Program-made: the position numbers and the translations under genes | Shown here: in pieces, positions 1 to 64,000 of the stretch | Layout: every line of letters begins with the position of its first letter | How positions within the stretch are numbered: the first letter of the stretch is position 1 | Notes under the pieces: generated by a model | Told to the model about the DNA's origin: nothing | The model's database searches: none | Seen by the model: only the letters and a program-made list of their open reading frames with translations | From: Alphaproteobacteria bacterium | Lineage (GTDB): Bacteria > Pseudomonadota > Alphaproteobacteria > JAPOUT01 > G958296285 | Length of the DNA stretch: 64,000 nt | NCBI GenBank assembly: GCA_965212075.1 | Contig: OZ243043.1 | Location: 582,763 to 646,762, forward strand | Direction of reading: 5' to 3'

Positions 1-2153
1 AGCTTGGCGCATGGAGCCTGCCAAAGTTTCGCGAAGGGCTTGCGGAAGCTTTTCAAAACGAGCAAGAGCGCTGGTTTTTATTTTTGCCGGTTTTTTTGGG
101 CGCAGGAATTGCGATTTATTTCGCGCTGACGACAGAGCCTTCATGGAGCTTGACGCTCGCGATCGCCGCCGCGCCCGTGATGATTTGGCTCGCAATTGGC
201 TATCGCTGCGGGTTTGATCATATTTTGATTCCATTTGCGCTGGGGCTGGTGATGCTCGGCGCGGGATGGTCGCTGGCAAAAATCAGAACGATCAATGTGA
301 GCGCGCCTGTGATTGGCCAGACCCTCAAAGGAAATATCTTGGAAGGCCGCATCGCGTCCATAGATCCGGGGCCTGCGCGAAAAGGTGTTCGCTGGATTGT
401 TGCGCCGACGCATATTTCCAGTTTGGCGCTTGATGAGCTGCCGCGCAAAATAAGACTTAAGGTCAAGCCTTTTAAAGAGCGTGCTCTTTTTCAAACAGGC
501 GATCGAATCCGTGTGAAGGTGCTGCTCTTTCCGCCGCCCGGCCCGGCTTTGCCCGGCGGTTATGATTTTGCGCGCGCTTTATGGTTTGAGCGCATTGGCG
601 GCACGGCGGTGACGCTGGCATCGCCGCAGCAGCTTGCGCGCGATATTCTTCAAGAAGGGTTGTGGCTTCGCCTTGCGGCATTTTTGGATCGCGGGCGCAA
701 CACGATCGCAGAAAAAATTATGGCGGGCGCTGGAGACAAGGCGTCGCGCGATGCGCGCGGCATTGCTGTGGCGCTAATTGTTGGCAAGCGCGGATTCATT
801 CCCGACAGCGCGCGCAATTTGCTGCGTGATACTGGTCTTGCGCATATTTTGGCGATCTCCGGATTGCATATGGCCGCGCTTGCCGGAACGCTTTATTTTG
901 TGGTCCGCGCGCTATTGGCGTTTTTTCCGGCATTGGCGCTGCGTTATCCGATCAAGAAATGGGCGATTCTTCCTGCGCTCATTGGCTCGATGGTTTATTT
1001 TGTGCTGGCTGGCGGTTCGGTCGCGACGCAGCGCGCGTTTATCATGTTTTTTATTGCGGGTCTTGCGGTTTTGGTGGGCGCGCAAGTGGTGACGATGCGC
1101 AATGTCATTTTGGCCGCTCTGGTGATTTTGATGCTGACGCCGGAAAGTCTATTTCATGCAGGGTTTCAGCTTTCCTTTGCGGCGACGATGGCGATCGTTG
1201 CCGCTTATGAAGTGATTTCTCTGCGCGCGCGGCGTTCGGCTTTTGATTCCTCCTATATTTTGCTGCGGCGCAAGGTATTTCGCGCGGTGCTGACGCTCGC
1301 GCTGACCAGTTTGGCGGCTTGGAGCGCTACGGCACCTTTGGCGATCACGCATTTCAATCGCATTGCGGTTTTTCCCGCGCTGATCGCGAATTTATCGGTG
1401 CTGCCCTTATTCACAATTTGGATCATGCCCGCGATCGTTGTGGCATTGGGTCTTATGCCCTTTGGCCTTGACGAGCCCGTGCTAGTTTTTCTGACGCTGG
1501 GGATTGAGACGATCATCGGAATCGTTCGCCTGATCACCGAATATATCGGATCAGCGCAATTGACGGCCTCACTGCCGCAGTCTGTTTTTATTCTTTATGT
1601 TGTTGGCGGTCTGTGGCTGTGTCTTTGGCGCACACGATGGCGCTGGCTGGGTTTAGCACCTTTGGTCTTTGCGGTCGGGCAGGGGCTTTTGCTCAAGGCC
1701 GAGCGGTTTGATCTGCTCGTGGCGCGCGAAGGCAATATGATCGCGCTGCGTGATGTTGATGGCCGCCTCTATCCGTCAAGCCGCGCCGGACACTGGACGC
1801 TCACACAATGGCTGCGCAATGATGGCGATCAGCGTTCGGCATGGCGCGCTTATGATCAGAAGAAGTTTTCCTGCACACCGGCTGGCTGTATCAGCATGAT
1901 GGCGCGCCGCCCCAAAGTTTTATGGCTGCGTGATCCCGCATCTGCGCAAGCGCGTAGTTTGTGTCAAAATGCTGACATCGTTATTTTTGCCCGCCCAACA
2001 CCAAAAAGTTTATGCGCCTCCGCGCCGCTGCGAATTACCTTTGAGGATATTTTGCGTGATGGCGCGCATGGCGTCATATTTAAGCAAGAGGGGTTTGTCG
2101 TGCATAAAGCGCGCCGCGGCGATAGATTTTGGATCGGGTCTAATATTCCCTGA
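1..2153 (+). CDS. comEC: ComEC/Rec2 family competence protein (polytopic membrane DNA-uptake channel); 5' end lies upstream of the window
   Basis: Frame is open from base 1 to the stop at 2153. Translation is multi-TM with a ComEC-like N-terminal region ([19 protein letters not shown]) and many hydrophobic helices. The ORF-track start at 84 is only the first TTG after the window edge. Confidence 0.8.
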
Positions 2154-2835
2154 ACAGGCCGACCAAAGACCCTTGCACGCTCACTTGTTCGGGGCGAAAG
2201 ATGCGCGTTTCATAAGCGGGATTAGAGGCTTCCAGCGCGATGGAGTCGCCTTTTTTGCGCAGCCGTTTGAGCGTGGCTTCTTTCTCTTCAATGATGGCGA
2301 CGACAATATCGCCATTCATCGCTTCTTCGTTTTTTCTGATGATCGCGATGTCGCCATCAAGAATTCCGGCTTCAATCATTGAATCGCCTTTGATCTCTAG
2401 CGCAAAATGTTCGCCTGAGCGCAGCATGTTTTGTGGAACGCCGATGTCGCGCAAATGCGTTTGGATCGCTGCGATGGGTGTTCCCGCGGCGATTCGTCCC
2501 ATGACCGGCAAAGTGATGGAGGCGTTTTCGCCTTGATCATGTTTAGCGCGTTCAATCAATTCATCTTCTTTTTTGCCGCCAGCAATGAGGCTGGGCGTGA
2601 AGCCTGTATTGCCCACAGAGGCAGATGGCAATTTGACCACTTCAAGCGCGCGCGCGCGATTCGGCAGACGGCGAATGAAGCCGCGTTCTTCCAGCGCGCC
2701 GACCAGCCGGTGAATGCCGGATTTTGAGCGCAAATCCAGTGCCTCGCGCATCTCGTCAAATGACGGAGAAATGCCGGTTTCATGCAAACGGCTGTGGATA
2801 AAAATCAAAAGTTCTCTTTGTTTTTTTGTTAACAT
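2140..2835 (-). CDS. lexA: LexA transcriptional repressor (SOS regulon)
   Basis: Translation from ATG at 2835 begins [67 protein letters not shown], an N-terminal winged HTH. The C-terminal S24 peptidase domain (GDSM...[17 protein letters not shown]) is present. The longer ORF from 2937 has no SD and would run over the SOS box. Confidence 0.93.
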
Positions 2836-2864
2836 GGGTTTTTCCTTAATGCTTATTAGGTTAG

Positions 2865-2902
2865 GAACAAAAGGCCAACATCTATATGTTCTACTTTGGT
2901 TC
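2865..2902. promoter_or_regulatory. Alphaproteobacterial LexA (SOS) operators: perfect box GTTCTACTTTGGTTC (2888-2902) plus imperfect GAACAAAAGGCCAAC (2865-2879), in the lexA / J-domain-gene divergent region
   Basis: The GTTC-N7-GTTC direct repeat is the established LexA box of Alphaproteobacteria. It sits 53 bp upstream of the lexA ATG, consistent with autoregulation. Confidence 0.6.
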
Positions 2903-2963
2903 TTTTCAACATGCAAGCTTTTTGTTCTTTTAAGCAAAAAATCTTAAATTTTGGATAAAGGTT

Positions 2964-3431
2964 ATGGTTTGGGTTTTCGGCGGGATATTGGGAGTTATAG
3001 GGGTTTTGTGGGCTTTACGCTGGGTTGCCCGCACGGATGCGGTTGTAGTTGCGGGCGTTTTGCAGACTTTAATTCGTCTTGTGCTGACGGCGATCGGCAT
3101 GATATTGAGCGGCGGGCGTTTTTGGCTGGTGGGGCTTTTATTGCGCGGGCTATTTGCGCGGCGTAGCGGGGGTGCCTATCGGGCTTATGAGCGCGCGCGG
3201 GCGCAAAATCGCGCGCGCGGGCGTGAATATCAACGCGGGCGGGTTTCGGGGCAGGCGATGAGTCTAAGCGAGGCGCGGCGGATTTTGCAGGTCGGGCAGC
3301 TCGCCAGTGAAGAGGAGATCACGCAAGCTTGGCGCAATTTGATGCGCAAAGCCCATCCGGATATGGGCGGCAAGGCTGAAGATGCGGTGTTGATCAATCA
3401 AGCGCGAGATATTTTGCTCAAGAATAGGTAA
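2964..3431 (+). CDS. Membrane-anchored J-domain (DnaJ-like) protein
   Basis: N-terminal hydrophobic helices (VFGGILGVIGVLWAL, LVLTAIGMILSG) and an Arg-rich linker. The C-terminal J domain has an HPD motif (RNLMRKAHPDMGGKAEDAVLINQARDIL). It lies 18 bp upstream of clpS on the same strand. Confidence 0.6.
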   Translation: MVWVFGGILGVIGVLWALRWVARTDAVVVAGVLQTLIRLVLTAIGMILSGGRFWLVGLLLRGLFARRSGGAYRAYERARAQNRARGREYQRGRVSGQAMSLSEARRILQVGQLASEEEITQAWRNLMRKAHPDMGGKAEDAVLINQARDILLKNR

Positions 3432-3449
3432 AGGGGTAAAATAGACTCT

Positions 3450-3773
3450 ATGAGCGAAGACAGCAAAAATGGCGGCGGCACGAATCTGGGGGTCATCACG
3501 CGTCCTGATGTGCGCACGAAAAAACCGGCGCTTTATAAAGTGCTGCTTTTGAATGACGATTATACGCCGATGGAATTTGTCGTGATTGTGCTTGAGCGGT
3601 TTTTTCATAAGGGCGCAGAGGAGGCCGCGCGCCTAATGCTTCAAGTTCATCAAAATGGCGTGGGGATTTGCGGTGTCTTTACCTATGAGATCGCTGAGAC
3701 GAAAGTTACGCAAGTGATGGATTTCGCGCGCCAAAATGAACACCCGCTCCAATGCGCTATGGAAAAAGCGTAG
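3450..3773 (+). CDS. clpS: ATP-dependent Clp protease adaptor ClpS
   Basis: [62 protein letters not shown] is a canonical ClpS core. Confidence 0.93.
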
Positions 3774-3809
3774 AGGAAAAACATAGAGGAAAGGCATAGG
3801 AAAGAATTT

Positions 3810-6128
3810 ATGGCTTTATTATCATCATCTTTGGAGCAAGCGCTGCGTCTTGCGATTGATTATGCGCATCAATATCGCCATGAATATGTGATGCTTGAGC
3901 ATTTGCTGCTCGCGCTGATTGATGAAAAAGACGCGAAGCAAGTTTTTGCGGCCTGCGCCGTTGATGGCGATCAATTGCGCCGCGACATCAAAGATTGGCT
4001 GGAAAAAGAAATCCCGCAAGTGGAAGATGAGAGCAAAGACCATCCGCAGCCGACGATGGGGTTCCAGCGCGTCATTCAGCGGGCGATTTTTCACGTGCAA
4101 GGCGCCGGACGCAGCGAAGTGAACGGCGCGAATGTGCTGGTTGCGCTTTATGCCGAGCGCGAAAGCCACGCCGTGCATTTTTTACAAGAACAGAATATGT
4201 CGCGGCATGATGCGGTATCTTTTATCAGCCATGGGGTCACGAAAGATCAGGCGGTTGACGATATGCAATCTTCTGATCAAGAACAGGGGGAACAGAGCGG
4301 AGAAGAGAAAAAAAGTGAAAGAACGCATAAAGCTCTTGAAAAATGGTGCGTGGACTTAAATAAAAAAGCGGAAGAGGATAAAATTGACCCTCTGATTGGC
4401 CGCCAAAAAGAGGTGCGCCGCACGATTCAAATTTTATGTCGGCGGCGCAAGAACAATCCGATCTATGTCGGTGATCCGGGCGTTGGCAAGACGGCGATTG
4501 CGGAAGGCCTCGCGCGGCGGATCGTCAAGGACGATGTGCCCGATGTGCTGCATGATGCGCGGATTTTCTCTTTAGATATGGGCGCTTTGTTAGGCGGCAC
4601 GCGCTATCGCGGTGATTTTGAGGAGCGGCTCAAGGCTGTGCTCAAAGCTTTGGACAAAACGCCCGGCGCAGTCTTGTTCATTGATGAGATTCATACCGTG
4701 ATCGGCGCGGGCGCAGCAAGCGGCGGCACGATGGACGCTTCCAATTTACTCAAGCCCGCTTTGCAAAACGGCACTTTGCGCTGCATAGGTGCGACGACCT
4801 ATAAAGAATATCGGCGGCATTTTCAAAAAGATCGCGCGCTGACGCGCCGCTTTGAAAAAATAGATGTTGAAGAGCCTAGCATCAGCGAGACGATCAAAAT
4901 CCTCAACGGGCTGAAATCATATTTTGAGGAGTTTCACGCGCTGCGCTATACCTCCCATGCGCTCAAATCGGCGGTGGAGCTGTCGGCGCGCTATATGCAT
5001 GAGCGCAAGCTGCCCGACAAAGCAATCGACGTGATTGACGAAGCTGGCGCTGCGCAGCGCCTTCTGCCCAAGAGCCGCCGCAAGAAGGTGCTCGGCGTCA
5101 AGGATATTGAGGCGATCGTCGCGACGATGGCGCGCATCGCGCCCAAAACCATTTCAAAAGATGCGAGCGCGCAGCTTCATCAATTGCCGGAATCGCTCAA
5201 GCGGGTGGTGTTTGGGCAGGAGCAGGCGATTGAGGCTTTGTCGGCGGCGATCCGCACGGCGCGCGCCGGTCTGCGCGAGGGCGGCAAGCCGGTTGGCAGC
5301 TATCTGTTCTGCGGCCCGACCGGCGTCGGCAAGACTGAAATCGCACGCGCTTTGGCCGAAATTATGGGCGTGGAGATGCTGCGCTTTGACATGTCCGAAT
5401 ATATGGAGCGCCATACGGTTTCGCGGCTGATCGGCGCGCCGCCGGGCTATGTCGGCTTTGATCAGGGCGGGCTGCTGACCGACGGGGTGGATCAGCACCC
5501 TCATTGTGTGCTGCTGCTTGACGAGGTTGAAAAGGCGCATCCCGATATATTCAACATCCTGCTTCAGGTGATGGATCACGGCAAGCTGACCGACCATAAT
5601 GGCCGCAAGACCGATTTCAGCAATGTGATTTTGGTGATGACGACCAATGCGGGCGCGGTTGATATGGCGCGGGCACCCCTAGGCTTTGCGCGAGGCCGCC
5701 GCGAGGGCGACGATAAAGAGGCGATTGAGCGGATGTTCTCGCCGGAGTTCCGCAACCGCCTTGATGCGGTGATCCCGTTTGCGTCTCTGTCGCCGGAGCA
5801 TATCGCGCTTGTCGTCCAGAAATTCATTTACGAGCTGGAAGCGCAGCTGGCCGATCGCCAAGTGATGATTGAGCTTTCCGATGATGCGAACAAATGGATT
5901 GCCGAGCGGGGCTATGACGAAAAAATGGGCGCGCGGCCTCTGGCGCGCGTGATCCAGCAGGAGGTCAAGAAGCCGCTCGCCGACGAGATTTTGTTCGGCA
6001 AGTTAAAGAAGGGCGGCGTCGTGCAGGTTTCGGTTGATCTGTCGGGCAAAAAATTAAAGTTCAAGATTTTGCCTTTAGAAAAAAACTCAAAAAAGCAGGA
6101 ATCTTCAGATGAACCGCAAACATCTTAA
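3810..6128 (+). CDS. clpA: ATP-dependent Clp protease ATP-binding subunit ClpA
   Basis: 772 aa with an N-terminal Clp_N domain and two AAA+ modules (GDPGVGKTAIAEGLA, FCGPTGVGKTEIARALA). It follows clpS as in the conserved clpS-clpA operon. Confidence 0.95.
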   Translation: MALLSSSLEQALRLAIDYAHQYRHEYVMLEHLLLALIDEKDAKQVFAACAVDGDQLRRDIKDWLEKEIPQVEDESKDHPQPTMGFQRVIQRAIFHVQGAGRSEVNGANVLVALYAERESHAVHFLQEQNMSRHDAVSFISHGVTKDQAVDDMQSSDQEQGEQSGEEKKSERTHKALEKWCVDLNKKAEEDKIDPLIGRQKEVRRTIQILCRRRKNNPIYVGDPGVGKTAIAEGLARRIVKDDVPDVLHDARIFSLDMGALLGGTRYRGDFEERLKAVLKALDKTPGAVLFIDEIHTVIGAGAASGGTMDASNLLKPALQNGTLRCIGATTYKEYRRHFQKDRALTRRFEKIDVEEPSISETIKILNGLKSYFEEFHALRYTSHALKSAVELSARYMHERKLPDKAIDVIDEAGAAQRLLPKSRRKKVLGVKDIEAIVATMARIAPKTISKDASAQLHQLPESLKRVVFGQEQAIEALSAAIRTARAGLREGGKPVGSYLFCGPTGVGKTEIARALAEIMGVEMLRFDMSEYMERHTVSRLIGAPPGYVGFDQGGLLTDGVDQHPHCVLLLDEVEKAHPDIFNILLQVMDHGKLTDHNGRKTDFSNVILVMTTNAGAVDMARAPLGFARGRREGDDKEAIERMFSPEFRNRLDAVIPFASLSPEHIALVVQKFIYELEAQLADRQVMIELSDDANKWIAERGYDEKMGARPLARVIQQEVKKPLADEILFGKLKKGGVVQVSVDLSGKKLKFKILPLEKNSKKQESSDEPQTS

Positions 6129-6397
6129 AGTTTAAGCTCTTACTGCACCAGTGATAGAGAAAAGAGGCAGAAAACTGGCTGTATTTTGCTGAATCCAAGT
6201 CATTGATTTTTTCAATTTTTTTTAAAAATGGCCTTGACTCCTTTTACATCACCTATCAAACTACCCCCTATCGCTAAATGTATGGATAACCCTTGTTGGG
6301 TTTCCTACTAAATATAATACCCGGCACAGATCGGGTTTCCCCGTTTTTTCGGGGAATAGGTGGGGCATGATTTTTCCATGCGTTTAGCGATAAAACC

Positions 6398-6422
6398 CGG
6401 CACCTTCGGGTGCCGTTTTTTT
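6398..6422 (+). terminator. Intrinsic-terminator-like hairpin (CGGCACC-TTCG-GGTGCCG followed by T7) inside the leader of the downstream gene
   Basis: A perfect 7-bp GC-rich stem with a TTCG tetraloop is immediately followed by TTTTTTT. It lies 270 bp downstream of the clpA stop and about 20 bp upstream of the probable ATG at 6444. A second hairpin, CCCCG-T6-CGGGG, sits at 6339-6354. Confidence 0.55.
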
Positions 6423-6443
6423 AACGCAAATATGCAGGGGGGA

Positions 6444-7301
6444 ATGATGATGGGTATTCAGAAAACTTTTTTTAACAAGACCTTAGCTGGGTTTCTGGCT
6501 TTAAGTGTGGCACTGGGCACATTTCCGATAGAGGCTTTAGCTGAACACACGGAAACGAGATCTTGCCCAGCGACTATTGCTAGTTTTGGGAGTGGATTTG
6601 ATACTTCCCTAAGCGGCTCCACTCTGACTGCATCGGCGGTGGAGGGTGAAAATAATTGCATTTACGACCGAACTGGTGGCAATTCATTTGCATTGCGTAC
6701 CACCGGCGATACTTATTTAGCGGTTATCAATGGTGGTGTGCATCAAAATGATGACGGGAGTGAGACAACCTTCACGGCTAATTCAGTTGGTGTTGTAACT
6801 GCGCAATCCACTCCGAGAAGTAGTAGCAGTAGTAGCGGCAGCAGCAGCAGTTCCGGTGCCGTTGTCGGCGGGATCGTTGGTGGACTCGCCGGATTAGGGC
6901 TTTTGATTTGGTGGTGGGCAGCTTCCGGCGATGATGAAGACTCACAACTCATCCAATTCCATGACTTAGGGGCAAATTCTTATTTGCCCGCAAGGTCCTG
7001 GTTGGGCGTAGAACATGCCATCACAGACAATGCCAAATTTGCTCTCGGCACTTTCTGGCTGTCGGATGGCTCGGTCAATACGATTATTCCGTCCGTGGAT
7101 AATTCGGGTGTGGATGTTCGCTTGTCTTTGGCGACACGCATCGGCGAGGTTTCCTTCAGTGGGGCTGCTTATAATCATGGCGGGGCCTCACTAGATTATA
7201 ACAATAGCAGCATTGAAAACATCTTTGCTAATACGCTTGAATCCAGCGCTAACTCTGAAGTTGGCTATGCGGTCGGTTTGAACTGGCGCATGTCGTTTTA
7301 A
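6444..7301 (+). CDS. Hypothetical secreted/membrane protein with Ser-rich linker
   Basis: ATG at 6444 is preceded by GGGGGGAATG. It has a signal peptide (MMMGIQKTFFNKTLAGFLALSVALGTFPIEALA), a two-Cys N-domain, an SSSSSSGSSSSSG linker, a hydrophobic Gly-rich segment (GAVVGGIVGGLAGLGLLIWWW), and a C-terminal region ending ...GYAVGLNWRMSF with a terminal Phe. GC looks lower than in flanking genes. The ORF-track start at 6360 would place the terminator hairpin inside the CDS. Confidence 0.55.
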   Translation: MMMGIQKTFFNKTLAGFLALSVALGTFPIEALAEHTETRSCPATIASFGSGFDTSLSGSTLTASAVEGENNCIYDRTGGNSFALRTTGDTYLAVINGGVHQNDDGSETTFTANSVGVVTAQSTPRSSSSSSGSSSSSGAVVGGIVGGLAGLGLLIWWWAASGDDEDSQLIQFHDLGANSYLPARSWLGVEHAITDNAKFALGTFWLSDGSVNTIIPSVDNSGVDVRLSLATRIGEVSFSGAAYNHGGASLDYNNSSIENIFANTLESSANSEVGYAVGLNWRMSF

Positions 7302-7318
7302 GTTATCTGCCAATCCCG

Positions 7319-8533
7319 TTAAATCGGATGAACCGCATGATCTCCCTTGATGTTGCCCAGCTTGCGGCGCGGTGAGGGCGGCGCTTGGCTCTCGGCATAG
7401 CCCATGCGGAACGCAAATGTTGGCTGCATCCGATTTTTCACGAGCTTCCTTAATTGGCGATCCATGCGCGCGGGCTTGTTGAGCATGCGCTCGCGATCAA
7501 CAATTTCTACGGTCTGGTTGATCGGGTGCATCGCGATGCCGCGCTCAGTCGCCATCAGATGAAGCCTTTGCCATAATTGTCCGGCGGCGAGCGAGTTCTT
7601 GACCGTCCAGCGTGTGCGCACCGCAATAATGCCGGCCAGCGGCGCTGTCGCAAGATGAACATTGCGCGTTGCATCAGCCCAAGCTTGATGGCTGTCTTCA
7701 GACGACAAAGCAGGCAGCATTTTTGCCGCCATCAAAATCATCGGCGAAAGTCCGGCGGTGTCCAGCGTGACGCCATCGCGATGGCGTTCAATTTCTTCCG
7801 GCGAGCCGCGAAACCAATGATGGCTCGCGGCCACCATATCTTCATCGTGGATAATTGTTTCTGTCGCCTGATTGGTCAATTTGTCAAAAAGCTCGCGTGA
7901 GCGGCCTTCATCAAAAAAAGATAAAGAGATACTCACAGCGCGCGCAGCGGTTTGAAACAAATTAACGATATCGCCAGGGATCGGCCTGTCGCGCAGATAG
8001 GCACCGCGATTTGTGTGGCGCTGTCCGATGGCCTGATAGAGCGCGCTGCGTGTCGGCTGTGCGCGCGTGAGCGTCAATGTCGCGATGAGCTTTTGTTCGG
8101 GGTTTTGAGGAATCGCGTTCAATCTGCCGCCCGTCAGATTGACCTCAGCCCTCCAGCCATGAGCAGGCGCGGCAAGCAGCATATTCTCAATCGCGCAGCC
8201 CAGCCCGATATGCATTTCGCGCAAATAGGGGTCAAACGCGCCGAGATTGCGGCGCTGGTCGGCATAAAGGCGGATGATTTTCTGCTCCGCGCTTTCATCC
8301 ACTTCAAAAACCCAAGGCTGCGTGTTATGAGGATTGGCCGCGAGCATGCCGGCGATCGCAATGGCTGTCGGCGTCCCCTGATATTGCGGATCGTCCCAAA
8401 GCGTCCATAATTTCCACGGATCGCCCTGCGCGACCGAAAAGGCATCGCGGCGCACACCGTGCCAGACGAACCCGCCAAGCGCGACGAACAAAGTTCCGCC
8501 GCCATATTTCAGCAGATCGCGCCGCGAGATCAT
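7319..8533 (-). CDS. Tat-signal (twin-arginine) exported protein, putatively nitroreductase-like
   Basis: The N-terminus MISRRDLLKYGGGTLFVALGGFVW is a classic RRxLLK Tat motif followed by an h-region. The body has nitroreductase-like segments (IGQRHTNRGAY; C-terminal ...GQLWQRLHLMATERGIAMHPI). The family assignment is weak. Confidence 0.55.
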   Translation of the reverse strand: MISRRDLLKYGGGTLFVALGGFVWHGVRRDAFSVAQGDPWKLWTLWDDPQYQGTPTAIAIAGMLAANPHNTQPWVFEVDESAEQKIIRLYADQRRNLGAFDPYLREMHIGLGCAIENMLLAAPAHGWRAEVNLTGGRLNAIPQNPEQKLIATLTLTRAQPTRSALYQAIGQRHTNRGAYLRDRPIPGDIVNLFQTAARAVSISLSFFDEGRSRELFDKLTNQATETIIHDEDMVAASHHWFRGSPEEIERHRDGVTLDTAGLSPMILMAAKMLPALSSEDSHQAWADATRNVHLATAPLAGIIAVRTRWTVKNSLAAGQLWQRLHLMATERGIAMHPINQTVEIVDRERMLNKPARMDRQLRKLVKNRMQPTFAFRMGYAESQAPPSPRRKLGNIKGDHAVHPI

Positions 8534-10176
8534 TTGGGGGGAATCTTCCAGATATTGGCGAATTCATCGGAGGAGAAATAGATCGCGCCGTCTTTGCCGA
8601 CGGCAAGCCCTGTCGGCAGCACAGTCGGGATGGGGCCGTCGGGCAGGCCGTTGATCGGCAGATTGTCGGCGATGACCTCGCGCTCGCCATTTTTGTCAAC
8701 GGCGATGATCCGTCTGAGTTTCGTTTCAGCGATGATGAATCGTCCATCCTTAAGCCGTGCTAGACCTTCGGCACCCTGCAGTCCCTGCGCGATAATTTTT
8801 TTGGCGCGTGTTTTAAGATTAAAGCTGATTAATCGGCCAGCGATATTTTCAATCAAAAACAAAGTTTGCTGGTCTTGGCTCAGCAGCAGAGTCGCCGGTC
8901 CGGCAAAACCGGTGGCGATTTTTTTCTTCTTTTCCCATTTTTTACCGCTCAATTTCAGCAGCGCGCCTTTGGCAAATTCGGCGATGAGCAGCTCGCCATT
9001 ATCCAAAATGACGGCATCATGCGGCGTCGTAAAACCATGGAGCAGAGCAAGTGATTTTTTTGTTTTGCGATCGAGCACTTGCACCGATCCCGCCGACCAG
9101 CCGGTCAGCGCGATATACTTGTCATTGACGGCGATATGCATCGGATAGTCAATTTCGCTGCCGAAGACGCGGCCAATATCGGTGACCTCGCCGCTCGTGG
9201 GATTCACCATGCGCGTGGCGAACACATCGGCGACATAAAGCACCTCTTTGCCGTTTTCGTGCCAGATCGCGACATCGCCTGCCGCAGCCAGCGCGCCGGA
9301 AATGATGGTAGTCGCTTTGCCGGTTTTTTTGTCAATTTCAATGATCGCATTGTCAGCCATATTGGAAATGAACAGCCGCCCGTCAGGATGAAAGGCGAGG
9401 TTGTCAATAGAGGGTTTGACTCTTGCGACGATGGTTTTCTTGCCGGACTTGCGATCAACGCGCACGACATGGCCGAGCGCGGTGTCCACCGCAAACAGAT
9501 CGCCGCTTTGCGGATCAATGTTGACCGCCGCCGGAACCTTGAATCCTCTGGCGATCGTTTTGATTTTAGCCTTTTCAAGATCCACTTGGACAATCTCGCC
9601 TTTGAACCAGAGCGGGCCGTAGAGCTTGCCGTCTTTGTCAATTTCAAAGCCATTCAAGCCGCCCATTTTTTCCATGATCTTGCGCGGTTTCTTTTTGCCG
9701 GAGACGTCAATTTCATAAAGCGCGTCACCGAGAAAGACTTGCGTGGCATAGAGCCGTCCGTCGGGGGCGAAGTCAAGCGAATTGAGGCCGGGCAGACCTT
9801 CGGCGACCGCGCGGATCGTGCCGCCCGTCTGTTCGCCATTTTTGATGCGCACGGGGTCTTTGACGTAGATTTTTCCTTCCAAGAACGCCGTCCAAGCAAT
9901 CATGCCGTCTTCGGCAAAAGCGATATCATCAGCTTGGCCGCGGGTCGGCGGAATGAAGGTTTTGCTTGTGCCGCTTCTGATGTCAATCTCGTAGGTCTGC
10001 GACCCCAAAACCGATCCGGCGAGCAAGCGGCCTTGATTATCAAAGCCCAGCCCGTGAATGCCGTGAAAGGGCGATTTCGGAGTCACTTCCTCAGGGCTGC
10101 CGCAGGCGGCTAGAGAGCCGAAAGCGGCTAAGACGCAGCAGATCATCAGCGCAAAATGTTTTCTATCTCTTTTCAT
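8530..10176 (-). CDS. Beta-propeller (NHL/SMP-30-like repeat) lipoprotein
   Basis: Lipoprotein signal with lipobox (MKRDRKHFALMICCVLAAFGSLAACGS). Repeated ~40-aa blades with DG(R/K)LY, LYVAD and DGAIYFS motifs. The start ATGA overlaps the HIT stop and the stop overlaps the downstream Tat-protein start, giving a coupled operon. Confidence 0.6.
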   Translation of the reverse strand: MKRDRKHFALMICCVLAAFGSLAACGSPEEVTPKSPFHGIHGLGFDNQGRLLAGSVLGSQTYEIDIRSGTSKTFIPPTRGQADDIAFAEDGMIAWTAFLEGKIYVKDPVRIKNGEQTGGTIRAVAEGLPGLNSLDFAPDGRLYATQVFLGDALYEIDVSGKKKPRKIMEKMGGLNGFEIDKDGKLYGPLWFKGEIVQVDLEKAKIKTIARGFKVPAAVNIDPQSGDLFAVDTALGHVVRVDRKSGKKTIVARVKPSIDNLAFHPDGRLFISNMADNAIIEIDKKTGKATTIISGALAAAGDVAIWHENGKEVLYVADVFATRMVNPTSGEVTDIGRVFGSEIDYPMHIAVNDKYIALTGWSAGSVQVLDRKTKKSLALLHGFTTPHDAVILDNGELLIAEFAKGALLKLSGKKWEKKKKIATGFAGPATLLLSQDQQTLFLIENIAGRLISFNLKTRAKKIIAQGLQGAEGLARLKDGRFIIAETKLRRIIAVDKNGEREVIADNLPINGLPDGPIPTVLPTGLAVGKDGAIYFSSDEFANIWKIPPK

Positions 10177-10616
10177 AAATCCTCCAATGCCGCCTTGATT
10201 TGCGCGGCGTGTTTTTTGAGTTCGTCCATGTCGGCTGTTTTGCGTCCGTGCAGCGGCAGATCGGATAAAGAGGCTGGCGCATTCGGGTCATGGCGCGGAA
10301 TGATATGAAAATGAATATGAAACACGGTCTGGCCGGCGGGGGCGCCATTGAGCTGGGCGACCACGATGCCTGCGCAATCAAAGGCTTTCTTGACGGCGCG
10401 CGCGACTTTTTGAGTCATGCGGATCGTCGCGGCGGCATAATCAGGATCAAGAGAGAGCAAATCTTCTGCCGGTGATTTCGGGATCACAAGCACATGGCCG
10501 GGCGCTTGCGGCATGATGTCCATAAAGACGAATGTATGCTCATCCTGCGCGACTTCAATGCAAGGCATCTCGCCGCGCAATATCTTGGCAAAAATATTAT
10601 CTTTATCGTAAGCCAT
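10173..10616 (-). CDS. HIT-family (histidine triad) nucleotide hydrolase
   Basis: A histidine triad HIHFHIIPRH and an N-terminal NIFAKILRGEMPC...FMDIMPQAPGHVLVIPK match HinT-like proteins. Confidence 0.85.
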   Translation of the reverse strand: MAYDKDNIFAKILRGEMPCIEVAQDEHTFVFMDIMPQAPGHVLVIPKSPAEDLLSLDPDYAAATIRMTQKVARAVKKAFDCAGIVVAQLNGAPAGQTVFHIHFHIIPRHDPNAPASLSDLPLHGRKTADMDELKKHAAQIKAALEDL

Positions 10617-10649
10617 CTGGCACCTCCCTGCTGATAGTCTATCAAAAAA

Positions 10650-11768
10650 TCATGCTTTATGGAAAGGGGTAGCGGTGCGCAGAGCGGCGATTTGCGCGTC
10701 AATGGCGCAGCTTTCATCGGCGAGATAATCGCTGACGGCGCGCGCCAATCCCGCATGGGCGATTTTATGCGCCGAATAAGTTTTGACCGGCTCATAGCCG
10801 CGCTCTATTTTATGCGGCCCTTGCGCGCCCGCTTCAACATAAGCGAGATCGTGGGCTAAGGCATAATCTATCGCTTGGTAGTAGCTGAGCTCAAAATGCA
10901 AGAAGGGCTTATATTCACGGCAGCCCCAATAGCGTCCGTAGAGGCGGTCGGCACCGATGAAATTCAAAGCGCCCGCGATCGGACGGCCAGCTTCCTCGGC
11001 GATGATGAGTAAAATGCGATCAGCAAGCTGCTCACCGAAGAGGCTAAAACATTCGCGCGTCAAATAAGGATGACCCCATTTTCTCATGCCGGTATCGGTA
11101 TAAAATTCAAAAAACATATCCCAGATATTTTCGGTCAGATCGGAGCCGGTCAATTGTTTGATCGTCAGGCCTTTTTGCGCCGCGGCGCGCTCTTTGCGCA
11201 GAGCTTTGCGGCGGCGCGAGGTGAGGTTGGCCAAAAACGCCTCAAAGTCGCCATAATTTTTGTTATGCCAGTGAAATTGAATGCCGGTGCGCGAGAGCAT
11301 ATTGTTTTTGCACATGGATGACCACTGGCCAGCGTCAGGAAAATTTATATGAAGCGACGAAGCTTTGAACTGATTCATCACTTCAATCGCAGCGCCGATC
11401 ATCGTCGGATAATGTTCGGGCGCAGCCAAAAGGCGCAAGCCCGTCACCGGCGTGAAGGGCACACAAGAAACAAGCTTGGGATAATAATCATGACCGGCGC
11501 GCTCAAGCGCATCAGCCCAAGCGTGGTCAAAGATATATTCACCTTGGCTGTGGCTTTTGAGGTAAAGCGGCATCGCGCCGGTAATTTTATCTTCATCTTT
11601 GAGAATGAGATGACAAGGCTGCCATCCTGTCTGCGGTGCCACCGAGCGTGAGGCCTCAAGTGCATAAAGAAACGCGTGCGAGAGAAAAGGATCGCTGCCA
11701 GCTAATTGATCCCATTGATCGGCGGCGATTTTATCAAGCCCGCTGATGACTTGGATATTTGCGGTCAT
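10650..11768 (-). CDS. GNAT/FemAB-like N-acyltransferase family protein (COG3146/DUF482 type)
   Basis: About 370 aa. The N-terminus MTANIQVISGLDKIAADQWDQLAGSDPFLSHAFLYALEAS resembles the conserved alphaproteobacterial FemAB-like family. ATG at 11768 is preferred over the TTG at 11789 used by the ORF track. Confidence 0.6.
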   Translation of the reverse strand: MTANIQVISGLDKIAADQWDQLAGSDPFLSHAFLYALEASRSVAPQTGWQPCHLILKDEDKITGAMPLYLKSHSQGEYIFDHAWADALERAGHDYYPKLVSCVPFTPVTGLRLLAAPEHYPTMIGAAIEVMNQFKASSLHINFPDAGQWSSMCKNNMLSRTGIQFHWHNKNYGDFEAFLANLTSRRRKALRKERAAAQKGLTIKQLTGSDLTENIWDMFFEFYTDTGMRKWGHPYLTRECFSLFGEQLADRILLIIAEEAGRPIAGALNFIGADRLYGRYWGCREYKPFLHFELSYYQAIDYALAHDLAYVEAGAQGPHKIERGYEPVKTYSAHKIAHAGLARAVSDYLADESCAIDAQIAALRTATPFHKA

Positions 11769-11785
11769 GATTTTTTCACTAGATT

Positions 11786-12265
11786 TCAAAACTTAATTTC
11801 AAATAGGGCCTCAATTTCCACAGCGGCGCGGCGCGGCAAAGATGAGACGCCGACCGCAAAGCGCGTATGGCGTCCGCGCGCTCCCATCACCGCGATCAGC
11901 AAATCCGACGCGCCATTGATCACTTCAGGATGATTGCCAAAATCAGACGCCGCATTGACGAAGCCGCCAAGGCGCAGACAGCTCTTCACGCGATCAAGGT
12001 CGCCTGCGCAGGCTTGCTTCAATTGCGCGAGCACATGCAGCGCGCATATCTTTGCCGCATGCGCGCCTTCTTTTTCGGTCAGCGTGTTGCCAATCACACC
12101 TTGAATGATCCGGCCATTTTCAACGGGAACTTGTCCGGAAATGAATACGCAATGTTCGCTAATTGTCCTTTCACTGGCAATCCAAGGCCGATAAGAACCA
12201 GCACTGGGCAGCGGCTCTGGCAGAGCCAATCCCATTTCTTTGAGTTTTGTTTCTATTTGATTCAT
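11786..12265 (-). CDS. ridA: RidA/YjgF family reactive-intermediate deaminase
   Basis: 159 aa with an endoribonuclease L-PSP-like fold signature (...RFAVGVSSLPRRAAVEIEALFEI) and typical length and composition. Confidence 0.8.
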   Translation of the reverse strand: MNQIETKLKEMGLALPEPLPSAGSYRPWIASERTISEHCVFISGQVPVENGRIIQGVIGNTLTEKEGAHAAKICALHVLAQLKQACAGDLDRVKSCLRLGGFVNAASDFGNHPEVINGASDLLIAVMGARGRHTRFAVGVSSLPRRAAVEIEALFEIKF

Positions 12266-12395
12266 CTTTTTATGCTCCTGTTGGTTTATTATACGCCTGT
12301 TGACTCGGGGCAGATTCTACGAAAATATAGAGGCTGCGTATAGATCGGCAGGAGGCGCGGTCATAAAGACCATTAGGCATTTGGAGACCATCAGG

Positions 12396-12932
12396 ATGGC
12401 CAAAAAGAAAAAGACAGTTAGGAAAAAGGCGGCTAAAAAAAAGGCGGTTAAGAGAAAAACAATAAAGAAAAAGACGATAAAGAGAAAGACAGTAAAGAGA
12501 AAAGCTGCAAAAAAGAAAACTGTAAAAAAGACCGCAAAACGTCAAAAATCGGCGAAGACACAAGACGCCCAATCTTCCGATGACGCAGCATCTTTGGCGG
12601 GTCGCCGCCGTGCCTTAAGAAGAAGACGGCGGACTTTGCGCATGAAAAAAGCCGGCACGTCAATCACTGATGTGGGCATGGTTGCAGGCACGGCGAGCCG
12701 TTCAACATTGTTGACGCGCACGCGGATCATTCGCAAGCGCGAGGATATCGGCATTTTGCCGATTGACAAAAATGTGATGATTAAGGAGCTGATTCAAGCT
12801 GGTAGCATTACTAAGCTAGCGACGCGTTTTGGCGTCACAAAGCAGGCGATTGGCTCATGGTTTGGGCGGCGTGGATTGCAGGCAGTTGATGTCGCTGGTG
12901 AACATGCGACGCATAAAAAAGAAATAATGTAG
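12396..12932 (+). CDS. Lysine-rich histone H1-like DNA-binding protein with C-terminal HTH-like region
   Basis: ATG at 12396 is preceded by AGGA. The N-terminus MAKKKKTVRKKAAKKKAVKRKTIKKKTIKRKTVKRKAAKKKTVKKTAKRQ has degenerate (K)KKT[VI]KRK repeats, and the C-terminus has an HTH-like segment ITKLATRFGVTKQAIGSWF. The long ORF-track start at 12300 has no SD. Confidence 0.6.
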   Translation: MAKKKKTVRKKAAKKKAVKRKTIKKKTIKRKTVKRKAAKKKTVKKTAKRQKSAKTQDAQSSDDAASLAGRRRALRRRRRTLRMKKAGTSITDVGMVAGTASRSTLLTRTRIIRKREDIGILPIDKNVMIKELIQAGSITKLATRFGVTKQAIGSWFGRRGLQAVDVAGEHATHKKEIM

Positions 12933-14173
12933 TGAGCGCGCGCGTTTTTCTGACAGATTCATTTCGTGATAGCCCTTTTGTTGATTCTCTATGCGAGTTT
13001 TTAGGCGAGTCTTTGGATGCAGCGTTGTTTGATCTATGGCTGGGCGGCGACGCCAAAGAGGCGCAGCCCGACATTATCGTGACGACTCCGCGCGAAGAAT
13101 CTGAAAGCTTGTCTCGCTTGGGCGCACCGATCATTTGCTTGTCTGACCAGCCGACCGGCCAATGGGCGGACGGCGTGGAGGATGTCATTCATCCGCATGA
13201 TTTTGGCCTGTTGATTGCCTCACTGCGCGTGCTGCACCAGCAGCGACAGATTGCGCGTCTGCTGGATTCTTATGCCGATATGGCGCATAAGAATTTGCTG
13301 CAAAAGGCTGCGCTCATGCCGGAATTTTCTTCTGCTTCTGGCAAGGTGCTGGTCTATGCGGATCAAGAAGATGTTGATGCGCTTTCGGCGGCTCTTGACG
13401 GCCAGCATGACATCTACCAAAACGAGCTGGACAGGCCTGACTCTATCCCCGATCTGATCATCGTCAAAGATGACATGAATGTTTTTGTGCAGCTATCCGC
13501 ACAGCCTGACCGAGAAATTCCGGTGATGTTTTGGTCTGCGGATCGGATAAAAATTATCCGCGCGCTCAACGCCGATGCTTCCGGCTATATGATGGCTCTC
13601 TCTTCTTGTGTGCCGCGCATTGAGCGGCAAATTCAAAATAGCCGCCGCCGCGCGCGCTTGAAGCAGGATTTGGGCTTGACGTTTGATCTGGCAGTCAGAG
13701 ATGAGCTGACCGGTCTTTATAATCGCCGTTTTATGATCGCGCATTTGCCGGAAGTGATCAAAAATGTGATGAAGCAGGAAAAAAAGCGCCTTGCGGTGCT
13801 TCTGCTTGATATTGATCGCTTCAAGAATATCAATGATTATTGGGGGCATGATACAGGCGATGCGATTTTGCGGCGTGCTGCGGCTTTGTTTGCTGAAGTC
13901 TTGCGCAAGGATGATGAAATCTATCGGATTGGCGGCGAGGAATTTCTTGCGGTTCTGCCGAATGTCGGCATGAAGGAGGCCTATGCGATCGCGCAGCGTC
14001 TATGCGCGCTGATTGACGATACGCACTTTGTTGTCGGCGAGGCGGTCGTGCCGGTCACGATCTCAGCGGGCGTTGGCCTATTCCAGCCCGGAGAGCGCGT
14101 GCAAAATCTTCTCAAGCGCGCCGATGAGGCTTTATATCGGGCCAAGAATCTCGGTCGCAATCAAGCGGCTTAG
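12932..14173 (+). CDS. GGDEF diguanylate cyclase with N-terminal degenerate receiver-like domains (PleD-like architecture)
   Basis: C-terminal GGDEF domain: GLYNRRF...[21 protein letters not shown]...RIGGEEF. The active site is GGEEF and an RxxD I-site (RKDD) lies 5 aa upstream. A GTG start overlaps the upstream stop as TAGTG. Confidence 0.85.
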
Positions 14174-14180
14174 GCGCGCG

Positions 14181-15512
14181 ATGAGACTCACGCGATATTT
14201 TTTGCCAATTTTGCGCGAAGAGCCATCAGAAGCGCATATTGCTTCCCATCGTCTTTTGCTGCGCGCGGGTCTGGCGCGTCAGACGAGTGCCGGGATTTAT
14301 GCGTGGCTGCCTTTGGGCTTTCGTGTGTTGCGCAAGATTATCGAAATTGTCCGCGCCGAGCAGGATCGTGCGGGAGCGATTGAGCTTTTGATGCCGACCT
14401 TGCAGCCTGCGCAGATGTGGCAAAAGTCTGGTCGCTACGATGATTATGGCGATGAGATGCTGCGGATCAAAGATCGCGCTGGCCGCGAGATGCTCTATGG
14501 CCCGACCAATGAGGAGATGATCACCGAAATTTTCAGCCATGAAAGCAAATCTTGGCGGGATGCCGGACGGATTCTCTACCATATCCAGTGGAAGTTCAGA
14601 GATGAAATTCGCCCGCGTTTTGGCGTTTTGCGCGCGCGCGAATTTTTGATGAAAGACGGCTATTCCTTTGACCTTGACCGCCAGAGTGCTGAGCGGAGCT
14701 ACCAGAAAATGTTTATTTCTTATTTGAGGATTTTTGCGCGTTTGGGCGTTCCGGCGATACCGGTTGCGGCGGACACGGGGCCTATTGGCGGCGATTTGAG
14801 TCATGAATTTGTTGTTTTGGCGGAGACGGGGGAGTCAGAGATTTACTGCCATCGCGCTTTGAAGGATCTGCCGCCGCCCGATGATGGCGTGGATTATGAT
14901 CAGGATTTGACCCCTTTGATCAAAACTTGGACGCAGCTTTATGCCGCTGAGAGCGAAAAGCATGATCCGCAGCGTTTTGAAAAAGAAATCGCGCCGCCCG
15001 ATCGCCTGATGACGCGCGGCATTGAAGTCGGGCATATTTTTTATTTTGGCGAAAAATATACCAAGCCGTTTGATGCGTCTTTGGTTGATGCTGAAGGCGT
15101 GTCGCGGCTGATGCATTGCGGCTCTTATGGCATTGGCATTTCGCGCCTTGTGGGTGCGATCATTGAGGCAAGCCATGATGATAAAGGGATTATCTGGCCG
15201 GAAGCGGTAGCGCCGTTTGCGGTGGGGCTTGTCAATCTAGCACCCAATGATGAAGCTTGCGTCCAGCAAAGCGAGCAATTATATCAAACATTAACCCAGC
15301 AGCAGGTGGATGTGCTTTATGATGATCGCGATGAGCGCGCCGGAGCGAAATTAGCGACGATGGATTTGATCGGGCTGCCGCGGCAGATCGTGATTGGACC
15401 GCGCAATCTCAAAAAGAATGTCGTAGAGTTGAAATCACGCCGCAGTGGCGAAAGCACACAGATGGCACCCGCTGCTGTAATTGCGCGGCTAACAAAAAAT
15501 AAAGGAAAATAG
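14181..15512 (+). CDS. proS: Proline--tRNA ligase (alphaproteobacterial/eukaryote-like type)
   Basis: Translation from ATG 14181 begins [34 protein letters not shown], a textbook ProS N-terminus. Class II motifs are present, giving 443 aa. Confidence 0.93.
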
Positions 15513-15522
15513 AGGAAATAAT

Positions 15523-16773
15523 ATGACGCGCCCATTTGCGCCCTTTGAATGGATGATCGCAATTGCTTATTTGCGCGCGCGGCGTCAAGAGAGCATGATT
15601 TCTCTGATCGCTGTGCTGTCTTTTTTGGGCATTATGCTCGGCGTTGCGGCTTTGATCATCGTGATGGCGGTGATGAATGGATTCCGCACCGAATTGCTCT
15701 CCCGCATTTTGGGCGTGAACGGGCATATTATTGTGACTCAGCCGGTCGGCGGGTTGTTGGATGATACGGCCAAGCTGGCGACGAAAATTTTGAAGCTGCC
15801 GGACGTTATTCAAGCTAGTCCGGTCATTCGCCGCCAAGCGCTGATTATGGGGCCAGCACAGGCTTCAGGAATTTATATTCGCGGCATTCCGTTGAAAAAT
15901 TTAAAGAATCTGCCGCAAATCAGCGAACATATCGTTGAAGGGAAGCTTGAAGATTTTCCGCAAGGTCTGATTATCGGCAAGAGGCTGGCGCAGCGTGTTG
16001 GTGTGCGCGCCGGAGACGAGGTGACGATTTTATCGCCGCGCGGCGTCGCGACGCCATTTGGCATGGTGCCGCGCTCGCGCCGCATGAAAGTGGTGGCTTT
16101 ATTTGAAGTGGGCATGTCAGAGCTTGACGGCGGTCTTGTGTTTATGCCTCTGCGGCAGGCGCAGGCTTTTTTAAATGCGCCCGGTGAAATCAGCAGCATT
16201 GAGGTTTTGATTAAAAACCCTGACAACACGCAAAATATCGTCAACCAGATTGACGAACTTGCGCACGAGCGCGCTAGAATCCAAGATTGGCGGCAGACCA
16301 ATGCGACTTTGGCGAGCGCGCTCAAAGTTGAGCGCAACGTCATGTTTGTCATTTTGACGATGATTATTATGATTGCAGCGCTCAATATCATTTCGGGCTT
16401 GGTGTTTTTGGTCAAGGATAAAGCCAGCGAGATTGCGATGCTGCGCGCGATGGGGGTCACACGCGGCGTGGTGATGCGGATTTTTTTCATTGCGGGCTCC
16501 AGCATTGGTCTTTTTGGCACGATCGCCGGATTTTTTCTCGGCTGGGTTATTTGTGAAAACATTGAAGCCATTCGTCAGTTTGTGTCTTTGCTGGCGGGCA
16601 CGGAGATATTTTCGCCGGACATTTATTTTTTATCGCAGCTTCCGGCTGACATGGATGTTTGGGAGACGGTCAGCGCTGTGATGATGGCGCTTGCTTTGTC
16701 TTTTGGCGCGACGATTTATCCCGCATGGCGTGCGGCGTCAATTTACCCTGCGGAGGCTTTAAGGTACGAGTGA
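15523..16773 (+). CDS. lolC: Lipoprotein-releasing system permease LolC/LolE (FtsX family)
   Basis: N-terminus FEWMIAIAYLRARRQESMISLIAVLSFLGIMLGVAALIIVMAVMNGF has FtsX/MacB-type topology. lolD follows directly. Confidence 0.9.
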   Translation: MTRPFAPFEWMIAIAYLRARRQESMISLIAVLSFLGIMLGVAALIIVMAVMNGFRTELLSRILGVNGHIIVTQPVGGLLDDTAKLATKILKLPDVIQASPVIRRQALIMGPAQASGIYIRGIPLKNLKNLPQISEHIVEGKLEDFPQGLIIGKRLAQRVGVRAGDEVTILSPRGVATPFGMVPRSRRMKVVALFEVGMSELDGGLVFMPLRQAQAFLNAPGEISSIEVLIKNPDNTQNIVNQIDELAHERARIQDWRQTNATLASALKVERNVMFVILTMIIMIAALNIISGLVFLVKDKASEIAMLRAMGVTRGVVMRIFFIAGSSIGLFGTIAGFFLGWVICENIEAIRQFVSLLAGTEIFSPDIYFLSQLPADMDVWETVSAVMMALALSFGATIYPAWRAASIYPAEALRYE

Positions 16774-16794
16774 TAAAAATATGAGTGCTAAAAT

Positions 16795-17523
16795 ATGAGC
16801 GAGCGAATTTTGGATCTTGTGGATTTGTCCTGTCATTATGGACAAGGCGCAGGGCGGCTGACGGTTTTTGAGCATCTCAATTTGAGTCTGAATACCGGCG
16901 AGGCGGTGGCTTTGGTGGGGCCTTCCGGTTGCGGAAAATCATCTTTGCTGCATATTGCCGGCCTGCTGGATATGCCGAGCGGCGGGCAGGTTGCCATTGA
17001 CGGGCGCCCTTGTGCGGGTCTTGCCGATCAAGAAATCAGCGCGATCAGGGTAAGAGAGATCGGCTTTGTGTTTCAATTTCATCATTTGCTGCTGGAGTTC
17101 AGCGCGCTGGATAATGTGGCGCTTGCGGGGTTGATTGCGGGGCAGTCTTTTGCTGCGGCGCGGGCGCGGGCGACGGAGCTGCTTGAGGAGATGGGGCTTG
17201 GGCACCGGCTGTCTCACCGGCCGGGCGAGATGTCAGGCGGTGAGCGCCAGCGTGTGGCGATTGCGCGCGCTTTGGTCAATCGGCCACGCCTTTTGCTCGC
17301 CGATGAACCGACCGGCAATCTTGATTCGGCGACGGCAAAGCGTGTTTTTTCATCTTTTCTTGGTCTGGTAGACTCAACGGGGTCTGATTCTAGCCCTTGT
17401 GCGGTTTTGGTCGCGACCCATAATATGGACTTGGCCAGCATGATGGGGTCTGTGCTTGATCTGACGCAGGGTGTTTTGCGTCAGAGGACAAAGCAGGGTA
17501 AATTAAAGCAAATCAAATGCTGA
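16795..17523 (+). CDS. lolD: Lipoprotein-releasing system ATP-binding protein LolD
   Basis: ABC ATPase motifs are present: Walker A GPSGCGKSS, signature LSGGERQRVAIARAL and Walker B LLLADEPTGNLD. Confidence 0.92.
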   Translation: MSERILDLVDLSCHYGQGAGRLTVFEHLNLSLNTGEAVALVGPSGCGKSSLLHIAGLLDMPSGGQVAIDGRPCAGLADQEISAIRVREIGFVFQFHHLLLEFSALDNVALAGLIAGQSFAAARARATELLEEMGLGHRLSHRPGEMSGGERQRVAIARALVNRPRLLLADEPTGNLDSATAKRVFSSFLGLVDSTGSDSSPCAVLVATHNMDLASMMGSVLDLTQGVLRQRTKQGKLKQIKC

Positions 17524-17559
17524 GAGGCAAAAAGGCAAAAAGGAAATGAGGAGGTAAAT

Positions 17560-18045
17560 GTGGCTGGAAGTTTAAATAAAGTGGCGCTGTTAGGAAATTT
17601 GGGCGCTGATCCTGAAGTGCGCACGATGCAGAATGGGCGTCAGATGTGCACGATGAGGCTGGCGACATCGGATCGCTGGCGTGATAAATCGAGCGGTGAA
17701 CAGCGTGAGCGCACTGAATGGCATCGTATTGTCATCTTTAGTGAAGGCTTGACGCGGATTGCCGAGCAATATCTTCGCAAAGGGTCAAAGGTTTATATTG
17801 AAGGGCAGTTGCAGACGCGTAAGTGGCAGGATCAAGCATCGGGTCAGGATCGCTGGACGACGGAAATTGTGCTGCAGGGATTTAACAGCTCTTTGATCAT
17901 GCTTGATGGCCGCGGCGGCAGCGGTGGTGGCGGCGGCAGCGGCGGCGACGGCAGCGGACGCAGTGATGATGCGGGCGGCGGACGCGGCGCTGATATGGCC
18001 AACAATGCGCCATCCAACGATCTTGATGACGATATTCCTTTTTAA
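17560..18045 (+). CDS. ssb: Single-stranded DNA-binding protein
   Basis: An OB-fold core ([16 protein letters not shown]...TEWHRIVIF) is followed by a Gly-rich linker and the acidic C-terminal tail DDDIPF. Confidence 0.95.
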
Positions 18046-18054
18046 GGAGTCTGT

Positions 18055-20826
18055 GTGGCGCGTAAGAATGGGATAATTGAAGATATGCCCTCTTCAGAAA
18101 GCGGCATCACGCCGGTTTTCATTGAAGAGGAGATGAAGCGCTCTTACCTTGACTATGCGATGAGCGTGATTGTGTCGCGTGCTTTGCCGGATGTCCGTGA
18201 TGGGCTGAAGCCGGTGCAGCGCCGAATTCTCTATGCGATGTTGGAGAGCGGTTATTTATGGAATCGCCCGCATCGCAAATCGGCGCGTGTTGTCGGCGAT
18301 GTGATGGGTAAATATCATCCGCACGGTGATCAATCTATCTATGACGCGCTGGCGCGCATGGCGCAGGATTTTTCGCTGCGCCTTATGCTGCTTGACGGAC
18401 ACGGCAATTTTGGATCGCTGGACGGCGATCTGCCCGCAGCGATGCGCTATACTGAAGTGCGGCTGGCGGCGATCGCACAATATCTTCTGAACGACATTGA
18501 TAAAAACACGGTCAACTTCCGCGCCAATTATGATGAAAGCGAGCGCGAGCCGGAAGTGCTGCCTGCTTTGCTGCCAAATTTGCTGATTAACGGCGCGGGT
18601 GGAATCGCTGTCGGCATGGCGACCAACATTCCGCCGCATAATCCCGCTGAAATCATTGACGCCGCACTGGCGATGATTGACAAGCCCGATATCACCGACG
18701 CGCCGCTTGCCAAAATCGTCAAAGGGCCGGATTTTCCAACCGGCGGAATCATTCTCGGCCAGATCGGAATCAAATCAGCCTATAAAACAGGCCGCGGATC
18801 CATCGCTTTGCGCGCAAAGGTTGAAATTGAAAAAATGACCCGCGATCGCGAAGCGATCATCGTCACGGAAACTCCCTATCAGGTCAATAAATCCACGATG
18901 ATTCAAAAAATCGCCGACCTCGTGCGCACAAATAAAATAGAAGGCATATCCAATCTGCGCGACGAATCTGACCGCCAAGGTGTGCGCGTCGTCATTGAAA
19001 TTCGCCGCGATAGTCAAGCTGATATTGTCCTCAACCAGCTTTGGCGCAATACGCCTTTGCAGGTGAGCTTCGGCGTCAACATGCTGGCGCTGGTGGGCGG
19101 CCAGCCTATGATGTTGACGCTCAAAAGTTATATCGCCGAATTTCTCAGATTCCGCGAAGAGGTCATTTCACGCCGCACACGCTTTGAATTGGCAAAGGCG
19201 CGTGATCGCGCGCATATTTTGGCCGGCCTGTCCATTGCGGTCGCTAATATAGATAAAATCATTGAGCTTATCCGCAAAGCGCGCGACGCTCATGCCGCGC
19301 GTGAACAATTGATGAAGCGCAAATGGCCCGCCAAAAATGTGCGCGATATTTTGAAAATCATCAACGATATGCGCTACCAGATCAGCAAAGACGGCATGTA
19401 TAAATTATCTGAAATCCAAGCGCGCGCGATTTTGGATTTGCGCCTGAACCGCTTGACCGCGCTCGGACGCGAGGAAATCGCCGCCGAAATGGCAGAGCTG
19501 CAAAAGAAAATCACCGAATATCTTGGCATTCTCGGCGATCGCAAAAAGCTTTACGCGATCCTGCGCGCCGAGCTGGCCGCGCTGCGCAGCAAGGTCAACG
19601 CGCCGCGCCGCACAAAGATTGAGCAGGAAGAAGCAGGCTCCATTGAGGAGGATGATCTCGTGCAAAGTGAGGAGGCGGTGGTGACGGTCAGCCATAGGGG
19701 CTATATCAAGCGCGCGCCGCTTGCGTCATGGCGCGCGCAGCAGCATGGCGGCAAGGGGCGCGCCGGCATGCTGGTCAAGGATGCCGATTTTGCCGCGCGC
19801 ATTTTTTTGACCAATACGCGCGACCGGATTTTGTTCTTTTCATCTTTGGGCAAAGTCTACCAGATGAAGGCGTGGCGCTTGCCGCAAGGTCTGCCGCGCA
19901 CGCGCGGCAAAGCGATGGTCAACCTTCTGCCGCTGGGCAAGACCGAGCAAATCACGACGGTGATGCCGATATCTGCGCACAAGACGCCCAGCGAGGAGCG
20001 CTTCGTGATCTTTGCGACGCGCAACGGCTATGTGCGCCGCAACCGGCTTGATGATTTCGTCAACATCAACCGCGCTGGAAAAATTGCGATGAAGCTTGAA
20101 CGCGGCGATCGGATCGTTTCTGTGGGCATCTGCCATGCGGGCGATGATGTTTTGCTGACAACGCGCGAAGGCATGTGTGTGCGTTTTCCGATTGATGAGG
20201 TGCGGGTTTTTACGAGTCGGCTGTCATCGGGTGTGCGCGGCATGAGCTTGGGCGCGGGCGATGAAGTGATTTCCATGAGTTTGATGGCGCATGTGGAAGC
20301 TTCGCCCGATGAGCGCACGGCCTATCTGCGCCGCGCCGCCGCCGAGCGCCGCGGCGATGGCGATGGCGAAGAGGGCGATCAAGAAGACGAAGAAAAAACG
20401 ATTGCGCTGAGTGATAAGCGCTATCAAAAGATGAAGAAAGAAGAGGAATTTGTGTTGACGATCGCGGCGGGCGGCTATGGCAAGCGCTCATCGTCTTACA
20501 GCTATCGCACGACGAAGCGCGGCGGCAAGGGTTTGGTGGCGATGAAAATCGGCACTCGTAACGGAGATTTGATCGCGTCGTTTCCTGTCAAAAACGAGGA
20601 TCAAATCATGCTGATCACTGAAGAGGGGCAGGCGATCCGCTGCCCTGTCAATAGAGTGCGGGTCGCAGGCCGGACAACGCAGGGGGTGAAAATTTTTGAT
20701 ACAAAGGATAAAGTTGTTTCAGCGGCGCGCATTGAAGAGGCCAGTGAAACGGTGATTGGCAATGGGGCAGGCGATGAGATAGGCAATGAGACAGAAAATG
20801 AGACAGGCAATGGAGCAGCGACATGA
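18055..20826 (+). CDS. gyrA: DNA gyrase subunit A
   Basis: [34 protein letters not shown], the QRDR region [17 protein letters not shown], and 923 aa. A GTG start follows AAGGAG. An acidic insertion and a Gly/Asn/Glu-rich C-terminal tail are present. Confidence 0.95.
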
Positions 20827-21308
20827 AGCGAATTGGCTTATATACCGGCAGCTTTGATCCCATGACGGTGGGGCATATGGATATTATGTCGCGCGCGCTC
20901 CGGCTGGTGGATGAGCTGATTGTCGGCGTCGGGCGCAACTCAACCAAAGCCACGATGATGGCTCCTGATGTTCGCCGCAATCTGATTGAACGGGTCGCTG
21001 CACAAGAATTGAAGACGAATAAAATTAAAGCAGCTTTGTTTAACGGTCTCACGGTGGATTTTGCCAAAAAGCACGGGGTCAGTGTAATCATCAGGGGTTT
21101 GCGCAACAGTTCGGATATGGATTTTGAAGCCGGCATGGCCGGAATGAATCACATGATGAATGGCGATATTGAAACGATGTTTTTGCTGGCACGGCCTGAA
21201 TATTCAGCGATTTCGGCGACATTGGTGCGACAAGTCCATCAGATGGGCGGAGATATATCGCAATTTGTGCCAAAGTCTATTTTTGAATCGATGAAGAGTA
21301 GCCATTAA
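20823..21308 (+). CDS. coaD: Phosphopantetheine adenylyltransferase
   Basis: [25 protein letters not shown] has the T/HxGH nucleotidyltransferase motif. The ATGA start overlaps the gyrA stop. Confidence 0.93.
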   Translation: MKRIGLYTGSFDPMTVGHMDIMSRALRLVDELIVGVGRNSTKATMMAPDVRRNLIERVAAQELKTNKIKAALFNGLTVDFAKKHGVSVIIRGLRNSSDMDFEAGMAGMNHMMNGDIETMFLLARPEYSAISATLVRQVHQMGGDISQFVPKSIFESMKSSH

Positions 21309-21322
21309 GAGGAGTCATTAAA

Positions 21323-21982
21323 ATGGATATAGGCAAGATATTTTTTTCACTTCTGCTATGCGCGGGGCTTCTAGCCTGCTCCCAAGAGGAAAGTGCGCAG
21401 CTAAAAGAATTACGTCAGCTCGCTGGTGAAAGCGATAAGATGGCGCAGTTTGGCTTGGCGACTTTATATTATGAAGGCAAGGAAATTGCGCGTAATTATG
21501 AGGAAGCCGCGCGCTGGTATCGTTTGGCCGCCGGACAGGGTCTGCCTGATGCGCAATTTCACTTAGGCCAGCTTTATGATGAAGGGCGAGGTGTCGTGCA
21601 AAATCCCAAACAGGCGCATGATTGGTATTTGAAAGCCGCGCAGCAAAATTATCACGATGCGCAATATAGGCTGGCTCTGCTTTATGAGCAGGGCAGAGGC
21701 ATTACCAAAGATTATGCTCAAGCTGAGGCTTGGTATCGGCAGGCGGCGGCTTTAGGTCATGTCCGCGCGCTGAACAATTTGGGCGTGATGTATGTTGAGG
21801 GCAGAGGAGTTCCGCAGAATAAAATTTTTGCCTATATTTGGTTTGATTTGGCGTCAAAGTTTGGCCATAAGCAGGCGACAAAACGCCGTGATGACATCGC
21901 CGCGCAAATGACCGTCAACGAGCTTGAAAATGCTGAAAAACAAGCGCAGCGTTTATTAACAGAAATTAAAGCCAGAAGGTAA
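21323..21982 (+). CDS. Sel1-like repeat (SLR) lipoprotein
   Basis: Lipoprotein signal MDIGKIFFSLLLCAGLLACSQ followed by about five SLR units (A..WYRLAAGQGLPDAQF.LG.LY.EGRGV..N..QA..WY.KAA). Confidence 0.8.
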   Translation: MDIGKIFFSLLLCAGLLACSQEESAQLKELRQLAGESDKMAQFGLATLYYEGKEIARNYEEAARWYRLAAGQGLPDAQFHLGQLYDEGRGVVQNPKQAHDWYLKAAQQNYHDAQYRLALLYEQGRGITKDYAQAEAWYRQAAALGHVRALNNLGVMYVEGRGVPQNKIFAYIWFDLASKFGHKQATKRRDDIAAQMTVNELENAEKQAQRLLTEIKARR

Positions 21983-22003
21983 TATAAAGACGATAATATA
22001 AAT

Positions 22004-22567
22004 ATGAGGGCAATGATGTATTCTTCTTTTGTTCGGCGCGCCCTGATGCCGCGTATCTTATCGGCGCTCATTTTAAGCGCCCTATTCATTTCACAGACCA
22101 CGCAGGCTAAGGAGAGCAATATGCTTCATTTGGATTTAAAAACAGGCCGTGTGGTCATTGAGCTTCTGCCCGAATTGGCGCCAAAACATGTTGAACGCGT
22201 CAAGCAGCTCACGCGCGAGGGCTTTTATGATGGCGTGGTTTTTCATCGGGTGATTGAGGGCTTTATGGCGCAGACAGGAGATCCCACCGGCACGGGCACG
22301 GGCGGCTCGTCTTATGGTCATTTGCCTGCTGAATTTACGTGGGATGCGACTTTTGGGCGTGGCACTGTCGGCGCTGCGCGCGCGCAAGACCCTGACAGCG
22401 CTGATAGCCAGTTTTTCATCTGTTTTGCTGATGCAAGCTTTCTTGACGGCCAGTATACGATCTGGGGGCGTGTGGTCAGCGGCATGGAGCATGTCGACAA
22501 AATCGTCCGCGGCGAGCCGCCAGCAAATCCGGATAAAATCATCAAAATGTCCTTAGCCAGAGATTAA
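22004..22567 (+). CDS. ppiB: Peptidyl-prolyl cis-trans isomerase, cyclophilin type (periplasmic)
   Basis: Signal peptide (ILSALILSALFISQTTQA) and cyclophilin core FHRVIEGFMAQTGDPTGTGTGGS...QFFICF. Confidence 0.9.
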   Translation: MRAMMYSSFVRRALMPRILSALILSALFISQTTQAKESNMLHLDLKTGRVVIELLPELAPKHVERVKQLTREGFYDGVVFHRVIEGFMAQTGDPTGTGTGGSSYGHLPAEFTWDATFGRGTVGAARAQDPDSADSQFFICFADASFLDGQYTIWGRVVSGMEHVDKIVRGEPPANPDKIIKMSLARD

Positions 22568-22589
22568 CGTCCTCTAAATAGGTAAGACG

Positions 22590-23855
22590 ATGCCACGCAC
22601 AAACATAAATCCCTCAGAAAATCTTCAGGGAAATTCTCAGGGAAATTCTCAAGAAAATTTTCAAGACGCCGAGCAGCTTTTTGACAAGGGATGGATCGCC
22701 GATCAAAAGGGCCGCTATGATGAAGCTGTAAATTGCTTTCTTCAAGCAGCGAGGCTCGGTTATGCGCCTGCTCAATTTATTATGGGCGTGATAAAGCAAG
22801 AAGGCCATGTTGCTAATCAGAATTATGTTCGGGCCAAGAAATGGTATCAAAGAGCCAAAGTCCAGAATCACGCTGGCGCAGCTAACAATTTAGCTTTGCT
22901 TTTTGAAGAAGGGCGCGGTGTTCCCGAGAAGGATATTCTGCGTGCTATAAAGCTGTTTAACTTCGCCGCCAATGGAGGCAGCGTTGATGCACTCGTCAAT
23001 CTTGCGCGCGTCTATGAGAATGGGGTTGGCGTTTTGCCCGATCAAAACCGCGCGGCGCGTCTATATCGGCAGGCAGCGATGCAGGGGCATGCTGTCGCGC
23101 AATTTTGCCTCGGTGTGATGTATGAGGAAGGGCGCGGCAGCAAGCGTGATCATTGGAAAGCCGTGCGCTGGTATCGCAAAGCCGCCGCCCAGAATGACGC
23201 ATGGGCGCAATATTATTTAGGTCTGATCTATGCAAGCGGCAGCAGCAAAAAGCATGCGCGCCGCGCCTTTCACTGGTTCAGCGAGGCTGCCGCGCAGGGT
23301 TTGCCCGGTGCCCAGCATAGTCTGGGGCTCTTGTTTGAGCAGGGTCGTGGCGTTGCTGAAGATTTTGATGAGGCGATGCTCTGGTTTCGCAAAGCGGCAG
23401 AAGGGGGGGGTAGTGACGCGCAGAATCATTTGGGCTTGATTTTTGCTGAGGGCAAGAATGTTGAGCAAGATTTTCAGCAGGCTGAGCTTTGGTGGCAGCA
23501 GGCGGCAGAGCAGGGGCATGTGCGTGCGCAGTTCAATCTGGGCATGCTTTTTTATCAGGGGCAGGCTCGGATTGAGCGTGATGATGATGCGGCTTTGCAT
23601 TGGTTTCGTGAGGCTGCTTATGGCGGACATGCACAAGCGCAGTTTTATTTGGGCTTGATGTATAAGGATGGCCGCGCCGCGGAGCAGGATGATGTGATGG
23701 CATATAAGTGGTTTGATATTGCGATGCAGTTTGGTGCAGCCGAAGCGCGGGAGCTTCGGCAGGATATTGCGCGCCAAATGCCGTCCGCGCAGCTTGCTGA
23801 GGCCAAGACAGAAGCCGAAGATTGGATCAAAAATTTTAAAAGTCTCCAAAAATGA
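22590..23855 (+). CDS. Sel1-like repeat protein, 421 aa, no evident signal peptide
   Basis: About ten consecutive SLR units with the (A..W(Y/F)R(K/Q)AAEQG...AQ..LG.(M/L)Y..G.GV..D...A..W) pattern. The N-terminus is hydrophilic. Confidence 0.8.
   Translation: MPRTNINPSENLQGNSQGNSQENFQDAEQLFDKGWIADQKGRYDEAVNCFLQAARLGYAPAQFIMGVIKQEGHVANQNYVRAKKWYQRAKVQNHAGAANNLALLFEEGRGVPEKDILRAIKLFNFAANGGSVDALVNLARVYENGVGVLPDQNRAARLYRQAAMQGHAVAQFCLGVMYEEGRGSKRDHWKAVRWYRKAAAQNDAWAQYYLGLIYASGSSKKHARRAFHWFSEAAAQGLPGAQHSLGLLFEQGRGVAEDFDEAMLWFRKAAEGGGSDAQNHLGLIFAEGKNVEQDFQQAELWWQQAAEQGHVRAQFNLGMLFYQGQARIERDDDAALHWFREAAYGGHAQAQFYLGLMYKDGRAAEQDDVMAYKWFDIAMQFGAAEARELRQDIARQMPSAQLAEAKTEAEDWIKNFKSLQK
22627..22662 (+). 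repeat. 12-bp tandem repeat, two perfect copies of cagggaaattct plus a third diverged copy, encoding QGNS-QGNS-QENF at the N-terminus of the 421-aa Sel1 protein
   Basis: The sequence reads cagggaaattct cagggaaattct caagaaaatttt. Confidence 0.5.
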
Positions 23856-24619
23856 ACGCACGTAAAATGAACGCATGTAATGTGATTTTGGCGTTTGGAT
23901 TGTTATTTTTAACGGCTTGCTCCGAACCGGATGCAGGCTTTAAGAAGGGGCTTGAGGCTTACCAGAAAAAAAATTATCCGCAAGCTTTGGAATGGTTTAG
24001 CCGTCATGCAGATTTGGGGCGTGCAGCGGCGCAATTTTATTTGGGATTGATGTATGAGCGTGGCGAGGGAACCGCGCGTAATGCGCGGCGTGCGGCATCT
24101 CTTTATCATAAGGCTGCCAAACAAGGCCATGCGCGTGCGCAGTTTCACTTGGGGCTTTTATATGAAGACGGGCGCGGTGTTGCGCAGGATTATCGCCAAG
24201 CGGCGCATTTTTATCGCAAGGCGGCAGAGCAGAACATTACCGAAGCGCAATTCAATTTGGGCGTGATGTATGATTATGGCCGTGGTGTTGAGAGAAATCG
24301 GCGCCAAGCGCTCAATTGGTATCGCCTATCGGCGGAAAAGGGTCATGTGCGCGCGCAGTTCAATTTGGGCGTGATCTATGCCGAAGGCCGCGATGTGCCG
24401 CGCAGCATCGTTTTGGGACATCAGTGGATGAACATTGCCTTTGCGCTGGGTCATGCGCCGGCAAAAAAAATGCGTGATGATTATGCGCTTCGCATGACGC
24501 CGGATCAATTATTGACAGCACAAAAAAGCGCGACCGACTGGCTTAAAAAATTTGAAGCGCGTGCCCCCAAGCTTTCGGAATGGAATCGAATTCGCCAGAG
24601 CAAAGGCAAGAAAAGGTAA
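23852..24619 (+). CDS. Sel1-like repeat lipoprotein
   Basis: Lipobox LFLTACSEPD followed by about six SLR units. The ATGA start overlaps the previous Sel1 gene stop. Confidence 0.8.
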   Translation: MNARKMNACNVILAFGLLFLTACSEPDAGFKKGLEAYQKKNYPQALEWFSRHADLGRAAAQFYLGLMYERGEGTARNARRAASLYHKAAKQGHARAQFHLGLLYEDGRGVAQDYRQAAHFYRKAAEQNITEAQFNLGVMYDYGRGVERNRRQALNWYRLSAEKGHVRAQFNLGVIYAEGRDVPRSIVLGHQWMNIAFALGHAPAKKMRDDYALRMTPDQLLTAQKSATDWLKKFEARAPKLSEWNRIRQSKGKKR

Positions 24620-24631
24620 GCGCCTTTTCAC

Positions 24632-25651
24632 ATGAAGACTGATCTTTTTGACTATTCCTTGCCGCGCGAGCGCATTGCGCTGCGTCCGGCCTCTCCGCGC
24701 GATCATGCGTGTTTGCTTGTGATTGCGCAGGATCATCTGAGCGATGCGCGCGTCAAAGATTTGCCGGATCTTCTGCGCGCGGGCGATTTACTCGTCATCA
24801 ATGACAGCCCGACCATGCCCGCGCGGCTTTATGGCCAAATTGATGGCAATAAAACCGAGATCGTGCTTTGCGCGCCGCAGGATGATCTTTGGCGGGTGAT
24901 CGCGCGTCCGGTAAAAAATTTATGCCGCGGCAAAAAAATTTTTTTCACGCAAAATATCAGCGCAGATATTGTTGCCTCTGATTTGCTGCGGTTTCACTTA
25001 TCTGAGGAAGATTGGCATGATTTTCTTACTCAAGAAGGTGAGATGCCGCTGCCGCCTTATATTATCAAGCAGCGCGCTGCCGACGATCAAGACCGGCGGG
25101 ATTATCGAACGATCTACCAGACACAAACGCATGGCTGGGGTTCAATCGCCGCGCCGACGGCGGGGCTGCATTTTACGTCGGCTTTGCTGGCGCGCTTAGC
25201 GGCATGCGATATCAACATATTGCGCTTGACACTTCATGTCGGGGAGGGAACTTTTCGTCCGGTGCGTGTTCAAGATGTCGCAGATCACCGGATGCTCTCC
25301 GAGCGCGGCGTTTTGAGCGCGGCGAATGCCGAGCGGATCAATGCGGTCAAAGCGGCGGGAGGACGGATCATCGCTGTCGGCACGACGAGCTTGCGGCTTT
25401 TGGAAGCGGCTAGCGATCGGCATGGCCGTGTTTCTGCTTTTGATGGCAAGACGGATCTGTTCATTGTGCCCGGCTATCAATTTTTGACGGCGGATGCGAT
25501 CATGACGAATTTTCACCTGCCGCGCTCAACGCCGTTAATGCTGGCGGCGGCGCTGGCGGGGCTGGACAATCTCAAGCGCGCTTATGCACATGCGCTCGCG
25601 CGCGATTATCGCTTTTTTTCCTACGGGGATGCCTGCTTGATTTGGCGATGA
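24632..25651 (+). CDS. queA: S-adenosylmethionine:tRNA ribosyltransferase-isomerase
   Basis: MKTDLFDYSLPRERIALRPASPRD...LLVINDSPTMPARLYG...AAPTAGLHFT matches QueA over its full length. Confidence 0.93.
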   Translation: MKTDLFDYSLPRERIALRPASPRDHACLLVIAQDHLSDARVKDLPDLLRAGDLLVINDSPTMPARLYGQIDGNKTEIVLCAPQDDLWRVIARPVKNLCRGKKIFFTQNISADIVASDLLRFHLSEEDWHDFLTQEGEMPLPPYIIKQRAADDQDRRDYRTIYQTQTHGWGSIAAPTAGLHFTSALLARLAACDINILRLTLHVGEGTFRPVRVQDVADHRMLSERGVLSAANAERINAVKAAGGRIIAVGTTSLRLLEAASDRHGRVSAFDGKTDLFIVPGYQFLTADAIMTNFHLPRSTPLMLAAALAGLDNLKRAYAHALARDYRFFSYGDACLIWR

Positions 25652-25671
25652 GGTTCTATCTATGATGGGCC

Positions 25672-26937
25672 ATGTCTTTATCTGAACGTTTGCGCCCGCG
25701 CTGCCTAGCGGAGGTTTTGGGGCAGGATCATTTGCTGGGCGAAGGTGCGCCGGTGCGTTTGATGTGCGCGCAGGACAAGTTATCGTCAATGATTTTCTGG
25801 GGGCCGCCCGGCAGCGGCAAGACGACGATCGCGCGCCTGCTCGGCGAGATTCCGGGCTATTTATTTCGGCCTGCGGCGGCGACATCAAGCGGTCTGAGCG
25901 TATTCCGCAAAATTTTTGACGAGGCCAAGACCGCGTCGGGGAAAATTTTGCTGTTCATTGATGAAATTCACCGCCTGACGCGCACACAGCAAGATTGTTT
26001 TTTGCCGGTGATGGAGGCCGGTGAGATCGTGCTGGTCGGTGCGACGACGGAGAATCCGTCTTTTGCGCTGAGTGCAGCGCTTTTATCGCGGGCGCGGGTT
26101 TTTGTGCTGAATCGGCTTGAACCTTCTGTGCTGCAGCAATTGATGAAGCGCGCCGAACAGGAGATGGGGCGGCCTCTGCCACTTGACGAAGACGCGCGTG
26201 CGCTTTTGCCGACTTTGGCCGATGGCGATGGCCGTTTTTTATTGGGGCTGGTGGAGGCAATTTTTGATCATGTAAAAGAGGGCGCACAGGAGGGGCATTT
26301 ATCTTCCGAACAGCTGATGAAATTAGTGCAAAAGCGCGCGCCGATTTACGATCAGGGGCGCGAGGCGCACTATAATCTGATTAGCGCCCTGCATAAATCC
26401 ATTCGCGGCAGCGATGTGGATGCTGCGCTTTATTGGCTGGCGCGCATGCTTGCGGGCGGCGAGGATCCTTTTTACATTTTGCGTCGCATGGCGCGCGCAG
26501 CGAGTGAAGATGTCGGCATGGCTGATCCGCAGGCTTTGGTTCAAGTGCTGGCGGCGAAGGATGCCTATGCGTTTTTGGGCTCGCCTGAAGGCGAATTGGC
26601 GGTTGCACAGGCGGTGATTTATTTGGCATCGGCGCCGAAATCCAATGCGAGCTATCGCGCTTTTGCCGAAGCGCGCGCTATGGCATCAGCGACCGGCTCG
26701 CTGACGCCGCCAAAAAACATTCTCAACGCGCCGACGCGCTTGATGAAGACTTTGGGCTATGGCGAAGGCTATATCTATGAGCACCAGCAAGCGGCGCGTT
26801 TTTCGGGGCAGAATTTTTTTCCGGACTCGATAAAGCGGCGGGTTTTTTATCAGCCTGCCAGCACTGGATTTGAAAAAGAAATTACACGCCGCCTGGCTTG
26901 GTGGGAAAGCTTGCGCAAAAAATCTCAAGAAAGATAA
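25672..26937 (+). CDS. rarA: Replication-associated recombination protein A (AAA ATPase RarA/MgsA)
   Basis: MSLSERLRPRCLAEVLGQDHLLGEG...MIFWGPPGSGKTTIARLL and a C-terminal MgsA domain. Confidence 0.93.
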   Translation: MSLSERLRPRCLAEVLGQDHLLGEGAPVRLMCAQDKLSSMIFWGPPGSGKTTIARLLGEIPGYLFRPAAATSSGLSVFRKIFDEAKTASGKILLFIDEIHRLTRTQQDCFLPVMEAGEIVLVGATTENPSFALSAALLSRARVFVLNRLEPSVLQQLMKRAEQEMGRPLPLDEDARALLPTLADGDGRFLLGLVEAIFDHVKEGAQEGHLSSEQLMKLVQKRAPIYDQGREAHYNLISALHKSIRGSDVDAALYWLARMLAGGEDPFYILRRMARAASEDVGMADPQALVQVLAAKDAYAFLGSPEGELAVAQAVIYLASAPKSNASYRAFAEARAMASATGSLTPPKNILNAPTRLMKTLGYGEGYIYEHQQAARFSGQNFFPDSIKRRVFYQPASTGFEKEITRRLAWWESLRKKSQER

Positions 26938-27851
26938 TGCAGAATAAAGTGCAGCACATTCATATTGATCTGTCTGATGATGGAATTAGGCTAGATCGCT
27001 GGTTTAAGCGGCATTTTCCGGATCTGCCGCATGCGCGCATTGAGGCGATGCTGCGTAAAGGAGAGATTAAGCTTGATAAAACCCGCGCGCGGACGTCAAC
27101 GCGCATTCGCCAAGGACAGCTTCTGCGCATTGCGCCGTTCGCGCCGTCTTCCTATGGCCGCGTTCCGCTCCCCAAAAAGAGGAATATTGAACTTGATGCC
27201 GCCCAGCAAAAAAAGCTGCGTGATCTTATTCTTGCCTATGATGATAAAATTATTGTTTTGAATAAGCCTGCTGGCCTTGCGGTGCAGGGAGGCACAAAAA
27301 TTCGCCGCCATTTGGATGAGATGCTGGATGCGCTCAAGCTAGGCGGCGCGCGGCCTCATCTGGTTCATCGCCTTGACAAAGATACGAGCGGTGTGCTGCT
27401 GCTTGCGCGTTCGGCCAATGCAGCCGCCGAACTCAGCGAGGCCTTTCGCAGGCAAAAGATCAAAAAAATTTACTGGGCGCTCGTGCATCATGTGCCGCAG
27501 CCCAAGCAGGGGGATGTGACTTTGCCGCTCGCCGGACGCGCGGCGGCGACCTATTATCAGACACGCGCGCAGGTTGGCCAGCGTCTAGCGTGGATTGAAT
27601 TTAGCCCGCAGAGTGGCCGCCGCCATCAAATTCGGCTTCACGCGCAGCACCTAAGCACGCCGATTGTCGGCGATGACCGCTATGGCTCGCGGGCGCAGGA
27701 TCAGACGGTGGCAGGCATGATGAATGCCCCGCGCCAGCTTCATTTGCATGCGCGGGAGGTGATTCTGCCGAGCGGACAGCGTTTCACCGCGCCTTTGCCT
27801 TCACATATGGCTCAGACATGGAAAAATTTAGGTTTTGATAACCCAGATTGA
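26937..27851 (+). CDS. RluA-family 23S rRNA pseudouridine synthase (RluC/RluD-like) with S4 domain
   Basis: An S4-like N-terminus (IRLDRWFKRHFPDLPHARIEAMLRKGEIKLD) and the catalytic motif HRLDKDTSGVLLLARS. ATG at 26937 overlaps the rarA stop as TAATG. Confidence 0.88.
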   Translation: MQNKVQHIHIDLSDDGIRLDRWFKRHFPDLPHARIEAMLRKGEIKLDKTRARTSTRIRQGQLLRIAPFAPSSYGRVPLPKKRNIELDAAQQKKLRDLILAYDDKIIVLNKPAGLAVQGGTKIRRHLDEMLDALKLGGARPHLVHRLDKDTSGVLLLARSANAAAELSEAFRRQKIKKIYWALVHHVPQPKQGDVTLPLAGRAAATYYQTRAQVGQRLAWIEFSPQSGRRHQIRLHAQHLSTPIVGDDRYGSRAQDQTVAGMMNAPRQLHLHAREVILPSGQRFTAPLPSHMAQTWKNLGFDNPD

Positions 27852-27895
27852 TCATAATTGATTTATGATGTGCAAAATCAAATGAGGGGAGGTCA

Positions 27896-29434
27896 ATGAA
27901 GAGCAAAACCATTTTGGCTGAACTTGAAGCGCGGCGTGCGCAAGCGCGTTTGGGCGGCGGCGCGGCGCGCATTCAGACTCAGCACGATCAGGGAAAACTG
28001 ACCGCGCGCGAGCGCATTGCTTTGCTGCTTGATCTGGATTCTTTTGAAGAATTTGACATGTTTGTTGAACATGAATGTCAGGATTTTGGCATGGCGCAGA
28101 AGAAGATTGCCGGTGATGGCGTCGTGACCGGCTGGGGGACGATCACCGGCAGGCCGGTCTATGTATTCGCGAAGGATTTCACGGTGTTTGGCGGTTCGCT
28201 GTCGCGTACGCATGCGCGCAAGATCAACAAGGTGCAGGATATGGCTCTGCGCATGGGAGCGCCGCTGATCGGATTATTTGATTCCGGCGGCGCGCGCATT
28301 CAAGAAGGCGTTGATGCGCTGGGCGGCTATGGCGAAGTTTTCACGCGCAACACTTTGGCATCGGGAGTGATCCCGCAGATTTCAGTGATTATGGGGCCTT
28401 GCGCGGGCGGCGATGTTTACTCTCCGGCGATTACCGATTTTATTTTTATGGTGCGTGGCACTTCAACGATGTTTGTCACCGGCCCCGGCGTGGTCAAGAC
28501 GGTGACCAAAGAGGACATCACCGCAGAAGCGCTTGGCGGTGCGCGCTTGCATACGACCAAATCTTCAGTTGCCGATGGCGCTTATGACAATGACGCTGAC
28601 GCGCTCGCGCAGGTTCGCCGCTTGATGGATTTTCTGCCTTTATCCAACCAGACTGCACCGCCGACGCGTCCGAGTGACGACGACCCGCAGCGCTTGGAAT
28701 ATAGTTTGGATAATCTTGTTCCGGCCAATCCGAACAGCCCTTACGACATCAAAGAGGCTATTATCAAAACCGTTGATGAAAATGATTTTTTTGAAATTCA
28801 GGAAAAATTCGCGCGCAATATTGTGGTGGGCTTTGCGCGGCTTGGCGGACAAAGCGTGGGTATTGTGGCGAATCAGCCTTTGGTGCTGGCGGGCGTTTTG
28901 GATTCCGATGCGAGCCGCAAGGCAGCGCGGTTCGTTCGCTTTTGCGACTGCTTCAACATTCCTTTGATCACTTTTGTTGATGTGCCGGGCTTCATGCCGG
29001 GCTCGGCGCAGGAGACGGGTGGTGTCATCAAGCATGGCGCGAAATTGCTGTTTGCCTATGCCGAAGCGACGGTGCCGAAGATCACGGTGATTACGCGCAA
29101 AGCCTATGGCGGCGCTTATGATGTGATGGCCTCCAAACATGTGCGCGCCGACATTAATTACGCATGGCCGAGTGCTGAGATCGCTGTGATGGGCGCTCAG
29201 GGTGCTGTGGAGATTTTATACCGCCGCGATATGGGCGATAAAGAAAAAATCGCTGCGCATATCAAGGAATATGAAGACCAGTTTCTGAATCCTTTTATTG
29301 TCGCGCGGCGGGGATATATTGACGAGATCATCAGGCCGCATAGCACAAGGCGGCGGATCATTCGCGCTTTATTTTCGCTGAAGAATAAGCAAGTTCAAAA
29401 CCCATGGAAAAAACACGATAACATTCCGCTTTGA
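27896..29434 (+). CDS. pccB: Propionyl-CoA (acyl-CoA) carboxylase beta subunit, carboxyltransferase
   Basis: N-terminus [41 protein letters not shown] and 512 aa. Both carboxyltransferase halves are present. Confidence 0.88.
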
Positions 29435-29437
29435 GTC

Positions 29438-31516
29438 ATGTTCAACAAGATATTGATAGCTAATCGCGGTGAGATCGCCTGCCGGATCATCAAAACGGCG
29501 CGGCGTCTGGGCATCAAGACGGTCGCGGTTTATTCCGAAGCCGATGAGCAAGCACTTCATGTGCGGCAGGCGGATGAGGCGGTTTTGCTAGGCGCGCCGT
29601 CGGCTTCGCAGTCTTATCTTGTGATGGATAAAATCATTGAGGCCGCGCGCAAGACCGGCGCTGAGGCGCTTCATCCGGGCTATGGCTTTTTGTCTGAAAA
29701 CACTGCTTTTGCTGAAGCTGTGGTTGCGGCGGGGATCACGTTTATCGGGCCAAATGTCAAGGCGATTCAGGTGATGGGCGACAAGATCGTCTCCAAGAAA
29801 TATGCGCAAGACGCGCAAGTCAGCATCATTCCCGGCCATCCGGATGCCTGCGCAACACAAGATGATGCGCTTCATGCGGCTATGGATATTGGCTTTCCGG
29901 TGATGATCAAAGCTGCCGCTGGCGGCGGCGGCAAGGGGATGCGCGTTGCGCGTGATGAAAGAGATTTAACCGAGGGTTTTGCTGCCGCAGGTCGAGAGGC
30001 TGAATCTTCATTTGGCGATGGCCGCGTATTTATAGAAAAATATATTGACAGCCCGCGCCATATTGAAATTCAGATTTTATGCGATCGGCATGGTCATGGC
30101 ATTCATCTGGGCGAGCGGGAATGTTCCATCCAGCGGCGCAACCAGAAAGTGATTGAGGAAACGCCCAGCCCCTTTTTGGATGAAGCGACCCGCGAAAAAA
30201 TGGGCGCTGAGTCTTTGACGCTCGCACAGGCGGTGGGCTATGACAGCGCCGGGACGGTGGAGTTTGTGGTTGATCCGCAGCGCAATTTTTATTTTCTTGA
30301 GATGAATACGCGGCTTCAAGTAGAGCATCCTGTGACGGAGTTGGTGACCGGCCTTGATCTAGTGGAAGAGATGATCCGCATTGCTGCTGGAGAGCCTCTG
30401 CGCCATGAGCAAAGCGACGTTAAAATAGCGAATGCTGATATGCGTGGCAGTTCCAATGGGAGGAGGAAATATAATCACGCGATGGAAGCGCGGCTTTATG
30501 CCGAGAATCCACAAAAGGGATTTATGCCATCAACCGGACGGCTGTCTTGGTTTCGGCCTCCGGATTCAGACTCGTGTGATGTTGAGTTTCGCTTGGACAC
30601 AGGCGTTGAGGAGGGCGATAGCATTTCGGTTTTTTATGATCCGATGATCGCGAAACTGATTACCTATGGCGATAGCCGTCAAGAGACGGTAAAAAAAATG
30701 AGCGATGTGCTTAACCGGTTTCAGCTATCGGGCATTGATCATAATCTGCTTTTTCTGAACGCGATTTTCAACCATGCGGATTTTCTTGCCGGAGATATTG
30801 ACACGGGCTTTATTGCCAAAACATGGCCGGACGGCTTCAAGAGCGCTGCGCTTGATCAGGGGAGTCAAAAAATATTTTTATCTGCGGCATTGGACATTCA
30901 CCTCAAGAACCACCGCCGCGCCGGGCAATTAACCGGAGGGCATTTATCGCCCTATCATGGTGACTCGCTTGCGGTCTATTTGGATGACAGCCATCAGGCG
31001 GTCACTTTGCTGCCGGAGTTTTCCGATCACAGCGATCATTGGCACATCAAAGAAGGCAGCGAGGAGTGGGCGGTCAAAAAAGTGAACTGGCGCTTTGGCG
31101 CGAGGGTTTGGACAGCCAAAGTAGCTGGCGAGCATGTCGCGCTGCAAATGGAGCCCATCGCGGGTGGCTATCGGCTTTTTTATAATGGCGCGGCGGTCAA
31201 TGTCTATGTACGCACGCGCGCCGCGCAGCAGATTGCGGCTTTATTGCCGCAGCGCGAGGAGGGTGCACTTGATACCGAGCTGCTCTGCCCGATGCCCGGA
31301 CAGATCACCGAAATTCATGTCAAAGAAGGCGAGCTTGTCAGTGTCGGACAGCCTCTGGCGACGATTGAGGCGATGAAAATGGAAAATATCCTCCGCGCTG
31401 AAAACGATGTCGTGATCAAAAAGATTCTTTGCCAAGCGGGGCAGAGTCTGAGCTGCGATGATCTGGTGATGACGTTTGACCGGCCTCCTGAAAAATCTGC
31501 TCAAAAGAAACCTTAA
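29438..31516 (+). CDS. pccA: Propionyl-CoA (acyl-CoA) carboxylase alpha subunit: biotin carboxylase plus biotin carboxyl carrier domain
   Basis: MFNKILIANRGEIACRIIKTARRLGIKTVAVYSEAD marks the biotin carboxylase. The C-terminal biotinyl domain carries the AMKMEN motif. Total 692 aa. Confidence 0.9.
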   Translation: MFNKILIANRGEIACRIIKTARRLGIKTVAVYSEADEQALHVRQADEAVLLGAPSASQSYLVMDKIIEAARKTGAEALHPGYGFLSENTAFAEAVVAAGITFIGPNVKAIQVMGDKIVSKKYAQDAQVSIIPGHPDACATQDDALHAAMDIGFPVMIKAAAGGGGKGMRVARDERDLTEGFAAAGREAESSFGDGRVFIEKYIDSPRHIEIQILCDRHGHGIHLGERECSIQRRNQKVIEETPSPFLDEATREKMGAESLTLAQAVGYDSAGTVEFVVDPQRNFYFLEMNTRLQVEHPVTELVTGLDLVEEMIRIAAGEPLRHEQSDVKIANADMRGSSNGRRKYNHAMEARLYAENPQKGFMPSTGRLSWFRPPDSDSCDVEFRLDTGVEEGDSISVFYDPMIAKLITYGDSRQETVKKMSDVLNRFQLSGIDHNLLFLNAIFNHADFLAGDIDTGFIAKTWPDGFKSAALDQGSQKIFLSAALDIHLKNHRRAGQLTGGHLSPYHGDSLAVYLDDSHQAVTLLPEFSDHSDHWHIKEGSEEWAVKKVNWRFGARVWTAKVAGEHVALQMEPIAGGYRLFYNGAAVNVYVRTRAAQQIAALLPQREEGALDTELLCPMPGQITEIHVKEGELVSVGQPLATIEAMKMENILRAENDVVIKKILCQAGQSLSCDDLVMTFDRPPEKSAQKKP

Positions 31517-32114
31517 GCGCGGCGTCAAGCGCAGCCATAGACACAGAGCGTCCCAGCGCGTGGAGGCTCGTGACCTTCTCATCTTTTATGCCGCAGGGGA
31601 TAATTCCCGAAAAATGCTCCAGATCGGGACATAGATTGATGGCAATGCCATGTGAGCTGATCCAGCGGCTCAACCGGACGCCGATGGCAGCGATTTTTTG
31701 ATTCTGCACCCAGATGCCGGTTTGCGCGGTGCGGCGCTCGCCGACCAGATCAAAAGCGGCGAGGGTTAAGATTACCCACTCTTCAAGCTGTGCAACAAAG
31801 CGGCGGACATCACGACCGCGCCGGTTCAAATCAAGCATCAAATAGACCACACGCTGGCCGGGTCCGTGATAGGTCATTTTTCCGCCGCGGCGAGTTTTAT
31901 AGATAGAAAAGCGGTTTATCTCCAAAACCTCATCTGATTTCGCAGATACGCCCGCCGTGTAAAGTGGCGGATGTTCCAAAAGCCAGACTTTTTCGGGGAT
32001 ATTCGGATTTTTGTGCAAGTCCTGCACGTAGGTTTCCATCAGATCCATCGCGCGCGGATAGGGGGTAAGCCCCTGAGAAACAACCCATTTTATATTTTTG
32101 ATGTTATTTAACAT
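31416..32114 (-). CDS. lipB: Lipoyl(octanoyl) transferase
   Basis: VWLLEHPPLYTAGVSAKSDEVLE...KTRRGGKMTYHGPGQRVVYLMLDL is the LipB catalytic core. The 3' end overlaps pccA by about 100 bp on the opposite strand. Confidence 0.9.
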   Translation of the reverse strand: MLNNIKNIKWVVSQGLTPYPRAMDLMETYVQDLHKNPNIPEKVWLLEHPPLYTAGVSAKSDEVLEINRFSIYKTRRGGKMTYHGPGQRVVYLMLDLNRRGRDVRRFVAQLEEWVILTLAAFDLVGERRTAQTGIWVQNQKIAAIGVRLSRWISSHGIAINLCPDLEHFSGIIPCGIKDEKVTSLHALGRSVSMAALDAALKVSFEQIFQEAGQTSSPDHRSSDSAPLGKESF

Positions 32115-32165
32115 AAAAAAATCGTTATTTATAAAAAATTACATACTTTCTTTGCATTTTTATCC

Positions 32166-32690
32166 TTGAAGTGCGAAGCTCTATATATGTTGCCGATTAT
32201 TATGAATATAGCCGACCAAAAGATCGTCCTCATTGGCGAGGGCGAGGCCTTTGATCGCCGCCACGCGATGATTCAAAAAGCCGGTGGCCATGATATTTTA
32301 ATTAATCCGGAAAATATAGAGGAGATTCCAGCGCGCAGCCTTGTGTTTATCGCCGGTCTGCCGCTTGAGGAAGCGCGGCGCAAAGCGGATCAGGCGGCGG
32401 CGGCGGGCGCGTTCGTCAATACCGAAGACGTGCCGCCTCTATGCGATTTTCATATGCCTGCTCAGGTGCGGCGCGGCGATGTTTTATTTACCGTATCCAC
32501 AGGCGGGCGCTCTCCGGCGCTTGCGCGGCTGCTGCGGCAGGATTTGGAGAAAAAATACGGCGCAGAGTGGAGCCGACATTTAGACCTGCTCGCGGCCAAA
32601 CGCGCCCAGTGGCGCACCCAAGGCATGAATCCCAGCGAAATATCCCAAGCGGCGCAAGAAATTGTTGAGAAAGAAAAATGGCTCAGCTAA
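32166..32690 (+). CDS. Precorrin-2 dehydrogenase / sirohydrochlorin ferrochelatase-like protein (stand-alone CysG N-terminal domain, SirC-like)
   Basis: A Rossmann motif KIVLIGEGEAFDRRHAMIQKAGGHDILI and ...LFTVSTGGRSPALARLLRQDLEK are typical of the CysG N-terminal/Met8 domain. Confidence 0.65.
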   Translation: MKCEALYMLPIIMNIADQKIVLIGEGEAFDRRHAMIQKAGGHDILINPENIEEIPARSLVFIAGLPLEEARRKADQAAAAGAFVNTEDVPPLCDFHMPAQVRRGDVLFTVSTGGRSPALARLLRQDLEKKYGAEWSRHLDLLAAKRAQWRTQGMNPSEISQAAQEIVEKEKWLS

Positions 32691-33448
32691 ACCCTATCGG
32701 CATAGATTCCGAACCACAGGCGCTTTTGTCGCGCTTGGCTGTCTTGCAGGCGCAATATCAAGATTTGGATGCCACGAGTCTGCTTGAAACGGCCATCAAA
32801 GAAACTTTTGCTGGTAAAATCGCGATGGTTTCGTCTTTTGGGGCGGAATCGGTTATTGAACTTCACCTGCTTTCGCAGATTGATCCCTCCGTGCCGGTGA
32901 TTTTTCTTAATACCGGCAAGATGTTTCCGGAGACTTTGCGTTATCGGGATTTGCTGCAAGATCGCCTTGGCCTGACCGATGTCCGCGCGGTCGGCCCCGA
33001 CCCGAAAGACCGCGCGCGGCTTGATCCACAGGGCATATTATGGAGTCGCAATCCCGATATGTGCTGTCATTTTCGCAAAGTGCTGCCCCTTGAGCAGGCG
33101 CTGGAGGGATTTGACGCCGCGATCACAGGCCGCAAAAGATTCCAGACCCTTTCGCGGCAGAATATGCAAAAAATTGAACTGATTCGCCGTCCGGAAGGTT
33201 TTGAGGGCTTTCGCTTCATGCTCAATCCGCTTGCGGCGTGGAGCGCTGAAAAGCTGGCGCAATATATGACCACGCACAAATTGCCGCGCCATCCGCTCGT
33301 CAAGGACGGCTATTTGTCCATTGGCTGCATGCCATGCACTGACCGCGTCGCAGAGGGTGGTGATTACCGCTCTGGCCGCTGGACAGGCCGTCAAAAAGAT
33401 GAATGTGGCATTCACCAATCCTCTTTTACCGGCGGTGAAGGCATTTGA
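32678..33448 (+). CDS. cysH: Phosphoadenosine phosphosulfate (PAPS/APS) reductase
   Basis: IAMVSSFGAESVIELHLLSQIDPSVPVIFLNTGKMFPETLRY is a PP-loop. The C-terminus has a Cys cluster (CC...C..C) with ECGIH, characteristic of CysH. Confidence 0.9.
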   Translation: MAQLNPIGIDSEPQALLSRLAVLQAQYQDLDATSLLETAIKETFAGKIAMVSSFGAESVIELHLLSQIDPSVPVIFLNTGKMFPETLRYRDLLQDRLGLTDVRAVGPDPKDRARLDPQGILWSRNPDMCCHFRKVLPLEQALEGFDAAITGRKRFQTLSRQNMQKIELIRRPEGFEGFRFMLNPLAAWSAEKLAQYMTTHKLPRHPLVKDGYLSIGCMPCTDRVAEGGDYRSGRWTGRQKDECGIHQSSFTGGEGI

Positions 33449-33589
33449 GTCTCCCTGATCATCAAGATCGCTTCACGGATTATTAACCTTTACGCAACAT
33501 TTTTAACCTATATAAAACACTTATCGGAAATTGTTTTTTAGAAGGGTTGTGAGTTGTGCTCTATGCGTTTACAAAAAAAACATGGCTGA

Positions 33590-33674
33590 GCGGTCGTGGC
33601 GGAATTGGTAGACGCGCAGCGTTGAGGGCGCTGTGGGGCAACCCGTGGAAGTTCGAGTCTTCTCGACCGCACCA
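33590..33674 (+). tRNA. tRNA-Leu (anticodon GAG)
   Basis: Cloverleaf folded by hand. Acceptor GCGGTCG/CGACCGC, 3-bp D-stem with an 11-nt D-loop, anticodon stem CAGCG/CGCTG, loop UUGAGGG (U33, anticodon GAG), long variable arm GGGG/CCC, T-arm GGAAG-TTCGAGT-CTTCT, discriminator A, encoded CCA. Confidence 0.9.
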
Positions 33675-33718
33675 TATTTATTGTGAGGGTAAGACATATA
33701 ATCTAGAAGGGATTAGTC

Positions 33719-35104
33719 ATGTCTGAAGCGAATCCGATCCGTAAAAATGGCGAAATCAATCAGGAAACTGTGCGGCGCGTGGCGCTGGACATCACGAACA
33801 AACAGCATGACGATGTCAGAGACATTGGCAAAGGTCTGCATTATGTGGATTTTGCTGACCTGATTAAAAATCTGCCGCCGATTCACCGCGTCAAGATCGT
33901 CGAGATTATGGGAGATGATTTTGACCCGCGCATCTGGATGGAGCTGGATGAGACCGTTCGTGACAAAATCGCGATCAAGCTGGGTCCGCAATTTATTACG
34001 CATCAAGTTGCGCAGATGGATTCGCATGATGCACTTTTTCTTCTTCATCATTTGCCTGAATCCGAGCAGCGTGAAATTCTTGCCAACCAAGAGGTTCCGG
34101 AGTGGGAAAAGGCCGAAATTCAAGAATCGCTTCATTACAAAGAGGGGACGGCTGGCCACATCATGCATCATGATGTTGCCAAAGCGCCAGCATCTTGGAC
34201 CGTAAAGCGATTAAATCAATTTCTGCATGAAGCGGAAGATCTGCCAAAGAATTTTTTGGAAGTCTATTTGCTTAACGAACAGGAAAAGCCGATCGGCAGC
34301 GTTCCGTTAAACAAAATCGCGCGCGCGCAGGATGATGTCGTTTTGGAGACTCTCATTGAGGATAGGCCGATTTTCATTCCGGTTGATCTCAAGCAGAGCG
34401 ATGTTGCGTTTCGTTTTAAGAAATATCATTTGGTTTCAGCCGGCGTGGTCAATGAGGTGGGCAGACTGGTAGGCCGGATTACGTCTGATGATGCGGTTGG
34501 CATCATCGCCGACGAGGCAGAAAAAGAATTTAAACAATTGGGCGGCGTGAGCGGCGATAGTTTGTTTAATGATATCGGCGCGGCGACGCAGGGGCGCTTC
34601 AAATGGCTTTTTGTGAACCTCATTACAGCGATAATGGCTTCTATCGTGATCGGTATTTTTGACGCAACGATTGAAAAAATGGTTGCGCTTGCGGTGTTGA
34701 TGCCGATTGTCGCATCAATGGGCGGCGTTGCGGGGACGCAGACTCTGACGATCGCGGTGCGCGCGATCGCGACTCATGATTTGCGTTCTAACAACCAGAT
34801 GCGCGTCGTTTATCGCGAGCTGGTGATCGGCTCTTTGAACGGCGCTGCTTTTTCAATTTTGCTGGGCATTGCGGCGGGCTTTTGGGCTGGCTTTGGCGTT
34901 GGCTGGGTTTTATCTTTGGCCTTGATCATCACGATGGTCGTGGCGGCGCTGGCGGGTGTTTTGATTCCGGTATTGCTTGAAAGGCTGGGTGCTGATCCGG
35001 CTTTATCTTCGGGCGTTTTTGTGACGACGGTCACCGATGTAATCGGTTTCCTTATGTTTTTGGGCACGGCGACGTATTTTTTACTGCCCCATTTGCCGAA
35101 TTGA
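33719..35104 (+). CDS. mgtE: Magnesium transporter MgtE
   Basis: An MgtE N-domain, tandem CBS region and C-terminal TM domain (...VTTVTDVIGFLMFLGTAT...); 461 aa. Confidence 0.92.
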   Translation: MSEANPIRKNGEINQETVRRVALDITNKQHDDVRDIGKGLHYVDFADLIKNLPPIHRVKIVEIMGDDFDPRIWMELDETVRDKIAIKLGPQFITHQVAQMDSHDALFLLHHLPESEQREILANQEVPEWEKAEIQESLHYKEGTAGHIMHHDVAKAPASWTVKRLNQFLHEAEDLPKNFLEVYLLNEQEKPIGSVPLNKIARAQDDVVLETLIEDRPIFIPVDLKQSDVAFRFKKYHLVSAGVVNEVGRLVGRITSDDAVGIIADEAEKEFKQLGGVSGDSLFNDIGAATQGRFKWLFVNLITAIMASIVIGIFDATIEKMVALAVLMPIVASMGGVAGTQTLTIAVRAIATHDLRSNNQMRVVYRELVIGSLNGAAFSILLGIAAGFWAGFGVGWVLSLALIITMVVAALAGVLIPVLLERLGADPALSSGVFVTTVTDVIGFLMFLGTATYFLLPHLPN

Positions 35105-35532
35105 TGGCCGCAGGGCTTCACCTTGTCAAATTATGCGTAGGCGTTGAAACTCCAGCAGAGCTGGCGCGGCTTCAGAAGAAAAAAAGAGACGGGCTTTATC
35201 ACGATACGCGCGCTTTTCCGAAAAGGGCTGCGGAGATTCTCGATGGCGGTTCTTTATATTGGGTGTTTCGCGGGCTGATCCGCGCGCGGCAGAGGATCAA
35301 GGCGTTTGAGCCGGTTCGTGATGATGATGGCATGAAGAAATGCCGCATATTTTTTGCGCCGGAGCTTTATTTGACTCACGCGCAGCCGCGGCGCGCTTTT
35401 CAAGGCTGGCGCTATTTGGAAGCCGACGCCGCGCCCAAAGACCTCACGCCGCACGACAAAGATTTCGCTGACATGCCTGACGATATGCGCCAAGAACTTA
35501 TGGAGCTGGGGATGTTTTCCCGGTATACGTAG
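35101..35532 (+). CDS. DUF1489 family protein (conserved alphaproteobacterial)
   Basis: LHLVKLCVGVETPAELARLQ...LYHDTRAFPKRAAEILDGGSLYWVFRGLI matches the DUF1489 pattern. The ATGA start overlaps the mgtE stop. Confidence 0.7.
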   Translation: MMAAGLHLVKLCVGVETPAELARLQKKKRDGLYHDTRAFPKRAAEILDGGSLYWVFRGLIRARQRIKAFEPVRDDDGMKKCRIFFAPELYLTHAQPRRAFQGWRYLEADAAPKDLTPHDKDFADMPDDMRQELMELGMFSRYT

Positions 35533-35935
35533 CAAAAGACCAGCGATAGCCGTCAGGGTCTTTGACCTGACACATGCGATCGCCCCAGAACATATCTTGA
35601 AGCGCAGAGCTTTCCGTCGCACCAGCGGCGAGCGCCTGTTTGAACAAGGCGTCCACATCGGGGCAGTAAAGATAAAGCCCAATCGGCGAGGCCGTGCCGC
35701 TATGCGCCGGAGACTCCCAGTCCATGTCGGGCGTGCTGGGCGCGGGCGAAAACATCACAACGGCTCTGTCTTGAAAAGACATCCCGATATGAATGGGTTT
35801 GCCGTCCTCGCCTTCAAGGCGCTCCATTTGGGTGAAGCCGAACGCCTTTTGATAAAAGGCCGACATCGCATCGGCATCGCGCACGGTCAGATAGGCCATC
35901 AGCGGGCTCGTGTTTTTAGGAATATATTTTGTCAT
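35498..35935 (-). CDS. VOC-family (glyoxalase/bleomycin-resistance fold) protein
   Basis: ATG at 35935 is preceded by GAGGAGGA. The PhnB-like sequence is MTKYIPKNTSPLMAYLTVRDADAMSAFYQKAFGF.... Confidence 0.75.
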   Translation of the reverse strand: MTKYIPKNTSPLMAYLTVRDADAMSAFYQKAFGFTQMERLEGEDGKPIHIGMSFQDRAVVMFSPAPSTPDMDWESPAHSGTASPIGLYLYCPDVDALFKQALAAGATESSALQDMFWGDRMCQVKDPDGYRWSFATYTGKTSPAP

Positions 35936-35948
35936 TTTGTCCTCCTCA

Positions 35949-37145
35949 TTAAAGCTTAAACAGAGACACTTGGTCGCCTTTGCGCGCCGCTGTCGCATGA
36001 GGCGGGCGCACGATCAACCCTTGGCTCTGGGATAGAGTATAAAGCATTGCGCTATCTTGCTGCGAAAAAATTTTTCCGTGCCAGATATTGTTTTTCAGCG
36101 TGAGTTGAGCGCGCAGATAATCTTGACGGCTGTCATTGGCCGGAAGGTCGGAATCGGTGATGATGCTCATCATGCGGTTTTCGGGCGCGGTGCCGAGCAG
36201 AGCGGCAATGCAGGGCAGCGCAAAAATATAAGCGCAGACCAAAGCCGAAACCGGATTGCCCGGCAGCCCCATCACCAGAATTGATCCCATTTTGCCGAAT
36301 AATAAAGGCTTGCCCGGCCTCATGGCGATGCCGTGAAAAATTGCGGCAAAGCCTTGTTCTTCCAAAGCCGCGCGGATGAGGTCGCGCCCGCCGACCGATA
36401 CGCCGCCGCTTGTGATCAGCATATCGGCCTCTTGCGCGCGCGGGAGCGCTTCACCCAACGCTGCCATATTGTCGCCGACTTCGCCTAAATCAATCACCTC
36501 CGCGCCATGGTCGCGCAGCAAAGCGGCCAAGCCAAAAGAATTGGCCGAGACGATTTTATCTTGATCGCGCGCTTTTCCGGGCCGCACCAGCTCATCGCCG
36601 GAAGCGAGCAAAGCGATCTTCGGCTTTTTGCGCACCGGCAAACGCGGGACATCCATAGACGCCGCCAAACCGATGCGCGCCGGTGTGAGCTTTGCTCCAG
36701 CTGTGAGCAGCACATCACCCTCGCTAAAATCCAACCCGCGCGGGCGTATATATTTTCCCTCCGGCAATTTTTCGGCGATGTCAATGATATCGCCGTTTTC
36801 TTTCACCACTTCTAGCGGCGCGATGGCATCGGCGCCTTCGGGCACAGGCGCGCCGGTATGGATGCGCACCGCTTGGCTATCGTGAAGCGCTGCGGCGAAT
36901 CTATGTCCGGCGGCGGCCTGTCCGATAATTTTGAACTGCCCGGGCGTTTGGCGCGCGCGCACTGCGAACCCATCCATCGCTGATGCGGGGAAGGGCGGCT
37001 GGCTGCGCCGCGCTTTTATGTCTTCAGCGAGAATCCGTCCGCCTGCCTCCATCAGATCTATTTGTTCGTCCGATATTTCGGTGGATATTTCCGCGCAGGA
37101 ATGGGCAATGCGACGCAGCGCCTCATCAACGGAAATCAGACTCAT
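35949..37145 (-). CDS. moeA: Molybdopterin molybdotransferase
   Basis: [12 protein letters not shown]...[13 protein letters not shown]...[13 protein letters not shown] and 398 aa; all MoeA domains are present. Confidence 0.92.
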
Positions 37146-37612
37146 CGCCGCCAGTCTCCGGATTTGCCGCCGCTCTTGCTCATCAGGCGGATATCCTCAA
37201 TGACCATCGCGCGGTCAATCGCTTTGGCCATATCGTAAATCGTCAGGCAGGCAACCGAAACGGCTACCATCGCCTCCATCTCAACGCCGGTGCGCGAGAC
37301 CGTCCGCGCCACCGCCGCGACAGTAATCCGATCTTTTTCAAAAGAAAAATCCACGCCGATATGATCCAGCGCCAAAGAATGGCAGAGCGGAATCAGCGCG
37401 GCGGTTTTTTTAGCCGCCATAATCCCCGCAAGCCGCGCAGCCGCCAAAACATCGCCTTTAGCGATATTGGCTTCGCGGATCGCCGCAAGCGTCTCAGGCT
37501 TCATCTGCACCGCGCCGCGCGCTTCGGCTTCGCGCAGGCTTTCGGGCTTGGCCGAAACATCCACCATCTGGGCAGCGCCATCCGGCGATATATGGGAAAG
37601 CTTTTTGCTCAT
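37142..37612 (-). CDS. moaC: Cyclic pyranopterin monophosphate synthase accessory protein
   Basis: [27 protein letters not shown]...IPLCHSL; 156 aa. Confidence 0.92.
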
Positions 37613-38412
37613 TGCCTGTCTCTTAAAATAAGCTCTTGCAATTTTTTTGTGATATTTTTTTCTCTCATCAAAGTTTCGCCGATCAGGAAGGCGCTGACAT
37701 TGATATCAAGCATCCGTTCAATATCCGCGCGGGTCGCGATGCCACTCTCGCAGATGACCAGCCGGTCCGCAGGCACAAGGGGTGCAAGCCGCTTCGTAAT
37801 CGCAAGATCGGTCGTGAATCGCTTGAGGTCGCGATTATTAATGCCGATGAGCTTGGTGTCCAGCATCAAAGCGCGCTCAAGATCACGTTCGTCATGGACT
37901 TCGGGCAGCACATCCATGCCCCAGCCTTGCGCGGCGGCGGCGAGTTCGGCGGCTTGGCCGTCATCAAGCGCGCGCATAATCAGCAGGATGCAGTCAGCGC
38001 CGAGCGCGCGCGCCAGCGCCATCTGCCAGACATCGTAAAAGAAATCCTTGCATAAAACCGGCAGGCCGCAGGCCTTGCGCGCTTGGGTCAGATAATCGCC
38101 CTGACCTTGAAAAAACCGCTCATCGGTCAGCACCGACAGGCAGGCCGCGCCGCCTTGCTCGCTGGCACGAGCGAGCGCGGCGGGGTCAAAACTTTCGCGG
38201 ATGAGGCCGCGTGAAGGCGACGCCTTTTTGAGCTCGGCGATGATCGCAACATCATTTGCTGATTTTTTCCGCAAAGTTTCCGCGAAAGGGCGCAGAGGCG
38301 GCGCGGCGCGCGCGGCCTGTTCCAAGCGAAGCAGAGGCTGGTTTTTTTTGCCCTGTGCGATCTCCTGATGTTTGTGCCGGGCGATGGTGGTTAAAATATC
38401 GGCTTCATTCAT
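37609..38412 (-). CDS. trpC: Indole-3-glycerol phosphate synthase
   Basis: Translation from ATG 38412 begins [19 protein letters not shown] and ends ...[15 protein letters not shown]...FLIGETLM, 267 aa. The trpD stop overlaps this start (ATGAATGA). The longer TTG ORF from 38502 would overlap trpD by about 100 bp. Confidence 0.88.
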
Positions 38413-39421
38413 TGGAGATTTTGATCCATTGATCCAGAGTTTTTGCGGCGCGGCCTGATGAGATGGCGTCTTTGGCTTGTTCAGCGCCTTGTTTGAGGTC
38501 ATCGGCCTGACCGGCGACGATCAGCGCGCCGGCGGCGTTCAAGACGACGATATCATGGTAGGCGCCTTGCTGGCCAGCGAGCAGGCTTGTGAGGGCTTGG
38601 GCGTTGTCGGCGATCGCGCCGCCGGTGAGATCAGCGGGCTGGGCGCGAGGCAGACCGGCTTGTTCGGGGGTGATTTCGAAGCAGGTGATTTTGCCTTGAT
38701 CCAATTGCGCGACGTGGCTGGGCGCGGTTGTGGTCAATTCGTCCATGCCGTCATCGCCATGGACGACCCAAGCACGCTCGCAGCCGAGTTTTTGCAGCGC
38801 TTCGGCGATTGGTCTGACCCATTTTTGGTCAAACACGCCGGTGAATTGGCGTCTGACGCCCGCCGGATTGCATAAAGGCCCGATGAGATTAAAGATCGTG
38901 CGAAAACCCAAAGCGGCGCGCACCGGTGCGACATGGCGCATCGCGCTATGGTGATTTTGCGCGAACATAAAGCCGATGCCCGCGCTTTGGATGGAGCGCT
39001 CAAACGCGCTTCTATCAAGGTTGACGCCTAGGTGAGCGAGCAGATCCGCTGAGCCGGATTTTGAAGATTGCGCGCGGTTGCCATGTTTGGCGACCTTGAC
39101 GCCGCAGGCCGCAAGCACCAAAGAGGCGGCGGTTGAAATATTCAATGTGTTTTTCATATCGCCGCCGGTTCCGCAATTATCTATAGCATCATCGGGCGCT
39201 TTGACCGGCAGCATATTGCGGCGCATGATGAGCGCGGCGGCAGCGATCTCATCGGCCTGTTCGCCTAGCAGATGGAGCGCGGTCAAAAAAGAAGCGATCT
39301 GTGCTTCCTGCGCTTCGCCCGACATGATGAAGCCAAAAGCTTGTTCTATTTGTTCGGGCGCGGGCCGGTCTGCTCCGGCGGCGAGCGAAGCGAGCAGGGA
39401 CTTAAAATCTTTCTCATCCAT
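38405..39421 (-). CDS. trpD: Anthranilate phosphoribosyltransferase
   Basis: Carries the GTGGD motif (DNCGTGGDMKNTLNISTAASLVLAACGVKVAKHGNRAQSSKSGSADLL). Confidence 0.92.
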   Translation of the reverse strand: MDEKDFKSLLASLAAGADRPAPEQIEQAFGFIMSGEAQEAQIASFLTALHLLGEQADEIAAAALIMRRNMLPVKAPDDAIDNCGTGGDMKNTLNISTAASLVLAACGVKVAKHGNRAQSSKSGSADLLAHLGVNLDRSAFERSIQSAGIGFMFAQNHHSAMRHVAPVRAALGFRTIFNLIGPLCNPAGVRRQFTGVFDQKWVRPIAEALQKLGCERAWVVHGDDGMDELTTTAPSHVAQLDQGKITCFEITPEQAGLPRAQPADLTGGAIADNAQALTSLLAGQQGAYHDIVVLNAAGALIVAGQADDLKQGAEQAKDAISSGRAAKTLDQWIKISNE

Positions 39422-40025
39422 TTTTTTTATTTCTTTCCTCATCCATTTTTTTACGCGACACGCCTGCGAGTTTCAAAAAGTTTTTCAGCAATCTGTGGCC
39501 GTTTTCGGTCGCGATGCTTTCGGGATGAAATTGAACGCCGTGAACATTATATTTCTTATGCCGCACGCCCATCAGCAGGCCGTCTTGGGTCCAAGCGCAG
39601 GCTTCCAGCATATCAGGCAAAGTAGCTTGGTCAATGACAAGGGAATGATAGCGCGCCGCTGCAAAGTTTTGCGCCAGTCCGGCAAAGACGCCCTGATCGT
39701 CATGTTTGATGGCGCTCAATTTGCCATGCACCGGCGCGGGCGCGCGCGTGATCGCGCCGCCATAGGCCTGTCCGATCGCCTCATGCCCCAGACAGATGCC
39801 CAACATCGGAATATCCCTATTCTCCCTGACCAGATTAAGACTGATGCCCGCTTTATCAGGATCGCAAGGGCCGGGAGAAAAAATGATCGCCTCCGGCTTG
39901 AGGGCGAGCGCCTGCTCCACAGTGAGCGCGTCGTTGCGCCGGACATCGCAGGCCGCGCCCAGATCGCCTAGAAAATGAACGAGGTTCCAAGTGAAGCTGT
40001 CATAATTATCAATGAGCAGGATCAT
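39414..40025 (-). CDS. trpG: Anthranilate synthase component II (glutamine amidotransferase; TrpG/PabA type)
   Basis: MILLIDNYDSFTWNLVHF...GICLGHE...HGVQFHPES carries the class-I GATase triad. Confidence 0.9.
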   Translation of the reverse strand: MILLIDNYDSFTWNLVHFLGDLGAACDVRRNDALTVEQALALKPEAIIFSPGPCDPDKAGISLNLVRENRDIPMLGICLGHEAIGQAYGGAITRAPAPVHGKLSAIKHDDQGVFAGLAQNFAAARYHSLVIDQATLPDMLEACAWTQDGLLMGVRHKKYNVHGVQFHPESIATENGHRLLKNFLKLAGVSRKKMDEERNKKNG

Positions 40026-41521
40026 TTAGCGGCCTCCGGCAGCGGCGCGAACTGGTGCGCCAGCTCGGCGGCGCGGTGCAGCGCTTTGGCCTTATTGACC
40101 GATTCCTGATATTCGCGCTCGGGTTCGGAATCGGCGACGATGCCGCCGCCGGTCTGCACATAAAGCGTTTGATTTTTCAAAACCGCTGTGCGCAAAGTGA
40201 TGCAGCTATCCATATGGCCATTGGCCGAAAAATAGCCAAGCGCACCGGCATAGACGCTGCGCTTTTCTTTTTCAAGCTCGGCGATAATTTCCATCGCGCG
40301 GATTTTCGGCGCGCCCGAAACGGTGCCTGCCGGAAAACCGGCGAGCAGCGCCTCTAGCGCATCGCAGTCTTTTTTCAGCCGCCCGACAACGTTTGAGACG
40401 ATGTGAATCAAATGAGATGTCCATTGCAGCGCAAATTGCTCGGTGACTTGCACCGAGCCAATTTCGGAAGCGCGCCCGACATCATTGCGTCCGAGGTCAA
40501 GCAGCATCAAATGTTCGGCGCGCTCTTTGGGGTCAGCCAGCAAAGCTTGACCGGCCTGCTGGTCTTTTTCTGCGCTGCCAGTTCTTGATGCGGTGCCGGC
40601 AACCGGACGAATCGTCACTTGATTATCTTCGCAGCGCACAAGAACTTCGGGGCTTGAGCCGACGACATCAAAATCATCAAAGTTCATAAAAAACAGATAG
40701 GGCGAAGGATTAATCCGCCGCAGCGCGCGATAAAGCGCAAAGCTGGGCAGCGGAAATGGCGTTTCAAAGCGCTGGCTTACGACCGCTTGGTAGATGTCGC
40801 CCTGATAAATATAATCAATCACGCGGCGCACCATGTCGAGAAATGCAGGCTTGCCGATGTTGGACTGCGGCACCACATTAATCTCTGGCGCGGGCGCGGT
40901 GGGATATATCAGCGCTTTTGACAGAGCTTGTCTCATCTCTTCAAGCACGTTTTGACCCTGCGCGAACGCCTCTTGCGCAGACATATCTTTGCGCGGTCTG
41001 ACAATCGCCAGCAATTTGATCTGGCCTTTGAGATTATCAAACAGCACCATGCGTGATGGCCGCACAAAAATACTGTCCGGCAGGCCGAGCGCATCATGCG
41101 GCACCGCAGGAAGGTTTTCAACGAAACGCGCCATGTCATAGCCCAGATAGCCAAACAGCCCCGCAGATACGGAAGGCAGATCATCAGGCAGATCAAAGGC
41201 CGTCTGCGCAATTAAAGCGCGCAGCGATTCCAGAGGCGGGCGGGGGTCAAACGCGAACTGGTCGGGATCGCTCTGCGCGCGCTCATTGACTTCAACCTGT
41301 CCCGCGCGCACACGCCAAATCAAATCAGGGGCGAGCCCGATGACCGAATAGCGGCCACGCCGCTCGCCATCCTCTGCCGATTCCAGCAAAAAGCCATAGC
41401 GCGCGCGGCCAACGCCCAGCTTCAATCCCGCCGAGATCGGCGTTTCAAGATCAGCGGCCAGATCAAGACTGAGAATTTGCGCCTGTCCCGCATCATAAAG
41501 CTGCTGGAATGCGCTCTTCAT
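40022..41521 (-). CDS. trpE: Anthranilate synthase component I
   Basis: 499 aa with the chorismate-binding domain (...GAPKIRAMEIIAELE...LGYFSANGHMDSCITLRT). Confidence 0.92.
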   Translation of the reverse strand: MKSAFQQLYDAGQAQILSLDLAADLETPISAGLKLGVGRARYGFLLESAEDGERRGRYSVIGLAPDLIWRVRAGQVEVNERAQSDPDQFAFDPRPPLESLRALIAQTAFDLPDDLPSVSAGLFGYLGYDMARFVENLPAVPHDALGLPDSIFVRPSRMVLFDNLKGQIKLLAIVRPRKDMSAQEAFAQGQNVLEEMRQALSKALIYPTAPAPEINVVPQSNIGKPAFLDMVRRVIDYIYQGDIYQAVVSQRFETPFPLPSFALYRALRRINPSPYLFFMNFDDFDVVGSSPEVLVRCEDNQVTIRPVAGTASRTGSAEKDQQAGQALLADPKERAEHLMLLDLGRNDVGRASEIGSVQVTEQFALQWTSHLIHIVSNVVGRLKKDCDALEALLAGFPAGTVSGAPKIRAMEIIAELEKEKRSVYAGALGYFSANGHMDSCITLRTAVLKNQTLYVQTGGGIVADSEPEREYQESVNKAKALHRAAELAHQFAPLPEAAK

Positions 41522-43413
41522 CTGACGTTTTGCGTCAATGTATCAAAAGCGAGCTTTACGTTTTCCTGATGAACCGTCAGCCCATATTCATCTTGGACGC
41601 TGGCGATATATTGCGAGATGAGCTCATTGGCGTATAATGTTTTTAGCTCCTGCCTTATGCTGTTTTTCAGTGCGCGACGATCCTGCGCGCTCGTCTGCGC
41701 TGCGCGCGCCCGCGCTACGCGCAGCACGATGATCTCTCCCGACTTGACGCCCGCGCCTTTGAGGAAGGCGCCGATTGGCGCGCGATGAAGCGCCTCAACG
41801 AGGTCTTCGGTCAAAACATCGCTTTTGGCAAAACGCGCCAGCGGCGGCGTTCGCGAAATTTTTTGTTTCGTCAAGCTTTTGAGTGTTGCGCCTAGCGAGC
41901 CTTTTTGAATCATCTCTTCAGCAAGCTGTGCCAATTTTTTTTGCCGCTCTTCACGCTGCCAAATGCGCAATGCTTTGGCGCGCACTTGAGATAGGGTTTG
42001 AGTCTGTGCAGGCGTGATTTCAGTTACTTCAAGCCAATAATAGCCATTATTCTGTGTGCGCGCGACAGCGAGGTCTTCATTTTGAGATGAGGAAAAAACC
42101 CGCTGAATGAGGCCATCAATTTTTGGCAATTTTTTGGGAAGCTTGGCGGCGGCCTGCAAGTCGTTGACGCTGAATATGCGGCCATATTTTTTTGCAATCT
42201 GCGCCAGACTGTCACCTGAAGCGCGGCCATCTTCAATAAGATTATGCACGGCATAAATTTCATCCTGCGCTTCATCAAGCAAAAGCCGCTGATGAATTTC
42301 TTTTTTGACCTCACGAAATGATTTTTGCTTCGCGCGCTTTATATCTTGCACATGAAGCAAGATGGCACCGAAGGGGCCGTCAACCACTTGGCTGACATCG
42401 CCTTTGCGCAGTTTTTTTGCTGCTTGCGCGACAGATAGTGACAGATATTCATTTTCGGTGAGCCAGCCTAATGTAATGTCATCTTGGGAAAGCTTGCGCG
42501 CTTTGGCGATTTTGTCAAAGCGCGTGCCGCGATCTATTTTACGCCGTGCTTCTTGCGCGGTTTTTTTGTTGGGGAAAATAATTTGCTGCACGAGGCGCTG
42601 TTCGAGCGTTGAGAACTGCGCGATGCGCGCATCATATTCCTGCCGGATGCGCGCCGCCGGAATTTTAATTGATGAGAAAAAATCTTTTGGTTCAAGAACA
42701 AGAAGCAAAAAGCTGCGCTGCTCTTTTTGCTGAAAGAGGTGAGAGCGCGCGGCAATGAAGTTTTGCAGCACGTCATCTGCGGGCGGCTTTGGCAGTACCA
42801 CAAGTTTTTGCCGAAGCACAGCATATTCCGCAATCCGGCGCGCATTTTGCGCTTTATAGATTTGGTCAATGAGCAAAGCGGGCGATCTCGGACGGGCGGT
42901 AAAAATCGTGATTAATTGGCGGCGCACATGCTCTTTTCTGCGCTGCTCGACGAAATCAATTTCAGTAATGCCCAGACTTTGAATCGCTTGTTCAAAATTG
43001 AGGCGATCAAAGCTGCCAAACGGTCCTTGAAAGATCGGGTCTTGGCGGATATTTTCAATAAGCGCCTGATCAGACACATCCAGCCCCAGCGTGCCAGCCG
43101 ATTGTTCAAGCGCAGCTTGATTAAGCAGCAGCGCCAAGACTTGCTGGTCAAGTCCATTTTGCCGCGCTTGAGCGATATTGAGCTCTTTGCCTTGCTGCCG
43201 CGTCTGCTGCTGCATCTGGTTAAAGGCGGCTCCAAAAGAGCGCTGGAATTGGCTCACGGCGATATGTTCGCTGCCGATTTTGGCGACGATCGGGTCGGGG
43301 GATCTGCCGAACACATCGCCAATGCCCCAGAGCGCGAAGATGCCAACAAGCAGAGCGATCAGGGTTTTGGCCATCCATCCGGCGACACTTTGTCTCAGGC
43401 GATTGAGCAGCAT
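41518..43413 (-). CDS. ppiD: Periplasmic chaperone / peptidyl-prolyl isomerase PpiD-like (SurA N-domain plus parvulin rotamase)
   Basis: N-terminal membrane anchor (MAKTLIALLVGIFALWGI) and a parvulin-like segment. 631 aa, located upstream of trpE. Confidence 0.8.
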   Translation of the reverse strand: MLLNRLRQSVAGWMAKTLIALLVGIFALWGIGDVFGRSPDPIVAKIGSEHIAVSQFQRSFGAAFNQMQQQTRQQGKELNIAQARQNGLDQQVLALLLNQAALEQSAGTLGLDVSDQALIENIRQDPIFQGPFGSFDRLNFEQAIQSLGITEIDFVEQRRKEHVRRQLITIFTARPRSPALLIDQIYKAQNARRIAEYAVLRQKLVVLPKPPADDVLQNFIAARSHLFQQKEQRSFLLLVLEPKDFFSSIKIPAARIRQEYDARIAQFSTLEQRLVQQIIFPNKKTAQEARRKIDRGTRFDKIAKARKLSQDDITLGWLTENEYLSLSVAQAAKKLRKGDVSQVVDGPFGAILLHVQDIKRAKQKSFREVKKEIHQRLLLDEAQDEIYAVHNLIEDGRASGDSLAQIAKKYGRIFSVNDLQAAAKLPKKLPKIDGLIQRVFSSSQNEDLAVARTQNNGYYWLEVTEITPAQTQTLSQVRAKALRIWQREERQKKLAQLAEEMIQKGSLGATLKSLTKQKISRTPPLARFAKSDVLTEDLVEALHRAPIGAFLKGAGVKSGEIIVLRVARARAAQTSAQDRRALKNSIRQELKTLYANELISQYIASVQDEYGLTVHQENVKLAFDTLTQNVR

Positions 43414-43469
43414 AAATATTTTCTTCTTGAGTGAATGATGGGGGAATAATATAGATTTTAGGCCATAAT

Positions 43470-44294
43470 ATGCTAAAGGATTTTGAGAAAAAAGATTTTT
43501 GCGTGAAAAAGAGATTTTTAATTATTGGGAATTGGAAGATGAACGGGCTGCGCGCGGCGCGGTCGGAGTTTGAGGCTATGCTTGAAGCGATGCCTACAGC
43601 GATGCCTACAGCGATGCCTACAGCGATGATAGCCGCACAGCCTATTTGCGAGGTGGTGATTTGCCCACCGGCGACGCTGATTGCCGAATTTGCTGGCTTG
43701 GCGGGGGGTGTGGTTCGGATGGGGGGGCAGAACTGCCACGCGCAGGCGTCTGGAGCGCATACGGGCGAGATCAGCGCTGAGATGCTCAAAGATTGCGGCG
43801 CAGATCTGGTCATTTGCGGCCATTCCGAGCGCCGGACGGAGCAGGGGGAGGCGAATGAGCTTGTCTGTGCCAAAGCGGCGGCGGCGATCAAAGCGGGGTT
43901 GAGGCCGGTCATCTGCGTCGGCGAGAGTAAGGCCGAACGCGCGCGCGGCGAGACATTGGCGGTGCTCTCGCGGCAAGTGAAGGGGTCTATGCCGTCCGCT
44001 TCCCCATCTATACCTACTTTTTCGGTCGCCTATGAGCCGATCTGGGCGATTGGCACGGGCGCGGCGGCGCAACCTCAAGATATTGAGCAGGCACATGGAT
44101 ATATTGATCGTCTTTTAAGTGAAATCTATGGAGAGGCTCACCAAATTCCTATTCTTTATGGCGGTTCGGTGAAGCCTGAAAATGCGGCGCAGATCGCCGC
44201 CCTTGAGGGGGTCGGCGGCCTGCTCATCGGCGGAGCCTCCTTGAAAGCTGATCAGTTCCTGTCTATTATCCATTCATGCAAACAATTTTATTAA
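43470..44294 (+). CDS. tpiA: Triosephosphate isomerase
   Basis: Motifs IIGNWKMNG, ICGHSERR and VAYEPIWAIGTG. The start is uncertain (ATG 43470 without SD versus GTG 43503). The gene contains an in-frame 12-bp triple repeat. Confidence 0.9.
   Translation: MLKDFEKKDFCVKKRFLIIGNWKMNGLRAARSEFEAMLEAMPTAMPTAMPTAMIAAQPICEVVICPPATLIAEFAGLAGGVVRMGGQNCHAQASGAHTGEISAEMLKDCGADLVICGHSERRTEQGEANELVCAKAAAAIKAGLRPVICVGESKAERARGETLAVLSRQVKGSMPSASPSIPTFSVAYEPIWAIGTGAAAQPQDIEQAHGYIDRLLSEIYGEAHQIPILYGGSVKPENAAQIAALEGVGGLLIGGASLKADQFLSIIHSCKQFY
43587..43630 (+). repeat. In-frame tandem repeat (gcgatgcctaca) x3 plus a partial copy, inside tpiA, encoding (AMPT)3
   Basis: Three perfect 12-nt copies and a diverged fourth are read directly from the sequence (LEAMPTAMPTAMPTAMIAAQ). 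Confidence 0.8.
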
Positions 44295-44572
44295 TTTTTC
44301 ATTTGCTTTTGGCGCTGACGATTATCGGCATGGTTCTGCTGCAGCGCACGGAGGGCGGCGCGCTGGGCATCGGCGGCGGCGACGGCTTGAAGACAGGCCG
44401 CGCGCCGGGCAATCCTCTTGCGCGCGCGACCGGCATTTTGGGCGCGATTTTTTTCCTGACCTCCATCGGCCTGACCCTGCTCGCCCAGCAGGAGCGCTCG
44501 GGCTCGGTGCTAGACGCCGCGCCGCCGGTTCAGCAATCTCCGACCATCCCCCAGCCCGATGCTAGCCAATAA
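44276..44572 (+). CDS. secG: Preprotein translocase subunit SecG
   Basis: MQTILLIFHLLLALTIIGMVLLQRTEGGALGIGGG...; two TM helices, 98 aa, following tpiA. Confidence 0.9.
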   Translation: MQTILLIFHLLLALTIIGMVLLQRTEGGALGIGGGDGLKTGRAPGNPLARATGILGAIFFLTSIGLTLLAQQERSGSVLDAAPPVQQSPTIPQPDASQ

Positions 44573-44675
44573 ACAAAAGCCCAATAAACAAAAGTTAAGA
44601 CCAAATCGTCAAAAATCGTTAAAGCAGGACTCCCTTATCCGCAGGAAGTGCGATAAGGTTGGGTAAGGTTTGTTT

Positions 44676-46310
44676 ATGACGCGCTATATTTTTATTACCG
44701 GCGGCGTGGTGTCTTCTTTGGGCAAGGGGATTGCTGCGGCGGCTCTGGGCGCGCTGTTGCAGGCGCGTGGTTATTCTGTGCGTCTGCGCAAGCTGGATCC
44801 TTATTTGAATGTTGATCCGGGCACGATGAGTCCGTCGCAGCATGGCGAGGTTTTCGTGACCGAAGACGGCGCCGAGACGGATTTGGATTTGGGTCATTAT
44901 GAGCGTTTCACCGGCGTCAATTGTGCGCAGAGCGACAATATGACGGCGGGGCGCATTTATCGCGAGATCATCCGCCGCGAGCGGCGCGGCGATTATCTGG
45001 GCGCGACGGTTCAAGTCATTCCGCATGTGACCGATATGATCAAAGAATTCATCGTCAAAGATAATGACGGCATTGACTTTGTGCTGTGTGAGATTGGCGG
45101 CACGATCGGGGATATTGAGGGGCTGCCTTTCTTTGAAGCGATCCGCCAGTTGGGCAATAGTCTAAAGCCGGAGCAGACGGGGTTCATTCACTTGACCTTG
45201 CTGCCATTCATTGCGAGCGCCGGTGAGATGAAGACCAAGCCGACGCAGCATTCGGTCAAAGAGCTGCGTTCTATTGGCATCCAGCCGGATATTTTGCTCT
45301 GCCGCACCGAGCGCGCGATCCCGCCTGATGAGAGGCGCAAGATCGCGCTCTTTTGCAGTGTCCGCGAGGAGGCGGTCATTGAGGCGAGAGATGTTAGTTC
45401 AATCTATGAAGTGCCGCTGGTCTATCATCAAGAGGGGCTTGACCGGCAGATTTTATCTTGTCTGGGCATTAAAGAGCCGCCGACAATCAATCTCGGCAAA
45501 TGGCATGAGATTATTTCACGCATCAACCAGCCCGATGGCGCGGTGCAGATCGCGGTGGTCGGCAAATATATGGATACGACTCTTGACGCCTATAAATCGC
45601 TGGCTGAGGCTCTGGTTCATGGCGGCATCGCCAATCGGGTGCGCGTCAATGTGAACTGGATCGACTCCGAAATTTTTGAAGGCGACAAACCGGCGATTCA
45701 TTTTTTGGAGGGCGTCAATGGGATTATCGTACCCGGCGGCTTTGGGCAAAGAGGCGCGGAGGGCAAGATCGCCGCGACGCATTTCGCGCGCCTGCGCGAA
45801 GTCCCGTGGTTTGGGATATGTTTTGGCATGCAGATGGGCATGGTGGAAGCGGCGCGCAATCTCGTCGGGCTTGAGCGGGCGAGTTCATCGGAATTTGGCG
45901 TAGCCAGCAATCCGGTCATCGGCCTGATGACCGAGTGGCTCAAAGATGGCGAGGTCAATCGCCGCAACCGGCATAATGATCTGGGCGGCACGATGAGGCT
46001 GGGCGTCTATGAGGCGCGGCTCGCGCCTGACAGCCGGATCGCGAAAATCTACGGCTCACAGCGTATTTATGAGCGCCACCGCCACCGCTACGAGCTCAAC
46101 ATCAATTATCGCGATTCATTTGCTGAAAAGGGGCTAGCCATCTCGGGCATTTCTCCCGACGGCCTGCTGCCCGAAACTGTGGAAATTAGCGACCATCCAT
46201 GGTATATCGGAGTCCAATACCACCCCGAACTGCAATCAAGGCCGTTCGCGCCTCACCCTTTGTTTGCCTCTTTCATTGAAGCCGCCATCGCCCAAAGCCG
46301 CTTACTCTAA
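44676..46310 (+). CDS. pyrG: CTP synthase
   Basis: [33 protein letters not shown]... and a C-terminal GATase domain (GICFGMQ). Confidence 0.95.
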
Positions 46311-47149
46311 TGTTTAACGAAAAAATCAAAATCGGAGATATTACGATCGGCAATAAAAGCCCGCTGGCTTTTATCGCTGGCCCTTGTGCGATGGAAAGCC
46401 GCGCCCATGCTCTTGAGATGGCCAGCGCGCTCGCCGAAATTGCGCAGCGGCAGGGCGTTGGCCTGATTTATAAAACCTCCTTTGATAAGGCCAACCGCAC
46501 GAGCGTCAGCGCCAAGCGCGGCATCGGCCTCAAACAAGCCGCCGAGATTTTCGCCGAAATCCGCGAGACCACCGGCCTGCCCACATTGACCGATGTCCAT
46601 GAACCCGCTCAATGCGCCGCCATCGCAGACGTGGTGGACGTGCTGCAAATCCCCGCCTTTTTATGCCGCCAGACCGATCTGCTCACCGCAGCGGCCAAAA
46701 CCGGCAAAGTTATCAACGTCAAGAAAGGTCAGTTCCTCGCGCCTTGGGATATGATTCATGTCGCCAAAAAAATCGCTGAGGGCGGCAATGCCAATGTGAT
46801 GGTCACTGAACGCGGCGTGTCTTTTGGCTATAACACGCTCGTTTGTGATATGCGCTCTTTGCCGGAATTGCGCCAGATCGGCTGTCCGGTTGTGTTTGAT
46901 GCGACCCACAGCGTCCAAGAACCCGGCGGACGCGGCACCGCTTCGGGCGGCAAGCGCGAAATGGCGCCGGTGCTGGCGCGCGCGGCGGTGGCAGTCGGTG
47001 TTGCCGCTGTGTTCATGGAAACTCATCAAGACCCTGACAATGCGCCCTCTGATGGGCCGAATATGATCCGCCTCCAAGACATTGAAAACATCATTGCTGA
47101 TTTAGTCGCCTTTGACCGCTTGACCAAAACGCGCGGTCTCGTCGCATGA
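46310..47149 (+). CDS. kdsA: 3-deoxy-8-phosphooctulonate (KDO-8-P) synthase
   Basis: FIAGPCAMESRAHALEMA...LIYKTSFDKANRTS; 279 aa. Confidence 0.93.
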   Translation: MFNEKIKIGDITIGNKSPLAFIAGPCAMESRAHALEMASALAEIAQRQGVGLIYKTSFDKANRTSVSAKRGIGLKQAAEIFAEIRETTGLPTLTDVHEPAQCAAIADVVDVLQIPAFLCRQTDLLTAAAKTGKVINVKKGQFLAPWDMIHVAKKIAEGGNANVMVTERGVSFGYNTLVCDMRSLPELRQIGCPVVFDATHSVQEPGGRGTASGGKREMAPVLARAAVAVGVAAVFMETHQDPDNAPSDGPNMIRLQDIENIIADLVAFDRLTKTRGLVA

Positions 47150-47184
47150 GCAGGATCGCCGCATGAGCAGGATCGCCGCATGAG
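47144..47184 (+). repeat. 17-bp direct tandem repeat (gcatgagcaggatcgcc x2 plus a partial third) spanning the kdsA stop and the eno start
   Basis: Copies start at 47144, 47161 and 47178. The duplication copies the TGA-stop/ATG context. Confidence 0.75.
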
Positions 47185-48460
47185 CGTCATCACCGATATT
47201 ACCGCGCGCGAAATCCTCGACAGCCGCGGCAATCCGACGATTGAAGTCGCCGTCACTTTGGATGACGGCACAACAAAACGCGCCGCCGTGCCTTCCGGCG
47301 CGAGCACAGGCCGCTATGAGGCGCTCGAACTGCGCGATGGCGACCCAAAACGCTGGCATGGACGCGGCGTCAGCACCGCGATTGACTTCGTGCAGGGGGA
47401 AATTTTTGATGCGCTGTCAGGCATGGATGTCCGCGCGCAGCGGCAGATTGACCAGATCCTCTGCGACCTTGACGGCACGCCGAACAAAAGCCGCTTGGGT
47501 GCAAATGCGCTGCTGGGGGTGTCATTGGCTGTCGCGCAGACGGCAGCAGCAGCAGCAGGGCTTGATCTGTTTCAATATATAGGCGGCGCGCGCGCACATT
47601 TGCTTCCTGCACCGATGATGAATGTGCTTAATGGCGGCGCGCATGCCGACAACCCGCTTGATGTGCAGGAATTTATGATTGTTCCGGCGGGCTTTGCGCG
47701 TTTTGCTGATGCCTTGCGCGCGGGCGCTGAGATTTTTCAAACGCTGAAAAAAATGCTGGTGGAAAAAAAAATGAGCGTCAATGTCGGTGATGAAGGCGGC
47801 TTTGCGCCCGATGTCAGCGTTCAAGAGGCGCTGGATATTCTTTGCGATGCGATTGAGGCTTCGGGCTATCGCGCCGGAGATGATGTGTTTCTTGCCCTTG
47901 ATGTCGCGGCGAGCGAATTTTTCCGCGAGCAGAAATATCACCTCGCCGGAGAAAATCGTGTGCTTTCATCAGGCGAAATGGCGGATTGGCTTGAAGATCT
48001 GGTGGGCGCATATCCGATCATCTCGGTGGAAGATGGCATGGCCGAAGATGATTGGGAAGGCTGGCAGCTTTTGACACAAAAAATCGGCGCGAAGGTCAAT
48101 CTGGTCGGCGATGATCTGTTCACGACAAATTGCGACCGCATTCGCCGCGGCATCGCAGAGGCTTCAGCCAATGCGGTGTTGATCAAGCCCAACCAGATCG
48201 GCACATTGACCGAAACCGAAGAGGCGCTGACGCTCGCGCAGAATGCGGGCTTTGCGACCGTGATGTCGCATCGTTCGGGCGAGACCGAAGATGTTATCAT
48301 TGCCGATCTGGCCGTTGGCTTTGCGACCGGCTGGATCAAGACGGGCTCTTTGGCGCGCAGCGAGCGGACCGCAAAATATAACCGCCTGCTGCGCATTGAA
48401 GACAAATTAGGAGCACCCGCACTTTATGCCGGACTGCAAATCAGAGAGAGGTTCGCATGA
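47180..48460 (+). CDS. eno: Enolase (phosphopyruvate hydratase)
   Basis: [30 protein letters not shown]...SHRSGETED; 426 aa. Confidence 0.96.
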
Positions 48461-49347
48461 GCGAGGCTGTTAGAACTATTTCCAGAAAACCTAACTGGAT
48501 CAGAGCGCGCGCGCCCGGCGGCGAGGATTTTGCGCGCACCAAAAAGCTGATTCATTCTCTGGGCTTGGCGACGGTCTGTGAAGAGGCGGCCTGCCCGAAT
48601 ATCGGCGAATGCTGGGCGAAGTCGCATGCGACGGTAATGATTATGGGCGATGTCTGCACACGTGCCTGCGCCTTTTGCAATGTGGCGACCGGCAAGCCGC
48701 TCGCGCTTGATCCGACCGAGCCGATGCGCGTCGCTGAGGCTGTCGCAGCGCTTGGCCTCAACCATGTCGTCATCACTTCGGTTGACCGCGATGACTTAGC
48801 CGATGGCGGCGCAGCACACTTTGCTGCCGTCGTCCAAGCGGTGCGCGACAAGACACAACAGACCAGCATTGAGATTTTGACGCCCGATTTTCGCAATAAA
48901 AGCAGCGCGCTGGCGATCATCGCCGCCGCGCAGACCGATATTTTCAACCATAATCTTGAAACCGTGCCGCGGCTTTACAAAACCATTCGCCCGGGCGCGC
49001 GCTATCAGGGCTCGCTGGATCTGCTGCGCGATATAAAAAAACTGCGGCCTGATCTGTTCACAAAATCCGGCCTGATGGTCGGGCTGGGCGAGACCCCAGA
49101 CGAGATATTGCAGGTGATGGATGATATGCGCGCCGCACAGGTGGATTTCATCACGATCGGCCAATATCTGCGCCCGACGCTCAAACATGCCGAAGTCGCG
49201 CGCTATGTGCGCCCCGAAGAGTTTGAAGATTATACGCGCGAAGCGCGCGCCAAAGGCTTTTTGATGGCGGCCTGTTCGCCGATGACGCGCTCTTCCTATC
49301 ATGCCGAAGAACATTTTGAACAACTCAAGCGCGCGCGCGCCCACTGA
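48457..49347 (+). CDS. lipA: Lipoyl synthase
   Basis: Radical-SAM and auxiliary cluster cysteines ([21 protein letters not shown]). The ATGA start overlaps the eno stop. Confidence 0.93.
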
Positions 49348-49766
49348 TGCCATTTTTTACTGTTGAACATATTTCTCAACATAAAAGCGAAGACCTGTTT
49401 GACATCGTCGCCGATATAGAAAGCTACCCCGAATATCTGCCCGCCTGCCAAAATGCGCAGATTCTTGAACGCCATCCAAATTATCTTCTCGCCCAGCTTA
49501 TCATCGGCTATGGCCCTCTGCATGAGACTTTTATAAGCCGCGTATATCTTGATCGCGAGCGCGGAATCATTGACGTGGAGCTGGAAGAAGGCCCGCTGCA
49601 CGATCTGGAATGTCGCTGGTCATTCACTCAAAAAGGGGAGGATTGCCAAACCGTCTGCGCGCTTGATTTTGATTTTCAGCGCGGTTTTCTCGCGCGCTTT
49701 GCCACGCCTTTGCTGGATCGTGCGATCCAGCTTATGATGGACAGCTTTATTAAGCGCGCTGGCTGA
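49347..49766 (+). CDS. SRPBCC-fold protein (RatA / COQ10-like polyketide-cyclase family)
   Basis: 139 aa immediately after lipA, as in many alphaproteobacteria. The fold is typical of START/Bet-v1-like proteins. Confidence 0.7.
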   Translation: MPFFTVEHISQHKSEDLFDIVADIESYPEYLPACQNAQILERHPNYLLAQLIIGYGPLHETFISRVYLDRERGIIDVELEEGPLHDLECRWSFTQKGEDCQTVCALDFDFQRGFLARFATPLLDRAIQLMMDSFIKRAG

Positions 49767-50247
49767 GCAGATCAAGTCCGAGCTGCAGCGCGGCCAGCAC
49801 ACTCTCACGGCGAATTTCATCGCGTGGCCGGTCGCCGAAGCGGCAGACGATATCTTTGGTTTTTCCTTCCATCGCGGCGGCGATATGCACCAGCCCGACC
49901 GGCCTATCTGCTGTGCCGCCGCCCGGTCCGGCGATGCCGGTTGACGACAAAGCCAGCCCCGCTTGAGCATTTGCCCGCGCGCCTTCGGCCATTGCTCTGG
50001 CACAGGCGGCGCTGACCGCGCCCTCGGTTTTGAGCAAATCACGCGGCACCGAAAGCAGGTTCATCTTGGCCTTATTTGCATAGGTCACCCATGCGCAGCC
50101 AAAAATCTGCGACGCGCCCGGTATAGCGGTCAGGCTCGCCGCGATCAGCCCGCCCGTGCAGGACTCAGCGGTGGTGATCGTCAAGCCCGCTTTTTGACAT
50201 TGTTCAAGCAAAGCTTGCGCTAAAGTTTTTATTTCCTGATCGGGCAT
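49750..50247 (-). CDS. CinA C-terminal domain protein (nicotinamide-nucleotide amidohydrolase PncC-like)
   Basis: LTITTAESCTGGLIAASLTAIPGASQIF is the CinA C-terminal motif. Confidence 0.85.
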   Translation of the reverse strand: MPDQEIKTLAQALLEQCQKAGLTITTAESCTGGLIAASLTAIPGASQIFGCAWVTYANKAKMNLLSVPRDLLKTEGAVSAACARAMAEGARANAQAGLALSSTGIAGPGGGTADRPVGLVHIAAAMEGKTKDIVCRFGDRPRDEIRRESVLAALQLGLDLLSQRA

Positions 50248-50255
50248 CGTTGAGG

Positions 50256-50729
50256 TTAGAGAACTCCGACAAAATGAAGGGCGCGCAAAAGAACGATCGC
50301 ATAAAGCGCCGCACCGACATCATCAGCCATGACCGCCAGCGCAGAGGGCAGGCGCTTTTCTGCCAAAGAAATCGGCCAAGGCTTAAAAATATCAAAAAGC
50401 CGAAACAGCGCAAAGGCGATCACATAATCCCACAAAGACAGACTCGCCGCCGCCAAAACAAGACATTGTGCAGCCATTTCGTCAATCGTGACTTCAGGCG
50501 GATCGCGGCGGCCATCAATCTGAATATAAGCCGAAACGGCGAGCAGGCCGACAAAAAATAAGATCACGCTGAAGATCAAAAGCCCAAAATTGCCTGACAT
50601 AAATTGTATAAAAGCCGCCACCGGCAAAATTGCCAAACTTCCCCACGTGCCGGGCGCGAGGGGCAAATAGCCGGTATAAAAACCGCTAGCGATTAAAGTC
50701 GCAGGATTTTTGCTTAATTTTTTTATCAT
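50256..50729 (-). CDS. pgpA: Phosphatidylglycerophosphatase A
   Basis: TLIASGFYTGYLPLAPGTWGSLAILPVA is the PgpA signature. Confidence 0.88.
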   Translation of the reverse strand: MIKKLSKNPATLIASGFYTGYLPLAPGTWGSLAILPVAAFIQFMSGNFGLLIFSVILFFVGLLAVSAYIQIDGRRDPPEVTIDEMAAQCLVLAAASLSLWDYVIAFALFRLFDIFKPWPISLAEKRLPSALAVMADDVGAALYAIVLLRALHFVGVL

Positions 50730-51913
50730 TCAACTTTTTCGGCGCTGACGATTGCTTGCGCAGCGATGCCTTCATTGTTGCCCGTGAGCCCCATACCGTC
50801 GGTGGTCGTTGCCTTGACGCTGACATGCGCGCAATCAATGGACAAAGCGCGCGCGATCTGTTCGCGGATCGCCTCTCGGTGCGGCGCGATCGCCGGTTTG
50901 GCGCAAATGATCGTAATATCAACATTGCTGATCGCAAAGCCCGCTTGCGTGAGCTGCGCGCGCGCGCGATCAACAAAAATTTTTGAGCGGACATCGCGCC
51001 ATTGAGGATCAGAGGAGGGGAAGTGGCTGCCCAAATCTCCGGCACCGGTGATGCCAAAAATCGCATCGGCAAGCGCATGAAGGACGACATCGCCATCAGA
51101 ATGCGCGTCAATGCCCTGATCGTGCGCGATCCGGTGGCCGCCCAGCCAGATATGATCACCCGCGCCAAAGCGATGCGCATCAACGCCCAGCCCCATCTGC
51201 ACCCGATGGTGAAGTTTTTGAAAGATCGCAAAATCACGCGCTTCAGTGATTTTGATGTTGCGCTCATCGCCTGCGACGAGCTGCGTTTTCTGGCCGGTCA
51301 TCTCAAGAAGGACGAGGTCATCTGTGATGTTCATATTCTTATTTTGTTCGTTTTGTTCATTTTGTTTATGGGCGGCGCGTATTTCAGAATAAAGGAAAGC
51401 CTGCGGGGTTTGCGTCCGAAAAATACCTGTTCTATCTATTGTTATCATTTTTTCTTGATCTAATTTCTTTAACGTGTCATTGATCGGCAGCGCTGGTGCA
51501 GCACCAATATAGCCTCCATCATCGTCTTTCAGCGCTGCGACGAGCCGATCAACCAAACCCAGCGGAATGAAAGGCCGCGCGCCATCATGAAGCAAGACGA
51601 TTTCGGGCGCATAATCACGCAAAGCCTCCAATCCGGCGCAAACCGACGCCGCGCGCGTAGCGCCGCCGATGACCGGTGCGTGGATATTTTGGCATGTCGG
51701 TATATGGTTAATCGCCGCCAGCCCCTCCTGATAGAGCGCGCGGTCAGCCTCACGAATTACCGGCTGAACCAGCCCATAGGCCGAAAGCCTCGCCAAAGCG
51801 TGAAATAGAAGGGGAACAGAACCAAGTTTCTGATAGGTTTTGACGATCTTTCCGCCCATACGCCGCCCGTCACCGGCGGCGGCGACCACACTCGCTATTT
51901 TGGTGCCTATCAT
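50726..51913 (-). CDS. ispDF: Bifunctional 2-C-methyl-D-erythritol 4-phosphate cytidylyltransferase / 2-C-methyl-D-erythritol 2,4-cyclodiphosphate synthase (IspDF fusion)
   Basis: The N-terminal IspD domain (VVAAAGDGRRMG) and C-terminal IspF domain (GLGVDAHRF...HSDGDVVLHALADAIFG) are joined by a QNEQNEQNKN linker. Confidence 0.93.
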   Translation of the reverse strand: MIGTKIASVVAAAGDGRRMGGKIVKTYQKLGSVPLLFHALARLSAYGLVQPVIREADRALYQEGLAAINHIPTCQNIHAPVIGGATRAASVCAGLEALRDYAPEIVLLHDGARPFIPLGLVDRLVAALKDDDGGYIGAAPALPINDTLKKLDQEKMITIDRTGIFRTQTPQAFLYSEIRAAHKQNEQNEQNKNMNITDDLVLLEMTGQKTQLVAGDERNIKITEARDFAIFQKLHHRVQMGLGVDAHRFGAGDHIWLGGHRIAHDQGIDAHSDGDVVLHALADAIFGITGAGDLGSHFPSSDPQWRDVRSKIFVDRARAQLTQAGFAISNVDITIICAKPAIAPHREAIREQIARALSIDCAHVSVKATTTDGMGLTGNNEGIAAQAIVSAEKVE

Positions 51914-51999
51914 GATCAGCCTTAATTTAGAAATTTTTCGCTAGCTTGGTTATACTACCGCAGAATCTTTGGTGTAGAGCGAAAAAGAGGGCTTTCTTT

Positions 52000-53370
52000 A
52001 TGCGCGTAGTTGTTTGTGGAGCAGGCCTTGTCGGGCAAAATATCGCGCGCCAGTTGGCGGGCGAGGCGCATGATGTGACGGTCATTGACCAGCGCGAGTC
52101 GGTGCTGCAGGAAATCTCCAACACGATGGAAGTGCGCACCTTTTCGGGGCAGAGCTCTCATCCCGAAACGCTGGAGGAAGCCGGCGTCAAAGAAGCCGAT
52201 ATTCTGATCGCTGTTACAGGGCAGGATGAAATCAATATGGTCACGTGCCAATTAGCGCATGTTCTTTTTGGCGTGCCACACAAAATTGCACGGATCAAGC
52301 ATCAGAGTCACAGCACGACCTATTGGAACCGCTTATTTGCACAAAAACAGATTCCGGTGGATGTCGTGATTTCGCCGGAGCTTGAAGTCGGCAAAGCGGT
52401 GCTGCGCCGGTTGAGCGTTCCCGGCGCATTTGACGCGATGGACTTTGTTGATGGCAAAATCTGTCTTGCGGGCGTGATAGCGAGCGGTGATTGCCCGGTG
52501 ATCAATTTGCCGGTGGCGCAATTGCACAGCACGTTTCCGGGGCTGCGCGCGACGATCACCGGCATTGTGCGCGATGGAAATATGTTCGTGCCGCGTGATC
52601 TTGACGTTATTGAATCCGATGATGAAATTTACTTCGCCGCCGATGTCCGCGACCTCAAACGCATGCTGGTGATTTTTGGCCATCAGGAAAAAGAAGCCAG
52701 CCGTGTGCTGATTGCAGGAGCCGGAAAAATCGGCCTCTATGTTGCAGAAAATCTGACGCGCACGCAGCAAGTGAAATACACGTTCATTGAAGCCGATCAC
52801 GATCATGCGGTCAGAGCGGCGGATCAATTTCAAGACAGCGTCGTGCTTTATGGCAATATGCTCGATGCCGCCTTGATGCGCGAAGGCGGCATTCATGAAA
52901 CCGAAACCTTTGTTGCGCTAACCGGAGATGATGAAGCCAACATTCTTAGCTCGGTGGTCGCCAAGCAGGAAGGCTGCAAAAAAACGATCTGCCTTTACAA
53001 TAACGTGTCTTACCGCAACGTAATGCGCTCTTTGAACATTGACGCCTATATTTCACCGCGTGCGCTCACGGTTTCAACGATTTTGCGCCATGTGCGGCGC
53101 GGGCGAATCGCAGCACTTCACTCGGTGCATGACGGCGCAGCAGAGGCGCTCGAAGTAGAAGCGCTGGCGGCTTCGCCTCTTGTGGGGCGGCCCCTTGGCG
53201 AGATCAATCTGCCTGAGGGCGTGATTTTTGGCTCGGTATGGCGCAGCGGCGAATTCATCATCCCCAACGCCAATACGGAAATCCGCGCTGGAGATCATGT
53301 GGTGGTTTTTGCGCTGGCGGGGAAAATACAAGAGATTGAACCTCTTTTTCAGGCTGCGGTGCAGAATTAA
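52000..53370 (+). CDS. trkA: Trk potassium uptake system NAD-binding component TrkA
   Basis: ATG at 52000 follows AAAAAGAGGG. MRVVVCGAGLVGQNIARQL is a Rossmann motif, and two TrkA-N/TrkA-C modules are present. Confidence 0.92.
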   Translation: MRVVVCGAGLVGQNIARQLAGEAHDVTVIDQRESVLQEISNTMEVRTFSGQSSHPETLEEAGVKEADILIAVTGQDEINMVTCQLAHVLFGVPHKIARIKHQSHSTTYWNRLFAQKQIPVDVVISPELEVGKAVLRRLSVPGAFDAMDFVDGKICLAGVIASGDCPVINLPVAQLHSTFPGLRATITGIVRDGNMFVPRDLDVIESDDEIYFAADVRDLKRMLVIFGHQEKEASRVLIAGAGKIGLYVAENLTRTQQVKYTFIEADHDHAVRAADQFQDSVVLYGNMLDAALMREGGIHETETFVALTGDDEANILSSVVAKQEGCKKTICLYNNVSYRNVMRSLNIDAYISPRALTVSTILRHVRRGRIAALHSVHDGAAEALEVEALAASPLVGRPLGEINLPEGVIFGSVWRSGEFIIPNANTEIRAGDHVVVFALAGKIQEIEPLFQAAVQN

Positions 53371-53378
53371 ATGCATAG

Positions 53379-54875
53379 ATGCGACATTCTCTGATTTTAT
53401 CTTTTCTTGGCTGGCTGACGGCGGCTTTGTCTTTGTCTATGGCGCTGCCGATGATGGCGGCGTTTTTATCGGGCGAGGGCCGTGCGGGCATTTTATTTGC
53501 CTCAACAATGATGATTTCCAGTTTTGGCGCCGGCTTGATGATTTTCACCGGACGCCAATCGGGGAGGGTGCTCACACAGGCTGACCTATGTTTAGTTGCC
53601 GTGCTTGGCTGGGGGCTTGGCATTTTTGTTGCGGCTTTGCCTTTATGGGCAATTTTGGACCTTCCGATCGCGAAAATTTATTTTCTTTCGGCCAGCGCGC
53701 TGACGACGACAGGCGCGACAATTTTTACCGACCCCGGCACGCTTGAAGTGTCTGTCAGATTGTGGCTGGCTTTTTTGCAGTGGTTTGGCGGGCTTGCGAC
53801 ATTGGTGATGGCGATGATGGTGCTGGCCCCGCTTGGCGTGGGCGGCATGTCTTTGCGCCTTGTGGCTGGAACGGCCAGCGAGCAAAATCCGGATCGCGGG
53901 TTCATCCGCGCGCTGCAAATTATTGGCCCGCTTTATGCCGGTCTGACGTTTTTATGCGCAGCGCTTTTATTTATCGGCGGTGTGCCTTTCTTTGAATCTG
54001 TGTGCATGGCGTTTTCAACGCTTTCCACCGGCGGCATGAATCCGGGGTTAGATCAGTGGGTTTTGAACGCGCCTTATGTCAAATTTGTGCTGGCGATTTT
54101 CATGCTGATCGGCGCGATGAATATGGCGCAATATTATCTTTTATTGCGCGGCCGCGCGACCTTCCGCCAAGACCTTGAGCGGCGTGTATTTTTGGCGCTG
54201 GTTGTCGTGAGCGCTGTCGCTTTGGGCGTGCTGTTTTTTGATACGGCGCGCGCGGCGAGTGAAGAAGAGGTCACCAGCGTGTTCGCCGGAGGCTGGGGCG
54301 AATTGATTCTTGATTCGCGCTGGCGCGATGCGCTCGGCGAGGGATTTTTTGTCGGCATTTCGGTGATCTCCACAACGGGCTGGGCAGCTGAGGGCTTGCA
54401 GATACCTTTCATTTTCACTTTGCTTTTGACATTTATCGGCGGCATGACGATTTCAACGGCTGGCGGGCTCAAAGTGCTGCGTATTCTTTTGCTGCTGCGT
54501 CAAAGCCGCAAGGAATTATCTCTGCTGGTTCATCCGCATGATGTGAAAGGCGTTTATTTTGACGGCACGGCGATTCATATACCCTTGATGCAGACGGTGT
54601 GGGTATTTTTCGCGCTTTTTAACGCGAGCGTTGCGGTATTGATGCTGGTGCTGGCCTTTACCGGACTTTCATTTGAACATTCGCTGGCGGCTTCGGTGGC
54701 GGCGATTGCGAATGCAGGGCCGATGGTCAATATGGTTGGCATTGATGCCGCGAAGCTTTACGCGAGCCTGCCCGATGCGGCAAGCTGGGCGATGTCTTTG
54801 GGCATGATCGGCGGCCGGGTGGAATTGCTGGCGCTGATCAGCATCGTCAGCCCGATCTATTGGACAAGATCATGA
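53379..54875 (+). CDS. trkH: Trk potassium uptake system membrane component TrkH
   Basis: 498 aa polytopic membrane protein with repeated pore-loop segments (...TTTGATIF..., ...STLSTGGM...). Confidence 0.9.
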   Translation: MRHSLILSFLGWLTAALSLSMALPMMAAFLSGEGRAGILFASTMMISSFGAGLMIFTGRQSGRVLTQADLCLVAVLGWGLGIFVAALPLWAILDLPIAKIYFLSASALTTTGATIFTDPGTLEVSVRLWLAFLQWFGGLATLVMAMMVLAPLGVGGMSLRLVAGTASEQNPDRGFIRALQIIGPLYAGLTFLCAALLFIGGVPFFESVCMAFSTLSTGGMNPGLDQWVLNAPYVKFVLAIFMLIGAMNMAQYYLLLRGRATFRQDLERRVFLALVVVSAVALGVLFFDTARAASEEEVTSVFAGGWGELILDSRWRDALGEGFFVGISVISTTGWAAEGLQIPFIFTLLLTFIGGMTISTAGGLKVLRILLLLRQSRKELSLLVHPHDVKGVYFDGTAIHIPLMQTVWVFFALFNASVAVLMLVLAFTGLSFEHSLAASVAAIANAGPMVNMVGIDAAKLYASLPDAASWAMSLGMIGGRVELLALISIVSPIYWTRS

Positions 54876-55741
54876 GCCGCAGCGTCTATGTTAATGGAAG
54901 CTGGCGCGCTTATCATCAAGCGCGCATTCATATTGAAGATCGCGGATTTCAATTTGCTGATGGCGTTTATGAAACTTGTGCGGTGCGCAAAGGCGTCGTG
55001 ATTGATCTGCAGCCTCACCTCAGCCGTCTAGCGCGCTCGCTGGCGAAGCTCAAAATGGACTGGCCGGTAGCGCAGCGCGCCATGCCGCATCTCATTCATC
55101 AAACGATAGAGCGCAACCATGTTCGTGATGGATTGGTCTATATTCAAATCACGCGCGGCCATGCGCAGCGCGACCATATATTTCCGCTTGCGGCGAAGCC
55201 GTCTCTGGTCATCATCGCGCGGCATTTATCAAACGCTGCTAGGCGGGAGGGCATCAATGTCATCACAACACCCGACCTGCGCTGGCAGCTTTGTGATATC
55301 AAATCAACGAGCCTGCTTGCCAACGTGCTCGCCCGACAGAAGGCACGTGAACAAAATGCCCAAGAGGCTTGGCTCGTCAACGAACAGGGCATCATCACCG
55401 AAGGTGCGGCATCTAATGCGTGGATTTTCCACGGCGGGCGGCTCATCACCCATGCGCCCGACGCGGCGATTTTGAATGGAATCACACGATTGTCTGTCAT
55501 TGAAATTGCGCGCGATCTGGCCATTCCGATTGAAGAGACCGGCTTCACGCGCGCGCAGGCTTTAGCGGCTGATGAGGCGTTTATCACCTCATCGGTCGGC
55601 GGGGTTACCGCAGTGGACAGGCTAGACGGCCAGAAAATCGGCATTGCTGAGGGTGCCATGACCCGCAGAATAACCCGCAAAATGACTCATAAAATTCGGG
55701 CCGCTTTTGAAGAAAAAATCCTTCAGCAGGTGAAAAAGTGA
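54872..55741 (+). CDS. Class IV aminotransferase (D-amino-acid / branched-chain amino acid aminotransferase family)
   Basis: MSRSVYVNGSWRAYHQARIHIEDRGFQFADGVYE is the fold-type IV PLP signature. The ATGA start overlaps the trkH stop. Confidence 0.85.
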   Translation: MSRSVYVNGSWRAYHQARIHIEDRGFQFADGVYETCAVRKGVVIDLQPHLSRLARSLAKLKMDWPVAQRAMPHLIHQTIERNHVRDGLVYIQITRGHAQRDHIFPLAAKPSLVIIARHLSNAARREGINVITTPDLRWQLCDIKSTSLLANVLARQKAREQNAQEAWLVNEQGIITEGAASNAWIFHGGRLITHAPDAAILNGITRLSVIEIARDLAIPIEETGFTRAQALAADEAFITSSVGGVTAVDRLDGQKIGIAEGAMTRRITRKMTHKIRAAFEEKILQQVKK

Positions 55742-55804
55742 ACCTGAATCTTATTTACTGATTCTATATTTTTGCTATATTTATGTTAATGAGGGAGGGG
55801 CATT

Positions 55805-56083
55805 ATGGGTGAAGATAAGGACAAAGAAGAAAAGGTCAAAGATATAGAATGTTCGTTTTTAGCTTATATGCACAAAAAACACATGCCGGTGACGGTATTT
55901 TTGGTGAACAGGGTGAAGCTGCAAGGCGTGATTGACCATTTTGATATAAAAAGCATTTTGCTTGAGCGCGATGGCCATCGGCAGTTGATTTATAAGCACG
56001 CGATCTCGACGATCATGCCCGCAGAAAATATACCCCGCATGGCAGATACTGACATAAATACTGATGTGGGAGCCAGCTCATAG
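55805..56083 (+). CDS. hfq: RNA chaperone Hfq
   Basis: Sm fold VTVFLVNRVKLQGVIDHFDIKSILLERDGHRQLIYKHAISTIMP, preceded by GAGGGAGGGG. Confidence 0.93.
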   Translation: MGEDKDKEEKVKDIECSFLAYMHKKHMPVTVFLVNRVKLQGVIDHFDIKSILLERDGHRQLIYKHAISTIMPAENIPRMADTDINTDVGASS

Positions 56084-56217
56084 CGCATCTTCCAAAAAGT
56101 CTGATTCTTCATCCGCGCCTTCCGGAGAGCAAGAATACAGACCTGCGCTCGCTTGCCTCGCAGCTCGCCGAGATTGAAGGGCTGGCGCACGCCATTGATC
56201 TTGCGCCGCGCGCGGTT

Positions 56218-57381
56218 TTGCCGGTTGAGATCAAGACTCCACAAACGGCGACTTTGATGGGCACAGGCAAAGTAAAAGAGCTTCAAACGCGCATGGCTGA
56301 ACTTGATGTTGAGCTTGTGATTGTCAATGCTGCTTTGACTCCGAGCCAGCAGCGCAATCTTGAACGCGCTTGGCAGGTCAAAGTTCTTGATCGCACTGGC
56401 TTGATCTTGGAAATTTTTAGCACGCGCGCGCGGACAAAAGAAGCGCGGCTGCAAGTGTCGCTGGCACAGGAGGTCTATCAAAAAACGCGGCTCGTGCGCT
56501 CTTGGACGCATCTTGAACGGCAGCGCGGCGGCGGCGGCTTCTTGGGCGGGCCGGGCGAGCGCCAAATTGAATCAGACCGCCGTCAAATATCGGCGCGCAT
56601 CATAAAATTGAAAAAACAATTACGCGCCGTGCGCCAGCGCCGAGAGCAAATGCGCGCCGCGCGGCAAAAAGCAGCCTGGCCGGTGATTGCTTTGGTCGGC
56701 TACACCAATGCAGGCAAAACCACTTTATTTAATCTTTTAACGAGCGCGGATGTTCCGGCACGCAACAGATTATTTGACACGCTTGATCCCAAAATGCGCG
56801 CGATGAGTCTGCCAAATGGCCAGCAGGCGATTTTATCGGATACGGTCGGCTTTGTGTCTGATCTGCCGCATGACCTTGTGGCGGCATTTCGCGCGACTTT
56901 GGAAGAGGTTAGCGCGGCTGATGTAATTGTTCATGTCCGCGATATTTCCCATCACGACAGCCTCGCGCAAAAGCTGGATGTAGAGAAGATTTTACACACG
57001 CTAAATCTCAGCACCGATGCACAAAAGATCATTGAAGTTTTGAACAAGGCGGATTTGGCGCATGAGATTTCTGAAAATAAGAATGGCGGGTCTCATCCGA
57101 TTTTGCTCTCGGCGGCGACAGGTGCCGGTGTAGAATCTTTACGCGCGCGCATTGAGAACATTCTCAATGAAAAAAGGCAGCTGCGCCATTTTCGGGTTCG
57201 CCTGCTGCCCTGTCATCATGGTTCTGGTGCAGCCTCGGCGTTTCTATATGAAAGAGGGCAGGTGCTGCGCCGCAGCCACGATGATGAAGGCACCGCCATG
57301 CTGGACGTCGTTCTGCCAATTTATGCGGAAAGGGTTTTCAGAAAAAAATTCGGGAATATCCTCAACCTAGTTGAGGATTAG
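56218..57381 (+). CDS. hflX: GTPase HflX (coordinates give the TTG-start core; the coding region probably extends upstream to about 56101)
   Basis: HflX N-domain (LVIVNAALTPSQQRNLERAWQVKVLDRTGLILEIF), G domain GYTNAGKTTLFN, DTVGF, NKAD. The same frame is open back to 56065 and encodes HflX-like sequence, but no ATG/GTG/TTG occurs before 56218. Confidence 0.85.
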   Translation: MPVEIKTPQTATLMGTGKVKELQTRMAELDVELVIVNAALTPSQQRNLERAWQVKVLDRTGLILEIFSTRARTKEARLQVSLAQEVYQKTRLVRSWTHLERQRGGGGFLGGPGERQIESDRRQISARIIKLKKQLRAVRQRREQMRAARQKAAWPVIALVGYTNAGKTTLFNLLTSADVPARNRLFDTLDPKMRAMSLPNGQQAILSDTVGFVSDLPHDLVAAFRATLEEVSAADVIVHVRDISHHDSLAQKLDVEKILHTLNLSTDAQKIIEVLNKADLAHEISENKNGGSHPILLSAATGAGVESLRARIENILNEKRQLRHFRVRLLPCHHGSGAASAFLYERGQVLRRSHDDEGTAMLDVVLPIYAERVFRKKFGNILNLVED

Positions 57382-58741
57382 ACAGTTCGCTTTGCTCGAG
57401 CTTGGCGCGCATGATTTCCTGTTTCTGCTCGGTCAGCGGATAATTCCACATGAGCAGTCCGGCGGTAAGCCAGCATAGTCCGGGCAGAATGATATAAATC
57501 GCGAGCAGCAAATTAAGCGTCTCGGGTGAGTTTTCCGCCCGAGGCTGGAACGCGATCAAATCAAGCAAAGGGTAGGTGAGGCCGATGGACAGAGCAAGGC
57601 CGATCTTTTCAACCAGATTGAGCAGCGAAAAACATAGACCCGTGCGCTTTTGTCCTGATTCGAGCTGGTCAAAATCGGCGAAATCGGCCATCAGCGCGCG
57701 GAGTAAAAATGGCCCGGCACCATAGGCGATGCCATAGGCCGTGAGCCAAAAAAATCCCAGCCAGAACATGCCGCTCGGCAGCAAAAAACCCGTCGAGAGC
57801 ATCACAAAGGCATAAAGCACCGAGACCGTCAACGCGCGGTGCTTGCCGAAATATTTGCTCATCCAAATCCAAAAAGGCACAGCGATCACGCTGGAAACAA
57901 AATAAACCAGCAGCAAAAGGTTTCTATCTTCGCCGAGCATAAAGACATAGGAGATCAGATAAATATAAAGCGCGCCGGTCATGCCCAGCGCCAAAGCAAC
58001 CATCAGACCGGCCGCAAGCAGGCGGCGCAAGACAGCATCTTTAGCAAAAAACCGTATCCCGGCCTGCCAATCAAGCCGCGCCACCGCGCTGGCGGGTGCT
58101 TTTTCCTGCGGCGTGCCGCCTAAAGTAATCAAAGCGCATAAAGGCGTTGAGACCATGATGAACGTCCCCATCATCCAGACCGCCGAAACTTCGCCCTCAA
58201 CCCCAAAAACCTCCCAGATCGCCGGAAGGGCGAGCACCATAACCATGCCGGCAATGAGCGCCACCTCGCGCCAGCCTTGTATGCGCGCGCGCTCGTGATA
58301 ATAGGGCGACAATTCCGCTCCCCACGACATATGCGAAATGCTCGTCATCGTCGTCGCGATATAGATCAAGAACAGCCAGAAGCCCAGATAAAACGGCGTT
58401 GATGCGCCGCCGCTCGGGAGGAATAAATACCACGCGCATAAAATCTGCAGCGGCACCGCGAGCGCAATCCACGGGCGGCGGCGGCCCCAGCGCGTCGGCA
58501 GATAATCGCTCAGCGCGCCAAAAAACGGATCGGTGAACACATCCCAAAAGCGCGCGATCATAAAAATCAAGCCGACCGCTGTCGCGCCAATCCCCAATTC
58601 GCTCGCGTAAAAGGGCGGCAGATGCACCACAAGAGGCAGACCTAATGCCGAAATCGGCAGCGCCATAAACGAAAATGAGCCAATCTGCCAGTTGGATAAA
58701 GATGCTTTTGGCGTCTGCGCCTGTTGTGGCTGTTTACTCAT
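57362..58741 (-). CDS. MFS transporter, glycoside-pentoside-hexuronide (GPH/MelB-like) family
   Basis: 12-TM protein carrying the GPH signature GALSDYLPTRWGRRRPW. Confidence 0.82.
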   Translation of the reverse strand: MSKQPQQAQTPKASLSNWQIGSFSFMALPISALGLPLVVHLPPFYASELGIGATAVGLIFMIARFWDVFTDPFFGALSDYLPTRWGRRRPWIALAVPLQILCAWYLFLPSGGASTPFYLGFWLFLIYIATTMTSISHMSWGAELSPYYHERARIQGWREVALIAGMVMVLALPAIWEVFGVEGEVSAVWMMGTFIMVSTPLCALITLGGTPQEKAPASAVARLDWQAGIRFFAKDAVLRRLLAAGLMVALALGMTGALYIYLISYVFMLGEDRNLLLLVYFVSSVIAVPFWIWMSKYFGKHRALTVSVLYAFVMLSTGFLLPSGMFWLGFFWLTAYGIAYGAGPFLLRALMADFADFDQLESGQKRTGLCFSLLNLVEKIGLALSIGLTYPLLDLIAFQPRAENSPETLNLLLAIYIILPGLCWLTAGLLMWNYPLTEQKQEIMRAKLEQSELSNPQLG

Positions 58742-58808
58742 GATCCTCCCAAATCATCTTATCCGAAATCATCTTACCTGAAGCGTTATAAGGGATATAT
58801 CAAAGATT

Positions 58809-58896
58809 CGTATAATATATATTATGGTGAATCAGAGAGGTGCAGATAAAGCCCAGTCTAGGGCCTATAATAATTCACCATAATATATATTATACG
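58809..58896. repeat. Perfect 24-bp inverted repeat CGTATAATATATATTATGGTGAAT / ATTCACCATAATATATATTATACG with a 40-bp spacer
   Basis: Arms at 58809-58832 and 58873-58896 are exact reverse complements. Each arm contains the self-palindrome ATAATATATATTAT. The right arm abuts the MBL-hydrolase stop codon, and the element lies about 70 bp upstream of the MFS transporter start. Confidence 0.85.
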
Positions 58897-59699
58897 TAGT
58901 TTGGGAAATCCAGCACCATGCCGTCATAGGCCGGCTCGATGCCGTCAGGCAGTTCGCGCTTGAGCGTCTGGTAGTCCAAATCAATATGCATATTGGTCAA
59001 CACGCCGCGCTGCGGCTTGACTCGGGCGAGCCATTCAAGCGCGCGCTCAAGGTGCGCATGGGTCGGATGAGGCTGGTAGCGCAAAGTATCCACGATCCAA
59101 CATTCAACACCTCGGAGCGCGCTGAAGCTGGCTTCAGGCACTTCCACAACATCGGGCGCATAGGCCACCGGCCCGAAGCGGAAGCCCAGCGCATCCACCG
59201 AGCCGTGATGGAGCAAAAATGGCTCAAACCCAATATCGCCGCCGGGGCCGGAGATTTTACCCGACTCGGCGACCTGCAGCTCGTGGAGCTTCAAAAACTC
59301 CATATAGCCCGACCCCTCAATGGCTTGAAAGCAATAGCTGAAGCGTTTTGTCATGATGGCGGCGGTGGCTTTGTCCATATAGACATCGACACTCTGCCAG
59401 CGATTGATGAAAAAAGCGCGCAGATCATTGATGCCATGGGTCTGGTCGGCGTGGTGGTGGGTGTAGAGGACGCCGTCGAGCCAGTCCACGCCCCTGCCCA
59501 AGAGCTGGTCGTAGAGGTCAGGGGATGTGTCCACGAGAACGCGCGTCGCTTCCCCTGCCCCATTAAAGCGCTCAACGAGGATGGAGCAGCGGCGGCGGCG
59601 GTTTTTCGGCTCTTGAGGATCACACGCGCCCCAGTCGCCGCCAATCCGCGGTACGCCGCCGGAGGAGCCGCAGCCCAAAATCGTGACTCGCAGGCTCAA
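58890..59699 (-). CDS. MBL-fold metallo-hydrolase (PhnP-like)
   Basis: HTHHHADQTHGINDL is the HxHxDH metallo-beta-lactamase motif. It follows tatD as in the conserved alphaproteobacterial cluster. Confidence 0.82.
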   Translation of the reverse strand: MSLRVTILGCGSSGGVPRIGGDWGACDPQEPKNRRRRCSILVERFNGAGEATRVLVDTSPDLYDQLLGRGVDWLDGVLYTHHHADQTHGINDLRAFFINRWQSVDVYMDKATAAIMTKRFSYCFQAIEGSGYMEFLKLHELQVAESGKISGPGGDIGFEPFLLHHGSVDALGFRFGPVAYAPDVVEVPEASFSALRGVECWIVDTLRYQPHPTHAHLERALEWLARVKPQRGVLTNMHIDLDYQTLKRELPDGIEPAYDGMVLDFPNYV

Positions 59700-60514
59700 A
59701 CCGGCTTCTCGGCGCGTGAAGTGCGTGAAGCGCGGGAAAACAGCCGGAAAAAATTATCGGAAGTGATTTTGGCCAGCTCCGGCGCGGGGATGTTTTTGAG
59801 CGCGGCGATATAATCAGCGGTTTTGGCTACAAAAGCCGGTTCATTGCGCTTGCCGCGATGAGGCACAGGCGCCAAATAAGGCGCATCGGTCTCGACGAGC
59901 AGCCGGTCGGTCGGCAGATCGCGGACGATCGCCTGCAAATCCTGCGCGTTCTTGAAGGTCACAATCCCCGATATGGAGATATAAAGCCCAAGGGCTAGCG
60001 CCGTTTCGGCTAGCTGGCGGCCTGCGGTGAAGCAATGCATCACCGCCGTGAACGCGCCCCGCTCCATTTCTTCGGTGAGAATGCGCGCGACCTCCTGATC
60101 GGCGGCGCGGGCGTGGATGATGACCGGCAGGCCTGTGCGGCGCGCGGCTTCAATATGGACGCGAAACAGCTTTTCCTGCAGCGCAGCCTGCTGAGCGTCG
60201 CGGTAAAAATCAAGGCCGGTCTCGCCGAGCCCGACGATTTTTTTTCTTTGTTTGGAGTCATTTTGCTCGACAATCTGAACTAATTTATCGGCGTCAAGGT
60301 CGGCATGATCCCCGACCTCATTCGGGTGAACGCCGACAGAATAAACCACCTGTTCATAATTGGCCGCGATCGCGGCGATCTCTTTGATCTCGTCGAGCCG
60401 TGTGCCGATGCTGACCATGAGGCCGACCCCAGCCTCTCCGGCGCGCGCGACAACCCCGTCCAGATCGTCGCTGAAGCTGCTGAAATTTAAATGGCAATGG
60501 CTATCAACGAGCAT
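59696..60514 (-). CDS. tatD: TatD-family metal-dependent hydrolase (DNase)
   Basis: MLVDSHCHLNFSSF...VGVHP...ETDAPYL. Confidence 0.9.
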   Translation of the reverse strand: MLVDSHCHLNFSSFSDDLDGVVARAGEAGVGLMVSIGTRLDEIKEIAAIAANYEQVVYSVGVHPNEVGDHADLDADKLVQIVEQNDSKQRKKIVGLGETGLDFYRDAQQAALQEKLFRVHIEAARRTGLPVIIHARAADQEVARILTEEMERGAFTAVMHCFTAGRQLAETALALGLYISISGIVTFKNAQDLQAIVRDLPTDRLLVETDAPYLAPVPHRGKRNEPAFVAKTADYIAALKNIPAPELAKITSDNFFRLFSRASRTSRAEKPV

Positions 60515-60515
60515 A

Positions 60516-62108
60516 TTAATCCTTCTTATATCTGGGAAAAAGCGGTGCCGGTGCAGGCAGTTTCTTTCCGGGTTTTAATATATCAAGCAGTGAAGCAAAA
60601 TCTCGTTTATCCTCATCAACAGCCAGATAATCCAGTAATTTTTTCATATCATTGGGCATAAAGGGCTGCAATAAAATAGCGGCTTGGCGCAAAACATCAA
60701 TGACTATGTAAAGCACATCGCCTTGAGTCTTGCGGTCAGTTTTCGCGAGTTTCCAAGGCTCGTTTTCAGTAAAATAGAGATTAGCTTTACTAATAAAACC
60801 AAAAACAATTTCAAGGGCTATATCTGGGTGGTCAAACTCCATTGAATCACGCACTCTAGATAATAAATCTAAAACGCCGAAAGTTACTGTCGATCCTGCA
60901 GAGGTCTGTGGAAGAAACTTCGTGATGTAATTTCCTTCAGGTAATCTGAACGTCAATGGTGAGACACGGCTTATAGAAGGAATTCTGCCATCCCAGTCTT
61001 TCTGGAGCATCGTCAGTGAGCGCTGAGCGAGATTGCCAAGATTATTGGCGAGATCAGCATTGAGACGGTGAATGATCTGTTGGTCGCCGCATATTCCATC
61101 AGCGCCGAAAACGACTTCACGTAATAGAAAAAAACGGAATGGATCAACGCCATAGGTTTCAGCCAGTTCAAACGGATCAAGCACATTGCCGAGTGATTTT
61201 GACATTTTTTTGCCCTCCCCAGTCAAGATCATGCCGTGAGCAAAAATAGATTTGGGGAGAGGCAGGCCCGCCGACATCAAAAAGGCCGGCCAATAGACTG
61301 TATGGAATCTTAAAATATCTTTGCCGATAATATGAAGGTCGGCAGGCCAAAAACCTCCTTTATTTTCATCAGGGTATCCGATAGCCGTTAAGTAATTTGT
61401 CAAAGCATCCAGCCAGACATAGACGATATGTTGATCATCTTCTGGCACTTTCACGCCCCAATCAAAACTGGAGCGCGAAATGGATAAATCTTTCAACCCG
61501 CCTTTGACGAAAGAAATGACCTCATTGCGTCGCGTTTCGGGCTGGATAAAATCAGGATGTTTCTTATAATAATCCAGCAGTCTATCTTGATATTCTGACA
61601 ATTTAAAAAAATAGCTCTCCTCTTCAACCCATTCCACTGGCGCGCCGGAAGGCGTCGCCCAGTCGCCCTGTTCGTCTTTGACAAGCTCGCTTTCGGTATA
61701 AAACTCTTCCTCACGCGGCGCATACCATCCGGCATAAACACCTTTATAAATATCTCCCTTTTTTTCTATTTCGTTCCAAATATGCTGCACCGCGCGATGA
61801 TGTTCTTTCTGCGATGTCTGGATAAAATAATCATAAGAAATGGAAAAATGATCGCACATCGCCTTGAAAAGCTGGCTGAGCTGCCCGGTCAGCTCCTGCG
61901 GCGATTTGTTCTGCGCGCGCGCCTCGCGGTAGATTTTTTGCCCATGCTCATCGGTGCCGGTGACGAAATAGACCTCATAGCCGTCAAGCCGCTTGAAGCG
62001 CGCAAAGGCGTCAGCCGCGATCGCCTCATAGGCATGGCCGATATGCGGCGGCCCGTTCGGATAGGAAATCGCCGTCGTGATATAAAACTTTTTCTTTGAT
62101 GCACTCAT
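60516..62108 (-). CDS. metG: Methionine--tRNA ligase
   Basis: HIGH motif (YPNGPPHIGHAYEAI) and KMSKS motif (GKKMSKSLGNV); 530 aa. Confidence 0.95.
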   Translation of the reverse strand: MSASKKKFYITTAISYPNGPPHIGHAYEAIAADAFARFKRLDGYEVYFVTGTDEHGQKIYREARAQNKSPQELTGQLSQLFKAMCDHFSISYDYFIQTSQKEHHRAVQHIWNEIEKKGDIYKGVYAGWYAPREEEFYTESELVKDEQGDWATPSGAPVEWVEEESYFFKLSEYQDRLLDYYKKHPDFIQPETRRNEVISFVKGGLKDLSISRSSFDWGVKVPEDDQHIVYVWLDALTNYLTAIGYPDENKGGFWPADLHIIGKDILRFHTVYWPAFLMSAGLPLPKSIFAHGMILTGEGKKMSKSLGNVLDPFELAETYGVDPFRFFLLREVVFGADGICGDQQIIHRLNADLANNLGNLAQRSLTMLQKDWDGRIPSISRVSPLTFRLPEGNYITKFLPQTSAGSTVTFGVLDLLSRVRDSMEFDHPDIALEIVFGFISKANLYFTENEPWKLAKTDRKTQGDVLYIVIDVLRQAAILLQPFMPNDMKKLLDYLAVDEDKRDFASLLDILKPGKKLPAPAPLFPRYKKD

Positions 62109-63127
62109 CGCGCCGCCTCGAGTGCTAGAAATATGTTCATCGCGGCCTCAGAGCGATCCATGTTGAGGCGCTGGCGGGTTTGAATGATCTCGCTGACTTT
62201 GCCCCATAATTTTAATCCTTCATCCAACTGCGCGCTTTGGCTGACTTGGCTGCGCGTGCCCGAAGCAATCCAGTCAAGCATCAGATCGCAAAACAGGTCA
62301 TATTTTTTTTGCTCTTTATCCGAAAGGCTGGCGCAGAAACTTTGCACCGCAGGGAAGTCCATCTGCGGCAGCGCGGCGACGAGCTTGCGCAGGTCGCGGT
62401 AAAGTTTGAGCCCCTGCCCTTCGGCAAAGGCCAGCGCGCGGCCCGGGCAGCCATGCGCAACGCGGATCGCAATATCCATATCCGGCTTTTTGATCTGCGG
62501 CATGAAAGTTTTGACGACGCGCTCAACCTCTAGGTCGGGCAGAGGTGCGAGCTTCAAGCGGCGGCAGCGCGAGCGGATCGTCGCCAAGAGGCGCCCCGGA
62601 TGATGGCAGACCAAAAAAAACACCGCATGGTCAGGCGGCTCTTCAAGAAGTTTCAACAAAGCATTGGCAGCGTTGAGGTTGAGATTATCGGCCGCGTCAA
62701 TGATGCAGAGCCGATATCGCCCCAGCGCCGGACTTTTAGAAAAAAAACTCTGCACCGCGCGGACATCATCCACAGTGATGGTCGCCGTTTTCTGCTCAGC
62801 CGCCGGCGCGACAGATAAAAAATCAGGATGGCTCATCGCCAAAGTCAGATGCCAGACTGTGCTTTTTTTATCAATCGCAAGCCCCGCGCCTGATGATGCG
62901 CCATCCGCAAGCAAAAACCGCGCCGCGCGCCATGCCAGAGTCGCCTTGCCCAAACCGCGCGGCCCTTCAATCAGCCACGCATGATGCAATCTGTCGGATC
63001 TCAGCGCATCCAGCATGTGCTGCTCGCTTTTCTGATGCCCAAAAAATAAATCATGGGCATAAGGCGGCGGAAAGGCCTCTTCAGCCTCCTCTTCGGTTTT
63101 CTTCTTCTTCTTCGGCATTCTAGGCAT
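62105..63127 (-). CDS. holB: DNA polymerase III subunit delta'
   Basis: Translation from ATG 63127 (TAATG overlap with the tmk stop) begins MPRMPKKKKK. AAA-like core HHAWLIEGPRGLGKATLAWRAARFLL. Confidence 0.85.
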   Translation of the reverse strand: MPRMPKKKKKTEEEAEEAFPPPYAHDLFFGHQKSEQHMLDALRSDRLHHAWLIEGPRGLGKATLAWRAARFLLADGASSGAGLAIDKKSTVWHLTLAMSHPDFLSVAPAAEQKTATITVDDVRAVQSFFSKSPALGRYRLCIIDAADNLNLNAANALLKLLEEPPDHAVFFLVCHHPGRLLATIRSRCRRLKLAPLPDLEVERVVKTFMPQIKKPDMDIAIRVAHGCPGRALAFAEGQGLKLYRDLRKLVAALPQMDFPAVQSFCASLSDKEQKKYDLFCDLMLDWIASGTRSQVSQSAQLDEGLKLWGKVSEIIQTRQRLNMDRSEAAMNIFLALEAAR

Positions 63128-63726
63128 TATCGCAAATGACTCCAAATATCTTCGGCGATCCGGTCTTGAGAGCGGCGCGCGTCCAGCAAAAGACAGCGCT
63201 CCGGCGCGGCGCGGGCGATGGCCAAAAATCCGGCGCAGACTTTCTCGTGGAAGGCGCGCTCCAGCTTCTCATAGCTCGTGAGCGCCTCACCGCGCGCCTC
63301 AAGCCGCGCGCGCTGCGCATCAACGTCTAGATCAAAGATAAAGCTTATATCCGGAATCAGGCCGCCTGTCGCCTGCTGATTGATCAGGCGCACGAGGTCA
63401 AGCGGCACCCCAAGCCCATAGCCCTGATAGGCCAAAGTCGAATCGATGAAGCGATCGCAGAGCACGATCTTGCCTTGATCAAGCGCGGGCTGAATCACAT
63501 CTTTGATATGCTGGCGGCGCGCCGCGGCGAACAAAAATACTTGCGTCAGTGGATCATAATCCGCCCCCTTCTGCTGCAAGAGGCTGCGGATGGCATCGTC
63601 ATGGGGCTCGCGGGTTGTGACGACCGCCTGCTCCGCCTCACGCAGACGCTCAGCAAGGCGCGCCATCTGGGTCGTCTTGCCCGACGCCTCAACCCCTTCA
63701 AAACTGATCAACCGCGCTCTATCCAC
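63127..63726 (-). CDS. tmk: Thymidylate kinase
   Basis: ISFEGVEASGKTTQ is the P-loop. GTG at 63726 is preferred, lying 6 bp after the upstream gene stop. The TTG at 63765 used by the ORF track would overlap that gene by 47 bp. Confidence 0.88.
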   Translation of the reverse strand: MDRARLISFEGVEASGKTTQMARLAERLREAEQAVVTTREPHDDAIRSLLQQKGADYDPLTQVFLFAAARRQHIKDVIQPALDQGKIVLCDRFIDSTLAYQGYGLGVPLDLVRLINQQATGGLIPDISFIFDLDVDAQRARLEARGEALTSYEKLERAFHEKVCAGFLAIARAAPERCLLLDARRSQDRIAEDIWSHLR

Positions 63727-64000
63727 CAAACAACATATATTCCAGTGTTGAGATCGCGCGGCCAAAGAAGTTCAACCGATCAACATCCAGCGCGGCAACC
63801 AAAGGCTTTTCGGCGATGATCTCGCCGCCTAGCTCTTTGACGCGGATCACGCCAACCTGCTGGTTCTTTTTCACCGGCGCGGCGATCGGCGACATATATT
63901 CTATGGACACGCGCAAGCGGCGTCTTTTTTCGCGTGTGATGGCGACAGAAAGATCATCTTTAACCATCAGTGGAACGCGGCTTTTTGTGCCATGCCAGAG
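63719..64000 (-). CDS. D-alanyl-D-alanine carboxypeptidase (PBP5/6-like), C-terminal part; gene continues beyond the window
   Basis: The reading frame is open to the window edge. ...QQVGVIRVKELGGEIIAEKPLVAALDV resembles the PBP5 C-terminal beta-sandwich domain, and it sits at the conserved position upstream of tmk. Confidence 0.6.
   Translation of the reverse strand, partial: LWHGTKSRVPLMVKDDLSVAITREKRRRLRVSIEYMSPIAAPVKKNQQVGVIRVKELGGEIIAEKPLVAALDVDRLNFFGRAISTLEYMLFGG

Follow-up and report, generated by a model that had tools for sequence, protein, structure and literature searches.

A candidate structured RNA followed by an intrinsic terminator between clpA and a putative surface-protein gene of an uncultivated alphaproteobacterium

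The intergenic region downstream of clpA in an uncultivated alphaproteobacterium, which belongs to a small-genome lineage with contigs of 1.6–1.9 Mb, harbors a candidate RNA element that combines a very stable predicted fold with an intrinsic terminator placed just ahead of the next start codon. The element was analysed within a 64-kb stretch of DNA, hereafter the window, where its sequence features, its fold and stability on one strand and its conservation in one relative could be described directly. We tentatively interpret it, at somewhat less than even confidence, as a lineage-restricted leader or element of the clpA 3' UTR that ends transcripts, and which would act as a constitutive attenuator or insulator combined with a translational lock.

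The element is located in a gap of 315 nt that separates clpA (3810–6128, plus strand), assigned from the list of open reading frames and from ClpA homologues, from an open reading frame of 285 residues on the same strand (6444–7301). Just upstream of clpA resides clpS (3450–3773), recognized by its Pfam family ClpS, and the 285-residue gene is followed by a convergent gene on the minus strand encoding an Acg-family FMN oxidoreductase (7319–8533). As had been noticed in a first-pass annotation of the same DNA, the region past the clpA stop codon is AT-rich, with a GC content of 0.37–0.40 compared to about 0.55 in its flanks. It starts with a spacer (6129–6233, plus strand) that is 90% identical to the equivalent region of a related locus, L081, and that contains no hairpin or open reading frame conserved between the two. 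The spacer is succeeded on the plus strand by a promoter-like stretch (6234–6259) with TTGACT at 6234–6239 and CTATCAA at 6253–6259, by the sequence CCCCC (6264–6268), a candidate anti-Shine-Dalgarno sequence, and directly 3' of it by the core domain of the RNA (6269–6392). Further downstream on the same strand follow the intrinsic terminator (6398–6422), the G-run of a Shine-Dalgarno sequence (6437–6442) and three in-frame ATG codons (6444, 6447 and 6450), whose distance to the terminator amounts to 22–28 nt. The ATG at 6444 and its G-run had been described before, with a spacing of 20 nt to the preceding T-run; the G-run instead starts 15 nt past that run, leaving 14 nt in between.

When folded as RNA, the segment 6260–6425 reaches −71.1 kcal/mol, with a z-score of −6.2 relative to 200 dinucleotide shuffles, and the same structure is obtained from RNAfold and RNAalifold. 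In this structure, the core adopts a single compact three-way-junction domain, which folds on its own with −56.1 kcal/mol and which is closed by a helix of 18 bp (P1) formed by 6269–6286 and 6375–6392 on the plus strand. The first branch is a short hairpin (P2, AACCC-UUGUU-GGGUU, 6288–6302), which is invariant in L081, and the second a stem of 7 bp including three G-U pairs (P3, 6303–6309 with 6359–6365) that carries two further hairpins, P3a (ACCCGG-CACAGA-UCGGGU, 6319–6336) and P3b (UUCCCCG-U6-CGGGGAA, 6337–6356). Two junction segments within the core are predicted to be unpaired, AAAUAUAAU (6310–6318) and CAUGAUUUU (6366–6374). The former overlaps with a perfect TATAAT (6313–6318), which is kept in L081, has no usable −35 sequence at a distance of 16–18 nt and may be a coincidence of AT-rich sequence. 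The terminator starts 5 nt after P1 and comprises a 7-bp stem with six G-C pairs, a UUCG loop and a run of seven uridines, with a folding energy of −14 kcal/mol. It had already been described as CGGCACC-TTCG-GGTGCCG followed by T7 at 6398–6422, which our analysis reproduces. The other previously annotated hairpin, CCCCG-T6-CGGGG at 6339–6354, corresponds to P3b in a slightly shorter version, and what had been perceived as two hairpins has turned out to be part of a single multi-branched domain held together by the 18-bp helix, which had been overlooked.

The prominence of this fold becomes evident when the 64 kb are scanned as 399 windows of 160 nt and each strand is scored, as the element then ranks as the second most extreme locus, with z-scores of −6.6 on the plus and −4.9 on the minus strand. 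A strand bias is apparent from both calculations: the z-scores of −6.2 and −6.6 obtained for the plus strand weaken to −5.1 and −4.9 when the minus strand is folded. P1 and P3 together contain five non-Watson-Crick pairs, each of them a G-U pair on the plus strand, and the reverse complement folds 8 kcal/mol worse with a loss of P3. The modelled RNA fold is strand-specific and belongs to the plus strand. The strongest z-score of the window is found elsewhere, at a perfect 24-nt inverted repeat (CGTATAATATATATTATGGTGAAT and ATTCACCATAATATATATTATACG, separated by a 40-nt spacer, 58809–58896) between the minus-strand open reading frames 57362–58741 and 58890–59699. This repeat is unrelated to the element, and its high scores on both strands (−8.5 and −7.6) suggest a palindrome at the level of DNA, either an operator or a repeat element, rather than a strand-specific RNA.

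The succession of a structured domain, a terminator and a Shine-Dalgarno sequence would fit the geometry of a ligand-sensing riboswitch or of a classical attenuator, where terminator and antiterminator structures exclude each other, and the first-pass annotation had proposed such a switch from the sequence ACCCGGCAC, which is indeed found twice, at 6319 within P3a and at 6395 (two matches compared to 0.19 expected). We nevertheless regard a switch of this kind as highly improbable. The proposed alternative pairing (6331–6336 with 6395–6400), if forced, results in −48.5 instead of −71.1 kcal/mol and is thus placed 22.6 kcal/mol above the minimum-energy fold. Folding of the region has revealed neither mutually exclusive structures nor any competitor of the terminator, for which, as for P1, the pair probabilities are close to 1, and nascent transcripts extending to 6392, 6397, 6404 and 6408 are all predicted to display the same core with the 5' arm of the terminator free. 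The repeat itself is not conserved in L081, whose two copies differ from one another (ACCCGACAC and ACCCGGCGC). Known riboswitches contain a short, ligand-dependent P1, whereas the 18-bp helix found here is far more stable and would form with or without a ligand. Moreover, no described aptamer in Rfam 15 matches any part of the 64 kb at gathering score, and the conservation in front of the same class of genes that characterizes aptamers is not seen, since the element is found in two genomes and homologous genes in two related loci, L083 and L082, do not contain it. From the earlier proposal, it is the alternative of a small RNA or of premature termination that fits the structure, and not the riboswitch or antiterminator.

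A relationship to catalogued RNAs was not detected either. The comparison with Rfam that had been suggested along with the first-pass annotation did not reveal a match at gathering score for any family of release 15 in the 64 kb, and solely sub-threshold matches at E ≤ 10. The best of these by cmscan, Atu_C8 (RF02502, 24.1 bits) and sRNA-Xcc1 (RF02221, 21.4 bits), were both rejected, the former with a gathering score of 50 bits and an alignment that essentially equals the terminator hairpin, the latter with a gathering score of 53 bits and an alignment that requires an insertion of 27 nt at a place where 3 are present in the model. The element does not coincide with a tRNA or tmRNA. An attC-like site was considered in light of the sequence GTTGGGT (6295–6301), which fits GTTRRRY, and dismissed with the order of core and inverse core being wrong on both strands. 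A small protein gene was similarly discarded, as the ATG of a 27-residue open reading frame is lost in L081 and a 1-nt indel at 6339 shifts the frames crossing this position. Finally, an extension of the downstream gene to a GTG at 6360, whose frame is open in both genomes, was rejected, since the signal peptide would then lie hidden behind about 30 residues and the terminator would fall inside the gene.

The hexamer TTGACT had been annotated as a possible sigma70-like −35 sequence, and it is found at 6234–6239; a matching −10 hexamer was not recovered, as no sequence 16–18 nt further downstream passed the criteria of our sigma-70 promoter scan. L081 has both TTGACT and CTATCAA in unchanged form, whereas the spacer between them varies, and we treat a promoter near 6234 as a candidate only. 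If used, this promoter could drive a stand-alone gene for a trans-acting small RNA of about 154 nt, to which the following gene would be incidental, a scenario that we hold to be unlikely. It would account for the fact that a 17-nt spacing to the −35 sequence places the transcription start at about 6269, exactly where P1 begins, it would agree with the usual layout of small RNAs, where a compact fold is followed by a U7 terminator, and it would be in line with a core that is better conserved than its flanks. It is at odds with the missing −10 sequence, it leaves the downstream gene without a promoter, and the RNA is found in just two genomes. In addition, for the only seed-like unpaired segment tested, CAUGAUUUU, the number of complementary sites in the window (21 compared to 15 expected) does not amount to an enrichment.

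The conservation of the region was investigated in a comparison with L081, whose ClpA is 87% identical and whose syntenic locus contains the element at the same place and in a predicted fold of the same architecture (−63.9 kcal/mol, z = −5.4). The alignment with relatives that had been suggested earlier has thus provided a conserved counterpart with pair-preserving changes in its stems, although the covariation is minimal as only two sequences are compared. Between both genomes, clpA is 81% identical over 3810–5899, with 62% identity at third codon positions, the downstream gene is 71% identical and other intergenic regions range from 6 to 33%. Against this background, the core (6269–6392) shows four differences in 125 columns and the region comprising the terminator and the Shine-Dalgarno sequence (6393–6443) ten in 51, and the lower divergence of the core compared to its non-coding flanks (4/125 compared to 25/191) is significant in Fisher's test (p = 0.0025). 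All substitutions in stems are pair-preserving transitions, to be viewed in light of the fact that a random transition keeps a pair in 56% of cases and a transversion never does. In P3a of L081, a G-U pair is replaced by A-U; P3b is remodelled by the insertion of a U and a G-to-A change and still forms; and in the terminator stem, an A-U pair is replaced by G-C alongside two wobble changes, with pairing kept. P1, P2 and P3 are invariant and thus uninformative for or against a structure.

High identity alone does not imply selection on the RNA, as the low divergence includes the end of clpA and a recent exchange of a block is possible. In the last 159 nt of clpA, 3 out of 53 third positions differ compared to 38% over 3810–5899, and the final ~80 nt encode a lineage-specific tail and are common to the window and L081 only. 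Judged from this pattern, much of the raw identity can be attributed to a block of about 400 nt having recently been exchanged, and part of the conservation may stem from such recombination rather than from selection on the RNA. Within clpA, the segment around 5985–6045 is also conserved in the related loci L088 and L083, with 98% nucleotide identity between L081 and L088, and the synonymous conservation at the end of the gene (5970–6128) could either mark a recombination boundary or reflect a constraint on the coding sequence at the nucleotide level.

The distribution of the element is narrow. In species-representative genomes, no ClpA is more than 67% identical to that of the window, and the relatives at 62–67% do not contain the element according to searches by nhmmer and blastn and with R1, a covariance model built from it. 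Closer relatives were found solely in the metagenome assemblies of ENA and NCBI. In one of them, L083, with a ClpA that is also 87% identical, the 72 nt following clpA contain a promoter of the form TTGACA-N17-TAATAT and a Shine-Dalgarno sequence and no such RNA, and the next gene encodes a homologue of the downstream protein of 480 residues (E = 6e-51). In L082, a simple promoter-like leader with TTGACA and equally no element precedes a frameshifted homologue. In L084, L085 and L086, clpA is followed by 25–65 nt (25 in L084 and 65 in L086) and by other genes, and in L088 it abuts the convergent oxidoreductase gene with no cassette in between. None of the ClpA relatives L083–L088, which were identified in a protein search, contains the element, and the C-terminal tail of the L083 type is found in all 15 listed members of the ClpA cluster P0004. 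Two scans of metagenomes, with a pattern restricted to the loops and with a contiguous 22-mer, came back empty; the element was not found in a viral scan or a plasmid search, and a search of phages returned 35-nt terminator-like matches alone. In light of these negative searches of relatives and collections, the element is known from two genomes only.

The interval that separates clpA from the oxidoreductase gene is itself hypervariable among close relatives, being empty in L088, occupied by one surface-protein gene with or without an RNA leader in other genomes and by three genes in L082. The surface proteins encoded at this locus share a common signal peptide and C-terminal region and differ in their N-domains. 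The gene located 3' of clpA in L084 belongs to the Pfam family Sel1. In the window itself, a diverged array of ~108-nt repeats is found within coding sequence at ~21490–24400, which, as read from its period and motif, appears to be Sel1/TPR-like, and repeats of this kind might indicate a host-associated lifestyle.

The variability of the locus, where L088 contains no cassette and L082 and L084 other genes, would be compatible with a passenger without function, either the decayed remnant of a mobile or repeat element of the MITE type, with P1 representing its terminal inverted repeats, or a young exchanged block, and we consider this rather improbable. The long imperfect inverted repeat resembles such termini, and little and fairly even divergence is seen between the clpA tail and 6392. 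Still, with filters switched off, R1 detects a single copy in the 64-kb window and none in the other loci of relatives, including 80 distant clpA loci, all mismatches of the repeat are G-U pairs on the plus strand, the flanks are more diverged than the core and the substitutions in stems keep pairing. The boundaries of a putative insertion were likewise not recovered. The idea of a target-site duplication, prompted by CAAAC on both sides of the RNA, was dropped, as no convincing homology emerged when the region was aligned with the promoters of L082 and L083, which do not contain the RNA, and the flanks ...ACTACCCCC and AAAACCCGG... do not constitute a clean duplication.

The element could alternatively be a part of the clpSA operon, whose 3' UTR and terminator it would provide, with the domain either protecting the 3' end of the mRNA or being excised as a 3'UTR-derived small RNA. 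The hairpin at 6398–6422 is the first intrinsic terminator after the clpA stop codon that was recovered in a terminator scan, and the block of high identity to L081 extends without a break from the tail of clpA into intergenic sequence. Nevertheless, clpA is followed by neither a terminator nor a long UTR in relatives, where intergenic distances are as short as 72 (L083), 25 (L084) and 65 nt (L086), and such a role leaves the complementarity of CCCCC and the G-run and the missing promoter of the next gene unexplained, which is why we view this proposal as quite improbable.

The gene that follows the terminator encodes a protein of 285 residues with a Sec-type signal peptide, a variable N-domain, a poly-Ser linker, a hydrophobic helix and a conserved C-terminal region of about 125 residues that ends in WRMSF. 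Initiation at 6444, 6447 or 6450 would in each case give the protein a normal N-terminal Sec signal peptide. The protein does not belong to a Pfam or NCBIfam family, it has two homologues in 5.8 billion proteins, one of them being that of L081, and a profile search with its C-terminal domain returned P0002 as sole match. A model obtained with AlphaFold2 was unusable (pLDDT of 35). In its predicted organization, it resembles a secreted or membrane-anchored, lineage-specific and fast-evolving surface protein. Since the terminator precedes the start codon and the gap of 14 nt offers no room for a promoter, the transcription of this gene would depend on read-through.

It is in the read-through RNA that the candidate anti-Shine-Dalgarno sequence gains relevance. 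In the minimum-energy fold of this RNA, the CCCCC at 6264–6268 pairs with 6437–6441, with a pairing probability of about 1 in both the window and L081, and the predicted probability of the G-run being unpaired is about 0 in all read-through RNAs with a start no later than 6264. RNAs starting at 6269 or further downstream lose this pairing, as the anti-Shine-Dalgarno sequence would be absent from them.

From these features, we infer a sequence of events for the interpretation introduced above, of a constitutive attenuator or insulator with a translational lock. Transcripts would enter the region by read-through from clpSA, from a weak promoter near 6234, or from both, and their RNA would fold into the very stable three-way-junction domain, with the polymerase meeting the strong terminator 5 nt later. 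Most transcripts would presumably end at this point, giving rise to a stable small RNA or a clpA 3' end with a length of at least about 155 nt, and the surface-protein gene would be transcribed by read-through alone. In the read-through RNA, the Shine-Dalgarno sequence would in turn be clamped in vivo by the CCCCC adjoining the base of the domain, and its release would require a factor acting in trans, which might be a nuclease that cuts the long helix, a protein or another RNA. The combination of termination with a clamp of the Shine-Dalgarno sequence points to a constitutive attenuator or insulator plus lock rather than to a switch operated by a ligand. Evidence against this interpretation comes from L083 and L082, where homologous genes at the same position manage with a simple promoter and without the RNA.

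In a further-reaching interpretation, which we deem very unlikely, the element would represent a new class of cis-regulatory RNA gating a fast-evolving surface protein, with the three-way junction serving as receptor for a protein, a nuclease or a small molecule. Binding to the junction, or a cut by RNase III in the 18-bp helix, which is stacked on the CCCCC:GGGGG clamp, would then free the Shine-Dalgarno sequence and turn the gene on. This would constitute a two-layer lock of termination and long-range clamping with a trigger not yet described.

If the element is real, it would add an uncatalogued structured RNA from an uncultivated small-genome lineage of alphaproteobacteria and a clean example of a gene that is silenced at two levels, by termination and by occlusion of its Shine-Dalgarno sequence, as a consequence of an acquired leader. 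Its reach is limited to two genomes so far, and the orthologous loci of sister lineages, with their plain promoters, offer a natural comparison with and without the RNA for studying how such leaders are gained.

The architecture of the element finds its closest counterpart in UpsM of Rhodobacter sphaeroides, a 268-nt 5' UTR of the dcw cluster in which termination at a Rho-independent terminator gives rise to a small RNA (Weber et al., 2016; PMC5089854). Both are alphaproteobacterial leaders of about 270–300 nt with a terminator, in both cases termination would yield a small RNA and read-through the mRNA, and both are confined to a narrow lineage. The likeness is one of architecture, without detectable homology in sequence or structure and with no Rfam match to UpsM in the window. 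UpsM precedes the conserved mraZ/dcw genes, and its 5' and 3' ends, its processing by RNase E and its dependence on Hfq have been determined experimentally (PMC5089854). The element described here is further distinguished from UpsM by its 18-bp closing helix and the anti-Shine-Dalgarno clamp. With terminating riboswitches and with attenuators controlled by leader peptides or proteins, it shares the placement of a structured domain upstream of a terminator that precedes the start codon, and it differs from them in having no antiterminator, leader peptide or known aptamer and in a predicted P1 that is too stable for a dependence on ligands. A long imperfect inverted repeat enclosing about 90 nt, the intergenic location and the patchy occurrence among relatives are reminiscent of elements of the MITE or REP type, from which it is set apart by its single copy in the sequence examined and the strand-specific G-U pairs, and no target-site duplication was recovered. 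Collectively, these comparisons describe the element as an uncatalogued, lineage-restricted candidate for a structured RNA of a familiar kind.

Follow-up and report, generated by a model that had tools for sequence, protein, structure and literature searches.

A small family of exported proteins joining a variable N-terminal domain to a conserved helix and six-strand module, tentatively an outer-membrane anchor

The window, by which we mean the whole 64,000-nt stretch of DNA analysed (contig OZ243043.1 of an alphaproteobacterium), carries next to clpA an open reading frame encoding a protein of 285 residues, hereafter referred to as the window protein (Table 1). The gene on its other side, an Acg-like gene on the opposite strand (7319-8533, minus), is convergent with it, as already described in the first-pass annotation of this DNA, and 17 nt separate the two stop codons.

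Table 1. Features of the locus, in window coordinates.
Feature	Position	Strand	Basis or remark
14-nt direct repeat, left copy, TCAGATGAACCGCA	6105-6118	+	Within the last codons of clpA
Putative promoter, -35 element TTGACT	6234-6239	+	From sequence only; promoter region 6234-6262
Putative promoter, weak -10 element CAAACT	6257-6262	+	17-nt spacer
Conserved structured leader or sRNA	6269-6422	+	Fold and conservation
G-rich Shine-Dalgarno-like stretch	6434-6443	+	Sequence; conserved in L001
Open reading frame	6444-7301	+	285-aa translation
Signal peptide, aa 1-33	6444-6542	+	Sequence reading; predicted signal peptidase I site ALA↓EH
Variable N-domain, aa 34-125	6543-6818	+	Beta-rich, two Cys
Ser/Gly linker, aa 126-138, SSSSSSGSSSSSG	6819-6857	+	(AGY)n trinucleotide array
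Gly-zipper hydrophobic helix, aa 139-160, AVVGGIVGGLAGLGLLIWWWAA	6858-6923	+	AF2 helix in both models
Acidic tether SGDDEDSQ	6924-6947	+	Length variable across the family
Conserved beta module, aa 169-285	6948-7298	+	Six long amphipathic strands, ending in F285
14-nt direct repeat, right copy, TCGGATGAACCGCA	7324-7337	+	Within the last codons of the convergent Acg-like gene
			

The N-terminus of the window protein reads as a signal peptide, with K7 and K12, a hydrophobic core and the predicted cleavage site, and residues 4-25 are helical in the AF2 prediction. Equivalent AxA-type sites were seen in family members. The predicted site is without a Cys, and the protein thus lacks a lipobox. Its only two cysteines, C41 and C72, both of which are conserved in the relative P0001, lie in the N-domain, where AF2 predicts strands with a pLDDT of 60-73. 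The linker is encoded by an AGT/AGC array (TRF: period 3, 8.7 copies, 6825-6850), and equivalent poly-Ser or poly-Gly linkers are present in relatives. It leads into a Gly-rich hydrophobic segment, which ends in a Trp cluster, is only marginally hydrophobic (+0.9 by a crude sum) and is followed by an acidic flank of net charge -4. The C-terminal sequence is GLNWRMSF. The signal peptide, the two-cysteine N-domain, the repeat-encoded Ser linker, the Gly-rich segment and the terminal Phe had all been noticed in the first-pass annotation, and each of them stands. That annotation had also called the product a secreted Ser-rich protein; the protein is indeed exported, but it is probably anchored in a membrane rather than freely secreted.

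Searches among 1.84 billion representative sequences returned 14 matches, comprising 13 family members and one spurious match by linker and helix (P0013, a eukaryotic type I membrane protein with a Ser-stalk and a GxxxG helix). With a few more from a profile search and from the loci, the family has about 20 members in all. A search of GTDB species genomes returned the genome of the relative L001 alone, and scanning JGI metagenomes for the protein yielded no further relative. Matches in Pfam, NCBIfam, PHROGs and PADLOC were limited to low-complexity or helix regions, in agreement with the earlier failure to recognise a family. Using hmmscan against Pfam-A (E up to 10 for the window protein and up to 1 for 17 family members), we found no match to an autotransporter, YadA-anchor or outer-membrane protein model; a match of one relative to DUF2490 was sub-threshold (E = 0.037). 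A profile search of PDB sequences gave nothing real (best match E = 0.52), and Foldseek against the PDB gave no match below E = 0.2. These results show that the protein belongs to a very small, undescribed family of exported envelope proteins, which is absent from Pfam and NCBIfam and has only about 20 known members.

All members share an architecture of variable N-terminal and conserved C-terminal parts. In paralogs, the N-domain is replaced by unrelated domains of 90-360 aa, which in P0003, a paralog located elsewhere, have beta-helix-like repeats. Tandem paralogs whose N-domains differ in size occur at three loci (three copies in L002, and two each in L004 and L013). Pairs of genes for Bor-like outer-membrane lipoproteins adjoin family members in two distant loci; the 64-kb window itself contains no further paralog and no Bor-like gene.

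The two parts also differ in their rates of evolution. In comparison with L001, dN/dS was 0.91 for the N-domain and 0.81 for the longest predicted loop, against 0.25 for the beta core and 0.06-0.18 for neighbouring genes. The N-domain evolves at a near-neutral rate, and the open reading frame is a real, fast-evolving gene. The family splits clearly into a fast-evolving part, taken here as the displayed one, and a constrained part, taken as its anchor.

The composition of the gene differs from that of its surroundings. As the first-pass annotation had judged by eye, its GC content (0.490) is below those of clpA (0.547) and the Tat/Acg-like gene (0.571); relative to the 52 long open reading frames of the window (0.541 +/- 0.033) this corresponds to a z of about -1.6. 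The difference is larger in GC3 (0.469 versus 0.587 +/- 0.053, z about -2.2), and in synonymous codon choice the gene ranks second of 52 for deviation (z = -3.1). By these z-scores the deviation is real but modest. Three other open reading frames in the window (12396-12932, 21323-21982 and 60516-62108) are equally AT-rich.

These values could reflect a recent, strain-specific horizontal acquisition. The patchiness of the family, whose other members have at most about 40% identity and lie in unrelated genomic contexts, is in keeping with such an event, as is a 14-nt direct repeat that brackets a 1.2-kb block including the gene (two matches in 64 kb, with 0.06 expected by chance). Against it, both relatives that retain the neighbourhood, L001 and L002, with which synteny was compared, have orthologs at the same position, between clpS-clpA and Acg-SGL-HIT; the flanking proteins are 71-89% identical to theirs, and the orthologs have a similarly low GC3 (0.467 and 0.466). 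L001 carries the repeat at both flanks too, and therefore the insertion is older than the split of these genomes, between which the dS of clpA is about 0.8. No integrase or transposase was found among the neighbouring genes, the sole tRNA in the window (at 33590) is 26 kb from the gene, and the plasmid and phage collections searched gave no match. A recent acquisition is thus largely refuted, and we regard a strain-specific island gene as highly improbable. The 1.2-kb block is likely an old insertion that separates clpA from the Acg-like gene convergent with it. Of the isolated, possibly acquired insertion proposed in the first-pass annotation, the bracketing repeat and the deviant composition support the insertion, but the same-site orthologs contradict a recent or strain-specific one; that is, syntenic orthologs exist and the composition nevertheless differs from that of the neighbours. 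In L002, the repeat motif follows each tandem paralog. The right copy encodes a lineage-specific C-terminal tail of the Acg-like protein, DHAVHPI, which is missing from distant Acg homologs; around Acg homologs of at most 50% identity, in more distant genomes, the neighbourhood is entirely different and synteny is lost.

To describe the C-terminal module, we used AF2 monomer models, which were built on only 15-17 sequences and have a mean pLDDT of 60-68. Both models show a helix followed by six strands, with a core pLDDT of 76-89, and all six strands are conserved in the family alignment. Five of them are 9-13 residues long, strand 1 being shorter, and they are connected alternately by turns of 3-6 and loops of 8-26 residues; as the strand count is even, both ends of the sheet lie on the same side. 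The invariant residues of the module are Y, R, G, G, F, W, P, N and G. One face of the sheet is variable yet always hydrophobic, and the other is formed by Gly, Ala and Ser together with the conserved charged residues R48, E54, K62, E88, E99, D138 and R140 (module numbering). In the last strand, hydrophobic residues occupy alternate positions, and every aligned member terminates in F, W or Y, including those with a different spacing; the W-x-x-x-F arrangement of the final aromatic residues is not canonical. The similarity to outer-membrane beta strands suggested earlier for the C-terminus is upheld by this strand pattern and the terminal aromatic residue, whereas the 8-10-stranded barrel then envisaged is replaced in the models by six conserved strands.

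We tentatively read the C-terminal module as an outer-membrane anchor that functions like that of an autotransporter or a trimeric autotransporter, with the N-domain displayed on the surface, although our confidence in this assignment falls a little short of an even chance. Sec would export the protein by means of its cleavable-looking signal peptide, and BAM would recognise the six-strand unit through its C-terminal aromatic signal. Insertion into the outer membrane would follow, and since a membrane barrel cannot be closed by six strands alone, the unit would most likely insert in oligomeric form. The small-residue helix may sit in the barrel lumen or beside the barrel, and the linker and the N-domain would be displayed at the cell surface and evolve quickly there. 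Among the features expected of BAM substrates, the module has the C-terminal aromatic residue and amphipathic strands, even in number and around 10 residues long, with short turns on one side and long loops on the other. In place of the at least eight strands that close a barrel within one chain, six are conserved, and a hydrophobic helix of 15-22 residues, of a length that BAM substrates lack, is found in all full-length members.

Hydrophobic helices are normally absent from outer-membrane proteins, as Sec would keep them in the inner membrane, and the helix found throughout the family is a genuine hydrophobic segment, which counts against an outer-membrane anchor. So does the tether between helix and strand 1, whose length differs by some 10-20 residues among members whereas autotransporters have a fixed junction at this point, and so does the conserved charged face of the sheet, with which a hydrophobic helix would hardly be expected to pair. 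We know of no barrel protomer that the six-strand unit matches. The failure of Foldseek and of the Pfam models for outer-membrane proteins and autotransporters to match, as well as the thin alignment underlying the AF2 models, also weaken the assignment.

Part of this evidence would fit a type I inner-membrane protein, in which a cleaved signal peptide is followed by a periplasmic N-domain on a Ser stalk, a stop-transfer helix and a cytoplasmic beta module, as in a receptor or sensor. AF2 predicts a 22-residue hydrophobic helix, the crude hydrophobicity sums reach -2.0, so that several members are hydrophobic enough to insert, and in P0007 the flank after the helix is Lys-rich (+6) and resembles an inner-membrane stop-transfer sequence. 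That the juxtamembrane tether is flexible and of variable length points to two units that fold independently, and the Ser stalk with its GxxxG helix comes close to the eukaryotic type I protein matched spuriously. Yet P0007 is the only member in which this flank is clearly positive; it is net negative in 12 of the 17 members, contrary to the positive-inside rule. Several of the hydrophobic stretches, which range from 15 to 22 residues, have only about 15, and that of the window protein is marginal, which likewise argues against an inner-membrane anchor. Furthermore, the hydrophobic face of a single six-strand sheet would be left without a conserved intramolecular partner, the invariant terminal aromatic residue and the alternation of turns and loops have no obvious cytoplasmic reason, and PADLOC gave no match, nor did PilZ or any other Pfam model. 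We therefore consider the inner-membrane topology possible but doubtful. The beta module in such a protein could, for example, resemble Cap15-type proteins in being a small barrel that binds a ligand or oligomerises. Should the tail prove to be cytoplasmic and part of a type I receptor, it would represent a new signalling domain.

Glycine-zipper helices in the outer membrane have precedents in SlyB and YfgH (bioRxiv 10.64898/2025.12.22.696046). By analogy, the window protein could be a single-pass alpha-helical protein of the outer membrane or its periplasmic face, with the Gly-zipper helix spanning or dipping into the membrane and oligomerising and the beta module in the periplasm. Like SlyB, YfgH, OsmB and YiaD, it is an exported Gram-negative protein with a GxxxG-repeat hydrophobic helix, and two family members are adjoined by the Bor-like lipoprotein genes. 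The pattern GxxxGxxxGxxxG, present in the window protein and in those most closely related to it, is not shared by all members. Unlike those proteins, it has no lipobox Cys, one helix instead of a 2TM hairpin and a different accompanying domain, and the glycine-zipper families PF13488 and PF05433 were not matched significantly, the best Pfam glycine-zipper match (Gly-zipper_Omp, in P0001) having E = 8.9. The beta module has strands of membrane-like length and a fully hydrophobic face, and there is no known route by which the N-domain of such a protein would cross the outer membrane. We judge this arrangement improbable.

The outer-membrane anchor that we favour was compared with known systems. 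The barrel of a type Va autotransporter comprises roughly 250-300 aa. The resemblance to this type (e.g. the BrkA beta domain, PDB 3qq2) lies in the order of passenger, helix and C-terminal beta anchor and in the beta-helix-like repeats of the P0003 passenger; the module of the window protein, in contrast, has about 117 aa and six strands, not the 12 of the type Va barrel (PMC6555100), and does not match Pfam Autotransporter (PF03797). In the trimeric autotransporter adhesins (type Vc, with a YadA-like C-terminal anchor), three chains form one 12-stranded barrel (PMC6555100). The family shares with them, in this order, a signal peptide, a displayed N-terminal passenger, a small-residue helix and, immediately after it, a short C-terminal set of amphipathic strands, as well as an aromatic last residue, and the anchor of the window protein is too small for a lone barrel, which implies oligomerisation. 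It differs in having six predicted strands per chain in both AF2 models rather than four, in lacking a match to YadA_anchor (PF03895; hmmscan with the window protein and 17 members), and in lacking a predicted coiled-coil or helical stalk, the passenger being a beta-rich globular domain of about 90 aa on a poly-Ser linker. Its helix is also far more hydrophobic, and a variable acidic tether leads to strand 1. The eight-stranded NspA, OmpX and OmpA/OprF N-domains have similar strands with alternating hydrophobic and small or polar faces, short turns, long loops and a terminal aromatic residue; in the family, only six strands are conserved, a hydrophobic helix and a sizeable N-terminal domain are added to them, and no sequence match to these proteins was found, the sole trace being the sub-threshold DUF2490 match.

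A more specific version, in which the tail is a new self-inserting display anchor whose Gly-zipper helix and six strands build a barrel of 12 strands from two chains or of 18 from three and bring interchangeable passengers to the surface, we regard as rather unlikely. Such an anchor would add another architecture to secretion types Va-Vf and would break the rule that hydrophobic helices are absent from BAM substrates. An outer-membrane anchor in general would constitute a minimal module for surface display, portable and about 150 aa long, with an unprecedented protomer of one helix and six strands, and it would offer a test of how a hydrophobic helix passes Sec and arrives in the outer membrane, with a bearing on outer-membrane protein sorting and type V secretion.

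Other identities were considered for parts of the protein. The hydrophobic segment has no two-residue periodicity and is too short in several members for a beta hairpin. As an internal signal peptide it would lack a positive N-region, and Pro follows the Trp cluster in many members. With about 125 residues following the helix, a PEP-CTERM or GlyGly-CTERM sorting signal was rejected, as was a PilZ-like barrel, the motifs of which do not fit and for which Pfam gave no match.

The region upstream of the gene has features of its own. Identity to L001 is 90% over the intergenic region, compared with 73-83% over coding DNA, and reaches about 97% over the leader element itself. The leader is closed by an 18-bp stem (6269-6286 paired with 6374-6391), which encloses three internal hairpins, and a terminator scan located an intrinsic terminator at 6398-6415 plus a T-run. 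The long stem is predicted, with G.U pairs on the plus strand only, the z-score of the fold is -2.6, and the terminator differs from that of L001 by one compensatory and two wobble changes. Rfam yielded no family at its gathering score (the best match, Atu_C8, was sub-threshold at 24 bits versus 50), a metagenome scan with 20-mers of the leader gave three chance matches only, and no copies of the leader were found in the other family loci. The -35 hexamer of the putative promoter is kept in L001, with a varying spacer; the promoter was not called by a consensus scan. The Shine-Dalgarno-like stretch is followed by three successive ATG codons (6444, 6447 and 6450). The gene thus appears to be served by a promoter of its own and to be preceded by a conserved, structured leader about 150 nt long. 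As the leader terminates 22 nt before the start codon, expression of the gene probably requires regulated read-through of the terminator. The conserved leader with its terminator is, in its own right, a candidate for a novel cis-regulatory RNA.

The target ORF proved to be real, encoding a product of 285 amino acids in which the signal peptide, the two cysteines, the Ser linker, the Gly-rich stretch and the C-terminal end described in the first-pass annotation are all present (see the table below). That annotation recognized no family for the product; in agreement, none of the Pfam, NCBIfam, PHROG and PADLOC models or the PDB sequences matched it. An exhaustive phmmer search against 1.84 billion representative proteins yielded 14 matches, and a profile search together with inspection of the loci added a few, giving a family of about 20 proteins. 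The GTDB species genomes contained only one further genome with a family member, and none was found in the JGI metagenomes. One of the 14 phmmer matches, P0013, was rejected as spurious since it matches the Ser linker and helix only. The exact sequence of the target protein is absent from the public collection that contains P0019, a protein encoded on a 1.6 Mb contig and 100% identical to the Acg-like neighbor.

Features of the target gene and its flanking DNA (nucleotide positions refer to the window, aa to the 285-residue product)
Feature	Position	Strand	Basis or detail
Putative -35 box TTGACT	leader region		kept in the relative L001 while the spacer varies
Core leader element	6262-6428	+	~97% identical to L001
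Closing stem, 18 bp	6269-6286 with 6374-6391	+	predicted
Three internal hairpins	within 6262-6428	+	predicted
Intrinsic terminator, with T-run	6398-6415 plus T-run	+	terminator scan
Target ORF	6444-7301	+	285 aa
Signal peptide and N-domain (first 125 codons)	6444-6818	+
Signal-peptide-like N-terminus, ALA|EH	aa 1-33		sequence; AF2 helix at residues 4-25
Cysteines, exactly two	C41, C72		protein sequence
Ser linker SSSSSSGSSSSSG	aa 126-138		encoded by an AGT/AGC trinucleotide array
Gly-rich hydrophobic stretch AVVGGIVGGLAGLGLLIWWWAA	aa 139-160		protein sequence
C-terminal end	...GLNWRMSF		sequence
14-nt direct repeat TC(A/G)GATGAACCGCA, copy 1	6105-6118		last codons of clpA
14-nt direct repeat, copy 2	7324-7337		last codons of the Acg-like gene
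Acg-like gene (homolog of FMN-binding oxidoreductases)	7319-8533	-	twin-arginine-like (Tat) N-terminus; convergent with the target ORF

A common architecture was seen in all the full-length family members. Each begins with a signal peptide having an AxA-type site, followed by an N-domain of about 30–360 residues that is wholly different between members and often contains cysteines, and by a low-complexity linker rich in Ser, Gly or acidic residues. Then come a hydrophobic helix of 15–22 residues with a Trp/Tyr cluster at its end, a variable and mostly acidic tether, and a conserved module of ~120 residues in which Y, R, G, G, F, W, P, N and G are invariant and the last residue is F, W or Y. 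We conclude with high confidence that the gene is genuine and that its product is exported and membrane-anchored, representing a new family with very few members in which a variable displayed domain is joined to a conserved tail of one helix and six strands.

To assess the tail, we ran AF2 with the full alignment (mean pLDDT 60; conserved core 76–89) and with only the C-terminal module (mean pLDDT 68). The two models agree in topology: after a long helix come six strands, of which the first is short and the remaining five are 9–13 residues long; the C-terminal barrel of 8–10 strands put forward earlier was thus not borne out. Fold comparison of the tail model gave 8.2 for the BrkA autotransporter beta domain, 7.8 for NspA, 7.6 for a designed transmembrane barrel, 7.5 for KdgM and 7.1 for the OprF N-domain, with the soluble up-and-down barrels of streptavidin (7.1) and Cap15 (6.2) close behind, and Foldseek returned nothing significant. 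The models therefore point to a long antiparallel meander with barrel-like curvature, without placing the protein in any family.

Column-by-column reading of the beta module in 15 sequences showed that each strand has a hydrophobic but freely variable face (L/I/V/F/M/Y) and an opposite one that carries Gly, Ala and Ser together with the conserved charges R48, E54, K62, E88, E99, D138 and R140 (module numbering). Turns of 3–6 residues alternate with loops of 8–26 residues, and the even strand count places both ends of the sheet on the same side. The terminal aromatic residue is found in every member, including where an extra residue shifts the spacing. The two faces, the turn/loop alternation and the terminal aromatic residue are hallmarks of BAM-inserted outer-membrane strands. 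Six strands are too few to close a membrane barrel; since the helix is the sole other conserved element, we infer an oligomeric assembly. The conserved tail would then act as an oligomeric outer-membrane anchor in the manner of an autotransporter or TAA anchor, a reading that we favor only tentatively and at slightly below even chances. The protein is not itself a member of these families, into which its strand number, its passenger type and the sequence models tested do not place it.

In the main rival reading, the protein is a type I inner-membrane receptor whose beta domain lies in the cytoplasm. This reading draws its chief argument from the hydrophobic segment; a cytoplasmic domain would have little apparent use for the outer-membrane-strand hallmarks. 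As a crude sum of central-position values of the biological hydrophobicity scale, the insertion propensity of the helix was marginal among family members (−2.0 to +6, mostly 0 to +2) and similar to that of these proteins' cleavable signal peptides; several of the segments have only ~15 residues. The 15 residues after the helix carry a net negative charge in 12 of 17 members and are clearly positive in P0007 only (+6), which contradicts the positive-inside rule for an N-out/C-in anchor without excluding one. We regard the inner-membrane topology as less likely than the outer-membrane anchor. Glycine-zipper helices residing in the outer membrane have a precedent in the lipoproteins SlyB/YfgH (bioRxiv 10.64898/2025.12.22.696046), from which the target protein differs in having no lipobox, a single helix and no significant glycine-zipper Pfam match.

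Comparison with the ortholog in L001, one of the two available relatives that keep the clpS-clpA/target/Acg neighborhood, showed that the gene is under selection. Its dN/dS was 0.49 as a whole, 0.91 in the N-domain, 0.81 in the longest predicted loop (aa 246–271) and 0.25 in the beta core, as compared with 0.06–0.18 in five neighboring genes. Over the signal peptide and N-domain dN was about equal to dS, and protein evolution there seems relaxed or diversifying. Tandem paralogs with near-identical tails and unrelated N-domains occur in L002, the other relative (three copies, at 7650–11320, with N-domains of differing size), and at L004 and L013 (two each). The first L002 copy is broken by in-frame stops, which mark it as a pseudogene unless they are artefacts of the long-read assembly (6x coverage); beta-helix-like repeats are seen in the N-domain of one L002 paralog. 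Copies 2 and 3 are each accompanied by a promoter-like TTGACA-N18-TAATGT, apparently derived from duplicated Acg 3′-end sequence. Fast-evolving, interchangeable front ends on a constrained tail are, by analogy, the pattern of surface-display/adhesin families. Pairs of genes for Bor-like (PF06291) outer-membrane lipoproteins directly adjoin two distantly related members (L005, 1363–2007; L013, 5292–5933); the 64 kb window contains none, and no other conserved partner gene was seen in the loci inspected.

The first-pass annotation had taken the gene for a low-GC, possibly horizontally acquired insertion. Its GC content of 0.490 is below those of clpA (0.547) and the downstream gene (0.571); relative to the 52 long ORFs of the window, GC has a z-score of about −1.6, GC3 is 0.469 against 0.587 ± 0.053 (z about −2.2), and synonymous codon choice ranks second of 52 for deviance (z = −3.1). 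The deviation holds, though modestly, as three further ORFs are equally AT-rich. ORFs 60516–62108 (−) and 21323–21982 (+) have similarly low GC/GC3 (0.455/0.465 and 0.485/0.468), so that the target gene is not the sole compositional outlier. ORF 12396–12932 (+; GC 0.469), third in codon deviance, encodes 178 residues with an extremely Lys/Arg/Ala-rich N-terminal half (MAKKKKTVRKKAAKKKAVKRK...) and resembles a histone H1-like or AlgP-like nucleoid protein. The most deviant entry, 58986–59813 (+; GC 0.60), is probably spurious in this crude ORF list, as the encoded sequence resembles that of a non-coding or antisense frame.

Instead of being absent from relatives, the gene is present downstream of clpA in both L001 and L002, which share the order dnaJ-like, clpS, clpA, target, Acg-like, SGL propeller and HIT. 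Flanking proteins are 71–89% identical to those of the window, while identity of the target is 57% in L001 and 42–48% for the L002 copies (tblastn). Ortholog GC3 is as low as that of the target gene (0.467 and 0.466, versus ~0.6 in neighbors), and is normal in the two additional L002 paralogs. Recent horizontal transfer is thus essentially excluded. No integrase or transposase was found in the neighboring genes, no adjacent tRNA, and no relative in plasmid or phage collections. This synteny has been lost from more distant genomes, which therefore set no bounds on when the gene was gained. It nevertheless probably entered by an old insertion. The 14-nt direct repeat brackets a block of ~1.2 kb comprising the intergenic region and the target gene, with both clpA and the Acg-like gene terminating inside it; no other copy occurs in the 64 kb (0.06 expected by chance), and a rough post hoc estimate of the chance of such a pair within ~40 nt of both borders is ~3e-4. 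L001 likewise has the repeat on either side of the block, and in L002 it comes after every tandem copy; it encodes the Acg C-terminal tail DHAVHPI, missing from distant Acg homologs. The pair resembles a scar left by an old insertion or duplication.

The spacer between clpA and the target gene is 90% identical to that of L001, versus 73–83% for the surrounding coding DNA, in which synonymous sites are near saturation. The two non-Watson-Crick pairs of the predicted closing stem are G.U on the + strand only, and the terminator differs from that of L001 by one compensatory and two wobble substitutions. No Rfam family reached threshold for the leader (Atu_C8 scored 24 bits, its gathering score being 50), and no further copies were found at other loci or in metagenomes. 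Only 22 nt separate the end of the terminator from the first ATG, and 12 nt from a G-rich Shine-Dalgarno-like stretch, which is too little to accommodate a second promoter; transcription of the target gene must therefore probably read through it. We consider the core element a candidate new regulatory RNA, which would be a cis-acting leader of the attenuator or riboswitch-like kind or else an sRNA combined with read-through. Over codons 1–125 of the target gene, dS against L001 is low (0.30–0.40, versus 0.8–1.3 in neighbors), which could reflect either constraint at the RNA level that continues from the leader or an allele exchange of more recent date.

What the first reader, a model, noticed from the sequence alone, without database searches (positions are those of the whole stretch)
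7319..10616. Translationally coupled three-gene operon: HIT hydrolase, beta-propeller lipoprotein and Tat-exported nitroreductase-like protein
On the minus strand the three ORFs overlap by ATGA at both junctions (10176/10173 and 8533/8530), implying one transcript and coupled translation. The products would be compartmentalised differently. The HIT nucleotide hydrolase is cytoplasmic. The 548-aa NHL/SMP-30-like beta-propeller lipoprotein is lipid-anchored in the periplasm or outer membrane. The third protein carries a twin-arginine signal, so it is exported folded and possibly cofactor-loaded, and has weak nitroreductase/FMN-like motifs. I do not recognise this combination as a described system. 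It could be a periplasmic detoxification or redox module, or a nucleotide-derived small-molecule processing pathway.
Basis: partly seen in the sequence, partly recalled or inferred. Interest (0 to 1): 0.55.

Follow-up and report, generated by a model that had tools for sequence, protein, structure and literature searches.

The report
Compact operon, not a three-protein system
The three overlapping genes are real and correctly identified, but they are the tail of an ordinary five-gene operon in a compact genome, and this trio occurs together only in one narrow bacterial lineage.

Summary
Three minus-strand ORFs (10616-10173, 10176-8530, 8533-7319) overlap by ATGA at both junctions. They encode a Hint-type HIT hydrolase, a lipoprotein made of two six-bladed beta-propellers, and an Acg-family FMN protein with a Tat-like N-terminus.

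The "three-gene system" reading is not supported:
- **The unit is larger.** A RidA-like gene and a PF04339 FemAB-like gene lie directly upstream on the same strand (TTGA overlap, then a 33-nt gap), so this looks like a five-gene operon.
- **Four-base overlaps are routine here.** They occur in 12 of 44 same-strand ORF pairs in the window.
- **The conserved block excludes Acg.** RidA–FemAB-like–HIT–propeller, beside clpSA, recurs in Parvibaculaceae-like Alphaproteobacteria. HIT lies upstream of the propeller in 20 of 66 related loci.
- **Acg is a local addition.** It follows the propeller only in the window's close relatives: 1 of 61 propeller loci, and 1 of 79 other distinct Acg loci.
- **Acg has a different usual neighbour.** Elsewhere it most often sits just downstream of a TetR-family regulator (29 of 76 loci).

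The Acg gene is therefore best read as a lineage-specific addition to an inherited operon. The mildly interesting part is the widespread, uncharacterised, apparently Tat-targeted branch of the Acg family.

The parts
11786..12265 (-). RidA/YjgF-like gene (159 aa), probable first gene of the operon
   Evidence: Pfam YjgF_endoribonc 3.3e-22. An AGGAG ribosome-binding site lies upstream. It is conserved at this position in relatives.
10650..11789 (-). FemAB-like GNAT-fold gene (PF04339, 379 aa). Its TTG start overlaps the RidA stop (TTGA).
   Evidence: Pfam FemAB_like 1.5e-149. Sequence read. The same 4-nt overlap is called in L001 and L085.
10173..10616 (-). Hint-type HIT hydrolase (147 aa). It has no signal peptide. 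The His triad HIHFHII is at 10319-10299.
   Evidence: Pfam HIT 7.9e-27. Motif located. GGGAGG lies 6 nt before the ATG.
8530..10176 (-). Exported lipoprotein (548 aa) made of two tandem six-bladed beta-propellers: an N-terminal SGL-like half (strongly conserved) and a C-terminal NHL-like half
10102..10176 (-). Lipoprotein signal peptide: n-region KRDRK, lipobox LAAC, Cys25
   Evidence: The closest homologues (P0122-P0131) also carry lipoboxes. More distant ones have Sec-type signals.
7319..8533 (-). Acg-family (FDO subgroup of the nitroreductase superfamily) putative FMN protein, 404 aa
   Evidence: NF047509 206 bits against cutoff 199. The only PDB sequence hit is MsAcg 2ymv, 5e-12. AF2 pLDDT 84.7. 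Foldseek top hit is 2ymv, E 1.3e-12, TM 0.77. The HNTQPW (res 69-74) and RHTNR (res 172-176) motifs are shared with MsAcg.
8426..8533 (-). Tat-like N-terminal signal or anchor (residues 1-36): SRRDLLK, a Gly/Ala-rich h-region, and a possible SVA/Q cleavage site
   Evidence: R4 and R5 are invariant in 26 aligned homologues. 117 of 120 homologues have RR in the first 40 residues. TIGR01409 and PF10518 are the top hits but fall below cutoff for the window's own sequence. In the AF2 model this segment is a detached low-confidence helix.
10173..10176 (-). ATGA overlap between the HIT stop and the propeller start
8530..8533 (-). ATGA overlap between the propeller stop and the Acg start. It is preceded by a C6 run and only a weak GGAAG, so termination-reinitiation coupling is likely.
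   Evidence: The same 4-nt overlap is called in L001 and L082.

Best explanation
The three genes are the distal part of a probable five-gene operon (12265 to 7319, minus strand) in a small-genome alphaproteobacterium (contig about 1.6 Mb).

The genes, in order:
- a RidA-like gene;
- a PF04339 FemAB-like GNAT gene;
- a Hint-type HIT hydrolase;
- an exported tandem beta-propeller lipoprotein;
- a Tat-type Acg-family flavoprotein.

The first four genes form a block inherited across Parvibaculaceae-like Alphaproteobacteria, next to clpS-clpA. The Acg gene, together with the convergent 313-aa ORF at 6360-7301, is found only in the window's own clade, in the variable slot between the propeller gene and clpA.

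In other bacteria the Acg gene usually stands alone or follows its own TetR-family regulator. Here it has no such regulator. It is probably expressed by read-through and translational coupling from the propeller gene.

The 4-nt overlaps reflect genome compaction. They do not point to a dedicated three-protein mechanism.

Inferred individual roles:
- HIT is a cytoplasmic nucleoside-phosphoramidate or acyl-adenylate hydrolase.
- The propeller is a lipid-anchored protein outside the cytoplasm. Its N-terminal SGL-like half probably carries a metal-dependent hydrolase or lactonase-type site. This rests on invariant H38/H41, D83/D84, N132, N175, N219 and D258/N259 at the inner strands of the six blades.
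- The Acg-like protein is a monomeric FMN protein with a lid. It is folded with its cofactor in the cytoplasm and moved by Tat to the periplasmic side, either soluble or N-terminally anchored. There it acts as a small-molecule oxidoreductase or flavin-holding protein without NAD(P)H.

Shown here: gene identities, overlaps, folds (predicted) and neighbourhood statistics.
Inferred: co-transcription, export routes, cofactor and chemistry.
For: - Gene map and overlaps.
- Family assignments.
- Same five-gene order in the 76-80% identical relatives L001/L002 and L082.
- RidA-FemAB-like-HIT-(DsbA)-propeller without Acg in relatives L083, L084, L085/L086, L087 (P. lavamentivorans protein P0182, found on a Logan assembly) and L089 (46-68% propeller identity).
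- Metagenome scan anchored on the propeller: HIT upstream in 20 of 66 loci, RidA and FemAB-like in 19 of 50, Acg in 1 of 61.
- Genome scan anchored on Acg: the propeller is present in only one other distinct locus of 79, the sister genome.
- A TetR-family gene lies directly upstream on the same strand in 29 of 76 eligible Acg loci from several classes. No TetR homologue was found in the window.
- 12 of 44 same-strand ORF pairs in the window overlap by 4 nt.
- There is no GC anomaly across 7-12 kb.
- No convincing internal promoter or terminator was found.
Against: - The propeller/Acg 4-nt overlap is kept in all three genomes of the clade. Both products are predicted to be extracytoplasmic, so a lineage-specific functional link cannot be excluded.
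- Co-transcription is inferred only. There are no expression data.
- The window's own N-terminus scores below the curated Tat-signal cutoffs.
- The neighbourhood samples are dominated by MAGs and short contigs. The 80 best loci per scan are biased toward a few lineages.
Confidence: 0.7

Rival explanations
1. The propeller lipoprotein and the Tat-exported Acg flavoprotein form a real periplasmic two-enzyme module in this lineage. For example, the propeller might hydrolyse or open the ring of a lactone-like or aromatic compound, and the flavoprotein might then oxidise or reduce it. HIT would be co-expressed incidentally.
For: - Both proteins are predicted to be extracytoplasmic.
- The 4-nt stop/start overlap is conserved in the window, L001 and L082.
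- The Acg start has only a weak ribosome-binding site, so its translation probably depends on the propeller gene.
- The N-terminal propeller has an enzyme-like invariant central ring of polar residues.
Against: - The linkage is confined to genomes with at least 76% identity, which amounts to one evolutionary event.
- Both families have Parvibaculum members, yet none of the many Parvibaculum Acg loci has a propeller within 8 kb.
- Acg's recurrent partner elsewhere is a TetR regulator, not a propeller.
- The slot downstream of the propeller holds unrelated genes in other relatives.
Confidence: 0.15
2. All five genes encode one small-molecule pathway analogous to the Oxz/Tyz oxazolone clusters. 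A GNAT-fold acyl- or aminoacyl-transferase (FemAB-like) would make an N-acylated amino acid. HIT and RidA would handle adenylated or imine intermediates. The Acg-subgroup flavoenzyme would oxidise the product.
For: - Characterised members of the FDO subgroup (OxzB, TyzC) are oxidases. They work with an N-acyltransferase and a ThiF-type adenylating cyclase (PMC10404671).
- The window protein also hits the Rv1355c family model weakly: 71 bits, 6e-20.
- The operon contains a GNAT-fold transferase and an AMP-ester hydrolase.
Against: - There is no ThiF gene in the locus.
- The Acg protein is predicted to be exported, whereas the transferase, HIT and RidA are cytoplasmic.
- RidA/FemAB-like/HIT is conserved in many genomes without any adjacent Acg.
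- The protein falls in the Acg model rather than the ThiF-linked models.
Confidence: 0.05
3. The N-terminus of the Acg-like protein is not a Tat export signal. It would be a conserved N-terminal membrane anchor or structural segment, and the flavoprotein would remain on the cytoplasmic side like the mycobacterial Acg proteins.
For: - The window's sequence is below the curated cutoffs of TIGR01409 (13.0 against 16.7) and PF10518 (17.4 against 22.7).
- There is no conserved AxA cleavage site.
- Positions after the hydrophobic stretch (W24, R25, F32, G37) are conserved, which is unusual for a cleaved signal.
Against: - The RR pair is invariant, and the consensus is S/T-R-R-x-[FL]-L.
- The Tat-signal models are the top hit for all six N-termini tested, and three homologues exceed the TIGR01409 cutoff.
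- The h-region is Gly/Ala-rich and of moderate hydrophobicity, with basic residues after it, as in Tat signals.
- The segment is an extra roughly 45 residues relative to MsAcg and is detached from the fold in the model.
- An uncleaved Tat-inserted anchor of the Rieske type would reconcile both sets of facts (own knowledge).
Confidence: 0.15

Closest known systems
Mycobacterial Acg proteins (Rv2032/Acg, Rv3127, Rv3131; MsAcg structure 2YMV), FDO subgroup of the nitroreductase superfamily
   Same: - It passes the NCBIfam Acg-family model.
- Its only solved relative by sequence, and its best structural match, is MsAcg.
- It is a single chain that mimics a nitroreductase dimer.
- It shares the HNTQPW and R-x-T-x-R motifs.
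- It has a conserved but flexible lid-like segment at about residues 245-285.
   Different: - It is about 18% identical to MsAcg.
- It is proteobacterial rather than actinobacterial.
- It carries an extra roughly 45-residue N-terminus with a twin-arginine motif, whereas the mycobacterial proteins are cytoplasmic and DosR-regulated (PMC11841060, PMC13494985).
- Its usual genomic partner is a TetR regulator.
- FMN binding and activity are untested.
OxzB / TyzC oxazolone-forming flavin-dependent oxidases (FDO-A subclusters)
   Same: It belongs to the same nitroreductase subgroup. It gives a weak hit to the Rv1355c family model. A GNAT-fold transferase is encoded in the same operon.
   Different: There is no ThiF domain or neighbouring ThiF gene. 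The protein is predicted to be exported. It scores much better against the Acg model (PMC10404671).
SMP-30/gluconolactonase/LRE and NHL six-bladed beta-propellers (for example RPA3624 lactonase, XC5397, DFPase, PknD sensor domain)
   Same: - The Pfam SGL hit is above cutoff.
- The C-half matches PknD/Pizza NHL repeats.
- Conserved polar residues sit at the start of each inner strand of the N-half.
   Different: - It has two propellers in one chain, and it is lipid-anchored.
- It falls below the cutoffs of the ScyE (78.4 against 80) and Vgb lyase (19.2 against 50) models.
- The FHGxHG motif is not one I recognise from the classical E/N/N/D metal site (own knowledge).
- No substrate is known.
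Hint-branch HIT proteins (E. coli HinT)
   Same: It has the HIT domain and the His-x-His-x-His-x-x motif.
   Different: It scores below the equivalog cutoffs for HinT (52 against 206 bits). It has a roughly 35-residue C-terminal tail.
Conserved alphaproteobacterial RidA-like / PF04339 / HIT / propeller gene string beside clpSA
   Same: The window has the same order and orientation as in P. lavamentivorans, Parvibaculaceae PLY_AMNH and several MAGs.
   Different: The window's clade adds the Acg gene and a convergent 313-aa ORF between the propeller and clpA. Some relatives instead insert DsbA between HIT and the propeller.

Membership tests
HIT superfamily (Hint branch) | HIT domain above the Pfam gathering score | tested here: met
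   PF01230 94.2 bits against cutoff 21.5
HIT superfamily (Hint branch) | Histidine triad H-x-H-x-H-x-x | tested here: met
   HIHFHII at residues 100-106
HIT superfamily (Hint branch) | Equivalog-level match to HinT purine nucleoside phosphoramidase | tested here: not met
   PRK10687 52.1 bits against cutoff 206. It is filed only as a HIT-family protein.
Acg family FMN-binding oxidoreductase (NF047509; FDO subgroup) | Score at or above NCBIfam's curated cutoff | tested here: met
   206 bits against 199, residues 61-393. The margin is narrow.
Acg family FMN-binding oxidoreductase (NF047509; FDO subgroup) | Single-chain pseudo-dimeric nitroreductase fold like MsAcg | tested here: met
   AF2 model pLDDT 84.7. 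Foldseek top hit 2ymv, E 1.3e-12, TM 0.77 on the target. This is a prediction only.
Acg family FMN-binding oxidoreductase (NF047509; FDO subgroup) | Bound FMN under a lid, and no use of NAD(P)H | not testable with these tools
   The shared HNTQPW and RHTNR motifs and a conserved low-pLDDT segment at 245-285 are consistent with this. Properties of MsAcg are taken from PMC11841060.
Tat (twin-arginine) substrates | S/T-R-R-x-F-L-K motif followed by a moderately hydrophobic h-region | tested here: met
   SRRDLLK. RR is invariant in 26 of 26 aligned homologues and present in 117 of 120. Mean Kyte-Doolittle hydropathy of the h-region is 1.5.
Tat (twin-arginine) substrates | Curated Tat-signal profile above cutoff | tested here: not met
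   Window: TIGR01409 13.0 against 16.7, PF10518 17.4 against 22.7. Three of five homologues tested pass TIGR01409. The match is therefore family-level and sub-threshold for this sequence.
Tat (twin-arginine) substrates | Signal peptidase site (A-x-A) after the h-region | tested here: inconclusive
   SVA/Q is possible in the window but not conserved in homologues. The signal could be an uncleaved anchor.
Tat (twin-arginine) substrates | TatABC present in the genome, and export shown to depend on Tat | not tested
   Only 64 kb of the genome is available. No search for tat genes was made.
Bacterial lipoproteins | Basic n-region, hydrophobic h-region, lipobox [LVI][ASTVI][GAS]C | tested here: met
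   MKRDRKHFALMICCVLAAFGSLAAC, with Cys25. Lipoboxes are also present in the closest homologues.
SMP-30/gluconolactonase/LRE-like (PF08450) | Domain score above the gathering cutoff | tested here: met
   50.1 bits against 26.3, residues 41-216
SMP-30/gluconolactonase/LRE-like (PF08450) | Central divalent-metal ligands of characterised lactonases | tested here: inconclusive
   Invariant H38/H41, D83/D84, N132, N175, N219 and D258/N259 lie at the inner strands of blades 1-6.
ScyD/ScyE family; Vgb lyase family | Score above the curated cutoff | tested here: not met
   ScyE_fam 78.4 against 80. Vgb_lyase 19.2 against 50.
Oxz/Tyz oxazolone biosynthetic clusters | FDO enzyme fused to or adjacent to a ThiF-type adenylating enzyme, plus an N-acyltransferase | tested here: not met
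   No ThiF domain is present in the operon or flanks. The definition is from PMC10404671.

The most novel reading that the evidence does not exclude
Tat-signal-bearing Acg/FDO proteins would be an uncharacterised periplasmic branch of a flavoprotein family known only from the mycobacterial cytoplasm. They are widespread in Proteobacteria and other phyla and are often paired with a TetR regulator. In this reduced-genome lineage, one of them would have been recruited to work with an exported double-propeller hydrolase on a periplasmic small molecule.
Probability: 0.12. Interest if true: 0.55.

Novelty: new member of a known kind. Interest (0 to 1): 0.27.

Why it matters
As a "system", it matters little. 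The arrangement is one lineage's way of packing unrelated genes, and it cautions against reading function into ATGA overlaps in compact genomes.

Two by-products are worth keeping:
- **A large uncharacterised Acg branch.** There is a large family of Acg-type flavoproteins with an invariant twin-arginine N-terminus (561 confirmed loci among species-representative genomes). Their common TetR partner suggests a small-molecule-inducible role outside the cytoplasm. The function of Acg itself is still disputed in mycobacteria, so a periplasmic branch without access to NAD(P)H could help decide between "enzyme" and "flavin holder".
- **A conserved uncharacterised gene string.** The RidA-like/PF04339/HIT/double-propeller string beside clpSA is conserved and has no characterised function.

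Tried and rejected
- **Exact-sequence look-up of the window's Acg protein.** It found no contig. The sister protein P0002 had to be used instead.
- **First neighbour clustering of Acg loci.** It was swamped by spurious high-GC ORFs. It was redone using only immediately flanking ORFs.
- **Rfam and tRNA scans of the window.** They found nothing relevant: no riboswitch or leader near the operon.
- **Promoter and terminator scan.** It gave only consensus-level hits, not clearly above shuffled expectation. No boundaries could be set.
- **Literature searches.** Searches for Tat plus Acg and for PF04339/DUF482 found nothing pertinent. The MsAcg structure paper (PMC3531751) is not held, so its FMN-contact residues could not be mapped.
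- **Fold searches of the propeller.** They gave only generic six-bladed matches, with no functional discrimination.
- **A 929-aa propeller-Acg "fusion" protein, P0247.** It is rejected as evidence of functional fusion. It is 1 of 36 cluster members, lacks the signal peptide, and differs from its unfused cluster-mates (P0249, P0241) by a frame change next to the stop/start overlap. It is most likely an assembly indel.
- **An Oxz/Tyz-like pathway.** It is rejected as the main reading because there is no ThiF gene and the predicted compartments conflict.


Full report
**Observation**

The sequence shows ATGA stop/start overlaps at 10176-10173 and 8533-8530. GGAGG-type ribosome-binding sites precede the HIT and propeller starts. 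Only a weak GGAAG, followed by a C6 run, precedes the third start.

Two more genes lie on the same strand directly upstream:
- a PF04339 FemAB-like gene (11789-10650), separated from HIT by 33 nt;
- a RidA/YjgF-like gene (12265-11786), which overlaps the FemAB-like start by TTGA.

A consensus scan found no convincing internal promoter or terminator. GC content is even across the region. The likely unit is therefore a five-gene operon of about 4.95 kb. This is an inference; there are no expression data.

**Are the overlaps special?**

They are not. With a simple longest-ORF map of the whole window, 21 of 44 same-strand neighbour pairs overlap, and 12 of 44 overlap by exactly four bases. One such pair, 18055-20826 and 20823-21308, looks from its N-termini like gyrA followed by coaD (my reading, not tested), which have no known functional link. 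Intergenic gaps are mostly 10-40 nt. The identical protein P0001 sits on a contig of 1.61 Mb, and its relatives sit on contigs of 1.1-1.9 Mb. This is a compact genome in which 4-nt overlaps are routine.

**What the three products are**

*HIT.* Pfam HIT scores 7.9e-27. The His triad HIHFHII is at residues 100-106. There is no signal peptide. The protein is below the equivalog cutoffs for HinT, so it is a generic Hint-branch HIT protein.

*Propeller.*
- Pfam SGL scores 50 bits against a cutoff of 26, with Str_synth and NHL also hit.
- The AlphaFold model is confident (pLDDT 92.9) and has about 50 strands.
- Foldseek's best PDB matches are the tandem propellers of LRP6.
- A PDB profile search shows that the C-terminal half is NHL of the PknD/Pizza type.

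So this is a tandem pair of six-bladed propellers. The N-terminal half is much more conserved: 67 of 267 positions are invariant, against 20 of 252 in the C-half, across 32 homologues. The invariant H38/H41, D83/D84, N132, N175, N219 and D258/N259 each sit at the start of the inner strand of successive blades. That is where SGL/DFPase/PON-type enzymes place their metal site (own knowledge). I infer an enzymatic N-half and a binding C-half, but I could not check the geometry.

The signal peptide has a basic n-region and the lipobox LAAC (Cys25). The nearest homologues also have lipoboxes, while more distant ones have ordinary Sec signals. The family is exported throughout.

*Acg-like protein.*
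- NCBIfam NF047509 (Acg family FMN-binding oxidoreductase) scores 206 bits against a cutoff of 199.
- The only solved relative by sequence is M. smegmatis Acg, 2YMV (5e-12).
- The model (pLDDT 84.7) has 2YMV as its top structural match: E 1.3e-12, TM 0.77 on the target, 18% identity.
- The HNTQPW and R-H-T-N-R motifs are shared with MsAcg.
- A sequence-conserved but low-confidence segment at about 245-285 corresponds to a lid-like insertion.

According to the literature:
- It is a monomer that mimics the usual dimer.
- It binds FMN under a lid.
- It does not use NAD(P)H.
- It has been proposed to be a flavin sequester rather than a nitroreductase (PMC10404671, PMC11841060, PMC13494985).

**Tat targeting**

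Evidence for a Tat signal:
- The N-terminus MISRRDLLKYGGGTLFVALGGFVW matches the S/T-R-R-x-F-L-K pattern.
- R4 and R5 are invariant in 26 aligned homologues.
- 117 of 120 homologues have RR in the first 40 residues, followed by a Gly/Ala-rich h-region of moderate hydrophobicity.
- The Tat-signal profiles are the top hit for all six N-termini tested, and three homologues pass TIGR01409.
- The segment is an extra roughly 45 residues relative to MsAcg, and in the model it is a detached low-confidence helix.

Evidence that weakens it:
- The window's own sequence is below the curated cutoffs: TIGR01409 13.0 against 16.7, PF10518 17.4 against 22.7.
- There is no conserved AxA site.
- Residues just after the hydrophobic stretch are conserved. 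An uncleaved Tat-inserted anchor is as likely as a cleaved signal.

I rate periplasm-facing localisation as likely but unproven. I did not look for the tat genes.

**Is the trio a conserved unit?**

*Anchoring on Acg.* A scan of species-representative genomes found 561 confirmed loci, and the best 80 were fetched. tblastn with the window's proteins found the propeller, the FemAB-like and RidA-like genes, and the 313-aa ORF only in the 76%-identical sister MAG. That MAG appears twice in the set, as L002 and as the earlier-fetched L001. A cognate HIT was also found only there. A cyanobacterial locus, L067, has an unrelated HIT at 38% identity about 4 kb upstream.

*Anchoring on the propeller.* Individual look-ups showed:
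- the full five-gene order in L082 (80% identity);
- RidA-FemAB-like-HIT-propeller without Acg in L083 (68%), the P. lavamentivorans protein's locus L087, and a Parvibaculaceae isolate L089, in L087 and L089 with clpA-clpS just beyond;
- the same string with DsbA inserted between HIT and the propeller in L084 and L085/L086;
- the propeller alone in Bradyrhizobium (L088).

A metagenome scan added 80 more loci. Over all propeller-anchored loci with enough flanking sequence:
- HIT lies upstream on the same strand within 1.5 kb in 20 of 66;
- RidA and FemAB-like lie upstream in 19 of 50;
- Acg is present in 1 of 61, and that one is L082.

The slot downstream of the propeller holds unrelated genes in different relatives:
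- a giant 5753-aa protein;
- restriction-modification genes;
- a glyoxalase;
- small hypothetical proteins.

The conserved unit is therefore the four-gene string. Acg, together with the convergent 313-aa ORF that is also restricted to this clade, is a lineage-specific addition between the propeller and clpA.

**What usually accompanies Tat-type Acg genes?**

Clustering the immediately flanking ORFs of 78 loci showed one recurrent partner: a roughly 220-aa protein directly upstream on the same strand. Pfam identifies it as a TetR-family regulator. A dedicated tblastn found it within 400 nt upstream in 29 of 76 eligible loci. These include loci labelled as:
- Parvibaculum;
- Roseiarcus;
- Marinomonas;
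- Halomonas;
- Hahella;
- Ectothiorhodospiraceae;
- Gemmatimonadaceae.

The other neighbours (an MscS channel, acyl-CoA dehydrogenases) track taxonomy. No TetR homologue is present in the window. By inference, Tat-type Acg is normally a stand-alone, ligand-regulated gene. In this compact lineage it has lost that regulator and rides on the end of a housekeeping-type operon.

**Mechanism, as far as it can be stated**

- *Shown:* gene identities, predicted folds, overlaps and neighbourhood statistics.
- *Inferred, co-transcription:* one transcript runs from upstream of 12265.
- *Inferred, translation:* the Acg gene is translated by termination-reinitiation at the ATGA.
- *Inferred, HIT:* it acts in the cytoplasm on nucleoside phosphoramidates or acyl-adenylates.
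- *Inferred, propeller:* it is lipid-anchored outside the cytoplasm and has a probable metal-dependent hydrolase site.
- *Inferred, Acg:* it folds with FMN in the cytoplasm and is moved by Tat to the periplasmic side. With no NAD(P)H available there, it either oxidises or reduces a small molecule using O2, quinone or cytochrome partners, or it holds flavin.

I see no evidence that the three act on a common substrate.

**Rivals**

- *A lineage-specific propeller + Acg periplasmic module.* This remains possible (about 0.15), because the overlap is kept in all three genomes of the clade and both products are extracytoplasmic. It rests on a single evolutionary event.
- *An Oxz/Tyz-like five-gene pathway.* This is suggested by the known chemistry of the FDO subgroup (PMC10404671). 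It fails on the absence of ThiF, on compartment mismatch, and on conservation of the upstream genes without Acg (about 0.05).
- *A non-exported Acg.* This remains a localisation rival (about 0.15).

**Novelty and verdict**

Each gene belongs to a known family, and NCBI already names such proteins "Acg family FMN-binding oxidoreductase". The arrangement is a new, lineage-restricted instance of ordinary operon packing. The Tat-type Acg branch and the RidA/PF04339/HIT/propeller string are uncharacterised and moderately interesting, but neither is what the finding claimed. Interest is 0.27.

Noticed in passing
Loci L003-L079 (for example L054:7251-7931, just upstream of the Acg homologue at 8001): A TetR-family regulator lies immediately upstream on the same strand as the Tat-type Acg gene in 29 of 76 loci from several bacterial classes. 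It is absent from the window. This is the only recurrent partner of the family.
   Followed up: partly
window 6360-7301 (+): A convergent 313-aa ORF ends 17 nt from the Acg stop. It has no Pfam or NCBIfam hit. It carries a signal-like N-terminus, a poly-Ser linker, a hydrophobic GG-rich segment and a C-terminus ending in ...NWRMSF, which looks like an outer-membrane barrel. Homologues (53-59% identity) occur only in the two genomes that also have the adjacent Acg gene.
   Followed up: partly
window 6398-6415: A GC-rich hairpin with T-runs on both sides looks like a bidirectional terminator downstream of clpA (3810-6128). It lies inside the longest-ORF call of the 313-aa gene, so that gene's real start is probably the ATG cluster near 6440.
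   Followed up: no
Protein P0247 (929 aa; cluster of P0123; relatives of L082): One of 36 cluster members is called as a propeller-Acg fusion (…ANIWKVDRQMISRRDV…). It lacks the signal peptide and differs from its unfused cluster-mates (P0249, P0241) by a frame change at the stop/start overlap, so it is probably an assembly indel. Because of it, the 90% protein cluster mixes 545-aa propellers and 406-aa Acg proteins.
   Followed up: partly
L084:5417-6004 and L085/L086:5395-5976: In more distant relatives a DsbA-family gene is inserted between HIT and the propeller. In L084 it overlaps the propeller start by 4 nt. L084 also has DUF429 and FolB genes between FemAB-like and HIT. The region downstream of HIT seems to collect genes for periplasmic proteins.
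   Followed up: no
L083:7691-13593: In the relative with 68% propeller identity, the position occupied by Acg in the window is taken by the start of a giant ORF of 5753 residues with no Pfam hit on record.
   Followed up: no
window 8530-10176, residues 35-42 of the product: An S-[PA]-F-H-G-[IV]-H-G motif lies within about 10-25 residues after the signal peptide or lipobox Cys. Its F-H-G-x-H-G core is invariant in all 32 aligned homologues. It was specific enough to serve as a search pattern (466 confirmed metagenome loci). It may be a metal-binding or active-site element of the N-terminal propeller.
   Followed up: partly
window 12300-12932 (+) and 12932-14173 (+): Divergent from the operon are a lysine-rich ORF (repeated KKK/TVK motifs, no Pfam hit on record for its counterparts in relatives) and then a 413-aa ORF whose positional counterparts in relatives carry a GGDEF domain. 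The same pair sits in the same position in L001, L082 and L083, so the divergent promoter region (about 12266-12398) is also conserved in layout.
   Followed up: no
window-wide; for example 18055-20826 and 20823-21308: 12 of 44 same-strand ORF pairs overlap by exactly 4 nt. One such pair looks from its N-termini like gyrA followed by coaD (not tested), which have no known functional link. No Rfam family was found in 64 kb, and only one tRNA (Leu-GAG, 33590-33674).
   Followed up: yes

Follow-up and report, generated by a model that had tools for sequence, protein, structure and literature searches.

Three genes encoding Sel1-like repeat (SLR) proteins, here called S1, S2 and S3, surround a cyclophilin gene between coaD and queA in the 64-kb stretch of alphaproteobacterial DNA that we analysed (the window). 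This arrangement raises two questions: how did repeat-protein genes come to lie in a row of housekeeping genes, and do their products act on a host, as a sequence-only reading of the same DNA had proposed for S2, or in the envelope of the bacterium itself?

Organization of the coaD-queA interval

The genes follow one another in the order coaD, S1, cyclophilin, S2, S3, queA, all on the + strand (Table 1). ORF positions, sizes (219, 421 and 255 aa for the SLR proteins) and the coaD and queA flanks had been given exactly by the sequence-only reading. The ATGA overlap that it described is present in the sequence; the S3 start overlaps the S2 stop by 4 nt, and the overlap is kept in all five genomes compared (the window and four relatives, L050-L053). 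At the upstream end, coaD, the anchor of the ancestral row on that side, overlaps the gyrA stop by 4 nt. In L050-L053 the reading frames of coaD and S1, and of S1 and the cyclophilin, also overlap. A search for intergenic promoters and terminators at the locus gave no convincing candidate, and the spacing suggests that S1-S3 are co-transcribed with their housekeeping neighbours.

Table 1. Genes and sequence repeats of the coaD-queA interval, in window coordinates
Feature	Position	Strand	Evidence
coaD, pantetheine-phosphate adenylyltransferase	20823..21308	+	TIGR01510 169.7 bits, cutoff 103.3 (NCBIfam equivalog)
S1, SLR lipoprotein (predicted), 219 aa	21323..21982	+	Pfam Sel1 125.8 bits, 4 repeats
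Cyclophilin-type peptidyl-prolyl isomerase, 187 aa	22004..22567	+	PF00160 (Pro_isomerase) 142.9 bits
S2, SLR protein without export signal, 421 aa	22590..23855	+	Pfam Sel1 221.1 bits, 9 repeats
S3, basic SLR lipoprotein (predicted), 255 aa	23852..24619	+	Pfam Sel1 146.7 bits, 4 repeats
queA, downstream anchor of ancestral row	24632..25651	+	NF001140 395.2 bits, cutoff 324 (NCBIfam equivalog)
12-nt tandem repeat, ~4 copies, in S2	22607..22666	+	TRF and sequence
15-nt tandem duplication across S3 start codon	23849..23880	+	TRF, sequence and orthologue alignment

S1, S2 and S3 all scored far above the Pfam PF08238 gathering score of 30.7 bits, the threshold for Sel1 family membership, and sequence dissection gave a repeat register of 36 aa. 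They are the only ORFs with Sel1 repeats in the window, the rest of which encodes tryptophan, molybdenum-cofactor and isoprenoid biosynthesis.

Export signals of S1, S3 and the cyclophilin

Lipoprotein signals had been noted in two of the three SLR proteins. A lipobox, taken as an N-terminal signal peptide ending in [LVI][ASTVI][GAS]C, was found in S1 and S3. S1 starts with a signal peptide whose lipobox is GLLAC-S (Cys19, Ser at +2); four Sel1 repeats follow, and a C-terminal helix caps them. The S1 lipobox is canonical (LLAC-S) in all five orthologues. In S3, whose lipobox is FLTAC-S (Cys23), four Sel1 repeats lie between a TPR-like N-cap and a C-cap, and the protein ends in a tail rich in Lys and Arg. 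Two of the five S3 orthologues have a canonical lipobox (LTAC-S in the window, LGSC-S in L052); the other three (L050, L051 and L053) have LWSC-S, whose Trp at -2 lies outside the PROSITE pattern. Cys-Ser is invariant in all five. The lipobox cysteine is the sole cysteine of mature S1 and of mature S3, and mature S3 has a pI of 9.7-10.0 in every orthologue. These motifs suggest that both proteins are lipidated; the +2 rule for lipoprotein sorting was derived from E. coli and may not hold here. In this genome only, relative to the four orthologues, a 15-nt duplication at the S3 start (MNARK-MNACN) adds a second in-frame ATG at 23867.

The cyclophilin had been described as periplasmic. Besides its PF00160 match it has an N-terminal Sec-type signal of the cleavable kind (...TTQA-KE), and its N-terminus is hydrophobic in all five orthologues; because of this signal peptide, the protein is predicted to be periplasmic.

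S2 is a predicted alpha solenoid without an export signal

The N-terminus of S2 lacks a hydrophobic segment (maximum KD12 0.88), upstream extension of the S2 ORF is blocked by a stop codon at 22575-22577, and a signal peptide is absent from all five orthologues. A disordered N-terminus (residues 1-19) leads into a TPR-like N-cap; nine Sel1 repeats come next, closed by a C-terminal capping helix. The QGNS repeat which the sequence-only reading placed in this signal-less protein corresponds to the 12-nt repeat, which encodes NLQGNSQGNSQENFQ within the disordered N-terminus; it occurs in this genome only and is absent from the four orthologues. S2 has two or three cysteines, none of them invariant across the five orthologues.

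The AlphaFold2 model of S2 (pLDDT 94.2) is an all-alpha solenoid of 22 helices. Its top Foldseek matches were an Oxalobacter SLR protein (6ok3), EsiB (4bwr), LceB (8sxq) and LpnE (6deh), with TM-scores up to 0.70 when normalised to query length and 0.80 when normalised to target length. As modelled, S2 would have the antiparallel helix pairs, right-handed superhelix and C-terminal capping helix by which the SLR fold is recognised.

The SLR genes are fixed in a small clade

The order coaD-S1-cyclophilin-S2-S3-queA-rarA is the same in all four available relatives, whose queA is ~76% identical to that of the window. In each relative S1, S2 and S3 have their own orthologues, with the same export signals. 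Orthologue identity was 63-65% for S1 and ~70% for S3 (60-70% over the SLR proteins), compared with 76-84% for the neighbouring genes. Gene-wide dN/dS was 0.05-0.19 for S1, 0.13-0.33 for S2 and 0.06-0.18 for S3; purifying selection thus acts on all three, about as strongly as on gyrA, queA and coaD. The sequence-only reading had held that SLR orthologues at identical positions in free-living relatives would argue for an ordinary conserved periplasmic scaffold; the positions are identical in four of four relatives, which agrees with the part of that statement that concerns gene position.

In two outgroups, L054 and L084, the corresponding row is ssb-gyrA-coaD-cyclophilin(-cyclophilin)-queA-tgt, with no SLR gene; queA of L054 is 54% identical to that of the window, and queA is followed by tgt, whereas rarA takes that place in this clade. 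These two rows agree with the earlier statement that in many Alphaproteobacteria a cyclophilin gene lies between coaD and queA without SLR neighbours. The window cyclophilin shares 56-62% identity with the signal-bearing cyclophilin found at this position in both outgroups. Judging from these alignments, the cyclophilin gene was the ancestral resident of the interval, and the comparison supports the view that a coaD-cyclophilin-queA row is ancestral and that the SLR genes were added to it in this lineage.

GC3 of the SLR genes is 0.47-0.51, the lowest in the region, where the mean is 0.59 (z -1.4 to -2.2). Together with their faster divergence, this is also compatible with accessory genes. The GC3 deviation is mild, and some clearly native genes, such as lexA and metG, show it too.

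Origin of S1, S2 and S3

The local paralog expansion proposed earlier stands insofar as the genes were added to a row that lacks them in L054 and L084, but it was not recent: the orthologues are collinear in all four relatives, and S1, S2 and S3 are only 40-47% identical to one another, the level of similarity that they show to unrelated SLR proteins of other bacteria. A recent tandem duplication of a single SLR gene at this locus would agree with three adjacent family members on the same strand, with the overlap of S2 and S3 and their common TPR-like N-cap and C-cap, and with the identity of 40% between S2 31-187 and S3 30-185 and of 41% between their C-terminal modules. S2 and S3 are also sisters in the NJ tree, although with only 38% bootstrap. 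However, every relative has its own orthologue of each paralog, with 100% bootstrap for each orthologue group; any duplication is therefore older than the clade. Monophyly of the three paralogs, which tandem duplication would lead one to expect, had a bootstrap of only 11%. Moreover, the best outside matches to S3 score 171-184 bits, whereas S1 scores 155 bits against S3 (S2 also scores lower than unrelated SLR proteins), and the cyclophilin gene separates S1 from S2. On the strength of the per-paralog orthologues and the background-level identity we rejected recent tandem duplication, which we regard as highly improbable.

Horizontal gain of the SLR genes, in at least one event, beside the cyclophilin in the stem of the clade, with later domestication and fixation, is a tentative alternative. 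It is consistent with the outgroup intervals, with the low GC3, with paralogs that are not demonstrably each other's closest relatives, and with the result of three large protein searches and one metagenome scan, which found no orthologue more than 50% identical outside the clade. The GC3 deviation, however, is mild and shared with native genes; no mobile-element remnants, tRNA or repeats were found flanking the SLR genes; and queA identities drop straight from 76% to 54%, with no intermediate lineage among the available genomes, so that vertical origin with loss elsewhere is an alternative. Horizontal origin is compatible with either function considered below, envelope adaptor or effector.

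S2 as an effector candidate

Legionella LpnE, LceB, EnhC and LidL and Helicobacter Hcp are the proposed precedents for SLR proteins in host interaction. By analogy, S2 would leave the cell by a route other than Sec (T4SS, T1SS or similar), and the lipoproteins S1 and S3, either exposed on the surface or released, would bind host or prey proteins. We consider this unlikely. S2 lacks a signal in five of five orthologues, whereas the characterised SLR proteins EsiB, EnhC, HcpC and LpnE have a signal peptide; but ~40-70% of the outside SLR homologues retrieved also had no N-terminal hydrophobic segment, and a signal-less SLR protein is therefore not distinctive. LceB and LpnE are among the closest solved structures, but the likeness is generic (30-34% identity, no more than the repeat consensus gives), and SLR proteins of Oxalobacter and E. 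coli gave better scores. In favour of the effector reading, the SLR genes have low GC3 and diverge more quickly than the genes beside them, and the N-terminus of S2 is disordered and variable, with a lineage-specific repeat. Against this, the genes are fixed and collinear in five of five genomes within a housekeeping row, and gene-wide dN/dS over the five sequences (0.05-0.33) was not above that of coaD or queA; neither a variable distribution nor diversifying selection was seen. The longest contig with an identical queA, 1.61 Mb, hints at a small genome, whereas contig numbers above 75,000-137,000 in the relatives' assemblies suggest complex environmental communities rather than host tissue. 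No secretion-system genes were found within the 64-kb window.

The earlier proposal of S2 as an effector candidate was not supported. The "eukaryote-like" label carries little weight, because SLR proteins occur throughout the bacteria (S1 alone matches 225,750 cluster representatives at E <= 0.001). As a caution for similar loci, the presence of SLR or "eukaryote-like" repeats and the lack of a signal peptide do not in themselves count as evidence of an effector. This locus would matter more only if the organism is host- or prey-associated and S2 leaves the cell.

Helicobacter HcpA-E are annotated as penicillin-binding or beta-lactamase-type proteins, and many SLR proteins are automatically annotated likewise. 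HcpC (1ouv) was among both the sequence and the fold matches, but with only 21% identity in the fold alignment, and the cysteine pair per repeat that forms the Hcp-defining disulfide is absent, S1 and S3 having only the lipobox cysteine and S2 only non-invariant ones. That S1-S3 are Hcp-like proteins of this type is scarcely credible.

S1-S3 as candidate envelope adaptors

The reading that we favour, with a probability of roughly 55%, is that S1-S3 are lineage-specific, fixed SLR (alpha/alpha solenoid) adaptors, likely of the ordinary cell envelope and perhaps of its peptidoglycan machinery, with S2 in the cytoplasm. The SLR genes would have been inserted around the resident periplasmic cyclophilin of an ancestral gyrA-coaD-ppi-queA row in a small, deep-branching clade of uncultured Alphaproteobacteria. 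S2 would most likely be a soluble cytoplasmic scaffold, and S3, which is strongly basic, may bind some acidic component of the envelope. Periplasmic SLR/TPR proteins at the peptidoglycan machinery include RgsF and ExoR of S. meliloti, EnhC of Legionella, which is periplasmic and acts on a peptidoglycan enzyme, and LpoA, CpoB and NlpI of E. coli. Because many of the nearest outside homologues are fusions of Sel1 repeats with PG_binding_1, and because of these periplasmic precedents, peptidoglycan-associated machinery is the most plausible target; the link is drawn from domain fusions in homologues only 40-50% identical, and from analogy. If the envelope-adaptor reading is correct, little changes: an enormous adaptor family gains three uncharacterised members, and the locus offers a clean example of repeat-protein genes that were inserted, and then fixed, in an ancient housekeeping row.

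A direct functional tie of the SLR proteins to the cyclophilin is possible, but the adjacency may mean nothing, since unrelated housekeeping genes are packed closely throughout the region. It is improbable that S1 (at the outer membrane), the cyclophilin, S2 and S3 (translationally coupled to S2) form a dedicated lineage-specific module, a new SLR-based system. Such a module may take either of two forms: S2 may be exported non-classically, and the lipoproteins may present it or hand it over, perhaps as a factor with which an uncultured alphaproteobacterium of small genome interacts with a host or prey, or the quartet may join cytoplasmic and periplasmic steps of an envelope process.

Comparison with characterised solenoid proteins

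Sequence matches to solved SLR structures had E-values of 1e-97 to 1e-36, and Foldseek matches 1e-21 to 1e-11. The best in both sequence and fold were SLR proteins of Oxalobacter formigenes (6OK3, 6ONW, 6ORK, 6UR7) and E. coli EsiB/c5321 (4BWR), which agree in repeat length (36 aa), in the right-handed alpha/alpha superhelix and in having a C-terminal capping helix, but at an identity of only 29-36%, which is that of the repeat consensus. They are secreted or periplasmic products of single genes, none known in a three-gene set around a cyclophilin. Legionella pneumophila LpnE (6DEH) and LceB (8SXQ) have eight repeats each, compared with nine in S2, and share the C-cap helix. Both have Sec signals and are virulence-associated or Dot/Icm-linked (PMC10868440), whereas S2 has no signal and the genes described here lie in a housekeeping row and are fixed in their lineage.

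AlgK, MotX and MerG were the best partial NCBIfam matches, and AlgK structures appeared in the fold search. AlgK, E. coli LpoA, NlpI, BamD, Vibrio MotX and MerG belong to the TPR/SLR outer-membrane lipoproteins that serve envelope machines as scaffolds; like the predicted S1 and S3 lipoproteins, they are lipoprotein or periplasmic alpha-solenoid adaptors. Identity with MerG (84-159.4 bits, cutoff 350), AlgK (55-96 bits, best 95.6, cutoff 700) and MotX (29-80 bits, best 79.5, cutoff 330) was rejected, and no alginate, flagellar or mer genes were found nearby. ExoR was rejected likewise (36-63.5 bits, equivalog cutoff 450); all four NCBIfam models are made up of Sel1 repeats.

Sinorhizobium meliloti RgsF (SMc03995) is an essential periplasmic protein of the core envelope with a TPR and six SLRs, located at zones of cell-wall growth (PMC7327166). 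It provides a precedent for SLR proteins as housekeeping envelope factors. Compared with S1-S3 by its described architecture (PMC7327166), RgsF, like ExoR, combines an alphaproteobacterial periplasmic TPR-like element with Sel1 repeats, as S2 and S3 combine a TPR-like N-cap with Sel1 repeats; neither RgsF nor ExoR is a lipoprotein, and both have signal peptides of the ordinary kind, whereas S1 and S3 are of the lipoprotein type and S2 has no export signal.

Gene organization of the coaD-queA interval

The ORF map agreed exactly with the sequence-only description of S1, S2 and S3, the three Sel1-like repeat (SLR) proteins encoded between coaD and queA, and of the signal-bearing cyclophilin (peptidyl-prolyl isomerase) gene between S1 and S2. 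From gyrA to rarA, all genes lie on one strand (+) with a spacing of -4 to 22 nt between neighbours. A home-made Sel1 HMM detected no Sel1 ORF in the 64-kb window besides these three. Rfam revealed no RNA families in the window, PADLOC gave no match to defence systems except one negligible hit, and scanning for promoters and terminators yielded nothing credible between the genes. Terminator-like hairpins at 17000-28500 numbered 33, versus 18.0 ± 3.7 expected from shuffles; nearly all are intragenic, and the excess is probably a compositional effect rather than regulation. A long antisense ORF within S2 (23217-23876) was taken as a by-product of repeat composition.

Features of the window and identity of clade orthologues (L050-L053) to the window proteins. 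The Pfam Sel1 (PF08238) cutoff is 30.7 bits.
Feature	Position	Strand	Evidence or remark	Orthologue identity
ORF 313 aa	6360-7301	+	no Pfam match; GC3 low, z -2.1	
ORF 404 aa	7319-8533	-	no Pfam match	
ORF 210 aa	12300-12932	+	no Pfam match	
gyrA	18055-20826	+	ORF map	83-84%
coaD	20823-21308	+	ORF map; NCBIfam equivalog	
13-nt tandem unit x2.2	21294-21321		at coaD stop and S1 ribosome-binding site	
S1 (219 aa)	21323-21982	+	ORF map; Pfam Sel1 PF08238, 125.8 bits, 4 repeats	63-65%
cyclophilin (187 aa)	22004-22567	+	ORF map; Pfam Pro_isomerase	77-80%
S2 (421 aa)	22590-23855	+	ORF map; Pfam Sel1 PF08238, 221.1 bits, 9 repeats	60-63%
12-nt tandem unit, about x4 (QGNS repeat)	22607-22666		within S2 N-terminus	
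15-nt tandem unit x2.1	23849-23880		duplicates S3 start codon; second ATG at 23867	
S3 (255 aa)	23852-24619	+	ORF map; Pfam Sel1 PF08238, 146.7 bits, 4 repeats	about 70%
queA	24632-25651	+	ORF map; NCBIfam equivalog	74-76%
rarA	25672-26937	+	ORF map	

Conservation in relatives and outgroups

A queA protein search retrieved an identical entry on a 1.61-Mb contig and five relatives with identities of 74-76%. Further matches did not exceed 54% and were spread over many alphaproteobacterial orders, and this gap places the organism in an isolated lineage of uncultured Alphaproteobacteria. Four relatives were readable (L050-L053, from ENA assemblies ERZ25070185 and ERZ25069326). All four had the gene order of the window, proS-lolCE-lolD-ssb-gyrA-coaD-S1-cyclophilin-S2-S3-queA-rarA-rluC-pccB-pccA, with the same three SLR genes in the same positions. 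The 4-nt ATGA overlap of S2 and S3 was kept in all five genomes, window included. L051, L052 and L053, all from ERZ25069326, are distinct but close genomes (87-98% protein identity at the locus; coverage 4-6x, per contig name); their coexistence in one metagenome points to microdiversity of the clade, at strain or species level, within that sample.

Two outgroup loci, L054 (GCA_964654995.1) and L084, showed the order ssb-gyrA-coaD-cyclophilin(-cyclophilin)-queA-tgt and contained no SLR gene. The signal-bearing cyclophilin of these loci shares 56-62% identity with that of the window. Because the outgroups lack the SLR genes and share the cyclophilin, the SLR genes are evidently insertions around a resident cyclophilin. 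Judged from these gene orders, the insertions would date to the stem of the clade and have been retained since. Three further distant Alphaproteobacteria had queA in a different gene context, and a genome contig scan with queA, using poorly conserved peptide patterns, returned distant genomes only (≤48% identity).

Between coaD and queA, L084 carries two cyclophilins (4913-5942): a 181-aa protein with a signal and a 155-aa protein that lacks one. The clade retains just the former type, and S2 and S3 occupy the place of the second, cytoplasmic cyclophilin. queA is directly followed by tgt in each of the five outgroup loci examined (L054, L082-L084 and L011, where the order is fur-queA-tgt) and by rarA (mgsA) in the window and L050-L053. 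The queA-tgt pair is broken in this lineage.

Selection, paralogy and origin of the SLR genes

dN/dS values (Nei-Gojobori) of the SLR genes were 0.05-0.33, versus 0.05-0.30 for gyrA, coaD, queA and rarA; S2 was the least constrained. GC3 of S1, S2 and S3 was the lowest in the region (0.47-0.51 versus an average of 0.59; z -1.4 to -2.2), which hints mildly at a foreign origin or at low expression.

The three paralogs are 40-47% identical across their C-terminal four-repeat modules, and S2 and S3 have a common N-cap. Unrelated SLR proteins resemble them at least as closely, and several proteins from outside score higher against S3 than S1 does. Protein searches with S1, S2 and S3, which were dominated by long repeat proteins, and one metagenome scan revealed no orthologue above 50% identity outside the clade. 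The sole match above 50% in the protein searches was the L050 orthologue of S3 (P0241), and the metagenome contig scan with an S3 orthologue alignment gave generic SLR genes at ≤50% identity and no added clade members. In a neighbour-joining tree (100 bootstraps), each orthologue group was supported at 100%. Thus, the proposed local paralog expansion holds as a lineage-specific addition, absent from the outgroups, but not as a recent event, which is excluded by the bootstrap value of each orthologue group and the low identity among paralogs. Support was 38% for S2+S3 and 11% for S1+S2+S3; the SLR genes may go back to an ancient S2/S3 duplication or to separate acquisitions.

Predicted function of the SLR proteins

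S1 and S3 carry lipoboxes (LLAC before Ser, Cys19; LTAC before Ser, Cys23), and the cyclophilin N-terminus is a Sec-type signal. No hydrophobic stretch is present at the N-terminus of S2, whose ORF is closed off upstream by a stop codon at 22575-22577. The lipobox Cys-Ser of S1 and S3 and the lack of a signal in S2 are conserved in 5/5 genomes. These findings bear out the earlier description of the export signals, as well as of the QGNS repeat and the ATGA overlap.

Each of the three is a plain SLR solenoid with a cap behind its repeats. S1 has a lipoprotein signal and four 36-aa repeats ahead of its C-terminal cap. S3, likewise with a lipoprotein signal, has a TPR-like N-cap before its four repeats and a basic tail after the cap. 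S2 begins with a disordered stretch, which is followed by a TPR-like N-cap, nine repeats and the cap. The confident AlphaFold2 model of S2 (pLDDT 94.2) has 22 helices, with disorder limited to residues 1-19. In all five genomes mature S3 is strongly basic (pI 9.7-10.0), and its terminal tail is rich in Lys and Arg. S1 lies close to neutrality and S2 is mildly acidic; such a conserved difference in charge may reflect different partners.

The nearest structures were SLR proteins of Oxalobacter formigenes, E. coli EsiB, Legionella LceB and LpnE, SEL1L, HcpC and AlgK, at identities (21-36%) that correspond to the repeat consensus level. None of the three reached the cutoff of the curated SLR-based NCBIfam equivalogs MerG, AlgK, MotX and ExoR, and they lack the cysteine pairs that define Helicobacter Hcp proteins.

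The sequence-only reading regarded S2 as an effector candidate, on the strength of the "eukaryote-like" SLR label and the missing signal. Neither argument discriminates: with S1 as query, 225,750 cluster representatives match at E ≤ 0.001, and roughly 40-70% of the retrieved homologues have no N-terminal hydrophobic segment. Many retrieved homologues also contain a fused kinase, caspase, TIR or protease domain. The 64-kb window contains no secretion apparatus; its remainder is ordinary core genome (comEC, lexA, clpA, trpEGDC, moaC/moeA, ppiD, tpiA, pyrG, kdsA, eno, lipA, ispDF, trkAH, metG, holB and tmk). An effector role of the SLR set is improbable, and the candidacy of S2 is not supported. 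Core adaptor proteins account better than effectors for the fixation, synteny and purifying selection of these genes.

In E. coli, the Lol rule sorts lipoproteins with Ser at +2 to the outer membrane. By the same rule, S1 and S3 would be placed on the periplasmic face of the outer membrane. Several of their nearest outside homologues bear a PG_binding_1 domain, and RgsF and ExoR are essential or regulatory periplasmic SLR proteins of Alphaproteobacteria (PMC7327166). Together with fixation, synteny and selection, these features favour a reading in which S1 and S3 are envelope-associated scaffolds co-expressed with the periplasmic cyclophilin and S2 is a cytoplasmic paralog; we give it a probability of about 0.55. 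Association of the scaffolds with peptidoglycan is possible, at a much lower probability. A literature search on Sel1 and cyclophilin operons found nothing relevant.

Other features of the window

metG (methionyl-tRNA synthetase; 60516-62108, - strand) had the lowest GC (0.455, z -2.9) and GC3 (0.465, z -2.3) among 48 window genes and may be a horizontally replaced aminoacyl-tRNA synthetase. The 313-aa ORF adjoins a 548-aa NHL/SGL beta-propeller protein at 8530-10176. Short tandem repeats at the 5′ ends and junctions of the SLR genes suggest slippage-prone gene starts in the window's genome; the QGNS repeat and the 15-nt duplication at the S3 start occur in this genome only and are missing from all four orthologous loci.
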